Assembly (NCBI GenBank): GCA_028279745.1 | Contig: JANQNC010000001.1 | Location: 1,260,001 to 1,292,000 of the forward strand | DNA from: Candidatus Nanoarchaeia archaeon | GTDB taxonomy: Archaea > Nanobdellota > Nanobdellia > Woesearchaeales > JANQNC01 | Direction: 5' to 3' | DNA length: 32,000 nucleotides | Shown here: in pieces, positions 1 through 32,000 of the stretch | Numbering within the stretch: the first letter of the stretch is position 1 | Layout of the letters: each line of letters begins with the position of its first letter | Program-made: the position numbers and the translations under genes | The notes under the pieces: model-generated | Seen by the model: only the letters and a program-made list of their open reading frames with translations | Told to the model about the DNA's origin: nothing | The model's database searches: none

Positions 1-709
1 GTTTTACTGCTTCTTTGTAAGAAGTAAGGCCGTTTAGCAGTTCAGTTCTATATTTAAGAACCATCTTTGAATATTTGTTTAGATCTGCAAGAACTTCTCT
101 ATATTCTTTTACGGTGTCTTTAGGTGTACACATAAGATCGAATGCAGTTACAAAATTATCGTAATTTGTTGTGTATAAAAGATAGGTGACATCTTTGTCA
201 TCCATTATCCCTGCATCTCTTAGATAAGAAACAAACTGTTCGCCGCCTTGGAAATGGTCTTTGTCAATGTCCAATAGTTGGAGGCTATTTTTTCTCCAAT
301 CTGTAAGGTCTATACGAAACCCTGGAGAGGATCTTCTAATCTCTAGCCACTTAGGTTCAATATTCCTGTCTCCAAGTAGAGGAACATCTAACATCCTAAA
401 CATGTTTTCTTTAGTCATATCCTTAACTTCACTTAGAGTGTAACTTTTTCTTAGGCCGAAAAGACTTTTAGGATTAAACCCTCTTTTCATAGTTGGAAAT
501 TTCCAAGGAATTTTTGCAAAAGGATTTTCTTTATGTTTAGAGCCTATAGGTTGTTGTTTGTATTTTATCTTATCATTAGCTTTCTTGAACTCTTCTGCAG
601 CTTCCCTGCCCATCATGAATTCTTCCACATCGAAACCTTTAACTGGAGAAAAATTAATTAAAGTAGCAATCAATGCAGTTGTGATTGTCTTTGCAAAAGA
701 AATCTTCAT
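1..709 (-). CDS. hypothetical protein, C-terminus beyond window edge (at least 236 aa)
   Basis: Absent from the supplied ORF track because it runs off the window. I checked triplets by hand: the minus-strand frame from ATG 709..707 has no stop down to position 2. It starts MKISFAKTITTALIATLINFSPVKGFDVEEF..., a hydrophobic N-terminus. Its ATG overlaps the TGA of the upstream RHH gene (ATGA). No family recognised. Confidence 0.6.
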   Translation of the reverse strand, partial: MKISFAKTITTALIATLINFSPVKGFDVEEFMMGREAAEEFKKANDKIKYKQQPIGSKHKENPFAKIPWKFPTMKRGFNPKSLFGLRKSYTLSEVKDMTKENMFRMLDVPLLGDRNIEPKWLEIRRSSPGFRIDLTDWRKNSLQLLDIDKDHFQGGEQFVSYLRDAGIMDDKDVTYLLYTTNYDNFVTAFDLMCTPKDTVKEYREVLADLNKYSKMVLKYRTELLNGLTSYKEAVK

Positions 710-846
710 TTTTGTCTCTCCATCAGTTCGTTTACTGCACACTCAACAACATGAGACTTGTTTCTGAAGTTGGTGTTCTTTCTAACTAATTCTTGTATTT
801 TAGAAACTGTTTTCTCATCTATGGAGATACTGATCCTGCTCTTCAT
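706..846 (-). CDS. ribbon-helix-helix (CopG/Arc/MetJ-like) DNA-binding protein, 46 aa
   Basis: Below the ORF-track size cutoff; translated by hand as MKSRISISIDEKTVSKIQELVRKNTNFRNKSHVVECAVNELMERQK. This fits a beta-strand (RISISIDEK) followed by two helices, the typical RHH layout. Its stop overlaps the next gene's start by 4 nt. Confidence 0.65.
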   Translation of the reverse strand: MKSRISISIDEKTVSKIQELVRKNTNFRNKSHVVECAVNELMERQK

Positions 847-871
847 ACTTTATGTGAGAAATTATTACGCC

Positions 872-879
872 TTTATAAA
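872..879 (-). promoter_or_regulatory. putative archaeal TATA box (TTTATAAA) for the RHH gene; implies a leaderless transcript
   Basis: TTTATAAA lies about 26 nt upstream of the ATG at 846. Archaeal TATA boxes are centred about 26-28 nt upstream of the transcription start. Confidence 0.35.
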
Positions 880-909
880 TGTTTGTGTATTTTTACTACC
901 TTTGAGTAC

Positions 910-1158
910 TCATTTTTTCTTCTTAGCAAGCAGTTCTAGAGTTTTAGTTGAGCCCCAGACTGAGATCTTTTGGACAAGCCAGATGCCTCCGCCCATGATT
1001 GCTCCGATCAGTAAAGAAAGAGGTAACTGTCTAAGTTCGAAATCTAAAACGCCCCAAACAAAAATAGCAAAAACTAAACCAAACAAAGGATGAAAGTAAT
1101 CTTTCTTAAGAAACCACTCGTTGTATTTTTTTTCAAGTTTTAGAAGTTTTTTCAGCAT
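910..1158 (-). CDS. small membrane protein (2 predicted TM helices), 82 aa
   Basis: The ORF has two hydrophobic segments (LFGLVFAIFVWGVL and LSLLIGAIMGGGIWLV) and basic termini. It starts 2 nt after the aroD stop, so it is probably co-transcribed. Confidence 0.5.
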   Translation of the reverse strand: MLKKLLKLEKKYNEWFLKKDYFHPLFGLVFAIFVWGVLDFELRQLPLSLLIGAIMGGGIWLVQKISVWGSTKTLELLAKKKK

Positions 1159-1160
1159 TT

Positions 1161-1847
1161 TTAGTAAGTAGGTTCGTAAAAGAGCTCTTTTAAACCACCG
1201 ACAGTTAGTGCTTTCTCTTTGTATTTAAGGTACGCAGACTGAAGCTGGTTAACATTTATTTGTCCAGGAGCAGAAGGCTTTCCAGGTAATGATGCAAAAG
1301 TAAGATAAGAACCATACTCAGGACCTAAAATTCTTGTAACTATTCCTTCAGGACCCATGCAAACACCAATTACTGGGTGAGATGATTTTGCTGTGAATTC
1401 AAGCATCCTTAAACTATCATTAAACGTATTTGCTTTAGCTGCAATCTTAACAATGTCTGCACCCTTATCAAGAGCGCGTGCAAAAAGAGTTTCCATGTTT
1501 TTAGGTAATTCATTAAAATTATGATGAGAAATTATAAGTTCAGTTCCTTTCTTTTCTAAAGGTTGAAAATAATCAAGCTCGATATCAACATAGGCAGCAC
1601 CGATCTCAATAGCTTCTCTTAAATAATCTATTCTTTGCTCTTCACTGCCTTCAAAAAAACCGCCTTCGCGATCAATCCTGTTAGTAACTATTTTAGGAAT
1701 GTTATTGTGTCTGATCAATTTTTCAAGACAAGGATGTCTCATATAATCAATCCTTAATTCAATGATGTCAGCTAGTTTAGCTGCTTCATCCATATCTCTC
1801 AAAGCATCACTCATGTTGTTTGCAGTTATTGGAATTGCGATGTTCAT
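1161..1847 (-). CDS. aroD: 3-dehydroquinate dehydratase, type I
   Basis: 228 aa carrying the hallmark type I DHQase motifs: ELRIDY, ISHHNF (catalytic His region), VKIAAKA (Schiff-base Lys region), MGPEGIVTRILG and SAPGQ. Confidence 0.9.
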   Translation of the reverse strand: MNIAIPITANNMSDALRDMDEAAKLADIIELRIDYMRHPCLEKLIRHNNIPKIVTNRIDREGGFFEGSEEQRIDYLREAIEIGAAYVDIELDYFQPLEKKGTELIISHHNFNELPKNMETLFARALDKGADIVKIAAKANTFNDSLRMLEFTAKSSHPVIGVCMGPEGIVTRILGPEYGSYLTFASLPGKPSAPGQINVNQLQSAYLKYKEKALTVGGLKELFYEPTY

Positions 1848-1880
1848 GATGTATAGAATTAAGAAGAGGTATATAAATTT

Positions 1881-2648
1881 TTAGATGAATCGTTTGATTA
1901 TCTTAACATAGTCTTCATTAAGTCCGCCTAACCTAAAGATGACAACTGTGTCAATCTTATTATCTTTACAGAATTTTAAGTCGGTCTCAAACTGTTCAAG
2001 AGAAAGAATGGGTTCATTGCCCCAGACGCCAGTAGCAATAGTTCCTAAAGCGATCTGTAAATTATCCTTTAACTGTTTAGACCTGAGTTTGATATAATCT
2101 TTAATCTTAAACTCGATAGATTTGACAGGAATCATACTGGAGTAAAGCATAACAATTTTTTTATGGTTTCTAACAGGATAAGAGATACCAAAAAATTCTA
2201 ATTTCTTCTGAACAAAATGACTTGTTGAAGCGCATTCTGCTGTAAGGATGTCTATGTTGAGTTTTTTTGCGTCAGTGAAGAATTTTCTGATCAGTTTCTT
2301 GTTTTTGAAGAATGAAAGTAAGTTTATGAGAAATAGTTTTTTTCTGATGAAAGGTAATTCAAGATCTAATAAAACTTTGAGTGATTTCTTTTGTTTGTTG
2401 GACAATAGTTCGTTGTAGAGAGCTTTGATTTCTTCAGTGTATGCAAAAGGAGATACCCAATAAGACTTTTTTAATAAAGGCCAATAGGCACACTCTATTT
2501 TTGGATTGATTTTGGAGATTTTCTTTCTAAGGTTGTCAAATTGTTTGAAAGACTTTGTGGCAACATATACAACAGACTTAAACTTAACCAGCTTCAATTT
2601 GTTGAGGTTGGTTTGATTAGGATATTCTTCAAAAAAATGTATATTCAT
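1881..2648 (-). CDS. hypothetical protein (255 aa from ATG 2648)
   Basis: Long ORF with no recognised family. I prefer the start MNIHFFEEYP at 2648 over the track start at 2708, which would overlap the divergent gene at 2703. A TATA-like element lies about 25 nt upstream of 2648. Confidence 0.55.
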   Translation of the reverse strand: MNIHFFEEYPNQTNLNKLKLVKFKSVVYVATKSFKQFDNLRKKISKINPKIECAYWPLLKKSYWVSPFAYTEEIKALYNELLSNKQKKSLKVLLDLELPFIRKKLFLINLLSFFKNKKLIRKFFTDAKKLNIDILTAECASTSHFVQKKLEFFGISYPVRNHKKIVMLYSSMIPVKSIEFKIKDYIKLRSKQLKDNLQIALGTIATGVWGNEPILSLEQFETDLKFCKDNKIDTVVIFRLGGLNEDYVKIIKRFI

Positions 2649-2667
2649 AATTAATCCCATCAAATAG

Positions 2668-2679
2668 AAATATTTAAAA
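2668..2679. promoter_or_regulatory. putative shared TATA element (AAATATTTAAAA) in a 54-bp divergent intergenic region
   Basis: The self-complementary AAATATTT core lies about 24-26 nt upstream of the minus-strand ATG at 2648. It lies about 28-31 nt upstream of the plus-strand ATG at 2703. Confidence 0.3.
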
Positions 2680-2702
2680 CAATCGAAAACAAGCAATATT
2701 TC

Positions 2703-3560
2703 ATGCAAAAGAAATACAAAATAATGATAATCGTAGGAATCATACTAACAATAGGCATATTACTATTCAACTCAGAATACATAGTATCAAGAACAAAAAG
2801 CGAGGTGATAAAATATTCTGTAGAAGATATGCCTGGAAATGCACCAAACAACACATATCCATTAATAGTGCTGCATGGGTTTAATGTTATATACAGCACA
2901 AGATTTGGGCAATTAGAATTTAAGGAATTTCATGATGACGTATCAAAAGAATTAGACTACCAAAACAGAGGAATACTCATAAAAGAAACAACCTGTTCAG
3001 AACTAAAATATTCAGAAAACCCAATATCAGTAAGAAACACATACTTTACGATAGAGACAACAGACATAGATGACTACAGTAAAACATTAAACAGAACAAT
3101 AGAAATGATAAGATACTGTACAGGTGCAGAAAAAGTAGATCTAGTCACACACTCAATGGGGGGAATAGTTGCAAGAAACTACATCAAAAATATAGACAAT
3201 AGCACAATAAGAAAATTAGTAATGATGGGAACACCAAACCATGGAGGATTATATAGTTTTTCAGATGTGTCAAACTACTTAACACAAGAAGGCTCAAACC
3301 TAAGCATAGACTTTTTGCAGTTATCAGAAAACCATGACTTCATGCAAAGACTGAATGAAGGAGATGAAACAATCGGAGATATAAAGTACTACACAATCGC
3401 AGGAAATACAGATGGAGAAGGAGACGGGGTGGTGAAAGAAGAATCAGTCAAACTAGAAGGAGCAGAACACTTTACTATAGACTGCAGCCATGTATTCATG
3501 AAACACCCAACATTCTGCAAAGAAGCGTTAAATATAATAGTAGAAATTCTAAAGACTTAA
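2703..3560 (+). CDS. membrane-anchored alpha/beta hydrolase, lipase/esterase-like (PGAP1/class-2 lipase type)
   Basis: N-terminal TM helix (IMIIVGIILTIGILLF). Also LIVLHGFN, the nucleophile elbow THSMGG, and MMGTPNHGG, as seen in LipA/PGAP1-like serine hydrolases. Confidence 0.8.
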   Translation: MQKKYKIMIIVGIILTIGILLFNSEYIVSRTKSEVIKYSVEDMPGNAPNNTYPLIVLHGFNVIYSTRFGQLEFKEFHDDVSKELDYQNRGILIKETTCSELKYSENPISVRNTYFTIETTDIDDYSKTLNRTIEMIRYCTGAEKVDLVTHSMGGIVARNYIKNIDNSTIRKLVMMGTPNHGGLYSFSDVSNYLTQEGSNLSIDFLQLSENHDFMQRLNEGDETIGDIKYYTIAGNTDGEGDGVVKEESVKLEGAEHFTIDCSHVFMKHPTFCKEALNIIVEILKT

Positions 3561-3570
3561 ATAATAAATA

Positions 3571-3819
3571 GTGAAAAAGATAGTTATGATACGAGATTAT
3601 GTTGGTGAGGTCTTTAAAGGATTGGGTTATGGGATTGATAAATCTGTAGAGATATGCACTGATTGTCCCAAAACTTTAGCACAGCCAGACATAAAATACA
3701 AAAAAACATTTAAAACAGCAGAGACTACGGGGAAAGTGGCAGGTGTAACACTTGCAATAATATTTACAGGAGTGATCCCTGCACTGTACGGTATCTACAA
3801 AAATTCTAAAACTATATAA
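3571..3819 (+). CDS. small hypothetical protein with C-terminal TM helix
   Basis: ORF with a GTG start; an alternative ATG is at 3586. The C-terminus is hydrophobic (VAGVTLAIIFTGVIPALYGIY). No family recognised. Confidence 0.4.
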   Translation: MKKIVMIRDYVGEVFKGLGYGIDKSVEICTDCPKTLAQPDIKYKKTFKTAETTGKVAGVTLAIIFTGVIPALYGIYKNSKTI

Positions 3820-3846
3820 GCAATATAGTGATTTCTAGTCCGAAAA

Positions 3847-4695
3847 ATGAAAATACACTATGCAGTAGAGTTTCCAAGAGGGAATGTAAAACCATTCAAG
3901 AAAAAACCAGGGAACTTTCAAAGAAGACCTACCTCACTAGAAAAAGCAGTAACAACATTTTCGAGAGATTATGTAGAGATGGCATCATCATTTAGAGATG
4001 TGATGATGTTGTATGAACAAAAACTGATGACTGATGATAAAAAAGAAAAAATAAGGATAAACGGTGAGATAAGAAAGATAAAGCAATCAAAAATAAGCAT
4101 CAATAGAGACCAAAGAACAGAGATAATAACAGATTTGAGAGGGGAGCCGATGGGTGTTGTGTACATAGCACCAAAAGAATATGTAAATGGAAAACCAAAC
4201 GTAACGATAGGTGATACAACCTTCATAAAAAATGTACTGTTTGACTTTGTAAAAGCAAGAAAAAGAGAGGAATTCTGCATAAGAAGCACAGCATACCTCA
4301 CAGAAGAAGGGATAGAAGGACTAAAAAGCTACATCAAAAGATTCTTCAGACAAAGATTCAAATACGAAAACAAAGGCAGAGGAAGCAAAGAGTATAGTAA
4401 AGTATCAAATAAAAAAATTAGAGATGAACTAAAGAAAAGAAACACCTACGATATTGTTGTTACAGACATGATACTGGCACATCTGAATATACTGGGAAAG
4501 ATAGAGATACTCACTTCAGGACTTGAAGCGGGGATGCTGCAGAAAGTACATATAGATGACAGATGCTCAAAATATGTGAAATATTCACCTTCAAAAATAT
4601 GGGTTAAGGAATCAAATAAACCTTTGAACCTATTGATAGGAAGATCATTCTATACATTGAGTAGGGCGATTGGGGAGATATACAAGAATTATTAG
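3847..4695 (+). CDS. hypothetical basic protein, 282 aa
   Basis: Long Lys/Arg-rich ORF in an AT-rich region. No motif recognised. Confidence 0.55.
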   Translation: MKIHYAVEFPRGNVKPFKKKPGNFQRRPTSLEKAVTTFSRDYVEMASSFRDVMMLYEQKLMTDDKKEKIRINGEIRKIKQSKISINRDQRTEIITDLRGEPMGVVYIAPKEYVNGKPNVTIGDTTFIKNVLFDFVKARKREEFCIRSTAYLTEEGIEGLKSYIKRFFRQRFKYENKGRGSKEYSKVSNKKIRDELKKRNTYDIVVTDMILAHLNILGKIEILTSGLEAGMLQKVHIDDRCSKYVKYSPSKIWVKESNKPLNLLIGRSFYTLSRAIGEIYKNY

Positions 4696-4764
4696 ATGGT
4701 TGAATGGTTAAATGGTGGTAGTAATGTTGGCTAATTATTTTCTATATAGAAGATAATTAAGGAA

Positions 4765-4794
4765 AAAGTAATACTTAAATACTAGTATTACTTT
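4765..4794. promoter_or_regulatory. inverted repeat AAAGTAATACT-N8-AGTATTACTTT upstream of vapB (candidate operator)
   Basis: Perfect 11-bp arms at 4765..4775 and 4784..4794, ending 10 nt upstream of the vapB-like ATG. A TATA-like CTATATAGA lies at 4742..4750. Confidence 0.45.
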
Positions 4795-4803
4795 ATTACT
4801 ATT

Positions 4804-5046
4804 ATGACTGTGAAGACAATCAAAGGGGTAAATGATGAAGATTGGAGGGAGTTCAAAACTCTTGCAGCTCAAAGCGGAGTGAAAGTTGGAAAAATGTTCA
4901 AAGCACTATTAGAAAATTACAAAAAAGAACAGGATAAAATATGGGGTTCAATACTTAACAAGGAAAAACTGTTGTCAGATGAAGATGCAAGAAAGATGAG
5001 GGCTTCTCTTTCAACACTCAGAAAAGAGAAAGGGTTTAGAATATGA
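4804..5046 (+). CDS. vapB: VapB-like antitoxin (RHH-type), 80 aa
   Basis: The N-terminus IKGVNDEDWREFKTLAAQSGVKVGKMFKALLENY resembles archaeal RHH antitoxins. There is a 4-nt ATGA overlap with the downstream PIN gene. Confidence 0.65.
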   Translation: MTVKTIKGVNDEDWREFKTLAAQSGVKVGKMFKALLENYKKEQDKIWGSILNKEKLLSDEDARKMRASLSTLRKEKGFRI

Positions 5047-5435
5047 GCTTTGTGGTAGACACATCAGTCTTGATAGATATAGCTAACAACAAGAAAGAAA
5101 CAGTTGATAAACTAAACAAGATCATAAAGAAGGACAGTTCAATCCCCTGCATCACGTTCTTGAACGATTTTGAATTCAGATACGGGCTTAAAGATAAATC
5201 AGAAAAAAACCAGATGAAACTGTTGGAATTCTTAAACAAGTTTATCCTTCTAAACACAACTAAAGCAACACCAATAATCTTGACAGAACTTAAGCACAAA
5301 TATGACAAGTCGGGAGTTGTTCTTTCACTTACAGACCTTTTGATAGCTTCTATCGCTATAGAGAACAATAACACATTGATAACAAGAGATTCTGATTTTG
5401 CTAAGATAGAAGAGTTGGACTATGTGGTTCTGTGA
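5043..5435 (+). CDS. vapC: PIN-domain ribonuclease toxin VapC
   Basis: 130 aa. FVVDTSVLID supplies the first acidic PIN residue. LTDLLIASIAIENNNTLITRDSDFAKI is the typical C-terminal PIN motif. Confidence 0.85.
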   Translation: MSFVVDTSVLIDIANNKKETVDKLNKIIKKDSSIPCITFLNDFEFRYGLKDKSEKNQMKLLEFLNKFILLNTTKATPIILTELKHKYDKSGVVLSLTDLLIASIAIENNNTLITRDSDFAKIEELDYVVL

Positions 5436-5633
5436 TGAATTCTAGTTTTGCTATATGATGCTGCCAAAAAGCTTATATATGATTAATACTAATATATACT
5501 TTCTGATAGTATAAAAAGAGGAAACATTTGCAAGCGACCAAATCGACCCCTTTAATGACCATTATAAGTTTCTGACACTTTGAAACAAAAATCGATCGTA
5601 GGGAGACGGAGAAATATGCGCAAATGAATAGAA

Positions 5634-7289
5634 ATGAAAAGATTAGTAGTAACTATGGTGTTTGTAGCTATGTTGTTCTCGGTAGTCTGTATTGCAACAC
5701 CGATAGGTTATTATGGGTTTGAGTCAGGAAGCCAAGGGTGGTCATTTGGGGGTTCAGATGCTAATAGGGACTCTACAAGAAGCAATAAGCAAGATAGCGG
5801 TGCGGCAGGTGGAAGTTGGTCAGCACACGTACAGGATGACAGTTCCACATCACATTTTGAACAAAGTTTTGATTTCTCAGGATACGATTCAGTAAATATC
5901 ACGTTTGATTATTACCCTGAGAGTATAGATTCAGGAGAATACGTTCAGTTATTTTGTGACAGCACAGAGATATGGAGGTTTACTAATGGAGATCATGGTC
6001 AAAGTTCTTGGTATACAACAACAGTAGAAATTACGCCTTCTGATTGTACACTTGACTCATCAGTACAGATACAGTGGGAAGGAGATCCAGGATTATCGGG
6101 AAATATAGATGATATGTGGGTTGATGGGATAGATCTGGAAGGAATAATAGCACAACAACCACCAACAACACCAACATCAATAACATGTGATGGAGGAAAT
6201 TGCAACAATACCTTCTATTCAGATGTGGAGTTAATCTGTAGCGGAAGTACTGACCCCGATGGAGACACAATAACTTATTCTATCGAAGCATACCATGGTC
6301 AACAAGGTGTTGGCAGTATTGCTCACGATGCAACAACAACTAACCAAGGAAGTGGTGATAGAAGTTTTTCTCACACGATAGGAGGTGGAAATAATAGATT
6401 GTTAGTTGTGGGAGTTACTTTTGAGGATTCTTTAGCCGATAAAGTTGTTAACAGTGTAACATATAATGGGGTGACAATGACACAAGTTGATTGGGCAAGA
6501 GCAGGAACAGGATATTCACAATACACGGCATTTTATTATTTGTTAGAATCAGATTTACCTTCTTCAGGTTCTTACACAGTTAATGTTGATGTATCAGCAA
6601 CGCCAACAAGAAATGTTATGGTTGGTGTAAGTTCTTATGAGAATGTCAATCAAGCACTAGATGATAGCTGTACATCAAACACAGGGCAACCAATCTCATG
6701 TTCAATCACAACAATAGAAGACAACAGTTGGGTGATGAGTGTAGTAGGAAATGGAGGCGGAGGAGACTACACCTACAGTGCAGGAAATGAAAGATATGAG
6801 TTAGATGGTAGTGCATCTTCCTCAACAGGTGCAGGAGGAGATGATATTGACACCAGTGCAGGATCATTCTCAGTATCATGGAGCCATTCAGGAAATGTAA
6901 GACAAGCACTAGTTGCTGCTGCATTCTCGCCTGCAAACACGACAGTATATGCATGGAATTACATAGGCAACCACACAAACGGATCAAGCTTTGTATGGAA
7001 TTTTACAGGGATAAACCCTTTACCTCAAACAGATGTAGACTTAAGATGCAGAGCAAAAGACATAAGCGGAACAGATACTTATTCATCATACTACGATCCT
7101 GCAATAAATATGACACTTTCTTTAGATGCGCCACCTTCTTTGCCAGATAAGCCAGCAATAATAAGCTGGGTGATGACAAAGAAAAAAGGAGATAAGAAAA
7201 ATCAAGTAGAGATAGTTGAAGAAGATCCAGCAAAAATAACCTTTGTAGAAAGCACGATGGACAGTACCCAAACGATCTCGTTTGGCTAG
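5634..7289 (+). CDS. secreted beta-rich protein with an N-terminal jelly-roll/MAM-like region and a DPDGD Ig-like domain
   Basis: Signal peptide or TM (LVVTMVFVAMLFSVVCIA). YGFESGSQGWSFGG...SWSAHV is reminiscent of MAM/CBM-type jelly rolls. CSGSTDPDGDTITYS is a PKD/Ig-like motif. The protein is Ser/Thr/Gly/Asn-rich with many N-x-S/T sequons. Confidence 0.75.
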   Translation: MKRLVVTMVFVAMLFSVVCIATPIGYYGFESGSQGWSFGGSDANRDSTRSNKQDSGAAGGSWSAHVQDDSSTSHFEQSFDFSGYDSVNITFDYYPESIDSGEYVQLFCDSTEIWRFTNGDHGQSSWYTTTVEITPSDCTLDSSVQIQWEGDPGLSGNIDDMWVDGIDLEGIIAQQPPTTPTSITCDGGNCNNTFYSDVELICSGSTDPDGDTITYSIEAYHGQQGVGSIAHDATTTNQGSGDRSFSHTIGGGNNRLLVVGVTFEDSLADKVVNSVTYNGVTMTQVDWARAGTGYSQYTAFYYLLESDLPSSGSYTVNVDVSATPTRNVMVGVSSYENVNQALDDSCTSNTGQPISCSITTIEDNSWVMSVVGNGGGGDYTYSAGNERYELDGSASSSTGAGGDDIDTSAGSFSVSWSHSGNVRQALVAAAFSPANTTVYAWNYIGNHTNGSSFVWNFTGINPLPQTDVDLRCRAKDISGTDTYSSYYDPAINMTLSLDAPPSLPDKPAIISWVMTKKKGDKKNQVEIVEEDPAKITFVESTMDSTQTISFG

Positions 7290-7317
7290 TCAGCAGATAT
7301 ATCAGAAAGGACCAGAC

Positions 7318-8178
7318 TTAACTTCTTCTTGATGTTTTGTGCCTGATGATAAGGGTGACAAAAAGCAGCAGAAAGACCCAAGAGACTATCATGATCTTGC
7401 TGATCGCAAGAGGTGTGAGCTTTCCTTTTATGATTCTTGGCCCTTCAGATATATAATTTTCTTCAATGATATTTAGTTCTGTGCTTTGCTTACCTGAAAC
7501 CCAACCGTTATCCATCAATGTTGTAATTTCTATAATATATCTGCCAACCTCTAGATTATGCGGTGTATCTATCTCGATAACATCATGAGTTGAAGGCAAT
7601 AGTGCAGTCTTTTTAGACGTGTGGGTGAGAAGGGGCTTCTCGTTATCGTCTAAAATGTCAATCTTAAAAAAAGGGTTAACAACAGTATTGCCTTCATTTT
7701 GAACAGGAACTAAAATCTTTATGGGTTTGCCTTGTTCAGACTCGCTTATAGTGATCTTTTTTGAAACAAGCTGTACGATCTCGTGATCAGTTATCTCTAC
7801 AGAAGATCGGATTATGACTGTGTCTTCAATAGTTGTATCGCGGCCAGTCCCAGAAGATTTTATAACTACCTGTCCAGTATATATCCCTGGAGGTGTAAGA
7901 GGAGGGTTGATCAGGACTTTAAGCTCGATGGGGGAATCTTTATTTACATATCTCGAAGAGGGGTAAAAAGTGACCCAATCACTAAAAGTGCCGCTTGCAT
8001 ACATCCCTATATGGGTGTTATCGGGGCTTTTAGATGTTATGTTGATAGTCTTTTCTGCATATCCGTCGCCCAGGACATTATTAAAGATAAGTTCTTCTGG
8101 CGCGTCTATCCCGAACGCAGATACACAAGATAGGGTCAGAGCAAAAAGTAGCAAAATCAATGTCTTAAGCTTTTTCAT
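7318..8178 (-). CDS. secreted, C-terminally anchored protein with CARDB/NEW3-like beta-sandwich domains
   Basis: Signal peptide MKKLKTLILLLFALTLSCVSAFG. The segment PIKILVPVQNEGNTVVNPFFKIDILDD...VGRYIIEITT resembles CARDB-type domains. C-terminal TM helix followed by a basic tail (IRHKTSRRS). Confidence 0.7.
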   Translation of the reverse strand: MKKLKTLILLLFALTLSCVSAFGIDAPEELIFNNVLGDGYAEKTINITSKSPDNTHIGMYASGTFSDWVTFYPSSRYVNKDSPIELKVLINPPLTPPGIYTGQVVIKSSGTGRDTTIEDTVIIRSSVEITDHEIVQLVSKKITISESEQGKPIKILVPVQNEGNTVVNPFFKIDILDDNEKPLLTHTSKKTALLPSTHDVIEIDTPHNLEVGRYIIEITTLMDNGWVSGKQSTELNIIEENYISEGPRIIKGKLTPLAISKIMIVSWVFLLLFVTLIIRHKTSRRS

Positions 8179-8251
8179 GACACTTTTTTATCTTTATTTT
8201 ATTATATTCCTTTTTGATTATAAAAGAAAAGAAAACAGCATTATCTTTAAA

Positions 8252-9439
8252 CTATGGGAAATGCCCGCTTTTTTTTCTTTTTTGGGGTATGATGTCCCAT
8301 TTTGTAATCAGATAAGAGAATAGTATGGGCGCTATGATCAAGAAGATAGATGTGGAGCCTATCAAGATGGAATATAGGTCAGATTGGATCAGGCCTTTCT
8401 CAAACAATAACTTCAGTATGACGATGCTGGTGCTGAACTTAACGCTTAACCCCAGCCCCATGATTATCGATTTTTTTGAACCAAAGACTTTCTTGCCCAT
8501 AAAGTAGCTGCTCAGTACTTTTGTGCCATTTGTCAAAATCAGCGCAGCAATAACTAACAGTGGAAACTGTATTATGTAGCTTATGTCTATATCCAAGCCA
8601 ACCCACAAAAAGAACAAGGGTGCAAAAAAACCATATGCAAGGGTCTTTATTTCAGAGTCTATGAAGCCGAGTATTTTCTTAGGGATCATGTTTTTCAGAG
8701 CGATTCCTGCAAGAAATGCACCTAATGCAGCAGACTCAACCAGCTGTCCGATCCCGACAAACAGGAAGATAAAAAATATTACAAAGATAAAAAAAGAAGG
8801 AACATCTTTATACTTGAAAGAGGTCAGATATTCCCTCAGTGTTACGATTATATAAACAAGAGCAAACAATGATGCTAGAACAAGTAAGTTTATCAGGATG
8901 TCAAAGCTTGCGTGTCCTGCAGAACGTCCAAGCACCACAGATACTACTACAACGGTGATGACCTCAATAAAGTCATCTATCATACCTATGCTCAAGATAG
9001 ACTGACCTAACTTAGTCCTTACAAGCTTGAACTCATCAAGGATGGGAAGCAGCACGGCTTCACCAACAGTGGCAAAAGAGGTGGCTATCAGAATGGAGAC
9101 GAGCCAAGGGATACCAAACACATAATGCACAAACAATGTTCCAAGTAAAGTTTCAGCAGCGATGATAACAAACGTAGTCTTAAATATGAACTTACTGCTC
9201 TTGAACACCTTTTTAATATTCAATTCAAATCCTATTATGAAAAGCAAGAAAAACATTCCCAACTCAGCAAAGAACTTAAACGAGCTTGAAGAAGTTGCAT
9301 GGACAAATGGGTTTATTATCGATAGGCCCAGTCCAATCAACAGTGAAGAAAAAACCCATGGCACCCTGAACTTTTCCAACAGCCTTCCAATACAGATAGT
9401 TGAAAGGAAGAAAACCGCTAAAAAAATTATTAAGTTCAT
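8252..9439 (-). CDS. cation:proton antiporter (CPA2 / Na+-H+ exchanger family)
   Basis: 395 aa, polytopic with about 11-12 hydrophobic segments. It has an IGMIDDF (DD) motif as in NapA/Kef-type CPA2 exchangers. AGGAG lies 9 nt upstream of the ATG. Confidence 0.85.
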   Translation of the reverse strand: MNLIIFLAVFFLSTICIGRLLEKFRVPWVFSSLLIGLGLSIINPFVHATSSSSFKFFAELGMFFLLFIIGFELNIKKVFKSSKFIFKTTFVIIAAETLLGTLFVHYVFGIPWLVSILIATSFATVGEAVLLPILDEFKLVRTKLGQSILSIGMIDDFIEVITVVVVSVVLGRSAGHASFDILINLLVLASLFALVYIIVTLREYLTSFKYKDVPSFFIFVIFFIFLFVGIGQLVESAALGAFLAGIALKNMIPKKILGFIDSEIKTLAYGFFAPLFFLWVGLDIDISYIIQFPLLVIAALILTNGTKVLSSYFMGKKVFGSKKSIIMGLGLSVKFSTSIVILKLLFEKGLIQSDLYSILIGSTSIFLIIAPILFSYLITKWDIIPQKRKKSGHFP

Positions 9440-9450
9440 CTATATTCTCC

Positions 9451-10167
9451 TTATTTTGTAAACACTGTCTCTTCAGGATAAACCTTTACACCTTTATCAG
9501 ACAGCTGATAGTATCTTATCTCTTTGTCATGATCCGAACCCCTCATCTTCCTGATTGTTATACCTGAAATAAATTTTCCCTCTTGTCTTACTATGTAAAG
9601 CACGATTACACCATCTACTACGAATTCTTCAATACCGTATCTGCTCAGGTCCATAGATCCCTCTTTAGTCTCTGAGATCAGCAGGGAAGTACACTTTAAA
9701 GTTGATAGGGTGTTGGCGATCATGGCCAAGGCGTTTCTTCTTTCAGCCTTGTCATCAGAAAGTACAGTCAGTAGGTTGATTGAGTCAACAACAACTCTCT
9801 TGATCCCTTTTTCTTTGATAACCTCTTCAATCTCCTCGGCGATATTATCAACTGTTGCATCAACCTTTTTCATGTACCCGTTTAGTTTAGTTACTGGTCC
9901 ACCTATGACTGTAAACATATCTGTCTTTTCCAGTTCTTCCAAATCCATGTCTAGATTTTTCATGTCTAAATATAGCTTTTTAGCAGGCTCTTCAAGAGTG
10001 ATATAAAGTCCAGGCTCCTTAAACTTAACTGCGCCGTTGTATAAAAACTGCATTGCAAGCGTACTTTTTCCAGAGCCGCAAGGTCCCGAGAGCAAGATAT
10101 TCCTTTCACCAATCAGACCGCCCTTAAGCATGTGGTCCAAGCCTTCAATTCCAGTGGGTATTTTCAT
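9451..10167 (-). CDS. KaiC-like / RecA-superfamily ATPase (single domain, 238 aa)
   Basis: IPTGIEGLDHMLKGGL, Walker A GPCGSGKST, EPGLYITLEE, and Walker B RVVVDSI. I chose the ATG at 10167 because GGTGAT lies 5 nt upstream; the track start at 10176 is a GTG. Confidence 0.85.
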   Translation of the reverse strand: MKIPTGIEGLDHMLKGGLIGERNILLSGPCGSGKSTLAMQFLYNGAVKFKEPGLYITLEEPAKKLYLDMKNLDMDLEELEKTDMFTVIGGPVTKLNGYMKKVDATVDNIAEEIEEVIKEKGIKRVVVDSINLLTVLSDDKAERRNALAMIANTLSTLKCTSLLISETKEGSMDLSRYGIEEFVVDGVIVLYIVRQEGKFISGITIRKMRGSDHDKEIRYYQLSDKGVKVYPEETVFTK

Positions 10168-10198
10168 TTTTATCACCTATCCCTTAGTCCTTATAATT

Positions 10199-10801
10199 TT
10201 AAGTGCTGGCCGCGCCACCTCTAAGGACATAACGTTTTTTCTTCCCAATAATAGGGGCAATATGTTTGATAAGATAAAATAGACAGACCCCAAAGATCAG
10301 TCCTGAAAAATGGATGAGCGCTTGGCCAAAATAGATTATGAACATATCATTAATCCCTTGATGTGCAAAAGTAAGAAAGCTTTTCATAAAGATAAGCACA
10401 GTGAGACCTGCTATAACAAGCGCACCGTTAATATTGACTTTCCTCGCTTCCATGCTTACTAAGCCAAATCCGCCAAGCACAGCATTTGACGCACCAAGTA
10501 TCGAGAACGGGAACAGCAACCATAGTGGGATTGCAGACAGTAACCCAGAAGCAAGGTATGTTGAAGAGAAACTATTGAGATTGCTGTTCAGCTCTATAGC
10601 TATGAAAGACAGTACGCCAAGACCCACGATATTTTCAACAAGGTGTCCTAAACTCAGGTGAGCAAATTGGTATGTTATGAACCTCCAGTACTCGTGGAGC
10701 ATGAAGGGATCTAAAGAAAATCTTTTAGCACTCTCGGGAAGATGAAAGAATACAAAATAAACCGCAATAAGAACACCCGAAAACAAAATCAGCTTTTTCA
10801 T
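10199..10801 (-). CDS. rhomboid family intramembrane serine protease
   Basis: WRFITYQFAHLSLGHLVEN matches WR..T..F.H....HL..N. LGASNAVLGGFG carries the catalytic Ser. ALIHFSGLIFG carries the catalytic His. About 6 TM segments. Confidence 0.85.
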   Translation of the reverse strand: MKKLILFSGVLIAVYFVFFHLPESAKRFSLDPFMLHEYWRFITYQFAHLSLGHLVENIVGLGVLSFIAIELNSNLNSFSSTYLASGLLSAIPLWLLFPFSILGASNAVLGGFGLVSMEARKVNINGALVIAGLTVLIFMKSFLTFAHQGINDMFIIYFGQALIHFSGLIFGVCLFYLIKHIAPIIGKKKRYVLRGGAAST

Positions 10802-10815
10802 TTTTTCTCATTTTT

Positions 10816-10932
10816 TTATCTGTTTCTTAAGACAAACCGTTTCATATTATTTTTTGATCTTCTTATGATAGCTCCTAAAATAATCCCTGCTGCAATGATG
10901 CTGGTTCCTATGCTGAGCTCAAAAAAATCCAT
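10816..10932 (-). CDS. possible 38-aa single-TM peptide
   Basis: Hand-translated as MDFFELSIGTSIIAAGIILGAIIRRSKNNMKRFVLRNR, directly upstream of the rhomboid gene. There is no supporting homology, so it could be spurious. Confidence 0.25.
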   Translation of the reverse strand: MDFFELSIGTSIIAAGIILGAIIRRSKNNMKRFVLRNR

Positions 10933-11219
10933 GTTATCAGTTTCTTTTTTTAGTTATAAATAATTTTTTTATTAACGCTGAGAGGAGAACAGGCAGCTTA
11001 TCCCAGAAGAATTCAAAAAATGATTTAAACTGGATTTTTTTTTATTGTAGTATGGCAGATAAGACATTCTCATCGCTGAAACAGAAAAGGTAAGAACATC
11101 AGACTGTAAAGGGGTTCCATTGACAAATAGTATGTCTCTGACGACAAAATTACTGGCGAAAATACAAGCTGGAAAACAGCGACTATAATGATTCTAATTC
11201 GTTTAGCAGATCATGACGT

Positions 11220-12443
11220 TTATCTAAACACTTTTTTTATCTTTTCTTCTTTTTTGATCGATTTAGATATTGAGTTAGGTATGATCTTTATTATCCTTGG
11301 ATTTTTCTTTACTAATTCCTTGATGTTCTTCTTTACAAGGATGGAAGCTATACCTCCTGATTTTCCCCTAAAAGTTTTCAGAAGGGAGTTCAACAGATCG
11401 TTCCTGTCCTTCAAGCCAACACGCATGTTTTCAAAAGAGTTTGCCAGTTCTCCAACTTCATCTTTTGAATCTATCTTACACGTAGTATTAAGTTTACCTT
11501 TACTTATCTTTTTTGTAACTTCAGTCAGTTTTTGCAGCGGCTTAGATACTGAGTTAGCGATATAAGCACCCAACACAGTAGATGCTAAGAAAGACACTAT
11601 TATAACTCCTAATAAGGTATAATAAGTAGTCCTTGATAATGATTCATTTTCATACTTGATGCTGGAAGTCATTTTTTCTTCGTCAAGTTCCAGCTTTTTA
11701 ATTATCTCTGTAAGATGTTCTATCTTTTCTCGTTCATCGACTTCAATCCTTTTCTGTTCTATCACGATCTTTCCTATTTCGGGAGCTAGCTCACCGTATG
11801 AGTTAAGGACGATTAGAAAAGATTCTTTCTCTAATCTTGAAATGTTAGCTTGTCTTAAGTCCTCTTTAACGATTTCAATGCTGTTTACCCATTTGTCTAG
11901 GTGAGTCTTATCTTGGTACTGGAATAAAGTCTCTTTACTGTAATACTCCATAAGCGCGATGTCCCCTCTTAGTTTAATATCGTCGATTAGCTCCAAAGAG
12001 TTACGTATAGAATGTCTTGATTCTTTCTCAAATACGTATTTTTCTGCAAACTCTTCTTGTTGGGTAAGCTTTTTCTTTTGGACATTGATTATATCATCAG
12101 AAACTTCTGAAAATTCAGCGATGTCCTCCTCAAAAGTGTCTGAGAGAGAATTTATCAGCTCTTTATTCTTTTTGTACAGAGAATCAAACTCAATCCTTAT
12201 TTGCTCTATCTCTGATCTCATCCTGTAATACTCGTCCAGGTCGTGGGTTTCTATCAGTTGCAAGACTTGTACCAGAGAGTCATCTAGTAGTTTTTCAATC
12301 TCAATGATCTCAATTACAACCTGATCATTTTTTTGGATGGTGTTTGATGTTGTAAACCCAAAGATACCTACAAATATCAAAAGAAAGGTGATCAAAAGAA
12401 AGCTGATAATAAGTTTTATTCCTATCCTCATTTTATTGCACAT
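11220..12443 (-). CDS. membrane sensor-like protein: TM, about 250-aa helical extracytoplasmic region, TM, HAMP domain, no recognisable output domain
   Basis: TM1 is IKLIISFLLITFLLIFVGIFGF and TM2 is YYTLLGVIIVSFLASTVLGAYI. The HAMP signature is SKPLQKLTEVTKKISKGKL...SKDEVGELANSFENM. Only about 60 basic residues follow it. An alternative start is at 12431. Confidence 0.75.
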   Translation of the reverse strand: MCNKMRIGIKLIISFLLITFLLIFVGIFGFTTSNTIQKNDQVVIEIIEIEKLLDDSLVQVLQLIETHDLDEYYRMRSEIEQIRIEFDSLYKKNKELINSLSDTFEEDIAEFSEVSDDIINVQKKKLTQQEEFAEKYVFEKESRHSIRNSLELIDDIKLRGDIALMEYYSKETLFQYQDKTHLDKWVNSIEIVKEDLRQANISRLEKESFLIVLNSYGELAPEIGKIVIEQKRIEVDEREKIEHLTEIIKKLELDEEKMTSSIKYENESLSRTTYYTLLGVIIVSFLASTVLGAYIANSVSKPLQKLTEVTKKISKGKLNTTCKIDSKDEVGELANSFENMRVGLKDRNDLLNSLLKTFRGKSGGIASILVKKNIKELVKKNPRIIKIIPNSISKSIKKEEKIKKVFR

Positions 12444-12631
12444 TAGAAGTTTTAGTTTATTTTTTTATATTCTTTTTTTATACTGTTGTATGAGATGTTA
12501 TCTTTATCTTTACGAAAAGGATAAACTTCGGGAAGGAGATTAAGATAAAACTACTAATCAGTATATATTAGATTAAACTATTTTTCTTTTTTTGTTCTTT
12601 TTATAAAAAAACTTTTATTTTAACTATATGA

Positions 12632-12640
12632 TTTATAAAA
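12632..12640 (+). promoter_or_regulatory. putative TATA box (TTTATAAAA) for the first flavoenzyme gene; implies a leaderless transcript
   Basis: Centred about 27 nt upstream of the ATG at 12663, inside a 219-bp AT-rich divergent intergenic region. Confidence 0.35.
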
Positions 12641-12662
12641 GGATAAATCAGAACTATAACTG

Positions 12663-13865
12663 ATGCAGAAAAAATATGATGTAGTGATTGTAGGAGCAGG
12701 TCTTGCAGGGTTGAGTGTTGCACAAGAGCTGCAAAACAGGAATGTGTCCTTTATCGTTGTTGAAGGCAGTAAAAAATTTGGTCATAGGCATCATATCGGA
12801 ATTTTTAACAGTCAGGTGAAGAAGTTCAATCTTGAAAGCTGTGTAGTCAACAGGTTGAGGAGATTTACCTTTTTAACACCTGCCAAGTCATTTGTACATC
12901 TATTCGGAAGAAAAGAAGGGATATCATATGTTGACCTTAATAAGTTGAGTTCTATCATTGATAAACGGATCAAGGGAAAAATAAGATTCAATACCTGGAT
13001 AAAGGATATATGTTATGTGGGTGGTGAGCTATGTCTGGTGGATGAAAATAAAAATAACATTTTTGCAAAGATGGTGATAGACTGCAGCGGAAAAGGTTCT
13101 TCCATCTCTTCAAAGATGGGGGTAGAGGGAAGCGATATTTATTGTAAGACCCTATCGTATACGTTAGATAATTGCAGTGCAAAAGATAAATCTAATTCGA
13201 TCACTTTTCTTGATTCATCTCTCACTAGTTCGGGCGGAGCTTGGATCGTCCCATTAAAAGGAACCAAGTTCCATGTAGGGATAAGCAACATGTTCCCATA
13301 TAATAAACCTGGGCGGGAAGAGCTTGAAAAGAAGCTAAACCTGTTTTTGATAAAAAAAGAGATACATGGTGTAGATTTTAGAAGGTCAAGAAGGATAACT
13401 AAAAAGATCTTTAAGGACTCTCCAGCTATAAGGCCCGCAAAAAGATTTGTAAAAGATAATCTTATATTACTGGGAGATTCTGCAGGGCAGCCTTCCTCCT
13501 TTTTTGGTATGGGGAGTCCCGCGATATTAGATATGGCGCGTGTGGCTGCAGGTATTGTGGAAGAAGCTGTTAAAAAGGATGATTTCTCAAGATCGCAGCT
13601 TTCAAGTTATGAAACGTACTGGAAAAAAAATTTTGGAAGATATGAGTTTTTTAATGGAGTCCTTAGAGAGATAGTTATGCGGCTGTTTGACGATGAAGCC
13701 TGGGACCTGATGATAGATAAGCTAAACTCTTTATCAGGCAAAGAATTCTTTGAAGTCCTTAAATCAAATTATACCCTGGGCATATTGTTTAAGCTGTCCT
13801 CTTTCCGATTGGCTATTAAGCTATTCTCAAATTTTATAGAGGTGGTCTATGACAGGAGAGTATGA
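12663..13865 (+). CDS. FAD-dependent oxidoreductase, geranylgeranyl reductase-like (paralog 1, divergent)
   Basis: N-terminal dinucleotide fold YDVVIVGAGLAGLSVA...VVE, the DCSG region, and LLGDSAGQ (GD motif). 400 aa. Confidence 0.75.
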   Translation: MQKKYDVVIVGAGLAGLSVAQELQNRNVSFIVVEGSKKFGHRHHIGIFNSQVKKFNLESCVVNRLRRFTFLTPAKSFVHLFGRKEGISYVDLNKLSSIIDKRIKGKIRFNTWIKDICYVGGELCLVDENKNNIFAKMVIDCSGKGSSISSKMGVEGSDIYCKTLSYTLDNCSAKDKSNSITFLDSSLTSSGGAWIVPLKGTKFHVGISNMFPYNKPGREELEKKLNLFLIKKEIHGVDFRRSRRITKKIFKDSPAIRPAKRFVKDNLILLGDSAGQPSSFFGMGSPAILDMARVAAGIVEEAVKKDDFSRSQLSSYETYWKKNFGRYEFFNGVLREIVMRLFDDEAWDLMIDKLNSLSGKEFFEVLKSNYTLGILFKLSSFRLAIKLFSNFIEVVYDRRV

Positions 13866-15066
13866 TATAGTCGTAGTGGGCGGAGGCCCTGCAGGGTTGA
13901 GCTCAGCTTTGGAGCTAGGCAACAAGAAAGGACTCAAAGTTTTGCTTATAGAGAAAAACAGGATAGGCGTATCTACAAAAACAACTTCTATCTGGAAAAA
14001 TCAGCTAAGAAAGTTTGATCTACAAAAGTGTGCATACAACAACACTGAAACTTTTAGCGTTGCTTCGTCTGTAGATAGTATGAGGTCAACACATAGGGGA
14101 GATATGAGCATGGTAGACCTATCTAAAGCCCTAAACAGCCTTAAGAAAAGGATAAAAAATTGCGAAATTAGGGAAAACACCGAGCTTAAAAACTTCAGCT
14201 ATGTAGACGGAGGATTATCGCTTGATACTAACAAAGGAGAGATAAAAACCAAGTTACTCATAGACGCTTCAGGTTACAAAGGAGTATCAACAAAAAAATT
14301 TGGTCTTCAGAAAAACATGTTTTTCTACCAGTGCTACGCTATGGAGTGTAAAGTCCCTGATTATGATACTGATTCAGTCCTGCTTTGGGACCTTTTCGAT
14401 AAAACAAAAAAAACCAGCTTCTGGATAGATGTCTTTTCGAAAAGAGATATTGTAGTTGGTGTGATGATGATAAGAAAGAGAAAGTGTTCTTATGAAAAAT
14501 TGGAAAAAGAATTAAGAAGATACATAAAAAAGAAAAAGATAGTTTGCAACCCCATAGGGAAAAGGTGGGGTATCCTGCCCATGTATAACTTTGAAAAGGC
14601 ATATTTTGAAAGGGTCTTGCTGGTTGGAGATGCTGCATCACAGGTGATACCTGGCAGCGGATACGGGTTTATGTCTGCTCTAAAAAATGGAAAGATAGCA
14701 GGCAAGGTTGCGTATAAAGCGATAAAAAAAGGTAACTGCAGCGAGGTATTTCTTAAATTGTATTCAAAACTGTGGAAGTCAGGAAAGATAAGAAAGTATG
14801 ACCTTAATGCACTTTTACTTTTCCTGGAAACCAAGATGACTCCTGCAGAGACCGCTGCCAACGTAAAGATAATGAACCATCTATGTGACAAGGATGCAAA
14901 AGATATACTTACAGATGTACATGATATCAAGCTTATGGCAAAGGAACTGTTCTGGGCGTTTAAGGAGATACCTATACTAAAAATATTCAAACGATTTACG
15001 CTTAGGGACTATCCTGTATTTTTTGGTTTGGTCTTAAAGATTGTCAAGGACATGGTCTGGTTTTAA
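13849..15066 (+). CDS. FAD-dependent oxidoreductase, geranylgeranyl reductase / lycopene cyclase-like (paralog 2)
   Basis: YDIVVVGGGPAGLSSA, LLIDASGY, and LVGDAASQVIPGSGYG (a GDAA..V.P..GY motif). It overlaps the upstream gene by 17 nt. Confidence 0.8.
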   Translation: MTGEYDIVVVGGGPAGLSSALELGNKKGLKVLLIEKNRIGVSTKTTSIWKNQLRKFDLQKCAYNNTETFSVASSVDSMRSTHRGDMSMVDLSKALNSLKKRIKNCEIRENTELKNFSYVDGGLSLDTNKGEIKTKLLIDASGYKGVSTKKFGLQKNMFFYQCYAMECKVPDYDTDSVLLWDLFDKTKKTSFWIDVFSKRDIVVGVMMIRKRKCSYEKLEKELRRYIKKKKIVCNPIGKRWGILPMYNFEKAYFERVLLVGDAASQVIPGSGYGFMSALKNGKIAGKVAYKAIKKGNCSEVFLKLYSKLWKSGKIRKYDLNALLLFLETKMTPAETAANVKIMNHLCDKDAKDILTDVHDIKLMAKELFWAFKEIPILKIFKRFTLRDYPVFFGLVLKIVKDMVWF

Positions 15067-15068
15067 AA

Positions 15069-16322
15069 ATGAAAGAATACGATGTTGTGATAGCAGGAGG
15101 GGGTCCCGCAGGATTGAGCGCTGCGATGGAGATCGATAAATGTGAAGATATACGTTCACTTATACTAGAGAAGGGCAAGATCAATGTTTCTAAGAAATCA
15201 ATATGTGTCTGGAAACATCAGCTTAAAGATTGGGATGTTGAGGACTGTATCGACAATGAGCCAAGACTAATCAGCATAGGTTCATCTGTCAGCAATGAAT
15301 TCTCGATCCACAAAGGAGTGATGGCCGTGTTGAATGTTAACAAGATGCTGGAGAAATTCAGTAAAAGAATCAAAAAGTGTGAAGTTAAGCAGAATACCCG
15401 TCTGAACAGCTTTTATTATGTGGGTGATGGGCTTATCTTAAAAACGACCAGAGGAAAGATAAAAACAAAATTATTGATTGATGCAGCAGGCTATAAAAGC
15501 CCAGCTGTAAAGAAGTTCGGCTTGCAAAAAGACAATTTTTTTTATCAGTGTTTTGTAGTCGATTGTAAAGTTTCTGAGTATGACAAGATGAACGTTCAAC
15601 TGCTCTGGGAAATAATAGATTGGAAAAAAAAGGAAAACTTTTGGATAGAGGCACATTCAAAAAATTCGATCTCTATCGGTGTAATGACTGTGAGGAAAAA
15701 GAGATGTTCCTACGGATACCTCAAATCAAGAATTTTTGAGTATATAAAAAAAAAGAAAATCAAATGCACCCCCTGTGATTATAAGTGGGGGGTCTTGCCT
15801 ATGTATAACTTTGAGAAGACATATTTTAACAGGGTCCTGTTAGCGGGAGATTCTGCTTCACAGGTTTTGCCTAGCAGCGGGTACGGCTGTGCGGCAGCAC
15901 TAAGAAACGGGAGACTTGCAGGAAAAACATGCATCCGAGCTTTGCGCGAGGGAGACTATAGTGAGAAGTACCTTAAGTTTTACTCAAAAGCATGGAAGCA
16001 CAGTGTAATATGTAAGTATGACTTGAATGCGATCTTTCTGCTTATCCAGAGCAGGATGACTGCATCCGAAACAGAAGCATACATAAAGTTAGTGCAACAA
16101 CTTGACAACAGATCATATAGAGAAGCGCTGACAGGTTCAGGAAGACCTTCGCTTTTATTAATCGAATTTTATCTTTTTTTAAAAGAATTCCCTATATTAA
16201 ATGTGATAAAGAGGCTAAAAGTTAAAGATTATCTAAAATTGTTTGCTTTGACCCTGCGCCTGGTAAAAGATTCTTTCTACGAAACTTATCATAACCTAAT
16301 GGGGACTAACTGGCTGAAGTGA
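15069..16322 (+). CDS. FAD-dependent oxidoreductase, geranylgeranyl reductase / lycopene cyclase-like (paralog 3)
   Basis: YDVVIAGGGPAGLSAA, LLIDAAGY, and LAGDSASQVLPSSGYG. By eye it is roughly half identical to paralog 2. It starts 2 nt after the upstream stop. Confidence 0.8.
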   Translation: MKEYDVVIAGGGPAGLSAAMEIDKCEDIRSLILEKGKINVSKKSICVWKHQLKDWDVEDCIDNEPRLISIGSSVSNEFSIHKGVMAVLNVNKMLEKFSKRIKKCEVKQNTRLNSFYYVGDGLILKTTRGKIKTKLLIDAAGYKSPAVKKFGLQKDNFFYQCFVVDCKVSEYDKMNVQLLWEIIDWKKKENFWIEAHSKNSISIGVMTVRKKRCSYGYLKSRIFEYIKKKKIKCTPCDYKWGVLPMYNFEKTYFNRVLLAGDSASQVLPSSGYGCAAALRNGRLAGKTCIRALREGDYSEKYLKFYSKAWKHSVICKYDLNAIFLLIQSRMTASETEAYIKLVQQLDNRSYREALTGSGRPSLLLIEFYLFLKEFPILNVIKRLKVKDYLKLFALTLRLVKDSFYETYHNLMGTNWLK

Positions 16323-16346
16323 TCTATTATAAACAACATAGCAAAG

Positions 16347-16353
16347 TATAAAA
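16347..16353 (+). promoter_or_regulatory. putative internal TATA box (TATAAAA) upstream of the 790-aa gene
   Basis: Centred about 28 nt upstream of the ATG at 16378, in the 55-bp gap after paralog 3. Confidence 0.3.
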
Positions 16354-16377
16354 CTGACTTATAAAATAAATACTCCT

Positions 16378-18750
16378 ATGGATACTGATCTTTATTGGGA
16401 AGAAGAGGTAGCAAGCAGCGGGTTCAATTATTTCTTTGATTATGTTATATACAAGCTGAAGGAGAAAAATTCTTTAGTCGGGGAAAAAGAGATCGTTGAA
16501 CAGACCCTGGAAAAATTATATGCAAAACTCAACCTGACAACTGATCCAGAAAAGAAAAAGCTGTATGATCTCTTATTTGACCCAAGAGAATATTCAAAAA
16601 AGTATTCAAAGAAGGCATCTTTCTGTTTAGCAAACAGGATGATAAGCTCTTTAGAAGAAATTGTGGGTGATGCAAATTTTGCTGAGAACGTGGCACTTCA
16701 TGTGATCAATGGGAAATCCAGGAGCCAATACAAGCTCGAGATACAAACTAACCAGTTAGATACAGTCGGCAGGATTGCCAGAAGAGTGAATATGTTCTTC
16801 ACTGAGAAGCTTAGCGGTGTTCTATTAAAAACATATATGGTGTTTACTAAAAATAAATATGAGTTTCTGTTGAATGTTGTAAAGAAAGCGCTGAAGGATA
16901 TATTTCCTTCAGTCAACCTGGAGATTGAGTTCCATAAGAAACATGCTAAACTGAACTATAGTTATAATGATGATAGTAAAATGAAATATCATAGCGTGGG
17001 CATAGAAAACTCTTTCATAAGGCAGGTCCAGCACACGCCCTTGGTGGTGGGTCTCCCGAGTTTTAAGGCTAAACTGATCAAGTCAATAACAAGAGGAGAT
17101 GATAAGACTGTTGTCAGGATGGACTATGTAGAAAGGGGACGAGACACGATCGAAGGTCTGCTATTGAAGATAGAAGAGCAGAAAGCTGCAAAACAGGTTA
17201 TAGAAGAAAAGAACAGGGAAAATGAACTTTTAGTCAAAGAGTTAAGCGACAGTTCAACCTATATAATCGCGGGTAAGATCGCTAGGGCGTTTGCTTACTC
17301 AAACCAGTACGAGTTATTCTTATGTGCGGGAAATTTTGATGCCGCAAAAAATTCATTGAAGGAGGCCCAATCAATGTTTCAAGAAGCAGTTACAGATTAT
17401 GTATCTGTAGATAAGGCATATACAGATGTAAGAAAGACTGATTTTGATTTTGAAAGAATATTGGGGGATTTTGTTGCAGTATCAGCACAAGCAAAACTTG
17501 CAGGCGCTACTGTGAGCTCCTTAAAAATGAAGAAGGTGAGAGGGAGTAATAAAGCAGTCATTATTGAGAGAAGGACAGATCCTCTACAGATCGAAGGTGA
17601 GAGGTCTTGGATAAAAGACTATCGTAAGTTTGACAGGGGAGAGGATGAGAATAATGTCATAAACTATCTTAAGAGAAATTTTTCAGACGACCCTATACTT
17701 AAATTTCCCTCTTTTCATCTCTTTATACGCCTGGAGAGAAATCCTGCGATGGGGATAAAGGAGGATAAAGCTTTAGCTCTGACTACTGAGAGGAACGAGT
17801 CAGAGGTTGATACGCTTTACGATGAAGTTTTAGATGCTGCCAACGCAGAAGAAAGGTTCTCTTTGCTTGAAAAGAAAGTAGACCTGATAGCTAGATGTGC
17901 TGCAGTGGGTCCTTGGCATATAGTAAGAGAAGGAAAGACCCTTCTTCTTGAAGAGGATTATTTTAACTTTCTAAGGTCAGAGTTTGATGGCATAGACATA
18001 TCTTCGATCTTTGCATACTTAGAACCTGTGGTGTCTGCTTTATCAAAGTATCCTATCAGGGGCTATTTTAGAGATAATAATCTGGGCAATTTTTACAACG
18101 ATGAGATGTTTGATTTTGACACTGCACTGATAACCACACCTCTTGCTGATCATGCGAAATTCTTGAATCATGTAAGGCTGTCTGAAGATCGGGAGCGATC
18201 AAGAGCGTTTAAAGAGAAATTTTTGGATGATGTGTTAAAAGCATATAATAGAGAAGCAAAAGATCTGTTGCATAAGAAGCTTGTTCAGGTCGATCTTAAA
18301 AGCTTGTTGCTTAAAAAGATAGATGTCTATTCAAGAAGGTTATACTTGGGAAGTGACGCCATGTCTGATGCTGTTAAAGCTCTGCAATCATATCCTTTTT
18401 CCAGCATCCGAGGAGGTATCGAGATCCTTAAAGGAGAGCTTGAGTCAGGCTCAAGATTAGAACCATACCTGGAAGGTATCATTGAGGATATTGAAGAAGC
18501 GAAGTTTATCTTTTATAATGAGACAATCTTCACAAGTTGTCTTGCAAAAATACCCTATCACCTGAACTTGTATGGAAAAGGGGTCTCTGAGTGGATCGAA
18601 GATGCGGCAGATGCAGTTGACCAGATAGGGCAGGAAAGATTTGAAGAATACCGTAAGAAATATTATCCAGGTGGAGATAAAGCGTCATCAAAGAAGCTTT
18701 GTGGTCTAAAGAAAAGGTTGGAGTCGTTGGAGAATGATCTATCAAAATAA
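16378..18750 (+). CDS. large cytoplasmic hypothetical protein, 790 aa, no recognised domain
   Basis: Uninterrupted 2.4-kb ORF with ordinary, helix-rich composition. No TM, no P-loop, no nuclease or metal motif that I can identify. It overlaps the downstream PHP gene by 17 nt. Confidence 0.8.
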   Translation: MDTDLYWEEEVASSGFNYFFDYVIYKLKEKNSLVGEKEIVEQTLEKLYAKLNLTTDPEKKKLYDLLFDPREYSKKYSKKASFCLANRMISSLEEIVGDANFAENVALHVINGKSRSQYKLEIQTNQLDTVGRIARRVNMFFTEKLSGVLLKTYMVFTKNKYEFLLNVVKKALKDIFPSVNLEIEFHKKHAKLNYSYNDDSKMKYHSVGIENSFIRQVQHTPLVVGLPSFKAKLIKSITRGDDKTVVRMDYVERGRDTIEGLLLKIEEQKAAKQVIEEKNRENELLVKELSDSSTYIIAGKIARAFAYSNQYELFLCAGNFDAAKNSLKEAQSMFQEAVTDYVSVDKAYTDVRKTDFDFERILGDFVAVSAQAKLAGATVSSLKMKKVRGSNKAVIIERRTDPLQIEGERSWIKDYRKFDRGEDENNVINYLKRNFSDDPILKFPSFHLFIRLERNPAMGIKEDKALALTTERNESEVDTLYDEVLDAANAEERFSLLEKKVDLIARCAAVGPWHIVREGKTLLLEEDYFNFLRSEFDGIDISSIFAYLEPVVSALSKYPIRGYFRDNNLGNFYNDEMFDFDTALITTPLADHAKFLNHVRLSEDRERSRAFKEKFLDDVLKAYNREAKDLLHKKLVQVDLKSLLLKKIDVYSRRLYLGSDAMSDAVKALQSYPFSSIRGGIEILKGELESGSRLEPYLEGIIEDIEEAKFIFYNETIFTSCLAKIPYHLNLYGKGVSEWIEDAADAVDQIGQERFEEYRKKYYPGGDKASSKKLCGLKKRLESLENDLSK

Positions 18751-19666
18751 GTACGTTGACTGTCATGTGCACACTTTAAGGTCGGACAGCACAGAACCTC
18801 TAGGTAAGCTGGCAGAGAGGGCAAAAAAGTGCGGGCTTGAAAAGATAGTAGTGACTGATCATCATTGTTTCTATCCTGCAGAGGAGCTTGAACGGGTAAG
18901 CAAAGAGAAAAATATCATCATCGAATCAGGAGTTGAGATCTGGACAACATTCTTAGGATGTGATGTTCATATACTTGGTTACGATCTAAACCCTGATGAG
19001 GTGCTGGTCAAGTCACTGCGTCCTGCGCTAGATGAGGAGAACGAGCTGGCCAGGCGAGCCATCAAAGAGTATATTGATCTGGGTATAACCATGCCTTCTT
19101 TTGAGGAGATCAGGACGAGATCTTATGGGTCCCTTGAGCCGATCTCACGCAAAGAATACGTTGATCTGAAGGATGTTGCGGCAGCAAGACACCATCTGCA
19201 TAACGTGGATTTTGATGCTGCTTTAAGAGAAGTACAGAGAACAAAGTATACTGGAGAATCAACAAGACTTATCGATGTAGAATCAGACTTTGAGCATATG
19301 CCTGTCGCAGCTGCTATCAATATGATCAAAAACTCAAACGGTAAAGCAGTGATAGCGCACCCGGGATTTGTATTTCATACTTCTAGACGACCTAAGATAG
19401 AAGACTGGTATTTTTTGTATGAGCTGTTCAGAGAGTGTTCAAAGGAAGACATAGATGGTGCAGAGATCGTATCTTTGTGGCATGATGAGAGATATGGTTA
19501 CAATTTCCTTGCTGAGCTAAATGCGTCTTCGGAAGATCATGCAGTAAAGAAATACAAAGAAGAGATATATGGGATTGTAAAAAAGTTTAGGCTGCATACA
19601 AGAGGTTCTGATGATCATGGATGCTACAAGAAGCAATTTTTGCTTGAAAGACTATTTAACTATTGA
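18734..19666 (+). CDS. PHP-domain metal-dependent phosphoesterase (TrpH/YciV, COG0613-like)
   Basis: VDCHVHTLRSDS, VVTDHH, GVEI, VHILGY, VIAHPG and GSDDHG match the PHP metal-ligand motifs. Confidence 0.85.
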   Translation: MIYQNKYVDCHVHTLRSDSTEPLGKLAERAKKCGLEKIVVTDHHCFYPAEELERVSKEKNIIIESGVEIWTTFLGCDVHILGYDLNPDEVLVKSLRPALDEENELARRAIKEYIDLGITMPSFEEIRTRSYGSLEPISRKEYVDLKDVAAARHHLHNVDFDAALREVQRTKYTGESTRLIDVESDFEHMPVAAAINMIKNSNGKAVIAHPGFVFHTSRRPKIEDWYFLYELFRECSKEDIDGAEIVSLWHDERYGYNFLAELNASSEDHAVKKYKEEIYGIVKKFRLHTRGSDDHGCYKKQFLLERLFNY

Positions 19667-20554
19667 TTCTGCCAGGTGATTTATCTTCATAAGTACTGTC
19701 AAGAGGTAGTGTAGTACCATCCGATTATTATTGCTGACTTTTGGAAAGAGTTCTAAAGCCTTTTCTTCAGTCGCTTCTCTTTTTTGTGTGTGTTTTGACA
19801 GTGCCGCAAGGTCAACCTTATAGAATACCTCATATGTCCCTCTGAACAAAGCATTTACCTCTTTGTATATATCTAAGACTTCGTTGGTCAATGTGGGCTT
19901 TTCTTCTTTTATCAGATATTTGCATAGGTCCCTATAAGCGTCTGCTATCTGATCAAGTTCTCTTATCAGAGCATATATAAACAGAGTCTTCCTATATTCC
20001 TTATATCCTTTTTTGTTAAGTATCCTTTCGCATAAGTTACATAGCTTATTGTTCATCCTTTCCATCGCTTGAACTTCGTTGAGCTGTTCCATCTTCCTGC
20101 TCGTTATCTTTGTATAGCTTTCGTCAGCCATAGATAATGTGAGCAGGAACAGTCTTCTTATTATCGTATCTATCTCTGTTTGTGACTCCTCCATAAGGTT
20201 TTTTATAAGACATTTCTTGTTATCCTGATTGACGATATCGAAACCCATGAGTTGTTCTGATATCGCTTTCTGCAGTTTGTTCAGTATTTCGATATTGTCG
20301 AACGTTATGTGTATCTCATCATAGCCGTACCTGTACATCGCTTTGATGTCCCTTACGTTGTAGTCATAACCTTTGCTTAGGTCTAATGCGATCTTTTGTA
20401 TAGACTGTCCTTTGTCTAGTTTGAGCACTATCTTATTCTCGTACTCTTCGACATCGATGTCATCACCCTTTTTTATCTTATTCTTCTCTACCCATTTGCT
20501 TGGCAGAGATACAACTTTGGTGAATTTACCTACCTGTACAACTTTCCTTTTCAT
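19652..20554 (-). CDS. AbrB/SpoVT-domain plus PhoU-like domain transcriptional regulator
   Basis: The N-terminus KVVQVGKFTKVVSLPSKWVEKNKIKKGDDIDV is a swapped-hairpin AbrB-type motif. The C-terminal helical repeats resemble archaeal PhoU-type regulators (COG0704-like). Confidence 0.65.
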   Translation of the reverse strand: MKRKVVQVGKFTKVVSLPSKWVEKNKIKKGDDIDVEEYENKIVLKLDKGQSIQKIALDLSKGYDYNVRDIKAMYRYGYDEIHITFDNIEILNKLQKAISEQLMGFDIVNQDNKKCLIKNLMEESQTEIDTIIRRLFLLTLSMADESYTKITSRKMEQLNEVQAMERMNNKLCNLCERILNKKGYKEYRKTLFIYALIRELDQIADAYRDLCKYLIKEEKPTLTNEVLDIYKEVNALFRGTYEVFYKVDLAALSKHTQKREATEEKALELFPKVSNNNRMVLHYLLTVLMKINHLAESIVK

Positions 20555-20830
20555 CTTAAATGGGGGGTTCTATCTAATATATAAATCTTTCCTAAAAAAT
20601 TAGATGGGTATATACTGTTTTGATTTTAGTATTAAAATTATAGTAAAGTATATATTTCATTTTTATTATATTGTTATGGTGGTGAGAATAGTTTCTCTCC
20701 GTAAAGTGAAAAAAGGTATTAACCGAAAAAAAATGAAAAGTAGATTCACATAAAAAAATAGACAAAAAAAGAATTTATGATTCACTACAACTCCCAGAAA
20801 ATAACCATTTTTTCGGGGGGGTGAAAAAAG

Positions 20831-21625
20831 ATGTTATCAACTAAGAATGCAATCGAACCATTGATCGGGCTTGGACTAAATAAGTATGAGGCAAAAGTGT
20901 ACCTCACTTTGATAGGGGAAGGAATCAGTACAGCTAAGAATATTTCGGATATTACTGGAATCCCTTATGGAAAAGTTTATGAGGTTATAAACGCGTTGTC
21001 TTCAAAAGGGTTCTGCACGATACTTCCTTCAAAACCCATGAAGTGTCAGGCCATATCTCCTAGGGATGCTGTGATAAACGCAAAAAAAGATGTTGAAGAA
21101 AGATATGATAAGCTTGAAAGCCACATAGTGTCAGAGTTGGAGCCTCTGTTCGTAGAGAGCAGAAAGTTTGTGGAGCCCAAAGGGATATTCTGGGTGATAA
21201 ATGGGAGAGCAAACGTGGTGAAAAAGATAGATGAGCTTATCCAGAAGGCAGAGAAAAATATATGCATACACTGCTCACCAAATAGTCTTTCAAGACTTGT
21301 CCTGCATAAGGAGCTGTTGAGAGAGGCAAATAAAAGAGGCGTCAACATATCTATAGCAGGTGTTGTGAACAACGAAGTCCTTGAAGAGATAGACTCATTA
21401 GACTTTTGCGACATAAGAAAAGTAAAAAGTGCAAATAACAACTTGTTCTCTATAGACGATAAAGAGTGTTTGATAATAGAGCCGATGCCAGATGATGAGA
21501 ATATATTATATGGAAGAGACTTGGGAGTTTGGGTATCATCCTCTTCATTCACTAAGTTCATGTGCGATTTTTTTGCCACAAACTTTAAGAAAGCAAAATC
21601 TGTTTTTCCTCCTGTCAGTAAGTGA
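20831..21625 (+). CDS. TrmB family transcriptional regulator (paralog A)
   Basis: LGLNKYEAKVYLTLIGEGISTAKNISDITGIPYGKVYEVINALSSKGF is a canonical TrmB winged-HTH. A C-terminal TrmB-type effector domain follows. The GGGGGGGTGA SD-like motif lies 6 nt upstream of the ATG. Confidence 0.85.
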   Translation: MLSTKNAIEPLIGLGLNKYEAKVYLTLIGEGISTAKNISDITGIPYGKVYEVINALSSKGFCTILPSKPMKCQAISPRDAVINAKKDVEERYDKLESHIVSELEPLFVESRKFVEPKGIFWVINGRANVVKKIDELIQKAEKNICIHCSPNSLSRLVLHKELLREANKRGVNISIAGVVNNEVLEEIDSLDFCDIRKVKSANNNLFSIDDKECLIIEPMPDDENILYGRDLGVWVSSSSFTKFMCDFFATNFKKAKSVFPPVSK

Positions 21626-21688
21626 ACAGGATACTTTTTTTTCTTAATATAAAAAATAGATAAATATTCTTTATGTAACTACAAGATT

Positions 21689-22486
21689 ATGGAAAACACT
21701 GACAGAGCGTTTAGGATACTGTCTGATATCGGACTGAATAAATATGAAGCAAAAGTGTATCTAACATTGGTGAGTGAAGGGGTAAGCACCGCAAAGAACA
21801 TATCAGAAATTACGGGGATCCCATATGGGAAAGTATATGAGATAATAAACACTTTATCATATAAAGGATTTTCTATGATACTCCCTTCAAAACCTATGAA
21901 GTATACGGCAATATCGCCAAAACAGGTTCTTTTCTCTTCTAAGAACGAGACGCTAGATAAGTTTAGGAAAATAGAAACAGATATAGTGAACAATCTGGAA
22001 CCTTTGTTTATGAAAAACAGGCAGTTCACACAACCAAAGAGTGTGTTCTCACTAGTCAACGGCAGATCTAGTGTAGTGAAGAAGACTGAGGAGCTGATAA
22101 ACAAGGCTAACAAAAATATACATATCCAGTGCAGTGCAAATTCATTGTCGCGGCTAGTGCTCCACAAAGAGGCGTTGAAAAATGCTGCAGACAGAGATGT
22201 AAAAATAGCTATTGCAGGCATAACCGATGAGAGCAATAAGAAAGAGATAAGCTCTTTAGGGTTTTGTGATGTAAGGCAGATAAAAAGATCAAGAAGCAAT
22301 TTCATCTCAGTAGACGCGAGTGAGTGTTTAGTTGTGACCCCCTTTCCAGACGATGAGAACATAATCTTCGGAAGAGATACAGGAATGCACATACTAAGCA
22401 GCTCATTCACGTCTTTTACTGATAATTTTTTCATATCAAGTTTTAATAGAGCAAAAAAGATTGATTTATCCACTAAGCTGAGATAA
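21689..22486 (+). CDS. TrmB family transcriptional regulator (paralog B)
   Basis: IGLNKYEAKVYLTLVSEGVSTAKNISEITGIPYGKVYEIINTLSYKGF. It is colinear with paralog A over its full length and roughly 55 percent identical by eye. Confidence 0.85.
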   Translation: MENTDRAFRILSDIGLNKYEAKVYLTLVSEGVSTAKNISEITGIPYGKVYEIINTLSYKGFSMILPSKPMKYTAISPKQVLFSSKNETLDKFRKIETDIVNNLEPLFMKNRQFTQPKSVFSLVNGRSSVVKKTEELINKANKNIHIQCSANSLSRLVLHKEALKNAADRDVKIAIAGITDESNKKEISSLGFCDVRQIKRSRSNFISVDASECLVVTPFPDDENIIFGRDTGMHILSSSFTSFTDNFFISSFNRAKKIDLSTKLR

Positions 22487-22583
22487 AAAACTTACCTGAT
22501 ATCTCTTGATTAAAAAAGAATAATAACTTCTTTCCCTTAGACTTTCAAAAAATAACTTTAAACGTAAAAGGGTGAGGGTCAAA

Positions 22584-25500
22584 ATGGTAAAAATAATGAA
22601 CTTTAAGTCTATCAAATCTATTTTATTTCTGTTTGTATTTTTTTTGTCTATCGTAGTTGTATCTGCAGCAAACTGTTGGGATTATGATCTCCAAACTAAT
22701 TGTGAAAGTGCAGACTGTAGCTGGAATGAAGATCCCTGGGGGGGATGGTGTGAGGAAAAAGGATGCTGGAATTTTTGGTCAGAAAATGAATGTACAAGTT
22801 CGACAAGCACTATAAATAGATCTTGCAGCTGGCAATCATCTTCATCAGGTTATTGTGGGGAGTTGGATTGTTGGTCTTTTGACGGGACAAACGAGACAGC
22901 ATGCGTAAATAATACATATAACATAGAATGTGAATGGATAGATGAATATAATGCAACAACCTGGGACTTCCCCTGTATGGGCCCTCCAGAAAAACAATGC
23001 TGGAACTATACAACATCTGAATCCTGCAGTGCGGTTGCAGGGTGTAGCTGGGGGATGTGCTCTAAAAAGGATTGTTGGGACTATTCTGATACGGATGAAT
23101 ACACTTGTGAATCTCAAGTCGGATTCAACAAAAAATCTTGCGAATGGAAAAGCTATTCTTGGGGCAGTGAATGTGTAGAACGAGGGTGTTGGGACTATAG
23201 CAATGTAACTTCTTGTGAATCAAATGGATGTAAGTGGGACGGAAGCTGTATGGAGCTTTCTTGTGGAGAATTTACTGGAGTAAATGAAAGTTATTGTGTA
23301 AGCAACAGCGCAAACCTAAGCTGTGAATGGGATTCAGCAGGTAAGTGGTGTATGGAAAAAGGATGCTGGAACAATGATGAAGGAAGTTGTGACAACGGCC
23401 TTGGCTGTTTTTGGGATACTTTTGAAGGGGGGTGGTGTCAAGAGCAAGGGTGCTGGAACTGGGAAAATAACCAGACAGCATGTGAAGATACAGGTCTTCA
23501 TCCAGGACTTGAATGCACTTATGATGTTAGCGGAGGGTGGTGTTATGAAGACGTTGGCTCCAAATCCTGTGCAGACATCAACGTAGAAAGAGACTGCATG
23601 GATACTTTTTACTGTTGGTGGGATCACTCTCAGAGCACATGCAACGATCCTGGCGCAGGTATAGAGACTGAGTTTGAAGAATGGAACCCTGGCTGTTATA
23701 TCTTTGATATGGATCAAAATGCCTGTGGAAATGTTACTGGTTGTTATTGGAGCGGCGGTGTGTGTGAAACAAACATGACTGTGCTTCCTACTAATGAACT
23801 AAACTGCAGCCTTATACAAGACTCAGATATGTGTAATAACATACCTGCATTGAGCAGCTGCTGCAGCTGGCAAGCTGGAGAGTGTGTGGCAGATAGATTC
23901 GATCAGTCTTGTCGTGAGGAGATGCAGGAACCGCCTGAAGGAGCACATTATTGTGAAGACTATGTGGCATACACAAGCAAAGATGTATGTGAACAGATAG
24001 CGGGAAGCCCCTGGTTTATGCCGTGCGAGTTTGATAATTCTACTGAAAGATGTGAGTTTAAAGGAGATGATGTCTTTGGAGATGGAGACAAGAACATAAT
24101 GAAGATAGACAATGAGATAAATTGTGAAGCTGCAGGAGGAAAATGGATCCTTGACACATATCCGAGTACGAACAATGCAAGCACAGCCGTAAGACTATCT
24201 CTTGGAAGATGTGACTTTAAATTTGATGAAGAAAGAAACTGCAACAAGGAATGTTTTGCATGTGAGTACAAACAAGACAAGACAAATTGGGGTACCGTTG
24301 CAGATGCAAGGAAAGCATGTGTCGATTCAGAGCTTGGACTTTGTAGATTTATAGAAGATCCAGATGCGCCAAACAGCTACGGTTATTGCGAACCAAAAGA
24401 GGAATTCAAGAAAGGGCTTGTAGGGGGAGACTGCAGCACTGATTGTGGTGCATGCACCTATATGGGAGACCCTGCAGCATCAGCAGGAAAAAGGCCATCA
24501 GATTACTGTGAGGGCAGCGATGCAAAATGCAAGTGGGTAGCAGATCCTTCACATCCTGATGATGAAAGCTTTGGAAGATGTGCATCAAAATCCGAAAAGA
24601 CATGTGAGGATAGATGCGATAAATGTTATGATGAAAGCAACTGTCAAAGCACAGGAGGAAAACAAGGAGACTCAAGTGCAGCAGCAGTATGTGAATGGAA
24701 CAATGGAATATGCTCATATAAATCGGGAGCAAGCGAGATGGAAGTATGTTGGGATGGACAGGACAACAACGGGGATAATAAGGTAGACTGCGCAGATTCT
24801 ATGTGCTGGTCAGACCCCTTTTGTGGCGGAGAGTTCATGTTTGGAGACTTCGGAAAAGACTGTTTCATGTTTAACGAACAATCAAGCTGTGAAACTGAAG
24901 GTTGTGCATGGGTAAACGAGAACTGGGGCGCATGGTGTGACATGCCTGGAGCAGTATGCTGGAAAAAAGACGGAACAAACCAGACAGTTTGTGAAGATGG
25001 CGGAAGCTGTGAATGGCACTCAGGCTTCGGAGGATTCTGCGAGCAGGACTGGGATATGGGGGGAGCTGCAAACTCATGCTTCTCAGCGACAAACCAGACA
25101 GGCTGTCAAGCACTATCAGACCAGAACTGCACCTGGGTTATCGACGAATGGTGCAGCGAAAAAGGAGGATTCTGTGACCCAGACCCTTCTTACAGCGGAG
25201 CATGGTATGATTGTGCACAGCATGACGTGGATGGAAATGCAACTTGTGAATCACATGCAGAATGCAACTGGTATGTGGATCCTTGGTGTCAGCAACAAGG
25301 AAGCGATGCAGGATTCTGTGATCACAAAAGCTTTGCGTGCTGGCAGTATGATGACGGTCAAAACATATGTGAGAATTCAACAAACTCAGAGTGGTGTGTC
25401 TGGATGACTGACCCTTACTCTCCTGAAGGAGGATTCTGTGAAGGAAAGATGATGAGTGGAGAATCAGGAAGCTGTTGGGATCAGAGCAACCAGACCAGCT

Positions 25501-28460
25501 GCAGCGAAGCATCAGGATGCAGATGGATGAGTGGATTCTGTGACCCTCCTGGATTTGGAGGAGAGATGATGCCTGGAATGCCTGGCGGTGAAGGAGAAGG
25601 ATCTGGAGGAGACCTGGGAGGATTTGGAATGCAGTGTTTCCTACATGATGGGGATCAGACAAGCTGCGAAGACCAGACAGGATGCGGATGGTTTAATGAG
25701 CCAAATCCGTTCTGTGACATAAACTTTGAAAGCAACTGTCCGCAGTACTCGTATGATCAAACTGTGTGCGCAGACAACGCAAAATGTAAATGGAATCCTC
25801 AAGGTAATTTCTGTGATGAAAAGCCATTTGAGTGTTTCTGGAACACTACACTATGGGCAGATGAGACTTTGTGTGATGCACATCCGTTATGCTACTGGTC
25901 TGATGAGGCAGGTGATGACCATTGCCACCCTATAGGGTTCAGCGTCTCAACAGAGTCAGCGTGTGATGCATTAGGAGACAGCTTCAGGTGGACAACAGGA
26001 TGGTGCAACCCTGCACTAGCGACTGAGTTCTTCAGTGGGATGGAGATGGGCGGACCGCCGGTACCGTTAGGAAGCGATCCAGATGATTCTGTATTTGAAG
26101 ATGAAGTAGACATAACTGAGTTTGGGATGAAAGACATGGGCAATGCATTTGGATTTGGAGTTACTGTGGATGACCCGCAAAATTCAGCGGCGTGCAACAA
26201 TGTGAAGATGGAGACGGGTACAGGTACAGGAACAAACACGACAAAATTCTACTGGTACCTGGATACTGATGGAAACACGACAAATAACTGTGACTTAAGG
26301 CACAGCTCGGGCTCAGGAGGTTATGAATTTTACATAAAGAACGAATGGAGCTATGATGAAAGCACAGGGACCACAACAGAAAGTCCAGCAGCTTACAGGT
26401 GTTTAGATGGTGAGTGGAATCTTGCAGAGGTAAGAGTTAGCAGTCAAAAGCAGCTGATGTGTAACCAGATTGGCGGAGCGATGGTAGCTATAGACAAGAC
26501 AGAGCTTGAAAAATTCCCAAGTCTATACTCTACAAACGTGGATATAAGAGTTGCAGTAGCAAGCGCAGATAGTGATGGAACTGCCTCAAACCCAACAGAC
26601 ACAGCGAGCCCAGGGTGGGTAACTCCAGGTTCACAAGACTTTGAGATACCAGAACTTTATGGATACGAGACTGACTGGATCAAAAAAGCATCTAATGAAG
26701 CAGCAGGAGCAGGTTTTGTACAGTATAATAAGGAAGCGGATTGCTGGACTGAAGAGGGATGTGAAGATTACAGCTGTAAAGGGCACACGTTCTGCGTAGA
26801 AAACAATTATGGTGTTGAGTCAGCAGGGTGGACTGATACAAGAGTCCCTAAACTTATAGGGTCAATAAAAGAAACATACCCTGATGGGGCATTTTTCGCT
26901 TATTTTACAGACAAACCTGCAAATGGAACTTTCTTGCTTTATGGAGATGATGAGATATGCAGCGAGTCAAGCTTGACAGATGCGATATATGACGTCGGGA
27001 TATACAGCAACTATAGCAAAGAGTACAAGCTGTGGCATACGGCAGAGCTTTTCAACGACTCAGGAGTGAACTCATTAAACGCACCATTATCTTCAGGAAC
27101 AACATACTACTATAAGATCAAAGTGTGTGATGAAGGAGGTAAATGTGGGATGAGCAAGTGTTCAAGCTTTAGGACAGAAGAATCTCAAGAAGACTGTACG
27201 TTCTGTAAGTTTGTTTCAAGGATAAAAGCGCCTGATGGATGGAACGTCTATTACGACATAGACCAGGATGGAAATTATGAGCACTGGCAAGGAAACGTTC
27301 TGGGAACAAAAGACGGCATGTTTACAAACTATACCCTTGGCAGGAAAGCAAATATACTCATCAACACAACTGATGGAACCGCACATATGGAGTTCATAAA
27401 TGCGACGCTTACCAAGACAGGTATGAGTCCAAAGATAAGAGACATAGAGACAAGCACAGCTCTAAAACAAGGAACGCTGAACACATCGTCAGGTGAAGAG
27501 ATAGGGTATGTGGGGATGATAGAAGAGACAAGGGACAAGATTATACATAATTTATACCCCGAGATATGTAGGATCAAGATACCTGGAACGGGATCATGTG
27601 ATGAGTTATGGCACTGTGACAGTGATGGAGAAAATTGTGTTGATAGGACAGCAGAGGCTACTTTGGTAAGTACGGGATCAGACTCGTGCGAATGGCAGCT
27701 ACCCTACTGTGAGTTCTCGACTTGGGCAGGAGGTCAGCCAGCCACTCCTTCAAGCAGCTCAAGCAGCTCTGGAGGAGGGGGAGGAGGCGGTTCCGGCGGA
27801 ATTGCAGGAAGCACCTCATCAACTTCGGTTGTTGAAGTATCTCACTACTACACATCGATAGCTGAAGGTGAAAGTATAACCCTGCCAATAGAAAAGGAAG
27901 GGATAGCGCTCACTAAAAACACGTTCATCGCTGGAGAAGATTTAAGTGATATGAACCTGGTGATGAGAAAAGTAGAGAATAGTTCAGAGCTTCCTAAAAA
28001 AGAGGAGGATGCATATCAATATCTAGAGATAACTGCATCAAACGTAGAAGCAAGCAGCATATCAAAAGCTACGTTAGAATTTAAGGTAGATACAAGCTGG
28101 ATGACTGGCAATGACTATGGAGATGTAATCCTTAAAAGATATACAGATGGATGGGATGAACTTCCGACAAGATTCATCAAGACTGAAGGAAGATACTCGC
28201 ATTACAGCGCAGAAACACCTGGCTTTAGCTATTTTGCGATAGTTGGGATAAAGGATGATCTGGCTGATGCAGAACAACAAGACTTACCTCAGCAGGAGCA
28301 GCAGCAAGACCCCGAGCTTGAAGAAACAGATACACCTCAACAGCAAGTGACGGGAGCTGCGGTAGCGCCTGGTGGGGGAGAAGGTGTGAGTGTGACAAAC
28401 ATCCTTATCTTTGTAGTCCTATTGGGTACGGTGGTGCTTATAATTGCAAAGAAGAGATAA
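22584..28460 (+). CDS. giant Cys/Trp-rich repeat surface protein (1,958 aa) with signal peptide, two 4-Cys module arrays, FN3-like and PGF-pre-PGF-like domains, and a C-terminal TM anchor
   Basis: Single uninterrupted ORF. I prefer the ATG at 22584, with GGTGA 8 nt upstream, over the track's GTG at 22572. Signal peptide is MVKIMNFKSIKSILFLFVFFLSIVVVSA. The C-terminus ILIFVVLLGTVVLIIAKKR is a TM helix. See findings for the domain map. Confidence 0.9.
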   Translation: MVKIMNFKSIKSILFLFVFFLSIVVVSAANCWDYDLQTNCESADCSWNEDPWGGWCEEKGCWNFWSENECTSSTSTINRSCSWQSSSSGYCGELDCWSFDGTNETACVNNTYNIECEWIDEYNATTWDFPCMGPPEKQCWNYTTSESCSAVAGCSWGMCSKKDCWDYSDTDEYTCESQVGFNKKSCEWKSYSWGSECVERGCWDYSNVTSCESNGCKWDGSCMELSCGEFTGVNESYCVSNSANLSCEWDSAGKWCMEKGCWNNDEGSCDNGLGCFWDTFEGGWCQEQGCWNWENNQTACEDTGLHPGLECTYDVSGGWCYEDVGSKSCADINVERDCMDTFYCWWDHSQSTCNDPGAGIETEFEEWNPGCYIFDMDQNACGNVTGCYWSGGVCETNMTVLPTNELNCSLIQDSDMCNNIPALSSCCSWQAGECVADRFDQSCREEMQEPPEGAHYCEDYVAYTSKDVCEQIAGSPWFMPCEFDNSTERCEFKGDDVFGDGDKNIMKIDNEINCEAAGGKWILDTYPSTNNASTAVRLSLGRCDFKFDEERNCNKECFACEYKQDKTNWGTVADARKACVDSELGLCRFIEDPDAPNSYGYCEPKEEFKKGLVGGDCSTDCGACTYMGDPAASAGKRPSDYCEGSDAKCKWVADPSHPDDESFGRCASKSEKTCEDRCDKCYDESNCQSTGGKQGDSSAAAVCEWNNGICSYKSGASEMEVCWDGQDNNGDNKVDCADSMCWSDPFCGGEFMFGDFGKDCFMFNEQSSCETEGCAWVNENWGAWCDMPGAVCWKKDGTNQTVCEDGGSCEWHSGFGGFCEQDWDMGGAANSCFSATNQTGCQALSDQNCTWVIDEWCSEKGGFCDPDPSYSGAWYDCAQHDVDGNATCESHAECNWYVDPWCQQQGSDAGFCDHKSFACWQYDDGQNICENSTNSEWCVWMTDPYSPEGGFCEGKMMSGESGSCWDQSNQTSCSEASGCRWMSGFCDPPGFGGEMMPGMPGGEGEGSGGDLGGFGMQCFLHDGDQTSCEDQTGCGWFNEPNPFCDINFESNCPQYSYDQTVCADNAKCKWNPQGNFCDEKPFECFWNTTLWADETLCDAHPLCYWSDEAGDDHCHPIGFSVSTESACDALGDSFRWTTGWCNPALATEFFSGMEMGGPPVPLGSDPDDSVFEDEVDITEFGMKDMGNAFGFGVTVDDPQNSAACNNVKMETGTGTGTNTTKFYWYLDTDGNTTNNCDLRHSSGSGGYEFYIKNEWSYDESTGTTTESPAAYRCLDGEWNLAEVRVSSQKQLMCNQIGGAMVAIDKTELEKFPSLYSTNVDIRVAVASADSDGTASNPTDTASPGWVTPGSQDFEIPELYGYETDWIKKASNEAAGAGFVQYNKEADCWTEEGCEDYSCKGHTFCVENNYGVESAGWTDTRVPKLIGSIKETYPDGAFFAYFTDKPANGTFLLYGDDEICSESSLTDAIYDVGIYSNYSKEYKLWHTAELFNDSGVNSLNAPLSSGTTYYYKIKVCDEGGKCGMSKCSSFRTEESQEDCTFCKFVSRIKAPDGWNVYYDIDQDGNYEHWQGNVLGTKDGMFTNYTLGRKANILINTTDGTAHMEFINATLTKTGMSPKIRDIETSTALKQGTLNTSSGEEIGYVGMIEETRDKIIHNLYPEICRIKIPGTGSCDELWHCDSDGENCVDRTAEATLVSTGSDSCEWQLPYCEFSTWAGGQPATPSSSSSSSGGGGGGGSGGIAGSTSSTSVVEVSHYYTSIAEGESITLPIEKEGIALTKNTFIAGEDLSDMNLVMRKVENSSELPKKEEDAYQYLEITASNVEASSISKATLEFKVDTSWMTGNDYGDVILKRYTDGWDELPTRFIKTEGRYSHYSAETPGFSYFAIVGIKDDLADAEQQDLPQQEQQQDPELEETDTPQQQVTGAAVAPGGGEGVSVTNILIFVVLLGTVVLIIAKKR
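22674..24060 (+). repeat. protein-level tandem array A: about 13 copies of the 4-Cys module C-[WF]-x5-9-C-x4-9-C-x-W-x3-10-C
   Basis: Hand-parsed modules include CWDYDLQTNCESADCSWNEDPWGGWC, CWNFWSENECTSSTSTINRSCSWQSSSSGYC, CWDYSNVTSCESNGCKWDGSC and CWNNDEGSCDNGLGCFWDTFEGGWC. Some nucleotide identity exists between copies: GGAAAAAGGATGCTGGAA occurs near 22757 and again near 23353. Confidence 0.8.
24861..26010 (+). repeat. protein-level tandem array B: about 9-10 further copies of the same 4-Cys module
   Basis: Examples are CFMFNEQSSCETEGCAWVNENWGAWC, CWKKDGTNQTVCEDGGSCEWHSGFGGFC, CWDQSNQTSCSEASGCRWMSGFC and CFLHDGDQTSCEDQTGCGWFNEPNPFC. Confidence 0.8.
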
Positions 28461-28514
28461 CCTTTTCTTCTTTTATCGAGGGGTTGTCGATAGGGTCAGG
28501 AGGTGTGTAAAACC

Positions 28515-29255
28515 ATGAGTCTTAAACTAACAGCTTGGTTGCTTGTAGCATTATGCTTGTCTTGTGCTGCATTATCGCTACCCCCAAATCCTGAACTTTA
28601 CTGGGGTTATGCATACATTGATAACAATCCAGCAAATGGAAGCTTGATAGCTGAGACTGGCGAAGGAGATATTATCGTTAATTTATCGCTTCCTATGGAT
28701 CCTGAGTACCCTGGCAGCTATAGCATAAAACTAACCTTCGACGACAAAATGACTCGGCACAGTAAAGAAGGAGCTACTGAAGGAGAAAAGATAGTGTGGA
28801 AGGTAGACGGATTGGTTGCAGCTATAACAGACACGGCTGAAAGAGACAAGGTAAACAATAATTTTAGCATAAAAGCGTTTACTCCAGTAAATATGACCGT
28901 AGGTAACTTAACGCACGATGCCATGGTGGATGTTGGAGAAATGGTAAAGATAAATGCAAAGGTTGAAAATAAAGGACAGATCGATATTGATGGATTTGAT
29001 GCGCTATTATACATAAATGATTCATTACAAGAAAAGGCACATGTTAACTATACTCTAAACGAGGGGGAGAACTTATCTGTTGCGTTCTACTGGCAAGCAG
29101 ATATAGAAGGGAACTATTCCTTTTCAGTTAACGTTTCAGCAAGAAACTGTGAAGAGTGCAAGATACAGAGAGCATCTTCCGCTTCGGCAATCTCAGTAGT
29201 GAGAAATGAGCAGGCCAACAACTCAGTATCAAACCTAAAAAATGAATCCTCTTGA
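28515..29255 (+). CDS. secreted CARDB-domain protein (246 aa from ATG 28515)
   Basis: Signal peptide MSLKLTAWLLVALCLSCAALS. The CARDB-like segment is VGEMVKINAKVENKGQIDIDGFDALLYINDS...EGENLSVAFYWQADIEGNYSFSVNV. GGAGGTG lies about 10 nt upstream of the ATG. It starts 54 nt after the giant gene, so it is probably co-transcribed. Confidence 0.75.
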   Translation: MSLKLTAWLLVALCLSCAALSLPPNPELYWGYAYIDNNPANGSLIAETGEGDIIVNLSLPMDPEYPGSYSIKLTFDDKMTRHSKEGATEGEKIVWKVDGLVAAITDTAERDKVNNNFSIKAFTPVNMTVGNLTHDAMVDVGEMVKINAKVENKGQIDIDGFDALLYINDSLQEKAHVNYTLNEGENLSVAFYWQADIEGNYSFSVNVSARNCEECKIQRASSASAISVVRNEQANNSVSNLKNESS

Positions 29256-29347
29256 TATCTTAAGCTCACACTATTTTAAATATGTTTTATTACCCTAAGT
29301 GCATATAAAAAAGATACTTATGGCTAAGCATATATCTAGGACTGATC

Positions 29348-29569
29348 ATGCACAAAATTAAGACAAACGAGGTAGAGAGTCCTGTAAAAAAAGCGCTTGA
29401 TTGGTTTGCAAACGGTTATCAGTGTGCAGCAACAGAACGAGAGAAGAAAAGCGCAGATCATGCTGCAAGAGAATTTCTCGAGGGAGTTCAACAAGAGATC
29501 AAAAAAGAAGGTTTGACTGTTGAGTATTTCTTGGCGTATTATAATAAAGAAAAACAAAGAAAAGATTAA
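29348..29569 (+). CDS. small hypothetical protein, 73 aa
   Basis: ORF only. Charged and helical-looking, with no family recognised. Confidence 0.35.
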   Translation: MHKIKTNEVESPVKKALDWFANGYQCAATEREKKSADHAAREFLEGVQQEIKKEGLTVEYFLAYYNKEKQRKD

Positions 29570-29625
29570 AAAAAGTTGCTGACCAAATAATAACTGATTA
29601 TATGATCAAAAACCAAAAAATAATT

Positions 29626-29650
29626 AAAAAAAGCTTTGCGCTTTTTATTT
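29626..29650. terminator. possible bidirectional terminator: weak hairpin AAAAAGC-TTTGC-GCTTTTT flanked by oligo-T on both strands
   Basis: It lies between convergent genes ending at 29569 (+) and 29683 (-). There is a T-run on the plus strand (CTTTTTATTT) and a T7 run on the minus strand. Archaeal termination typically uses oligo-T. Confidence 0.3.
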
Positions 29651-29682
29651 CGCGATGTTTCTTAAATCATGTTTAATCCTGT

Positions 29683-30141
29683 CTAGTTTGCGCACGTACC
29701 TTCCAGCTTGTTTCCGTCGCCTGTAAAGTTATAGTAGGCACTGGTCTTTGCATCTTGGTAGTAGATGCTTGTAGTGTAGCTGAAGGACTGGCCAGCAGTG
29801 CAGGCTGCAATAGCACCTGTGTATGTTTTTGATCCGCCAGGGGCCAACGTGCTTGTTGAACTCTCAAGGTCAACACCATTAACCATAACATCAGTCAAAA
29901 CTATCTGGTTTCTTAGGTTGTTCTTAACGACTACAGTGTCGGTTCCACTTGCAGAGACTGCATAATCTGTAACTGCAACGTCTGCACTAGCCCAGTAAGA
30001 TGCTATCGCTCTTCCTGTAACGCCTTTTCCTATCCCTGGAATCCCCCCCATGGCAACAACAGCAAGTAATGCGATTGTAATTACTACTCCCACAATTATT
30101 ATGTATTCTGTTGCGCCTTGCGCTTTTTTAGAAAATCTCAT
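29683..30141 (-). CDS. archaeal type IV pilin-like protein with class III signal peptide (DUF361-type N-terminus)
   Basis: MRFSKKAQG/ATEYIIIVGVVITIALLAVV has a basic leader, then a G/A cleavage context, then the conserved E and hydrophobic helix typical of prepilin-peptidase substrates. I chose the ATG at 30141 because GAGGTGAT lies 8 nt upstream; the track start at 30153 is a GTG. Confidence 0.8.
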   Translation of the reverse strand: MRFSKKAQGATEYIIIVGVVITIALLAVVAMGGIPGIGKGVTGRAIASYWASADVAVTDYAVSASGTDTVVVKNNLRNQIVLTDVMVNGVDLESSTSTLAPGGSKTYTGAIAACTAGQSFSYTTSIYYQDAKTSAYYNFTGDGNKLEGTCAN

Positions 30142-30292
30142 TTTTATTATCACCTCTGATTTATTGCAAAAATTGTTTTTACTTACGGTATGGGGAATTA
30201 AAAACGTATTAACCTTTTTAGTACCTTTAAAAAGAGAAATTGTTTTATCTCCTGTGGGGAGTTAGTGGGGGAAGGGGGTTTTGATGGGTGAG

Positions 30293-31315
30293 CTATATTT
30301 TAAGGAATGCATCCATTACAAATCTTGATAATGCAAAAATGATAAAAGAGAACGTTATGATGAGCGGCGCATATTTTAATCCCTGTTTCTCATCCCCTTC
30401 AGAGATTACACCTGTCAGTATGCTTGCAAGTAACGAAGTTACAAATATTATGATCACAGAAAGCATAAAAATGAAATCTGGAGTTATGCTTACTGTTCCT
30501 GCTAGAAAGGACATTCCAAATTCAGCATCAGAAATATTTGAGGAAGACTGCATATTTGTTATTATCTTTATGAACTGTATTGAAACTGATAATAATAACG
30601 GCGCACCAAAACCAACTATAAATATTATAAGCATGCTGTACATCTTGGTATTTGCGACCAAGTCTTTCTTAAGCGATCTTGTTTCAGCGATGTCATTTGC
30701 AAGGTCTTCCAAGAGCTGGGCCAGCTGCCCGCCAGATCTTATTGAAGTGACGAAGAGCTTCATAGACCTTTCGAGCAAAGAAGATCTGCTTCTTCTTGAC
30801 ATGTCCAAAAGAGCTTTCCCAAAAGAGGTCATGCCTAACGACTTGTTAGTTGCAATCTCGATCTCCTCTTTCAAAGGTCCGAATTCTTTTCTTGCAGCCA
30901 GCTTCATAGCTTGAAAGGGAGTCATTCCTGCCCTAAGGTTTGAAGATATGATCTGGAGCATATCAGGCAACGACTCTTCAATCCTTCTTGTCTTGTCTGC
31001 AGCTTTTAGGTACACAATAAGATATACAAGAAGCTGCACTGCAAGTATAGATACCAAAGCAATAATGATGTATGCAGAGGAGAAAGACAAGTTTATGTAA
31101 CGCGTGTCTATGCTGACTGCATCTGGGAAAAAAAGTTTGTGCAACAACACAACTATAGAGAAGATAAGCATGGAGATTATTAATGAACTTCCGATCCAGT
31201 AATCAGTACTTTGCTCATTTTTCGTGTATGACAAGAGCTCTCCAAGGTGCTGTCTATATCCTGAAGGAGCTAACATCGTAAGTGATCTATACAACCTGTA
31301 TCGCACCCCCATCAT
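30293..31315 (-). CDS. type II secretion system F-domain pilus platform protein (TadC/PilC-like), 340 aa
   Basis: The T2SS-F signature is LPDMLQIISSNLRAGMTPFQAM...SIRSGGQLAQLLEDLANDI, flanked by TM helices. The true start is MMGVRYRL at 31315, which makes an ATGA overlap with the upstream stop. The track's upstream 63 codons overlap the preceding gene and look non-protein-like. Confidence 0.8.
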   Translation of the reverse strand: MMGVRYRLYRSLTMLAPSGYRQHLGELLSYTKNEQSTDYWIGSSLIISMLIFSIVVLLHKLFFPDAVSIDTRYINLSFSSAYIIIALVSILAVQLLVYLIVYLKAADKTRRIEESLPDMLQIISSNLRAGMTPFQAMKLAARKEFGPLKEEIEIATNKSLGMTSFGKALLDMSRRSRSSLLERSMKLFVTSIRSGGQLAQLLEDLANDIAETRSLKKDLVANTKMYSMLIIFIVGFGAPLLLSVSIQFIKIITNMQSSSNISDAEFGMSFLAGTVSITPDFIFMLSVIIIFVTSLLASILTGVISEGDEKQGLKYAPLIITFSFIIFALSRFVMDAFLKI

Positions 31316-32000
31316 ATGTTCACCACAGGTCTTCTTTTTTTTATCATGCCTATCATTATGATCTGCAACGCGAAACAGCACACGACAAACGCGATAAATG
31401 CAGCGTTGCTTAAGTTCATACCTGCAAAAGATGAAAGTATGACCATCATAGTGATGCCTATTGTCGGGATAGCAACAGCAAACAACATGTAGATCAAAGA
31501 CCACATGTTCAACTCTTTTGAATAGTCTTTTATCTTGGTCTTATGTTCATGAGTCAGATTGGCGATTATGGTCTTTAATGCGCTCTTGATGCTTGAGCCT
31601 GCGTGTATGGCATTTATCAGCTGCCACAACGTTTTTCTTAGATGTTCTGATCCGGACCTTACTGCAGCATTTTCAAGACTTTTATCTAATGGTGAACCTG
31701 TACTCACCTGTCTTGAAACTTTTCCAAACTCTTTGCTTATTAAACCATAATCTGATCTAGATATGTTGTCAATCGAATCATATAAAGAAGTTCCAGATCC
31801 GATCTGAAGCAGCATATCCTTAAGCGCAAAGACAAGGTTCTTCTCAAGCATATCTGCTTTTTTTCTTGCAAGTATCGAAGGATATCTCACAAGCAGGTAA
31901 AAAAGAATTGCAGAGAATATAACGCTGATCGAAACACTGATCAACAATGAGTTATGAATTCCTGCTTGTCTAATGAGATAAGCAAGGCTAAAAAAAAATG
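31312..32000 (-). CDS. type II secretion system F-domain pilus platform protein (TadB/PilC-like), N-terminus probably beyond window
   Basis: The T2SS-F signature is LVFALKDMLLQIGSGTSLYDSI...INAIHAGSSIKSAL, with C-terminal TM helices. The track start at 31947 is a TTG. The frame stays open to position 31998 (FFFSLAYLIRQAGIHNS...), so the start is undetermined. Confidence 0.75.
   Translation of the reverse strand, partial: FFFSLAYLIRQAGIHNSLLISVSISVIFSAILFYLLVRYPSILARKKADMLEKNLVFALKDMLLQIGSGTSLYDSIDNISRSDYGLISKEFGKVSRQVSTGSPLDKSLENAAVRSGSEHLRKTLWQLINAIHAGSSIKSALKTIIANLTHEHKTKIKDYSKELNMWSLIYMLFAVAIPTIGITMMVILSSFAGMNLSNAAFIAFVVCCFALQIIMIGMIKKRRPVVNI

Follow-up and report, generated by a model that had tools for sequence, protein, structure and literature searches.

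A recurring pair of divergent geranylgeranyl-reductase-superfamily flavoenzymes in a fast-diverging five-gene block

Every experimentally active geranylgeranyl reductase (GGR) has in common a cysteine, the motif YxWxFPx7-8GxG and a GGG/GEG motif (PMC6309074; PMC10821996). Archaeal paralogs of GGR are commonly associated with polyterpene saturation, and those of arCOG00570, ~40% of which carry a FixC-type domain annotation, have been proposed to saturate polyprenols, quinones and carotenoid-like polyterpenes (PMC10821996). In the lycopene cyclases CrtY, CrtL and LCYB (PF05834, TIGR01790), the acidic motif reads FLEET in plants and LIEDT in CrtY (PMC10381880). Here we describe a 32,000-nt stretch of DNA (the window) with three consecutive flavoenzyme genes that resemble both families and appear, from their sequences, to be canonical members of neither.

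Gene layout and two clades

The flavoenzyme genes are followed on the same strand by two further genes, the features being:

12632..12640, + strand: putative archaeal promoter, TATA-like box TTTATAAAA (inferred from the sequence only)
12663..13865, + strand: paralog 1, clade-A flavoenzyme, 400 aa (ORF list, Pfam/NCBIfam, tree)
13849..15066, + strand: paralog 2, first clade-B flavoenzyme copy, 405 aa (ORF list, Pfam/NCBIfam, model, tree)
15069..16322, + strand: paralog 3, second clade-B copy, 417 aa (ORF list, Pfam/NCBIfam, tree)
16378..18750, + strand: 790-aa ORFan (domain searches, synteny)
18734..19666, + strand: PHP-family metal-dependent phosphoesterase, 310 aa (Pfam/NCBIfam match, synteny)

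A preliminary description of this DNA had reported three same-strand genes of ~400 aa, and the ORF list confirmed them, with a 17-nt overlap between paralogs 1 and 2 and a 2-nt gap before paralog 3. The peptides it quoted (KTKLLIDASGYKGVSTKKFGLQKNMFFYQC, KTKLLIDAAGYKSPAVKKFGLQKDNFFYQC, VGDAASQVIPGSGYG, AGDSASQVLPSSGYG, ILKIFKRFTLRDYPVFFGLVLKIV) were all present, as were the N-terminal GxGxxG and the GD(A/S)A(S/G)Q motif in each paralog. It omitted the ORFan, which lies 55 nt past paralog 3, and the PHP gene, which overlaps the ORFan by 17 nt; both are co-oriented, tightly packed and syntenic in a related genome. The three flavoenzyme ORFs are real genes and not chance ORFs, since they have significant Pfam/NCBIfam matches and syntenic homologs in other loci, and the AlphaFold model of paralog 2 reached a pLDDT of 93 (pTM 0.92). 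The TATA-like box lies ~23 nt 5' of the paralog-1 ATG inside a 219-nt AT-rich intergenic region and may drive an operon transcript with a short leader or none; a sigma-70 scan gave a site count not above that of shuffled controls. A GAGGTG Shine-Dalgarno sequence precedes the paralog-2 ATG by 6 nt. The source contig measures 1.30 Mb, the sole fact in favour of the idea of a reduced-genome lipid scavenger.

An alignment of paralogs 2 and 3 over 399 residues gave 49% identity (E 2e-145); paralog 1 is 29% (E 2e-29) and 25% (E 6e-21) identical to paralogs 2 and 3, respectively. At the DNA level the duplication has left a 185-nt stretch of 72% identity at a spacing of 1220 nt. A neighbour-joining tree supported clade A with 85%, clade B with 67% and the grouping of paralogs 2 and 3 with 100% bootstrap, but clades A and B as sisters with only 6%. 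With 49% identity and 100% bootstrap, paralog 3 is a recent, lineage-specific duplicate of paralog 2; that the two are duplicates had been proposed before. The presumed threefold expansion is not a simple one, as only the B copy is duplicated here. Paralog 1 falls in an old clade of its own, not sister to B, and the "triplet" is a pair of two old, distinct clades, A (paralog 1) and B (paralogs 2 and 3).

Relatives of both clades were extremely sparse in a database of 5.8 billion proteins, where canonical GGRs were abundant, and the nearest solitary ones were two bacterial outliers, P0005 and P0123. With relatives this sparse and lipid genes lacking in all of the loci, the triplet is not a routine feature of lipid loci, the outcome that the preliminary description had named as contrary to its novelty.

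Pairing and the five-gene block

An A-type gene is directly followed by a B-type gene in five loci (the window, L066, L059/L060, L003/L004 and L063), the genes at the junctions overlapping by up to 17 nt or lying up to 19 nt apart. The tightly coupled A-then-B pair is a recurring unit found in five independent loci. The B copy is duplicated in the window and in L066, both of which read A-B-B. L067 has an A-type gene that shares 4 nt with the gene of a different flavoprotein. The A protein of L066 is 48% identical to that of L059 and only 29% to paralog 1 of the window. Genes for prenyltransferases, the mevalonate pathway, GGGPS/DGGGPS, ferredoxin or carotenoid synthesis adjoin none of the six cassettes. 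The distant A-like P0123 adjoins a UbiA-like prenyltransferase and PMT_2 glycosyltransferases, neighbours that give a weak hint of isoprenoids.

The five genes A-B-B-ORFan-PHP form an operon-like block with synteny in two genomes, as L066 (GCA_028279725.1), from a divergent relative, has A-B-B, a 773-aa protein and a PHP gene between the same flanking genes as the window. Between the two genomes, identity is 27-43% for block genes, with the PHP gene at 43%, and 48-72% for flanking genes (one-sided Mann-Whitney p = 0.002); by divergence or by exchange, the whole block changes much more quickly than the genome around it. The 790-aa ORFan is predicted to be mostly helical and to have no transmembrane segment. 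It has one detectable relative, which is syntenic, and matches the gene 3' of the A-B pair in L003 colinearly but weakly. The link of ORFan and PHP gene to the A-B pair is firm only in the two related genomes; in L003 it is weak, and L067 lacks it.

Fold, motifs and competing assignments

Paralogs 1-3 are FAD enzymes of the GGR superfamily with the group-A flavoprotein fold. The preliminary description had called them GGR- or lycopene-cyclase-like, an assignment that is supported. TIGR02032 (GG-red-SF) was the top NCBIfam match of paralogs 1, 2 and 3, at 69, 105 and 78 bits, although below its curated cutoff of 158.8 bits. PF05834 (Lycopene_cycl) scored above its gathering score in all three and in 11/11 clade members, but as canonical GGR homologs match it too, this does not tell the families apart; PF22578, which canonical GGR-type homologs match, was found in 0/11. 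The best PDB matches of the paralog-2 model in a Foldseek search were Ta0516 (TaGGR, PDB 3OZ2; TM 0.80, E 1e-23) and SaGGR (PDB 3ATQ; TM 0.78), which share the same three-domain fold at merely 17-19% identity in structural alignment. The alignment to Ta0516 covers 407 columns for a query of 405 aa and includes the C-terminal helical domain, so that what had been taken for a C-terminal extension is an ordinary part of the GGR fold. The clade-A profile aligns colinearly with Ta0516 over positions 3-352 (85 bits). GGRs and window proteins also have comparable lengths (~400 aa) and a common GxGxxG, LxGD motif and invariant Trp of the cavity motif, and no transmembrane segment was predicted for the window flavoenzymes.

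The window proteins have the catalytic features of GGRs only in degenerate form or not at all. In the alignment the Cys45/47 box and RxxFD are absent from the window proteins, YxWxFPx7-8GxG has degenerated to [FY]W...G, and where GGRs have GGG/GEG, clade B has GYG and paralog 1 GMG. Paralog 1 otherwise carries GxGxxG, LLGD and the C-terminal signature of clade A (W.. FGRY ... DEAWD). Equivalog models of DGGGPL reductase scored <70 bits against cutoffs of 580-780, about one tenth. Because the scores are far below cutoff, Cys and RxxFD absent and YxWxFP degenerate, the window flavoenzymes are not canonical GGRs. The missing motifs and low equivalog scores also argue against a housekeeping digeranylgeranylglycerophospholipid reductase.

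The earlier view that GDxAxQ..P..GYG of paralogs 2 and 3 is closer to CrtY (PTTGYS) than to canonical GGRs was upheld. The enzymes might be redox-neutral isoprenoid cyclases, isomerases or hydratases, in which FAD is reduced but non-redox and a terminal double bond receives its proton from an acid of the enzyme. Such chemistry would be compatible with the missing redox Cys of GGRs, clade B shares IDxxGY and P..(S/T)GY(G/S) with lycopene cyclases (IDASGY vs VIDGRGY, P.SGYG vs PTTGYS in CrtY), and most B members have an N-terminal Trp motif, NKIWSAF, resembling GNHTWSF of CrtY. The nearest outgroup of clade B is a bacterial group matching PF05834 only, one member of which carries the NCBI annotation "lycopene cyclase family protein". 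Like the cyclases, the window proteins bind FAD and probably act on isoprenoid-type substrates, but the acidic catalytic motif (FLEET / xE(E/D)T) is absent: its column reads VGVM, IGVM and VGIS, and its Glu pair occurs in 0 clade members, which argues that these are not lycopene cyclases. TIGR01790 reached 44-76 bits, short of its cutoff of 209.5 and in every case under the GGR-superfamily model. In the tree, authentic CrtY sequences form a long branch apart from the window proteins; CrtY also lacks the LxGD motif that the window proteins keep, and crtE/B/I genes are missing from the surroundings of every locus, making this reading unlikely. Somewhat more doubtful is that the genes are ordinary fast-evolving copies of a housekeeping DGGGPL reductase for own or scavenged membrane lipids, with a meaningless gene order. 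Such copies would fit the GGR fold, the top NCBIfam matches to GGR-superfamily and DGGGPL reductase models, the well-documented presence of several GGR paralogs per archaeal genome (PMC10821996) and a DPANN archaeon reported to retain GGR homologs although its lipid pathway is incomplete (PMC8975820); however, the features of all active GGRs are not conserved (PMC6309074). The equivalog scores and the sparse relatives also stand against it, and an identity of 29-37% between two genomes whose neighbouring genes reach 64-72% would be unexpectedly low for a housekeeping enzyme. To our knowledge, consistent two-clade pairing has no counterpart among housekeeping GGRs.

Against PDB profiles, FixC and pyrrole halogenases are about as close to clades A and B as GGR is (65-86 bits), and PltA (5DBJ), Mpy16 (5BUK) and FixC (7KOE_C) belong to adjacent branches within this flavoprotein fold, with partial or fragmented matches. 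PltA, followed by Mpy16, was the best single-sequence PDB match of paralog 1 (E 1.5e-13), tied with Ta0516 for the clade-A profile (85.1 bits each) and came second for clade B; halogenases filled ranks 9-50 of the fold search. Since hypervariable accessory cassettes are typical of secondary metabolism, the proteins could be oxygen-dependent flavin halogenases or monooxygenases tailoring a small secondary metabolite, with ORFan and PHP as biosynthetic or resistance parts of a variable natural-product cassette. Halogenases have the signature motif WxWxIP, which is WVWQIP in PltA but GAWIVP, SFWIDV and NFWIEA in the window proteins. PF04820 (Trp_halogenase) stayed under its gathering score of 21 in paralogs 1 (19.8 bits) and 2 (20.7 bits) and was not among the matches listed for paralog 3, and the NCBIfam halogenase model CmlS gave 20 bits against a cutoff of 900. 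The PltA alignment covers just the N-terminal FAD part and the C-terminal half, leaving the segment with the halogenase catalytic Lys unaligned, whereas Ta0516 aligns over the full length. A desulfoferrodoxin neighbour in L059 suggests an anaerobe, and no carrier-protein, PKS/NRPS or flavin-reductase genes lie nearby. The halogenase-family placement that the preliminary description had named as contrary to its view is therefore not borne out, and we regard it as very improbable. Least probable is a FixC/ETF-QO-type electron-transfer flavoprotein, passing electrons between carrier and quinone with no substrate modified: FixC was the best PDB sequence match of paralog 2 and of the clade-B profile (85.9 bits) and ranked seventh in the fold search, but its match is broken into three short pieces, its fold match is poorer (TM 0.64 vs 0.80 for GGR), no FixC model was among the NCBIfam matches listed, and neither the window nor the six cassettes contain fixA/fixB (ETF), fixX or ferredoxin genes.

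Proposed function and comparison with described systems

The best reading, held tentatively and at a little under an even chance, is a two-component flavoenzyme system that modifies C=C bonds of a putative isoprenoid substrate. In a block that is probably co-transcribed, A and B would be made together from translationally coupled genes and most likely work as two components, as a heteromer or in two consecutive regiospecific steps. Their reduced flavin would serve to alter C=C bonds in a polyprenyl/isoprenoid chain, most probably by hydrogenation, and the enzymes would be soluble or membrane-peripheral. The duplicated B copy may have added a second substrate or position specificity, the PHP phosphoesterase may have a phosphorylated head group or intermediate as its substrate, and the ORFan may have a role beside the A-B pair. 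The pair is rare and always coupled, has no catalytic cysteine of the usual kind and lies in an unusually fast-diverging five-gene block, so that any chemistry proposed for it is provisional.

GGRs are encoded by single genes, sometimes with a ferredoxin or ETF neighbour, whereas the window type appears as an obligate pair of two clades. A close parallel is the arCOG00570 GGR paralogs described by Rao and Driessen (2024, PMC10821996), which are likewise divergent GGR-like flavoproteins in several copies per genome and, like the window proteins, often lack some GGR motifs including Cys47. The words "tandem", "operon" and "DPANN" do not occur in that text, so coupled tandem pairs or triplets and DPANN-type lineages are not covered there, and nothing like the ORFan and PHP link or the excess divergence of the locus is described for arCOG00570; these features set the A-B block apart from the paralogs it otherwise resembles.

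Gene cluster and fold of the three flavoproteins

The gene cluster in the preliminary description is real: the ORF list contains three consecutive same-strand ORFs with the 17-nt overlap and 2-nt gap reported, along with all of the peptides quoted from them. Paralogs 2 and 3, taken there to be duplicates, share 49% identity along their whole length (E 2e-145), and their duplication can be traced in the DNA as 185 nt of 72% identity at a spacing of 1220 nt. Paralog 1 is divergent as stated, with 29% identity to paralog 2 and 25% to paralog 3. Together with the next two genes on the same strand, these form a five-gene block.

Features of the five-gene block
12632-12640, TATA-like box about 23 nt upstream of the paralog 1 ATG
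12663-13865, plus strand, paralog 1 (clade A), 400 aa
13849-15066, plus strand, paralog 2 (clade B), 405 aa
15069-16322, plus strand, paralog 3 (clade B), 417 aa
16378-18750, plus strand, 790-aa ORFan, after a 55-nt AT-rich spacer from paralog 3
Downstream of the ORFan, plus strand, PHP phosphoesterase, overlapping the ORFan by 17 nt

An AlphaFold model made for paralog 2 alone from a 66-sequence alignment was confident (pLDDT 93.2, pTM 0.92), and its top PDB fold matches were the geranylgeranyl reductase (GGR) Ta0516 (3OZ2; TM 0.80, E 1e-23, 407 aligned columns) and then SaGGR (TM 0.78), with FixC and flavin halogenases ranking after these two. The match to the three-domain GGR architecture comes from this model, and the N-terminal GxGxxG is present in all three proteins. 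No lycopene cyclase structure was among the best 50 fold matches, but since no experimental structure of these enzymes exists according to a 2023 paper (PMC10381880), fold comparison does not separate GGRs from cyclases. The Ta0516 alignment covers the entire paralog 2, so the C-terminal extension that had suggested membrane-surface association is the ordinary helical domain of the GGR fold. No transmembrane segments were predicted in paralogs 1-3 (maximum 19-residue hydropathy 1.28, 1.13 and 1.66).

Profile searches gave a similar placement. Pfam models PF05834 (Lycopene_cycl) and PF01494 exceeded their gathering scores in all three proteins; PF05834 scored 35.1, 69.3 and 52.6 bits for paralogs 1-3 against a gathering score of 23.4 and matched 11/11 clade members, but it is non-discriminating because canonical GGR homologs match it too. 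The top NCBIfam model for each paralog was the GGR superfamily model TIGR02032, at 68.7, 105.3 and 78.1 bits, well under its cutoff of 158.8. The lycopene cyclase model TIGR01790 scored below TIGR02032 in every paralog (43.8, 75.6 and 49.7 bits against a cutoff of 209.5), and the CrtL model NF045687 reached 59 and 36 bits against a cutoff of 500. Equivalog models for DGGGPL reductases (NF041080, NF041160, NF041385), whose cutoffs are 580-780 bits, did not exceed 67.5 bits, and PF22578, which is listed for canonical GGR-type homologs, matched 0/11 clade members at E <= 0.1. Fold and best-scoring profile thus place paralogs 1-3 in the GGR superfamily, and this much of the label GGR/lycopene-cyclase-like stands, but they fail several of the features tested as defining for GGRs in the strict sense and for lycopene cyclases.

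Pairing of clades A and B across loci

Homologs were sought among 5.8 billion proteins with a word-indexed search, which missed the genes of L066 (a syntenic contig of GCA_028279725.1), so the counts of relatives are lower bounds. Close relatives were very few. Those of paralog 2 were P0003 (32% identity), P0004 (34%) and P0005 (28%), beyond which lie abundant GGR-like proteins with ~29% identity over 76% of the protein; those of paralog 1 were P0122 (29%) and P0123 (25%). An A gene is followed directly by a B gene in the window and at four further loci (L003/L004, L059/L060, L063 and L066), the two genes overlapping by as much as 17 nt or lying as much as 19 nt apart. Scanning metagenomes with a clade-A C-terminal signature found one further locus, L067, where the A-type gene overlaps a different flavoprotein gene by 4 nt. 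This partner (10339-11487, plus strand) encodes a 382-aa protein outside clade B with a GxGxxG...NIGGRI motif that resembles amine oxidase or phytoene desaturase; its sole Pfam match is NAD_binding_8, and it has no PDB sequence match. The L067 surroundings are of a DNA repair and recombination type (Mre11/Rad50, RadA-like, topoisomerase, XerC-type integrase, DNA methylases).

A neighbor-joining tree with Poisson distances, rather than a maximum likelihood tree, was built from 391 columns with 100 bootstraps and CrtY as outgroup. Bootstrap values were 85% for clade A, 67% for clade B, 100% for paralogs 2 and 3, 30% for the two L066 B genes, and 6% for A and B as sisters. The threefold paralog expansion proposed earlier therefore gives way to two separate clades, with B duplicated in the window. 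Not sisters, yet paired across loci, A and B represent two separate, ancient subfamilies that stay together, and the third gene of the window is a duplicate of B specific to its lineage. Two B copies occur in L066 as well, not clearly from the same duplication. Gene contexts of P0119 and P0059, the nearest bacterial outgroup of clade B, were uninformative. The tight translational coupling seen at every locus fits stoichiometric co-production of A and B, which could form a heteromer or carry out two successive steps.

Prenyltransferase, mevalonate-pathway, GGGPS/DGGGPS, carotenoid, ETF and ferredoxin genes do not neighbor any of the six loci. The sole hint of an isoprenoid link comes from the distant A-like P0123, which has a UbiA-like prenyltransferase and PMT_2 glycosyltransferases for neighbors. 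On its contig (L061 8922-11227; GC 63%), the P0123 gene, whose product is 25% identical to paralog 1, comes directly after one for a membrane protein carrying the UbiA-type motif NDWGDRELD, and the nearby PMT_2 glycosyltransferases and flippase suggest a polyprenyl-phosphate-linked glycan pathway.

Divergence of the five-gene block

L066 is syntenic with the window, in the order KaiC, rhomboid, A, B, B, a 773-aa protein (P0139), PHP, MazE/PhoU-like, two TrmB genes and a giant protein of ~1960 aa, which allowed the block to be compared with its flanks gene by gene.

Protein identity between the window and L066
KaiC (flank), 66%
Rhomboid (flank), 48%
Clade A, 29%
Clade B, 33-37%
ORFan, 27%
PHP, 43%
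MazE/PhoU-like (flank), 52%
First TrmB (flank), 72%
Second TrmB (flank), 65%
Giant protein (flank), 64%

The block has diverged significantly more than the flanks in this comparison (one-sided Mann-Whitney p = 0.002). The L066 A protein is 48% identical to the A protein of the unrelated contig L059 and only 29% identical to paralog 1, and its grouping with L059 has 100% bootstrap. This pattern probably reflects replacement of the cassette or its strong diversification, with relaxed constraint as a possible alternative. The interval between rhomboid and cassette is variable too, because the window carries a gene for a membrane protein with two transmembrane segments and a HAMP domain but no output domain (11220-12443, minus strand, divergently upstream of the cassette), and in L066 this place (2974-6300) is occupied by a RadC gene together with several small ORFs.

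The ORFan had no Pfam, NCBIfam, PADLOC or PDB match, with none in Pfam or PDB even at E <= 10. Searching 1.84 billion cluster representatives exhaustively with HMMER recovered one relative, P0139; the word-indexed search found none, and an AlphaFold model from the resulting two-sequence alignment had a pLDDT of 36. The C-terminal halves of the two proteins have in common F[RK]D..L.N ... [FI]D[FI]D ... P.A...K.L, a pattern reminiscent of kinase-like (APH/choline-kinase) folds, with their catalytic loop and metal-binding motif; profile and PDB searches gave no support for this likeness. The gene downstream of the A-B pair in L003 gave a colinear pairwise match to the ORFan (E 5e-5); genes downstream of the L063 and L059 pairs had no detectable similarity to it, and L067 has no such gene. 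Since the ORFan link is weak outside the window and L066 genomes, the A-B pair is the conserved core.

The window was drawn from a 1.30-Mb contig and has no rRNA or tRNA genes; its gene content, with TrmB regulators, a class III signal peptide gene, KaiC and CARDB, is archaeal. The idea of a defense system found no support, PADLOC giving no significant matches. Nor did that of a mobile element or virus: relatives were absent from phages and viral contigs, plasmid matches were generic at 24-26% identity, and a search for flanking repeats, an integrase or tRNA came up empty. Several features downstream of the block were also recorded.

Other features of the window
19652-20554, minus strand, 300-aa protein with a MazE/AbrB-like N-terminus, converging on the PHP gene with a 15-nt overlap at the PHP 3' end; the L066 ortholog (52% identical) has a weak PhoU match
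20831-21625 and 21689-22486, plus strand, tandem TrmB-family regulators, also tandem in L066
21679-22473, antisense to the second TrmB, 264-aa ORF with no Pfam match, probably spurious
22572-28460, plus strand, giant 1962-aa ORF with a signal-peptide-like hydrophobic segment (11-37) and a C-terminal membrane anchor (1937-1962), 7% Cys, acidic, no Pfam match, L066 ortholog 64% identical; probably a huge Cys-rich surface protein, with an internal GC of 0.44-0.49 versus ~0.37 elsewhere
28503-29255, CARDB-domain protein after the giant ORF
29683-30153, class III signal-peptide (pilin-like) gene
30293-31504 and 31312-31947, minus strand, T2SSF-domain (PilC/FlaJ-like) ORFs overlapping by ~190 nt in different frames, which could reflect a mis-called start, two genes or a frameshift

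Catalytic motifs and candidate chemistry

Features listed for active GGRs are GxGxxG, an active-site Cys, YxWxFPx7-8GxG, GGG (or GEG/REG), and the FAD-switch motifs RxxFD and LxGD (PMC6309074; PMC10821996). The Cys (Cys45 in Ta0516, Cys47 in SaGGR) lies behind the isoalloxazine ring and occurs in every GGR of shown activity, and the GGG position reads GEG or REG in non-archaeal GGRs (PMC6309074; PMC10821996). The catalytic hallmark of lycopene cyclases is the Glu of FLEET within cyclase motif I (PMC10381880). These motifs were compared in an alignment of 72 sequences that included authentic CrtY genes from Pantoea ananatis and Thiodictyon plasmids.

Motifs in paralogs 1, 2 and 3, respectively
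GxGxxG: present, present, present
Cys box (canonical ..PVRCGEG..), absent in all three: KFGHRHHIG, VSTKTTSIW, VSKKSICVW
Cavity motif YxWxFP: GGAWIVPL, TSFWIDVF, ENFWIEAH
Strand aligned to GGR VGVG and CrtY IEDT: VGIS, VGVM, IGVM
GGG/GEG position: GMG, GYG, GYG
RxxFD, absent: VDLNKLSS, VDLSKALN, LNVNKMLE
LxGD: LLGD, LVGD, LAGD

The Cys near the Cys box of paralog 3 is out of register and unconserved within clade B, and Cys45 of 3OZ2 faces a non-Cys position in the clade-A profile alignment. The cavity motif (P)xxYxWxFPx7-8GxG is degenerate, as its sole invariant residue is Trp and the Tyr, Phe-Pro and terminal Gly are unconserved. SaGGR itself is without RxxFD and LxGD according to a review (PMC10821996), so these two motifs are not strictly defining for GGRs. 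Elsewhere, the LxGD Asp is replaced in two B copies (IGN in L066_f3, VGE in L059_B). A different cysteine, Cys105 of paralog 2 in the motif KKxCxIxEN, is invariant in 7/7 clade-B proteins and absent from clade A, canonical GGRs and CrtY. This residue and the Trp/Tyr at the position of the Cys box are candidate substitutes for Cys45/47.

These motifs bear on several alternative chemistries. Ordinary lipid GGR paralogs would fit the superfamily placement but are quite improbable, as the Cys box is absent, the cavity motif is degenerate, the equivalog scores are far under cutoff and PF22578 is unmatched. Non-redox chemistry of the cyclase type is unlikely, though it has in its favor the PF05834 scores of all three proteins and the GYG of clade B, which resembles the GYS of CrtY. 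For paralogs 2 and 3 the earlier view that the motif is nearer the lycopene-cyclase type holds. Paralog 1 has GMG, other clade-A members keep GEG (L066_f1, P0122), and the acidic Glu/Asp pair of cyclase motif I, which reads LLIEDT and VLVEDT in the Pantoea and Thiodictyon CrtY, is absent from every A and B member of the alignment. The TIGR01790 and NF045687 scores under cutoff also argue against a cyclase, as does the absence of crtE/crtB/crtI from the 32-kb window and from L003, L059, L063, L066 and L067.

A halogenase or monooxygenase, a placement the preliminary description had set against its own assignment, finds partial support in that the halogenase PltA was the best single-sequence PDB match of paralog 1 (E 1.5e-13) and tied with Ta0516 at 85.1 bits each on the clade-A profile. 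However, that profile aligned colinearly with Ta0516 over positions 3-352 and with PltA over the FAD N-terminus (1-37) and 132-333 only; the PltA segment after the FAD N-terminus, site of the halogenase catalytic Lys, is unaligned with the clade profiles. PF04820 stayed below its gathering score of 21 (19.8 and 20.7 bits, paralog 3 unlisted), and the WxWxIP position, WVWQIP in PltA, reads GAWIVP, SFWIDV and NFWIEA in paralogs 1-3, making this reading very improbable. FixC-type electron transfer is the least probable, even though FixC was the top match of the clade-B profile at 85.9 bits (PltA 78.6, Ta0516 71.7), because that match falls in three pieces and FixAB (ETF) and FixX/ferredoxin genes are absent from the window and all six cassette loci. 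Halogenases and FixC are regarded here as neighboring branches of the same fold rather than the family of paralogs 1-3, and both are kept as low-probability rivals since sequence evidence alone is compatible with either.

The explanation we tentatively favor, at somewhat short of an even chance, is a two-component, Cys-independent system of the GGR superfamily that acts on isoprenoid C=C bonds, with B duplicated, within a fast-diverging five-gene block. A and B would be produced together in stoichiometric amounts and would work as a heteromer or in consecutive steps on these bonds. A broader and rather unlikely extension joins A-B(-B), ORFan and PHP into one previously undescribed cassette that diversifies, or is passed on horizontally, among uncultured archaea with small genomes. 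Its flavin chemistry, independent of Cys, would act on isoprenoid lipids, for instance to tailor scavenged or surface lipids, and its rapid turnover would reflect interaction with hosts, viruses or competitors rather than housekeeping.

The locus defines two sparse, consistently co-encoded clades without the cysteine of all active GGRs tested so far. If these proteins reduce or otherwise modify isoprenoids, they would represent an alternative catalytic solution in the fold and possibly its first heteromeric family member; if they are merely fast-evolving accessory reductases, the result would be an ordinary one. The conserved flanks around a highly diverged cassette suggest a site where lipid or small-molecule tailoring may face diversifying pressure in uncultured, probably small-genome archaea. 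Archaeal genomes hold many uncharacterized GGR paralogs, for which roles in quinone, polyprenol and polyterpene saturation have been proposed (PMC10821996). The multiplicity of GGR paralogs is well known; the literature searched does not describe the obligate pairing of A with B, the lack of the catalytic cysteine, the linkage to the ORFan and PHP genes, or the excess divergence of the block.

Follow-up and report, generated by a model that had tools for sequence, protein, structure and literature searches.

Archaeal type IV pilus (T4P) loci of clades 1 and 2 (Makarova et al. 2016), to which the Methanococcus maripaludis system (the "Epd" of the initial annotation) belongs, combine a VirB11/T2SSE ATPase and two separate TadC-like genes with a small major pilin that carries a class III signal peptide and, alongside it, some five more proteins whose N-termini resemble those of pilins; a large candidate adhesin likewise has a pilin-like N-terminus. 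Archaeal T4P loci are known to be accompanied by KaiC-family ATPases, by Roadblock proteins and by transcription regulators of various kinds. Two other groups of archaeal proteins are relevant here, namely S-layer-type glycoproteins with PGF-pre-PGF/PGF-CTERM and the short TrmB-family members TrmBL2 and TrmBL3 of Thermococcales. In Myxococcus, the Ras-like GTPase MglA and its Roadblock GAP MglB control type IV pilus polarity.

We analysed a 32,000-nt stretch of DNA (the window) from a small-genome DPANN archaeon, an assignment supported by its Woesearchaeota/Nanoarchaeota relatives and a source contig of 1.30 Mb, and compared it with about 100 related genomes (82 loci with the giant gene, three with the pilus cassette and 16 with TrmB-like genes). 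All genes of the initial annotation were recovered where it had placed them, while its proposal of a single attachment apparatus did not survive the synteny comparison, in which the adjacency of the giant and CARDB genes was not conserved. The pilus locus, the giant gene and the CARDB gene probably form a mosaic instead. Judged from this comparison, the giant Cys-rich protein and the small CARDB protein appear to be chance neighbours of the pilus genes, and the region is best read as a type IV pilus locus of a kind already known from archaea, in which TrmB-like and KaiC/GTPase proteins are the candidate regulators and which also harbours the genes of a giant, highly conserved DPANN surface protein and of a secreted orphan.

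The type IV pilus cassette

The major-pilin candidate (152 aa, 29683..30141, minus strand) matches the class III signal family PF04021 with E=2e-4 and 21.5 bits, slightly below the Pfam gathering cut-off of 23.7. Its N-terminus reads KKAQGATEY, followed by a hydrophobic helix, and the predicted cut between KKA and QGATEY would leave Q at +1 and E at +5. Upstream on the same strand lie two T2SSF platform genes overlapping by ATGA. The TadC-like protein (340 aa, 30293..31315; PF00482, 59.1 bits), of which an exact copy is found on contig L001, aligns with UpsF positions 277-476 of 484 and is the counterpart of the C-terminal half of UpsF/ArlJ proteins, which have two domains, and the TadB-like protein (31312..32000, cut by the window edge; PF00482, 60.1 bits) aligns with UpsF positions 49-231. 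Contig L001, which is 100% identical to window positions 25445-32000 and extends the view past the window end, completes the latter gene (297 aa in full, ending at window-equivalent 32205). The assembly ATPase expected just past position 32000 is indeed there, as L001 carries a minus-strand T2SSE gene (597 aa, window-equivalent 32202-33995, 108.6 bits) directly upstream of the second T2SSF gene with a 4-nt overlap (L001 genes 7287-9080 and 9077-9970). A prepilin peptidase, the other component sought beyond the window, was not found in the 41 kb of window plus extension, nor was a FleN/MinD ATPase, and in both respects the locus differs from clades 1 and 2.

A divergent operon adds a KaiC-like ATPase and five pilin-like genes, one for a 691-aa protein whose N-terminus is class III-like and four for small proteins that begin like pilins. 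Compared by gene layout, the ATPase, the two TadC-like genes and the class III pilin, together with the further pilin-like proteins, the large candidate adhesin and the nearby KaiC-family ATPases and Roadblock proteins, agree with T4P of clades 1 and 2, so that the earlier description of the layout as Epd/Tad-like holds. The regulators set the locus apart: the main text of that paper mentions neither TrmB-like proteins nor a fusion of KaiC with a small GTPase, the two kinds associated with it here. With a small Ras/Arf-like GTPase domain and a Roadblock/LC7 protein encoded next to its T4P genes, the locus recalls the MglA/MglB pair in outline, although this is a resemblance only, here in an archaeon and with the GTPase fused to a KaiC-like ATPase domain.

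The same 10-11 cassette genes in the same two operons occur in three related loci (L084, L085 and L086), all of which lack a giant or CARDB gene. In L084 and L085 a pilin orthologue comes directly after the TadC-like gene, and in L086 one stands beside the TrmB gene. The existence of relatives with the cassette alone suggests that the pilus would be unaffected by the absence of the giant and CARDB genes. The cassette is self-contained and runs from 29683 to about 9 kb past the window end. The translationally coupled ATPase-TadB-TadC operon would supply the motor and a two-piece membrane platform, while the pilin gene may have its own promoter, for which an A-rich block with TTAATA, GTACTAAAAAGGTTAATACG (30205..30224, minus strand, ~65-85 nt upstream of the pilin ATG), is the candidate; similar blocks precede the pilin genes of L084 and L085. 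We read the four small pilin-like proteins as minor pilins, with the 691-aa protein possibly serving as an adhesin at the tip. Prepilins would be processed before Q+1 by a prepilin peptidase whose gene lies elsewhere, and the ATPase would then power assembly.

The giant Cys-rich protein and its family

The most interesting part of the region is an unannotated protein family, about 2000 aa in length, whose members occur throughout the DPANN archaea. Its member in the window is a giant Cys-rich type I membrane protein encoded on the plus strand at 22584-28460 (ATG, 1958 aa) or 22572-28460 (GTG, 1962 aa), with 138 Cys, 75 Trp, a pI of 4.1 and 31 N-x-S/T sequons. A Sec signal peptide is followed by 4-Cys "CW" modules (aa 35-330 and 760-1150) on either side of a unique Cys-rich core (aa 330-760), then by beta-sandwich domains (aa 1150-1730), a PGF-pre-PGF domain (aa 1760-1892) as the sole curated match, an acidic Q/E/P stalk and a TM helix ending in KKR. 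The structure model of the Cys-rich part is poor (pLDDT 51.5). The protein would be exported by Sec and stay attached through its C-terminal helix, the acidic stalk keeping it away from the membrane. Up to 69 disulfides probably lend it stiffness, and it is probably N-glycosylated.

The 191 homologues, mostly 1800-2100 aa long and 35-65% identical, are spread over Woese-, Pace-, Nano-, Aenigm- and Iainarchaeota. About 150 Cys are invariant among 21 family members, and every member begins with a signal peptide and closes with a TM helix plus basic tail. Across the 82 related loci there is no conserved neighbour, and the best neighbour cluster reaches only 9 of 79 loci. By Pfam family, the 133 immediate neighbours form a housekeeping mix (Metallophos 7, NDK 5, PGK 4), and in relatives at 60-63% identity the giant gene is preceded by PGK and followed by Metallophos or DsbA. 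The 1.02 Mb of flanking sequence contained a T2SSE gene in only three loci, a TrmB gene in six and CARDB in none, counts obtained with single-sequence or small-profile searches (as was the TrmB survey below) that divergent pilins or CARDB domains could have escaped. Counter to the mosaic reading, a different T4P operon lies directly upstream of the giant homologue of L011, and L032 and L044 have T2SSE genes within 7 kb.

Since the beta-sandwich part matches only generic FN3/Ig arrays, it is architecture and conservation that point to a constitutive cell-surface coat or contact protein. The giant protein shares with S-layer-type glycoproteins the Sec signal peptide, a very large acidic ectodomain, many N-glycosylation sequons, the PGF-pre-PGF domain, a low-complexity stalk and a C-terminal membrane anchor. 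It differs in its 138 cysteines and in that no PGF-CTERM sorting motif was detected at its C-terminus; moreover, half of its homologues lack the PGF-pre-PGF domain, and no solved S-layer protein matches it in sequence or fold. We slightly favour an S-layer-like role over that of a fast-evolving, host-specific adhesin akin to other giant DPANN surface proteins, a rival reading that we consider rather unlikely. The large, extracellular, acidic ectodomain rich in repeats and glycosylation sites would suit an adhesin, as would Ig/FN3-like domains, common among adhesins, and the expansion of some family members to 2500-5600 aa. On the other hand, length and cysteine framework are near constant over several DPANN phyla from very different habitats, the loci examined each hold one clear full-length orthologue, and the protein is better conserved than neighbouring enzymes (64% identity to its orthologue in L013 versus 27-52% for syntenic enzymes). 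Domain searches detected neither a lectin or carbohydrate-binding domain nor a known adhesin domain in it, and the possibly glycan-binding adhesin of the initial annotation is not supported. The GC3 of the gene equals that of its neighbours.

The TrmB-like regulators

The two TrmB-like genes upstream of the giant gene (20831..21625, 264 aa, and 21689..22486, 265 aa, both on the plus strand) encode paralogues with 56% identity that match the Pfam TrmB HTH (PF01978, 65.2 and 78.9 bits) and the N-terminal part of Regulator_TrmB. Regulator 1 consists of a wHTH with Y50-E51 in the recognition helix and the N-terminal half of the effector domain; its alignment covers positions 2-135 of 233 in PF11495 and ends at position 201 of 338 in the NCBIfam TrmB profile. 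According to these Pfam and NCBIfam alignments, both proteins lack the C-terminal subdomain, which in TrmB holds six of the seven sugar-contacting residues, and the argument from sugar-responsive TrmB regulators to a glycan-related function therefore fails. The length class, the N-terminal wHTH with Y50-(D/E)51 and the missing sugar-binding subdomain are shared with TrmBL2 and TrmBL3, a likeness at family level only (NCBIfam TrmBL2, 51 bits against a cut-off of 530), whereas the genes in the window differ in being tandemly duplicated and in their pilus/KaiC context. Orthologues of regulator 1 are 72% (L013), 66.5% (L085) and 75% (L087) identical, and the paralogue and orthologue identities place the tandem duplication before the split from L013 and L085.

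In 16 non-redundant TrmB loci, each with at least 5 kb of flank, the neighbours were a KaiC-like gene (8/16), a KaiC-GTPase fusion (6/16) and the pilus cassette (3/16), and never the giant gene (0/16). The fusion gene lies directly downstream of the TrmB gene on the same strand in L088, L107, L111 and L120, and the tandem pair of L085 converges on the pilus cassette. Thus, of the proposed links, that between TrmB and the pilus recurs in three further genomes, while that between the giant or CARDB gene and the pilus found no conserved adjacency. The TrmB-like pair more likely goes with the pilus than with the giant gene, and the two short proteins would most likely be DNA-binding regulators tied to the pilus, KaiC and KaiC-GTPase neighbourhood, neither sugar sensors nor dedicated regulators of the giant gene.

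Local control of the giant gene by the TrmB pair in the window lineage, alone or besides pilus control, is improbable. It draws on the TrmB-TrmB-giant order, which L013 keeps on one strand, with the genes 64-72% identical and a spacer block likewise conserved. No other genes of the syntenic block are conserved as well as these three (72%, 65% and 64%). In L024, L043 and L081, giant homologues have TrmB-family genes no more than 2.5 kb away. These TrmB-family genes are distant (~29% identical in L081) and differ in orientation, and seven TrmB genes per 1.02 Mb of giant-gene flank are unremarkable for such a large regulator family. The order itself is confined to the window and its closest relative, the closest TrmB orthologues (L087-L092, 68-75% identical) having no giant gene downstream, and no palindromic operator was found in 22487-22583. 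That interval does contain an A-rich block with a TAATA-like element, GATTAAAAAAGAATAATAAC (22508..22527, plus strand, ~60-75 nt upstream of the giant ATG), which is conserved ahead of the giant-gene orthologue of L013 and resembles the blocks that precede the pilin genes of the window, L084 and L085. As a candidate BRE/TATA promoter it would make the giant gene its own, independently transcribed unit.

The CARDB gene and the single-module proposal

The secreted CARDB-domain protein (246 aa, 28515..29255, plus strand; PF07705, 36.7 bits) begins 54 nt after the giant gene, across a spacer with a T-rich run and a GGAGGTG Shine-Dalgarno-like site. Its sole match among 5.8 billion proteins was itself, and it is a lineage-specific secreted orphan. 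The combination of CARDB and convergent pilus genes beside a giant gene does not recur among the 82 loci. The single-module proposal, in which the TrmB pair, the giant adhesin, the CARDB protein and the pilus would be regulated together and serve attachment to a host or surface, is very unlikely. In its favour are the surface-related or regulatory nature of all parts and their position inside 13 kb, a DPANN archaeon likely dependent on cell contact, the T4P operon beside a giant homologue in L011 and the 9-mer GAGATAAAA common to the giant and pilin upstream regions. Against it stand the facts that the arrangement occurs in 0/82 giant, 0/3 cassette and 0/16 TrmB loci, that the CARDB protein is an orphan, that the giant protein, with its Sec rather than class III signal peptide and its membrane anchor, cannot be a pilus subunit, that the cassette has its own candidate adhesin (691 aa, class III-like N-terminus), and that three T2SSE genes per 1.02 Mb of giant-gene flank do not exceed one or a few per roughly 1-Mb genome. 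The 9-mer lies about 100 nt upstream of both start codons and has three copies in the window against 0.86 expected. Between the CARDB and pilin genes, a basic 73-aa ORF (29348..29569, plus strand) is called as a gene on the Logan contig too.

Conservation of the gene neighbourhood

The initial annotation had read two TrmB regulators, a giant adhesin, a CARDB protein and a type IV pilus (T4P) in region 20831-32000 as a single candidate attachment apparatus. The ORF map and profile searches recovered every gene element of this proposal, but the joint arrangement is conserved nowhere and the unit is therefore refuted, conservation in relatives being the yardstick that the annotation itself had set. 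What stands of the interpretation is the pilus locus, its ATPase, the DPANN host, which was borne out, and a plausible link between TrmB and pilus; a joint unit with the giant and CARDB genes does not. We regard the region as probably a mosaic of separate units rather than one apparatus, and see nothing novel in the neighbourhood as such. The operon-style account, attractive but unsupported, gives way to two concrete, testable objects: a widely conserved giant surface protein that lacks annotation, and a conserved pilus cassette for which TrmB-like and KaiC-GTPase proteins are candidate regulators.

The surroundings of giant genes were surveyed in 79 loci from GTDB species genomes, reaching up to 10 kb in either direction, plus three metagenomic contigs. 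Their flanks were searched with all proteins of the window and of L001, a Logan contig that is 100% identical to window positions 25445-32000 and extends 9.3 kb past the window end. Synteny of TrmB-TrmB-giant-CARDB with the pilus genes, the check proposed for the joint unit, was not seen: the related locus L013 alone retained the upstream block (three genes like geranylgeranyl reductase (GGR), a 790-aa gene, PHP, AbrB-PhoU, TrmB, TrmB) and kept the order only through TrmB-TrmB-giant, with response-regulator genes, not CARDB or pilus genes, following 3' of the giant gene. The giant proteins of L013 and the window are 64% identical over 1981 aa and the TrmB proteins are about as conserved (65% and 72%), whereas the syntenic enzymes are far less so (790-aa gene 27%, GGR-like 29-37%, PHP 43%, AbrB-PhoU 52%). 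The enzyme block at 12663-19666 of the window, syntenic in L013 yet only 27-43% identical, consists of three tandem paralogous FAD-dependent geranylgeranyl-reductase-like genes, a 790-aa protein without a Pfam match and a PHP-domain phosphoesterase whose gene overlaps the 790-aa gene by 17 nt. No tRNA or Rfam RNA was detected at the synteny break.

All-against-all clustering of 1057 neighbouring genes yielded no family present in more than nine of the 79 giant loci. The 133 immediate neighbours were a housekeeping assortment by Pfam (Metallophos 7, NDK 5, PGK 4), and the TrmB, CARDB and T2SS families were outside their 25 commonest Pfam types. Iterated profiles run over 1.02 Mb of giant-gene flank found T2SSE in three loci, TrmB in six and CARDB in none; since this amounts to roughly one DPANN genome's worth of sequence, the T2SSE and TrmB counts show no enrichment. 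The only other tight adjacency of T4P and giant genes, in locus L011 (CAYNHV010000011, 3493-14467), has an arrangement unlike that of the window: a different T4P operon (ATPase, a 997-aa T2SSF-containing protein and a T2SSF protein, with pilin-like genes further upstream) directly precedes the giant homologue in the same orientation. An apparent second TrmB-giant pairing in loci L110-L114 was rejected, as the weak matches reach no further than the PGF-pre-PGF region of another protein, which has about 1100 aa and six cysteines. In a few genomes a gene of the DsbA/thioredoxin family lies directly 3' of the giant homologue (e.g. L083, 11893-12540; two of the 133 immediate neighbours), which may be relevant to the formation of the many disulfides but is too rare to be called an association.

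The pilus cassette and its TrmB-like and KaiC-GTPase company

The pilus genes form a locus of a known archaeal kind, as the initial annotation had recognized. Its pilin (minus strand, 152 aa) starts with MRFSKKAQGATEY followed by a hydrophobic helix and carries the class III signal peptide of archaeal T4P, with a match to PF04021 (E=2e-4, 21.5 bits) below the 23.7-bit gathering score. Two single-domain T2SSF genes (PF00482, 59.1 and 60.1 bits vs a 25.2-bit cut-off) overlap by ATGA and correspond to the N- and C-terminal halves of the platform protein UpsF. The TadB-like one (31312-32000, minus strand) has a frame open to the window end and is 297 aa in full on L001, so that a TTG-start ORF call at 31312..31947 does not reflect its true extent. 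The assembly ATPase expected just past base 32000 is indeed there, a 597-aa protein of the T2SSE/VirB11 family on L001 (7287-9080; PF00437, 108.6 bits vs a 24.9-bit cut-off), directly 5' of the TadB-like gene with a 4-nt overlap. Divergent from the ATPase gene, an operon encodes a KaiC-like ATPase (279 aa), a protein of 691 aa and four small ones whose N-termini resemble those of pilins; the K/R-x-Q...E motif of the pilin, Q(+1)...E(+5), recurs in the 691-aa product and in one of 139 aa. Further on, L001 encodes a protein in which a KaiC-like ATPase and an Arf/Ras-like small GTPase are fused (386-1606, equivalent to about 39676-40896 of the window, plus strand, 406 aa) and then a small membrane protein. 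The locus is complete except for a prepilin peptidase: no PibD/EppA/FlaK-type gene was found in the 41 kb of window plus L001 or within 10 kb of the cassette in the related loci L084-L086. The architecture matches archaeal clade 1/2 T4P, which comprise an ATPase, two tadC-like genes, a major and about five minor pilins and a large candidate adhesin, with KaiC-family ATPases and Roadblock proteins nearby (Makarova et al. 2016).

The cassette ATPase has thousands of DPANN homologues. In L084, L085 and L086, where it is 61-66% identical, the cassette is the same gene for gene (KaiC, large protein, four small proteins, ATPase, T2SSF, T2SSF, one or two pilins), and in none of the three contexts is there a homologue of the giant gene or a CARDB gene, which makes the cassette a conserved unit that stands on its own. 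A rhomboid gene lies at the far end of the L084 locus; in the window, a rhomboid protease gene adjoins that of a third KaiC-like ATPase (241 aa; 9451-10801, minus strand).

The tandem TrmB-like genes 5' of the giant ORF, TrmB_1 (20831-21625) and TrmB_2 (21689-22486), both on the plus strand, encode paralogues of 264 and 265 aa that are 56% identical and possess the TrmB winged helix-turn-helix (PF01978, 65.2 and 78.9 bits) with Y50-E51 in its recognition helix. Of the effector-domain model PF11495, with 233 positions, they cover no more than the first 125-135, and against the TrmB equivalog (338 positions) they align only as far as positions 201 and 188. In Pyrococcus TrmB, six of the seven sugar-contacting residues (Asn305, Gly320...Glu326) are in the C-terminal subdomain, which TrmBL2 and TrmBL3, of 264 aa, do not have (Gindner et al. 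2014). The window proteins likewise end without it, and canonical sugar sensing is therefore not expected. Neither the window nor 16 orthologous loci show a sugar transporter or glycolytic operon adjoining the pair, and a sugar-responsive role, as initially suggested for these regulators, is not supported.

Around TrmB orthologues, KaiC-type ATPases and pilus genes recur. A scan of JGI metagenomes for loci around TrmB gave 72, reduced to 32 non-redundant ones of the subfamily, 16 of which have at least 5 kb of flank. Half of these 16 contain a KaiC-like gene (8/16), six an orthologue of the KaiC-GTPase fusion, three the pilus cassette and none a giant gene; nor does a giant gene follow the closest orthologues (L087-L092, 68-75% identical). 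The tandem pair in L085 (66.5% and 57% identical to that of the window) converges on the cassette from about 4 kb, and L086 has a single orthologue (48% identical) directly beside a pilin gene. In L090 (6043-8394) a pilin gene on the opposite strand is placed between the two TrmB orthologues; its product has 147 aa and a class III signal peptide (MHNKAQAAMEF...). Orthologues of the fusion (404-406 aa) occur in L086 (13881-15095), L088, L094, L107, L111, L119 and L120, and in L088, L107, L111 and L120 the fusion gene follows TrmB immediately and in the same orientation, 17-84 nt away. The order in L086 and L117 is TrmB, pilin, minor-pilin operon, ATPase-T2SSF-T2SSF, KaiC-GTPase, small membrane protein and Roadblock/LC7. 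The bracket from TrmB to KaiC-GTPase in the window genome also encloses the cassette, with the core operon inverted, and additionally contains an ORF of 73 aa besides the giant and CARDB genes.

The simplest reading of these gene orders is that the TrmB-like pair would belong to a pilus/KaiC regulatory neighbourhood, in which the giant and CARDB genes would be lineage-specific lodgers, and this makes a TrmB-pilus link plausible. The recurrent company of TrmB-like, KaiC-GTPase and Roadblock genes around the pilus cassette is new. The sequence of KaiC-GTPase, small membrane protein and Roadblock/LC7 in L086 recalls MglA/MglB alongside type IV pili. It may be that a TrmB-like regulator, the fusion of KaiC with a Ras-like GTPase and a Roadblock protein enclose the T4P and control it; if true, MglA/MglB control would have a counterpart in archaea.

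A giant Cys-rich protein, probably of the cell surface

The giant ORF (22572/22584-28460, plus strand) encodes 1958-1962 aa with 138 Cys, 75 Trp, 31 N-x-S/T sequons and a pI of 4.1. It begins with a Sec-type signal peptide (…VVVSA|ANCW) and ends with a membrane anchor; no class III signal peptide or pilin-like N-terminus that would mark a pilus-borne (tip) adhesin was found. A PGF-pre-PGF domain at aa 1760-1892 (TIGR04213, 77.1 bits vs a 28-bit cut-off) and one 'acidic double-disulfide' repeat are all that NCBIfam recognizes. The tripartite PGF-CTERM sorting signal was not found at the C-terminus, which ends in ...GVSVTNILIFVVLLGTVVLIIAKKR with no PGF motif. A foreign origin of the gene was rejected, because its GC3 of 0.39 is like that of its neighbours, with the excess GC at codon positions 1 and 2.

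Among 5.8 billion proteins we found 191 homologues, nearly all of 1800-2100 aa and 35-65% identical across almost the full length, from Woesearchaeota, Pacearchaeota, Nanoarchaeota and Aenigmarchaeota; the match to itself is on an NCBI contig of 1.30 Mb. An alignment of 21 members has about 150 invariant cysteines and is conserved from about residue 33 to about 1720, with a variable C-terminal part. In every member a Sec signal peptide opens the protein, the stalk is acidic and of low complexity, and one transmembrane helix with a basic tail lies at the C-terminus. The repeat is likewise found in 21/21 members, PGF-pre-PGF in only 10/21, and none has a Pfam domain above cut-off. An exhaustive search with a profile of the unique Cys-rich core (aa 300-800) retrieved 92 of 1.84 billion cluster representatives at E<=1e-30, and about 100 clusters at 50% identity carry this family-specific core. 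Expanded variants of 2500-5641 aa (P0128, P0132, P0135 and P0140) bear the core far from the N-terminus. No Pfam model covers the family, and the literature that we searched on DPANN surface, S-layer and PGF-pre-PGF proteins yielded no description of it. New here is an unannotated giant family that is widespread across DPANN lineages.

Structure prediction gave three all-beta domains for aa 1150-1730 (AlphaFold, pLDDT 78.6), for which Foldseek against the PDB matched only generic FN3/Ig/macroglobulin arrays; the model of the Cys-rich core was too poor for use (pLDDT 51.5). The family profile, run against PDB sequences, returned nothing meaningful. We take the protein to be a constitutive, membrane-anchored, disulfide-rich cell-surface glycoprotein within the mosaic. 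The role that we favour slightly short of evenly is an S-layer-like coat. Solved S-layer proteins gave no fold match beyond generic Ig-like domains. Somewhat less probable is a host-contact adhesin. The initial annotation had thought of a possibly glycan-binding one, but no carbohydrate-binding domain was detected, and the level of conservation argues against a rapidly evolving host-specificity adhesin. We give a similarly low probability to some other role.

Hardly anything has been described of how the uncultured Woese-, Pace- and Nanoarchaeota of DPANN build their surface and make contact with hosts. A broader, rather speculative reading, unlikely as a whole but worth stating, would see in the giant protein an undescribed core envelope/host-interface protein of several DPANN lineages, a disulfide-braced glycoprotein of about 2000 aa common to Woese-, Pace-, Nano-, Aenigm- and Iainarchaeota and slower to evolve than the adjoining cytoplasmic enzymes. 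On this view it may fill the place of the major surface-layer or cell-contact protein that has long been missing for these organisms. A second reading, independent of this and equally speculative, would place the pilus under TrmB/KaiC-GTPase/Roadblock control. Either the giant protein or the cassette could serve as a marker or handle (antibody or expression target) in enrichment cultures.

Transcription units and the CARDB gene

The gene next to the giant ORF (28515-29255, plus strand) starts 54 nt past it and encodes a signal-peptide-bearing protein with a CARDB domain at aa 132-215 (PF07705, 36.7 bits vs a 22.7-bit cut-off). Searches with this protein returned no homologue besides itself, and a secreted protein encoded close to the L087 TrmB orthologue showed no significant similarity to it. 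Two other secreted or anchored proteins without Pfam domains are encoded at 5634-7289 (plus) and 7318-8178 (minus); for the 286-aa member of that pair, L087 encodes a homologue (3508-4407) of 31% identity, placed within a few kb of the closest TrmB_1 orthologue. The giant stop codon is followed by a T-rich run, and the CARDB start has a Shine-Dalgarno-like GGAGGTG ahead of it; read-through from the giant into the CARDB gene is possible.

An A-rich block with TAATA/TTAATA is located about 60-85 nt 5' of the start codons of the giant gene (22508-22527) and the pilin gene (30205-30224, minus strand), and conserved counterparts precede the giant orthologue of L013 and the L084 and L085 pilins. We infer that these blocks would be separate BRE/TATA-type promoters for the two genes. 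As for a TrmB operator, no inverted repeat was found in 22487-22583 and none but weak ones elsewhere, and alignments of upstream regions showed BRE/TATA-like blocks and no clear operator. The sole sequence hint of shared control is the 9-mer GAGATAAAA, which lies about 100 nt 5' of the giant and pilin starts (22480-22488, plus, and 30243-30251, minus), oriented with the gene in each case. It could be a shared operator or a product of chance: the window has three copies vs 0.86 expected, and 4 of 100 shuffles reach three.

What the first reader, a model, noticed from the sequence alone, without database searches (positions are those of the whole stretch)
22584..28460. Giant surface protein built from about 22 copies of an unrecognised 4-cysteine, tryptophan-marked module
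This is a 1,958-aa ORF with a signal peptide and a C-terminal TM anchor. Most of the first 1,150 residues resolve by eye into 25-45 aa modules with four invariant Cys and fixed aromatic positions: C-[WF]-x(5-9)-C-x(4-9)-C-x-W-x(3-10)-C. Examples are CWDYDLQTNCESADCSWNEDPWGGWC, CWNNDEGSCDNGLGCFWDTFEGGWC and CWDQSNQTSCSEASGCRWMSGFC. The modules fall into two arrays of about 13 and about 9-10 copies. Many modules carry an N-x-S/T sequon immediately before Cys2 (TNETAC, NVTSC, NESYC, NQTAC, NQTVC, NQTGC, GNATC, NQTSC), which suggests a conserved N-glycosylation position. My hand count is about 139 Cys (about 7 percent), extreme for an archaeal extracellular protein. I cannot assign the module to any named family. 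It only superficially recalls hevein/CBM18-type aromatic disulfide-knotted glycan binders (CCSWQAGEC; C-x-W...G-W-C). A glycan-binding adhesin role is therefore a hypothesis, not a call.
Basis: partly seen in the sequence, partly recalled or inferred. Interest (0 to 1): 0.85.

Follow-up and report, generated by a model that had tools for sequence, protein, structure and literature searches.

The report
Conserved giant cysteine-rich DPANN surface protein
This gene encodes a real, membrane-anchored, 1,958-residue archaeal surface protein built mostly from 21 copies of a small four-cysteine/tryptophan module that no domain database recognises; it has full-length relatives in at least 118 tiny (DPANN) archaeal species, and the same module also occurs in phage tail fibres and choanoflagellate surface proteins.

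Summary
ORF 22584-28460 (+) encodes 1,958 aa with 138 Cys (7.0%; other ORFs in the window have 0.3-2.9%), a signal peptide and a C-terminal TM helix. A relaxed motif finds 21 modules (12 + 9, plus two degenerate ones), against 2.4 in shuffles.

It is neither an assembly artefact nor a one-off. More than 110 full-length homologues (33-65% identity) exist, and 118 DPANN species genomes encode a relative. They keep 137 of the 138 Cys and invariant linker lengths. The gene has no DNA repeat longer than 32 nt.

No Pfam, NCBIfam or PDB profile recognises the module. PSI, hevein, Paramecium surface antigen and trefoil were tested and are not supported.

AlphaFold gives each module as turn, helix and beta-hairpin. 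Downstream lie Ig/FN3-like sandwiches, a PGF-pre-PGF domain and the anchor. N-glycosylation sequons are twice as frequent as expected and are position-specific.

A search of 1.84 billion proteins finds the module in only 110. These include phage tail-fibre proteins, choanoflagellate mucin-like membrane proteins and a Myxococcales protein.

Best reading: a rigid, disulfide-stapled, glycosylated surface stalk or coat protein. Glycan binding remains untested. The family and the module appear undescribed.

The parts
22571..22577 (+). Shine-Dalgarno-like GGTGAGG, 6 nt upstream of the ATG
   Evidence: Read from the sequence. The alternative GTG start at 22572 lies inside it, so the ATG at 22584 is the likely start.
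22584..28460 (+). CDS of the 1,958-aa giant Cys-rich surface protein (stop codon included)
   Evidence: An identical protein, P0001, is in NCBI on a 1.30-Mb contig.
22584..22670 (+). Signal peptide (aa 1-29; basic n-region, hydrophobic core, VSA|A)
   Evidence: Read from the sequence. Homologues have the same kind of N-terminus.
22674..23885 (+). Array 1: 12 four-Cys/Trp modules (aa 31-434), consensus CWSYDTNQTACENNLGCEWNSDTGGWC
   Evidence: Regex and shuffles, module table, HMM. All Cys are conserved in 90-100% of 111 homologues. Seven junctions have exactly 4 residues in all homologues. AF2 gives turn, helix and hairpin per module, with block-mean pLDDT mostly 75-89.
23910..24053 (+). Degenerate 13th module / transition (aa 443-490; 5 conserved Cys, PW)
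   Evidence: Sequence and conservation. It falls below the HMM threshold.
24240..24713 (+). Three six-Cys modules with C-x3-C-x2-C ... C ... C-x-[WF] ... C (aa 553-602, 617-666, 674-710)
   Evidence: CxxC positions 557, 621, 678. All Cys are 100% conserved. The 4-Cys HMM gives weak echoes at 640-655 and 683-708.
24738..24827 (+). Single acidic C-rich motif CWDGQDNNGDNKVDCADSMCWSDPFC (aa 719-748), teneurin C-rich/MopE-like, candidate Ca2+ site
   Evidence: PDB 7plp Teneurin-4: E 0.033 with the single sequence and E 0.003 with the family profile. NCBIfam acid_disulf_rpt: E 0.0014, 18.3 bits against a cutoff of 41. Borderline only.
24861..25925 (+). Array 2: 9 four-Cys/Trp modules (aa 760-1114)
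   Evidence: AF2 model B gives the same turn, helix and hairpin pattern.
25962..26006 (+). Degenerate terminal half-module (aa 1127-1141, C...W..GWC)
   Evidence: Sequence. Both Cys and both Trp are conserved.
26061..27743 (+). Beta-sandwich (Ig/FN3-like) region, aa ~1160-1720, with 20 conserved Cys and a conserved DxDxDG loop (aa 1558-1563)
   Evidence: AF2 model B is beta-rich here, with block pLDDT mostly 80-94. Foldseek against PDB gives DSCAM Ig array, FN3 arrays and SiiE at E 1.6e-4 to 1e-2. DxDxDG. High family conservation.
27744..27827 (+). Ser/Gly-rich flexible linker (aa 1721-1748)
   Evidence: Sequence. pLDDT <50. It is the cause of the spurious scFv-linker PDB hits.
27849..28247 (+). 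PGF-pre-PGF domain (aa 1756-1888)
   Evidence: NCBIfam TIGR04213: E 1.4e-21, 77.1 bits against a cutoff of 28. This is the least conserved part of the family.
28248..28391 (+). Acidic, Gln/Pro-rich spacer (aa 1889-1936)
   Evidence: Sequence.
28392..28457 (+). C-terminal transmembrane helix plus KKR tail (aa 1937-1958)
   Evidence: Sequence. Nearly all homologues share this feature. No PGF-CTERM model hit.

Best explanation
The gene encodes a type-I membrane glycoprotein. It is the local member of a conserved, stand-alone gene family that appears single-copy in Woesearchaeota/Pacearchaeota-type DPANN archaea.

The chain is exported by a Sec signal peptide and held in the membrane by one C-terminal helix. 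Reading outward from the membrane, it has:
- an acidic spacer;
- a PGF-pre-PGF domain;
- a flexible Ser/Gly linker;
- about 560 aa of Ig/FN3-like beta-sandwiches;
- a membrane-distal stretch of about 1,110 aa made of 21 mini-domains of roughly 27 aa.

Each mini-domain is a short turn at Cys1-Trp, a helix carrying Cys2, and a beta-hairpin carrying Cys3-x-Trp and Cys4. The two arrays are interrupted by three six-Cys modules and one acidic, probably Ca2+-binding motif.

Most likely mechanism (inferred): each mini-domain is stapled by two disulfides packed around the invariant Trp. Fixed-length linkers butt neighbouring modules together, so the arrays form a stiff, protease-resistant rod. That rod is heavily N-glycosylated and projects from the cell as a surface stalk or coat element. 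It serves envelope architecture and physical contact with partner cells or surfaces. On this reading the modules act as shaft elements, as they appear to do in phage tail fibres, and not as enzymes.

Shown: the architecture, its conservation, the module's secondary structure, the sequon enrichment, and the occurrence in phage fibres.
Inferred: the disulfides, the rigidity, the glycosylation and the cellular role.
For: - Architecture and topology.
- Core, constrained component. There are 222 database clusters, and the 120 listed are full-length or near-full-length at 33-65% identity. 118 species genomes encode a relative, and no genome appears twice among the 80 listed.
- Fixed framework. 137/138 Cys are conserved at >=80%, most at 100%. 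Linker lengths are invariant: 4 aa at seven junctions in 103-110 of 111 homologues, and 6 aa at two others.
- Native gene: GC3 is 0.39, the same as its neighbours, and it has a good RBS.
- Module fold: turn, helix and hairpin repeated throughout, mean pLDDT 74.6 and 78.6.
- Extracellular disulfide reading. The same module occurs in choanoflagellate type-I membrane mucin-like ectodomains. It also occurs in phage tail-fibre proteins (PHROG tail-fibre hits). One of those genes sits directly upstream of a thioredoxin-fold gene on a phage contig.
- Glycoprotein reading. There are 57.6 sequons per homologue against 29.9 in shuffles. The sequon at C2-4 is present in 38% of 2,284 modules and in 74-86% of modules 6, 7, 11 and 19.
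- Surface-gene surroundings: a CARDB protein, a class-III-signal pilin and T2SSF-like genes lie downstream.
Against: - There are no expression, proteomic or imaging data, so the cellular role is inferred from architecture alone.
- The organisms are thought to be anaerobic fermenters without respiratory chains. No exported thiol oxidoreductase lies in the window, so how about 69 disulfides would form is unexplained.
- The phage-fibre versions of the repeat have 3 Cys per 23-aa period. That cannot be two intramodule disulfides, so the pairing may differ from the assumption here.
- No gene neighbourhood is conserved to corroborate any function.
- One Woesearchaeota study reports separately annotated 'S-layer protein genes' among the top-expressed genes (PMC11606122). 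The envelope lattice may therefore be another protein.
Confidence: 0.5

Rival explanations
1. It is the S-layer protein proper: the chains self-assemble into the paracrystalline envelope lattice of these archaea. The Ig-like and PGF-pre-PGF parts would form the lattice or pillar, and the Cys-rich arrays the outer canopy.
For: - No genome appears twice among the 80 listed loci, the family is clade-wide, and its architecture is conserved.
- It has a C-terminal TM anchor, Ig-like sandwiches and a PGF-pre-PGF domain, as in other archaeal surface glycoproteins.
- Sequons are twice as frequent as expected.
- It carries candidate Ca2+ motifs.
Against: - No known S-layer family model matches.
- From general knowledge, S-layer proteins are typically Cys-poor and diverge fast. 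This protein has 7% Cys and a rigidly conserved framework.
- Other genes annotated as S-layer proteins are reported as highly expressed in Woesearchaeota MAGs (PMC11606122). Their identity was not checked.
Confidence: 0.2
2. One reading: a multivalent glycan-binding adhesin, in which each module presents exposed aromatic residues that bind sugars on host cells or polymers, in the manner of hevein/CBM18.
For: - Each roughly 27-aa module has three conserved aromatic positions: after Cys1, at Cys3+2 (Trp in 2,065 of about 2,280 module instances), and before Cys4.
- The module occurs in phage tail-fibre (receptor-binding) proteins.
- It also occurs next to beta-helix, PKD or MopE adhesin-type domains.
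Against: - Chitin_bind_1/hevein gives no hit in 129 modules at E<=10, nor in the whole protein.
- Hevein's 8-Cys pattern and CCS motif are absent, apart from one CC in module 12.
- What is conserved is the framework (Cys, Trp, linker lengths). The inter-Cys loops are the variable part. That fits a scaffold better than 21 conserved binding sites.
- The invariant Trp lies on the same hairpin face as Cys3 and Cys4 (inferred from the DSSP register), which suggests a core role and not an exposed one.
Confidence: 0.15
3. The four Cys of each module coordinate a metal (Zn, Fe or an Fe-S centre) instead of forming disulfides. That would give a metal-stabilised or even redox-active extracellular chain suited to anoxic habitats.
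For: - Each module has exactly four invariant Cys.
- The habitat and lifestyle are anoxic, which makes extracellular disulfides chemically awkward.
- Single modules give sporadic sub-threshold zinc-finger model hits (TRAF2_zf 4/129, zf-CCCH).
Against: - There are no CxxC knuckles in the 4-Cys module. The spacing, C-x7-12-C-x4-10-C-x-W-x4-13-C, is unlike known Cys4 sites.
- The same module sits in choanoflagellate secretory-pathway ectodomains and beside a phage thioredoxin gene, which points to disulfides.
- There are no CxxCH haem motifs.
Confidence: 0.05
4. Artefact: a chimeric or collapsed-repeat assembly, or a non-coding ORF.
For: None found. The only prior reason for concern is that repeat-rich genes are prone to misassembly.
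Against: - More than 110 independent full-length homologues are collinear over the whole length, with 137/138 Cys conserved.
- There is no tandem or dispersed DNA repeat longer than 32 nt in the gene.
- An identical protein is on a 1.30-Mb NCBI contig.
Confidence: 0.01

Closest known systems
PSI (plexin-semaphorin-integrin) domain, Pfam PF01437
   Same: - Both are small extracellular Cys-rich domains with short helices plus a small beta-hairpin and a C-x-W signature.
- The mid-region modules also carry a C-x2-C, as PSI does.
- PSI is the best, though non-significant, Pfam hit for single modules (3/129, best E 0.0033).
- Four of the top six Foldseek PDB hits for model A are semaphorins, which contain PSI (E 2.4-6.7).
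   Different: - This module has 4 Cys in about 27 aa; PSI has 8 Cys in about 50 aa.
- It has no W-C pair.
- hhalign against the PDB-verified MET and integrin beta3 PSI sequences aligns only the CxW, with probability 0.7%.
- No hit reaches the Pfam threshold.
- Nothing therefore supports membership; this is at best a distant structural analogue.
Hevein / CBM18 chitin-binding domain (PF00187)
   Same: Both are small, aromatic-rich and Cys-rich, and one module contains CCSWQAGEC.
   Different: - There is no profile hit at any threshold tried.
- The 8-Cys hevein framework is absent.
- The CC doublet occurs in only one of the 21 modules.
Cys-rich surface coat proteins of protists (Giardia VSPs; Paramecium/Tetrahymena surface antigens, PF01508)
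   Same: - These are also large surface proteins with 7-12% Cys in periodic small modules that cover the cell. Giardia VSPs have a C-terminal TM anchor and a short basic tail (general knowledge).
- Paramecium_SA is the most frequent weak Pfam hit (9/129 modules, best E 0.0083).
   Different: - All hits are below threshold.
- The periodicity and motifs differ: VSPs are CxxC-rich, whereas this module has none.
- The lineage is archaeal.
- The resemblance is functional and not one of membership.
Archaeal cell-surface / S-layer glycoproteins with PGF-pre-PGF or PGF-CTERM ends (e.g. Haloferax volcanii csg)
   Same: - All are Sec-exported, N-glycosylated, Ig-like beta-sandwich proteins with C-terminal membrane attachment.
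- The PGF-pre-PGF domain (TIGR04213) matches at E 1.4e-21.
   Different: - This protein has no PGF-CTERM sorting signal; it has a plain TM helix instead.
- About 1,110 aa of Cys-rich modules have no counterpart in those proteins.
- No S-layer family model matches.
Phage tail-fibre proteins carrying the same repeat (uncharacterised; e.g. P0143, P0159, P0209)
   Same: - Tandem modules of the form C-[ST]-x-[YF]-x-G-[DN]-[QE]-x-x-C-E-x-x-x-G-C-x-W are detected by the module profile at E 1e-20 to 1e-4 against 1.84 billion proteins.
- Their N-termini hit PHROG tail-fibre families.
- One is on a contig with terminase, portal and capsid genes.
   Different: - The period is 23 aa with 3 Cys, because Cys4 is merged with the next Cys1.
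- The proteins are shorter (400-900 aa).
- They have no TM anchor and no Ig or PGF-pre-PGF part.
Teneurin C-rich domain / MopE-type acidic double-disulfide motif
   Same: aa 719-748, CWDGQDNNGDNKVDCADSMC, aligns with the Teneurin-4 C-rich domain 7plp at E 0.003 with the family profile.
   Different: - There is only one copy.
- It is below the NCBIfam cutoff (18.3 against 41 bits).
- It is a minor part of the protein.

Membership tests
PGF-pre-PGF domain-containing proteins (NCBIfam TIGR04213) | Score above the curated cutoff for the domain model | tested here: met
   77.1 bits against a cutoff of 28, E 1.4e-21, aa 1756-1888.
PGF-CTERM / archaeosortase A substrates | C-terminal PGF motif followed directly by a TM helix and basic tail (PGF-CTERM model) | tested here: not met
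   No PGF-CTERM model hit in NCBIfam. The C-terminus reads ...APGGGEGVSVTNILIFVVLLGTVVLIIAKKR, with no PGF before the helix. The only PGF lies at the C-terminal end of the pre-PGF domain, about 55 residues upstream of the TM helix.
PSI domain (PF01437) | Pfam gathering score; 8-Cys framework with C-x-W-C | tested here: not met
   No hit in the full protein at E<=1. 3/129 modules hit at E>=0.0033, which is not significant after 129 tests. hhalign probability is 0.7% against the MET and integrin beta3 PSI sequences. The module has 4 Cys and no W-C.
PSI domain (PF01437) | Shared three-dimensional fold | tested here: inconclusive
Hevein / CBM18 (PF00187) | Profile match; 8 Cys with a CCS...G.CG core | tested here: not met
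   No PF00187 hit for the protein or for any of 129 modules at E<=10. CC occurs in only one module.
Hevein / CBM18 (PF00187) | Binding of chitin or GlcNAc oligomers | not testable with these tools
   Needs recombinant protein and binding assays.
Paramecium surface antigen repeat (PF01508) / Trefoil (PF00088) | Pfam gathering score | tested here: not met
   Paramecium_SA: 9/129 modules, best E 0.0083. Trefoil: 7/129 modules, best E 0.022. Neither was reported for the whole protein.
Known archaeal S-layer protein families (Pfam and NCBIfam S-layer models) | Match to any S-layer family profile | tested here: not met
   The only hits were PGF_pre_PGF and sub-threshold noise.
Known archaeal S-layer protein families | Self-assembly into a 2-D lattice; dominant envelope protein | not testable with these tools
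   Needs cryo-ET or proteomics.
Ig/FN3-like beta-sandwich arrays | Fold similarity of aa ~1160-1720 to Ig/FN3 tandem domains | tested here: met
   Foldseek against PDB: 11 hits at E<=1e-3 (DSCAM Ig1-8, GH84C cohesin-FN3, SiiE, LAR FN3). The model is confident here (block pLDDT mostly 80-94). At sequence level there is only Ig_Rha78A_N at E 0.0025-0.012.
Teneurin C-rich / MopE-like acidic double-disulfide motif (NF033662; PF11617) | Score above the curated cutoff | tested here: inconclusive
   NF033662 scores 18.3 bits against a cutoff of 41. PDB 7plp gives E 0.003 with the family profile. No PF11617 hit.
The DPANN giant Cys-rich protein family itself (unnamed) | Full-length collinearity with a conserved Cys framework | tested here: met
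   The window protein aligns end to end with 110 homologues. 137/138 Cys are conserved at >=80%. Identity is 33-65%.

The most novel reading that the evidence does not exclude
The four-Cys/Trp module is the founding member of an undescribed, cross-domain class of extracellular mini-domain. It is shared by DPANN archaea, tailed phages, a myxobacterium and choanoflagellates. The giant protein built from it would be the principal surface or host-contact organelle of Woesearchaeota/Pacearchaeota-type archaea. Its roughly 69 disulfides would imply an as yet unknown extracytoplasmic oxidative-folding route, or dependence on a host or the environment for oxidation, in organisms that lack respiratory chains.
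Probability: 0.3. Interest if true: 0.8.

Novelty: new variant of a known kind. Interest (0 to 1): 0.64.

Why it matters
Woesearchaeota- and Pacearchaeota-type DPANN archaea are abundant and, as far as I know, uncultured. They are presumed to live attached to other cells. How their envelope is built and how they contact partners is unknown.

A stand-alone, clade-wide surface protein of about 2,000 aa, apparently single-copy, with an almost invariant 138-Cys framework is a concrete candidate for that role. It is also a handle for antibodies, proteomics and cryo-ET.

It raises a biochemical puzzle too: how do anaerobes with minimal genomes, reported to lack Cys biosynthesis in at least some lineages (PMC11606122), make and oxidise such a protein?

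Separately, the module is a compact fold unit that no domain database recognises. It recurs in phage tail fibres and choanoflagellate surface mucins, so defining it would annotate proteins in three domains of life and in viruses.

Tried and rejected
- **Named Cys-rich families.** PSI, hevein/CBM18, Paramecium_SA, trefoil and zinc-finger models were all sub-threshold or absent.
- **PDB by sequence.** I tried the single protein, the module profile and the full family profile. The only hits were Ser/Gly-linker artefacts and a borderline teneurin C-rich motif.
- **Misassembly or collapsed repeat.** Rejected.
- **Horizontal transfer as the cause of the raised GC.** Rejected. GC3 is 0.39, like the neighbours, so the GC excess is compositional.
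- **Conserved operon or neighbourhood.** None found. Only the closest relative, L001, shares the TrmB/PHP/PhoU-like neighbours. De novo clustering of ORFs from 80 loci found no neighbour family in more than 7 loci, apart from antisense shadow ORFs.
- **Exported thiol oxidoreductase in the window.** None found.
- **PGF-CTERM sorting.** Not present.
- **Literature.** Six full-text searches and four papers opened. No description of the family or the module was found (65, 66, 68, 76).
- **Exact-sequence contig look-up of P0001.** Nothing returned. The organism's name and the rest of its genome were therefore not obtained.
Full report

Yes. The window holds one long ORF on the + strand, 22572..28460. 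The ATG at 22584 is preceded at 6 nt by GGTGAGG, and the alternative GTG lies inside that ribosome-binding site.

It contains 138 Cys (7.0%) and 75 Trp (3.8%). The other 23 ORFs of the window have 0.3-2.9% Cys.

A relaxed version matches 21 times: 12 in aa 31-434 and 9 in aa 760-1114 (shuffles: mean 2.4, max 7). A Cys-anchored table and an HMM built from modules of seven family members recover the same 21 units. The HMM has 27 positions and the consensus CWSYDTNQTACENNLGCEWNSDTGGWC.

**2. Is it an artefact?**

No. The gene has no tandem repeat and no dispersed DNA repeat longer than 32 nt, so the modules are old and diverged. Its third-position GC (0.39) equals that of its neighbours. The raised overall GC of the gene (0.45; one search shows the local rise) is therefore a consequence of amino-acid composition and not of foreign origin.

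An identical protein is on record from a 1.30-Mb NCBI contig.

**3. Relatives**

A search of 5.8 billion protein clusters found 222 hits. The best 120 are full-length or near-full-length proteins, mostly 1,800-2,150 aa, at 33-65% identity. Where they have names, these are only 'hypothetical' or 'PGF-pre-PGF domain-containing protein', from Woesearchaeota, Pacearchaeota, Nanoarchaeota or Aenigmarchaeota MAGs. They have 103-174 Cys (most of the full-length ones 130-174), a signal peptide, and a C-terminal hydrophobic helix with a basic tail.

In a MAFFT alignment of 111 full-length members, 137 of the window protein's 138 Cys are conserved in at least 80% of sequences, most in 100%. The Trp two residues after Cys3 is likewise conserved. 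The least conserved part is the C-terminal 200 aa.

Inter-module linkers do not vary in length. Seven junctions have exactly 4 residues in 103-110 homologues, and two have exactly 6.

A scan of one genome per GTDB species found 118 genomes with a relative, and no genome appears twice among the 80 listed. These include the complete genome of Archaeon GW2011_AR15.

The neighbourhood is not conserved beyond the nearest relative. De novo clustering of flanking ORFs in 80 loci found no recurrent partner. This is a stand-alone gene. The surroundings in the window are archaeal: two TrmB regulators, geranylgeranyl reductases, a CARDB protein, a class-III-signal pilin and T2SSF-like genes.

**4. Anatomy**

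- NCBIfam places a PGF-pre-PGF domain at aa 1756-1888 (E 1.4e-21). There is no PGF-CTERM signal.
- Pfam gives nothing for the rest.
- AlphaFold2 was run with 48-sequence alignments. aa 28-765 gave mean pLDDT 74.6, and aa 750-1760 gave 78.6.
- Every 4-Cys module has the same secondary structure: a short helical turn at Cys1-Trp, a helix that carries Cys2, and a beta-hairpin with Cys3-x-Trp on the first strand and Cys4 on the second.
- From the strand register, Cys3, the Trp and Cys4 face the same side of the hairpin. That is presumably the side that packs on the helix (inference).
- aa ~1160-1720 is confidently beta-rich (block pLDDT mostly 80-94). It matches Ig/FN3 tandem arrays in the PDB at E 1.6e-4 to 1e-2.
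- Between the two arrays lie three six-Cys modules with C-x3-C-x2-C. There is also one acidic motif, CWDGQDNNGDNKVDCAD, that weakly matches the Teneurin-4 C-rich domain (E 0.003 with the family profile).
- One conserved DxDxDG loop sits in the beta region.

**5. Is the module a known domain?**

No test says so.

- The module profile finds nothing in the PDB at E<=10.
- Scanning 129 individual modules against Pfam at E<=10 gives only scattered sub-threshold hits: Paramecium_SA 9, trefoil 7, TRAF2_zf 4 and PSI 3, with a best E of 0.0033. That is not significant for 129 queries.
- Hevein never appears.
- Foldseek of the Cys-rich model against the PDB has no hit below E 2.4. Four of the top six are PSI-bearing semaphorins, which made PSI worth testing.
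- I verified MET and integrin beta3 PSI sequences against the PDB and compared them with the module profile by hhalign. Only the C-x-W aligns, with probability 0.7%.
- PSI is therefore at most a distant analogue.

**6. Where else is the module?**

An exhaustive HMMER search of 1.84 billion representatives found only 110 proteins at E<=1e-3. Besides family members and fragments, they include:

- longer DPANN variants with about 41 matched stretches (2,537-2,670 aa);
- a beta-helix/NosD protein with modules and a TM anchor;
- a Myxococcales MopE-related protein;
- two choanoflagellate (Savillea parva, Stephanoeca diplocostata) type-I membrane proteins, in which modules alternate with Thr/Ser/Pro-rich mucin-like linkers;
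- a group of 400-900-aa proteins with tandem 23-aa versions of the repeat.

Several of that last group hit PHROG tail-fibre families at their N-termini. One lies on a contig with terminase, portal and capsid genes and is followed directly by a thioredoxin-fold gene. It also has a relative in IMG/VR. None of these proteins gets a Pfam call for the module either.

**7. Glycosylation**

Family members carry on average 57.6 N-x-S/T sequons, against 29.9 after shuffling. The position four residues before Cys2 is Asn in 47% of 2,284 module instances and a full sequon in 38%. In modules 6, 7, 11 and 19 the figure is 74-86%.

When that residue is Asn, S/T follows at +2 in 82% of cases. When it is not Asn, the figure is 40% (derived). 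This argues for selection on the sequon itself and not only on helix capping, although the position is also the N-cap of the Cys2 helix.

**8. Interpretation**

The best-supported reading is a membrane-anchored, heavily glycosylated surface stalk or coat protein. Its distal two-thirds would be a stiff rod of disulfide-stapled mini-domains.

Several observations favour a structural scaffold:
- the invariant Cys/Trp framework;
- the invariant linker lengths, set against variable loops;
- the use of the module in phage fibre proteins;
- the stand-alone, clade-wide, apparently single-copy distribution.

The eukaryotic secretory context and the phage thioredoxin neighbour favour disulfides over metal sites.

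Whether the protein is the S-layer itself, a spike above it, or a host-contact fibre cannot be decided here. One study lists separately annotated S-layer genes among highly expressed Woesearchaeota genes and notes missing Cys biosynthesis (PMC11606122).

How about 69 disulfides would be formed by such organisms is unexplained. No exported oxidoreductase lies in the window.

**9. Novelty**

The sequence is public but uncharacterised. Six full-text searches and four papers gave no description of the family or the module.

I rate it a new variant of a known kind: an archaeal anchored surface glycoprotein carrying an undescribed, cross-domain mini-domain.

Noticed in passing
L081 4674-7527 (phage-like contig JAPJDW010000163): A tail-fibre-like gene carrying the module (P0143) is followed directly by a 175-aa thioredoxin-fold gene, then by terminase, portal and capsid genes. 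The thioredoxin gene could be a dedicated folding oxidoreductase for the Cys-rich fibre.
   Followed up: partly
P0127 (Savillea parva), P0165 (Stephanoeca diplocostata), P0174 (Myxococcales): The same 4-Cys/Trp module occurs in choanoflagellate mucin-like type-I membrane proteins and in a myxobacterial MopE-related protein. None of them has a Pfam annotation for the module.
   Followed up: partly
P0125, P0133-P0135, P0143, P0170: The phage-fibre versions of the repeat have a 23-aa period with only 3 Cys, because Cys4 coincides with the next Cys1. Their Cys pairing must differ from two intramodule disulfides; it could be interchain, or a metal site in a trimer.
   Followed up: no
window 25152-25211 (aa 857-876, junction between modules 15 and 16): Most homologues have 61-63 residues here, where the window protein has 19. 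The window protein therefore lacks one or two modules that are present in most relatives. This explains its 138 Cys against the common 152.
   Followed up: partly
window 20831-22486: Two tandem TrmB-family transcription regulators lie immediately upstream of the giant gene. The nearest relative, L001, also has both (65-72% identity), but more distant relatives do not.
   Followed up: partly
window 12663-16322: Three consecutive paralogous FAD-dependent, geranylgeranyl-reductase-like genes (Lycopene_cycl/FAD_binding_3 hits).
   Followed up: no
window 30293-31947 (- strand): Two overlapping minus-strand ORFs (30293-31504 and 31312-31947) each hit T2SSF. This looks like a split or frameshifted FlaJ/TadC-like membrane platform gene, next to a pilin with a class-III signal peptide (29683-30153).
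   Followed up: no
window 28503-29255: A secreted CARDB-domain protein is encoded 43 nt downstream of the giant gene, with its own GGAGGTG ribosome-binding site. A T-rich stretch follows the giant gene's stop codon.
   Followed up: no
BFVD hit W5S4M1 / W5S5S1 (Pithovirus sibericum): The best viral structure matches to the Cys-rich model are two small Pithovirus proteins, one annotated as transmembrane. The first has E 0.19, 39 columns and 31% identity; the second has E 3.0. Neither is significant, but they are the only compact matches.
   Followed up: no
window 9451-10801 (- strand): A KaiC-like ATPase (E 6.6e-65) lies next to a rhomboid-family protease gene.
   Followed up: no
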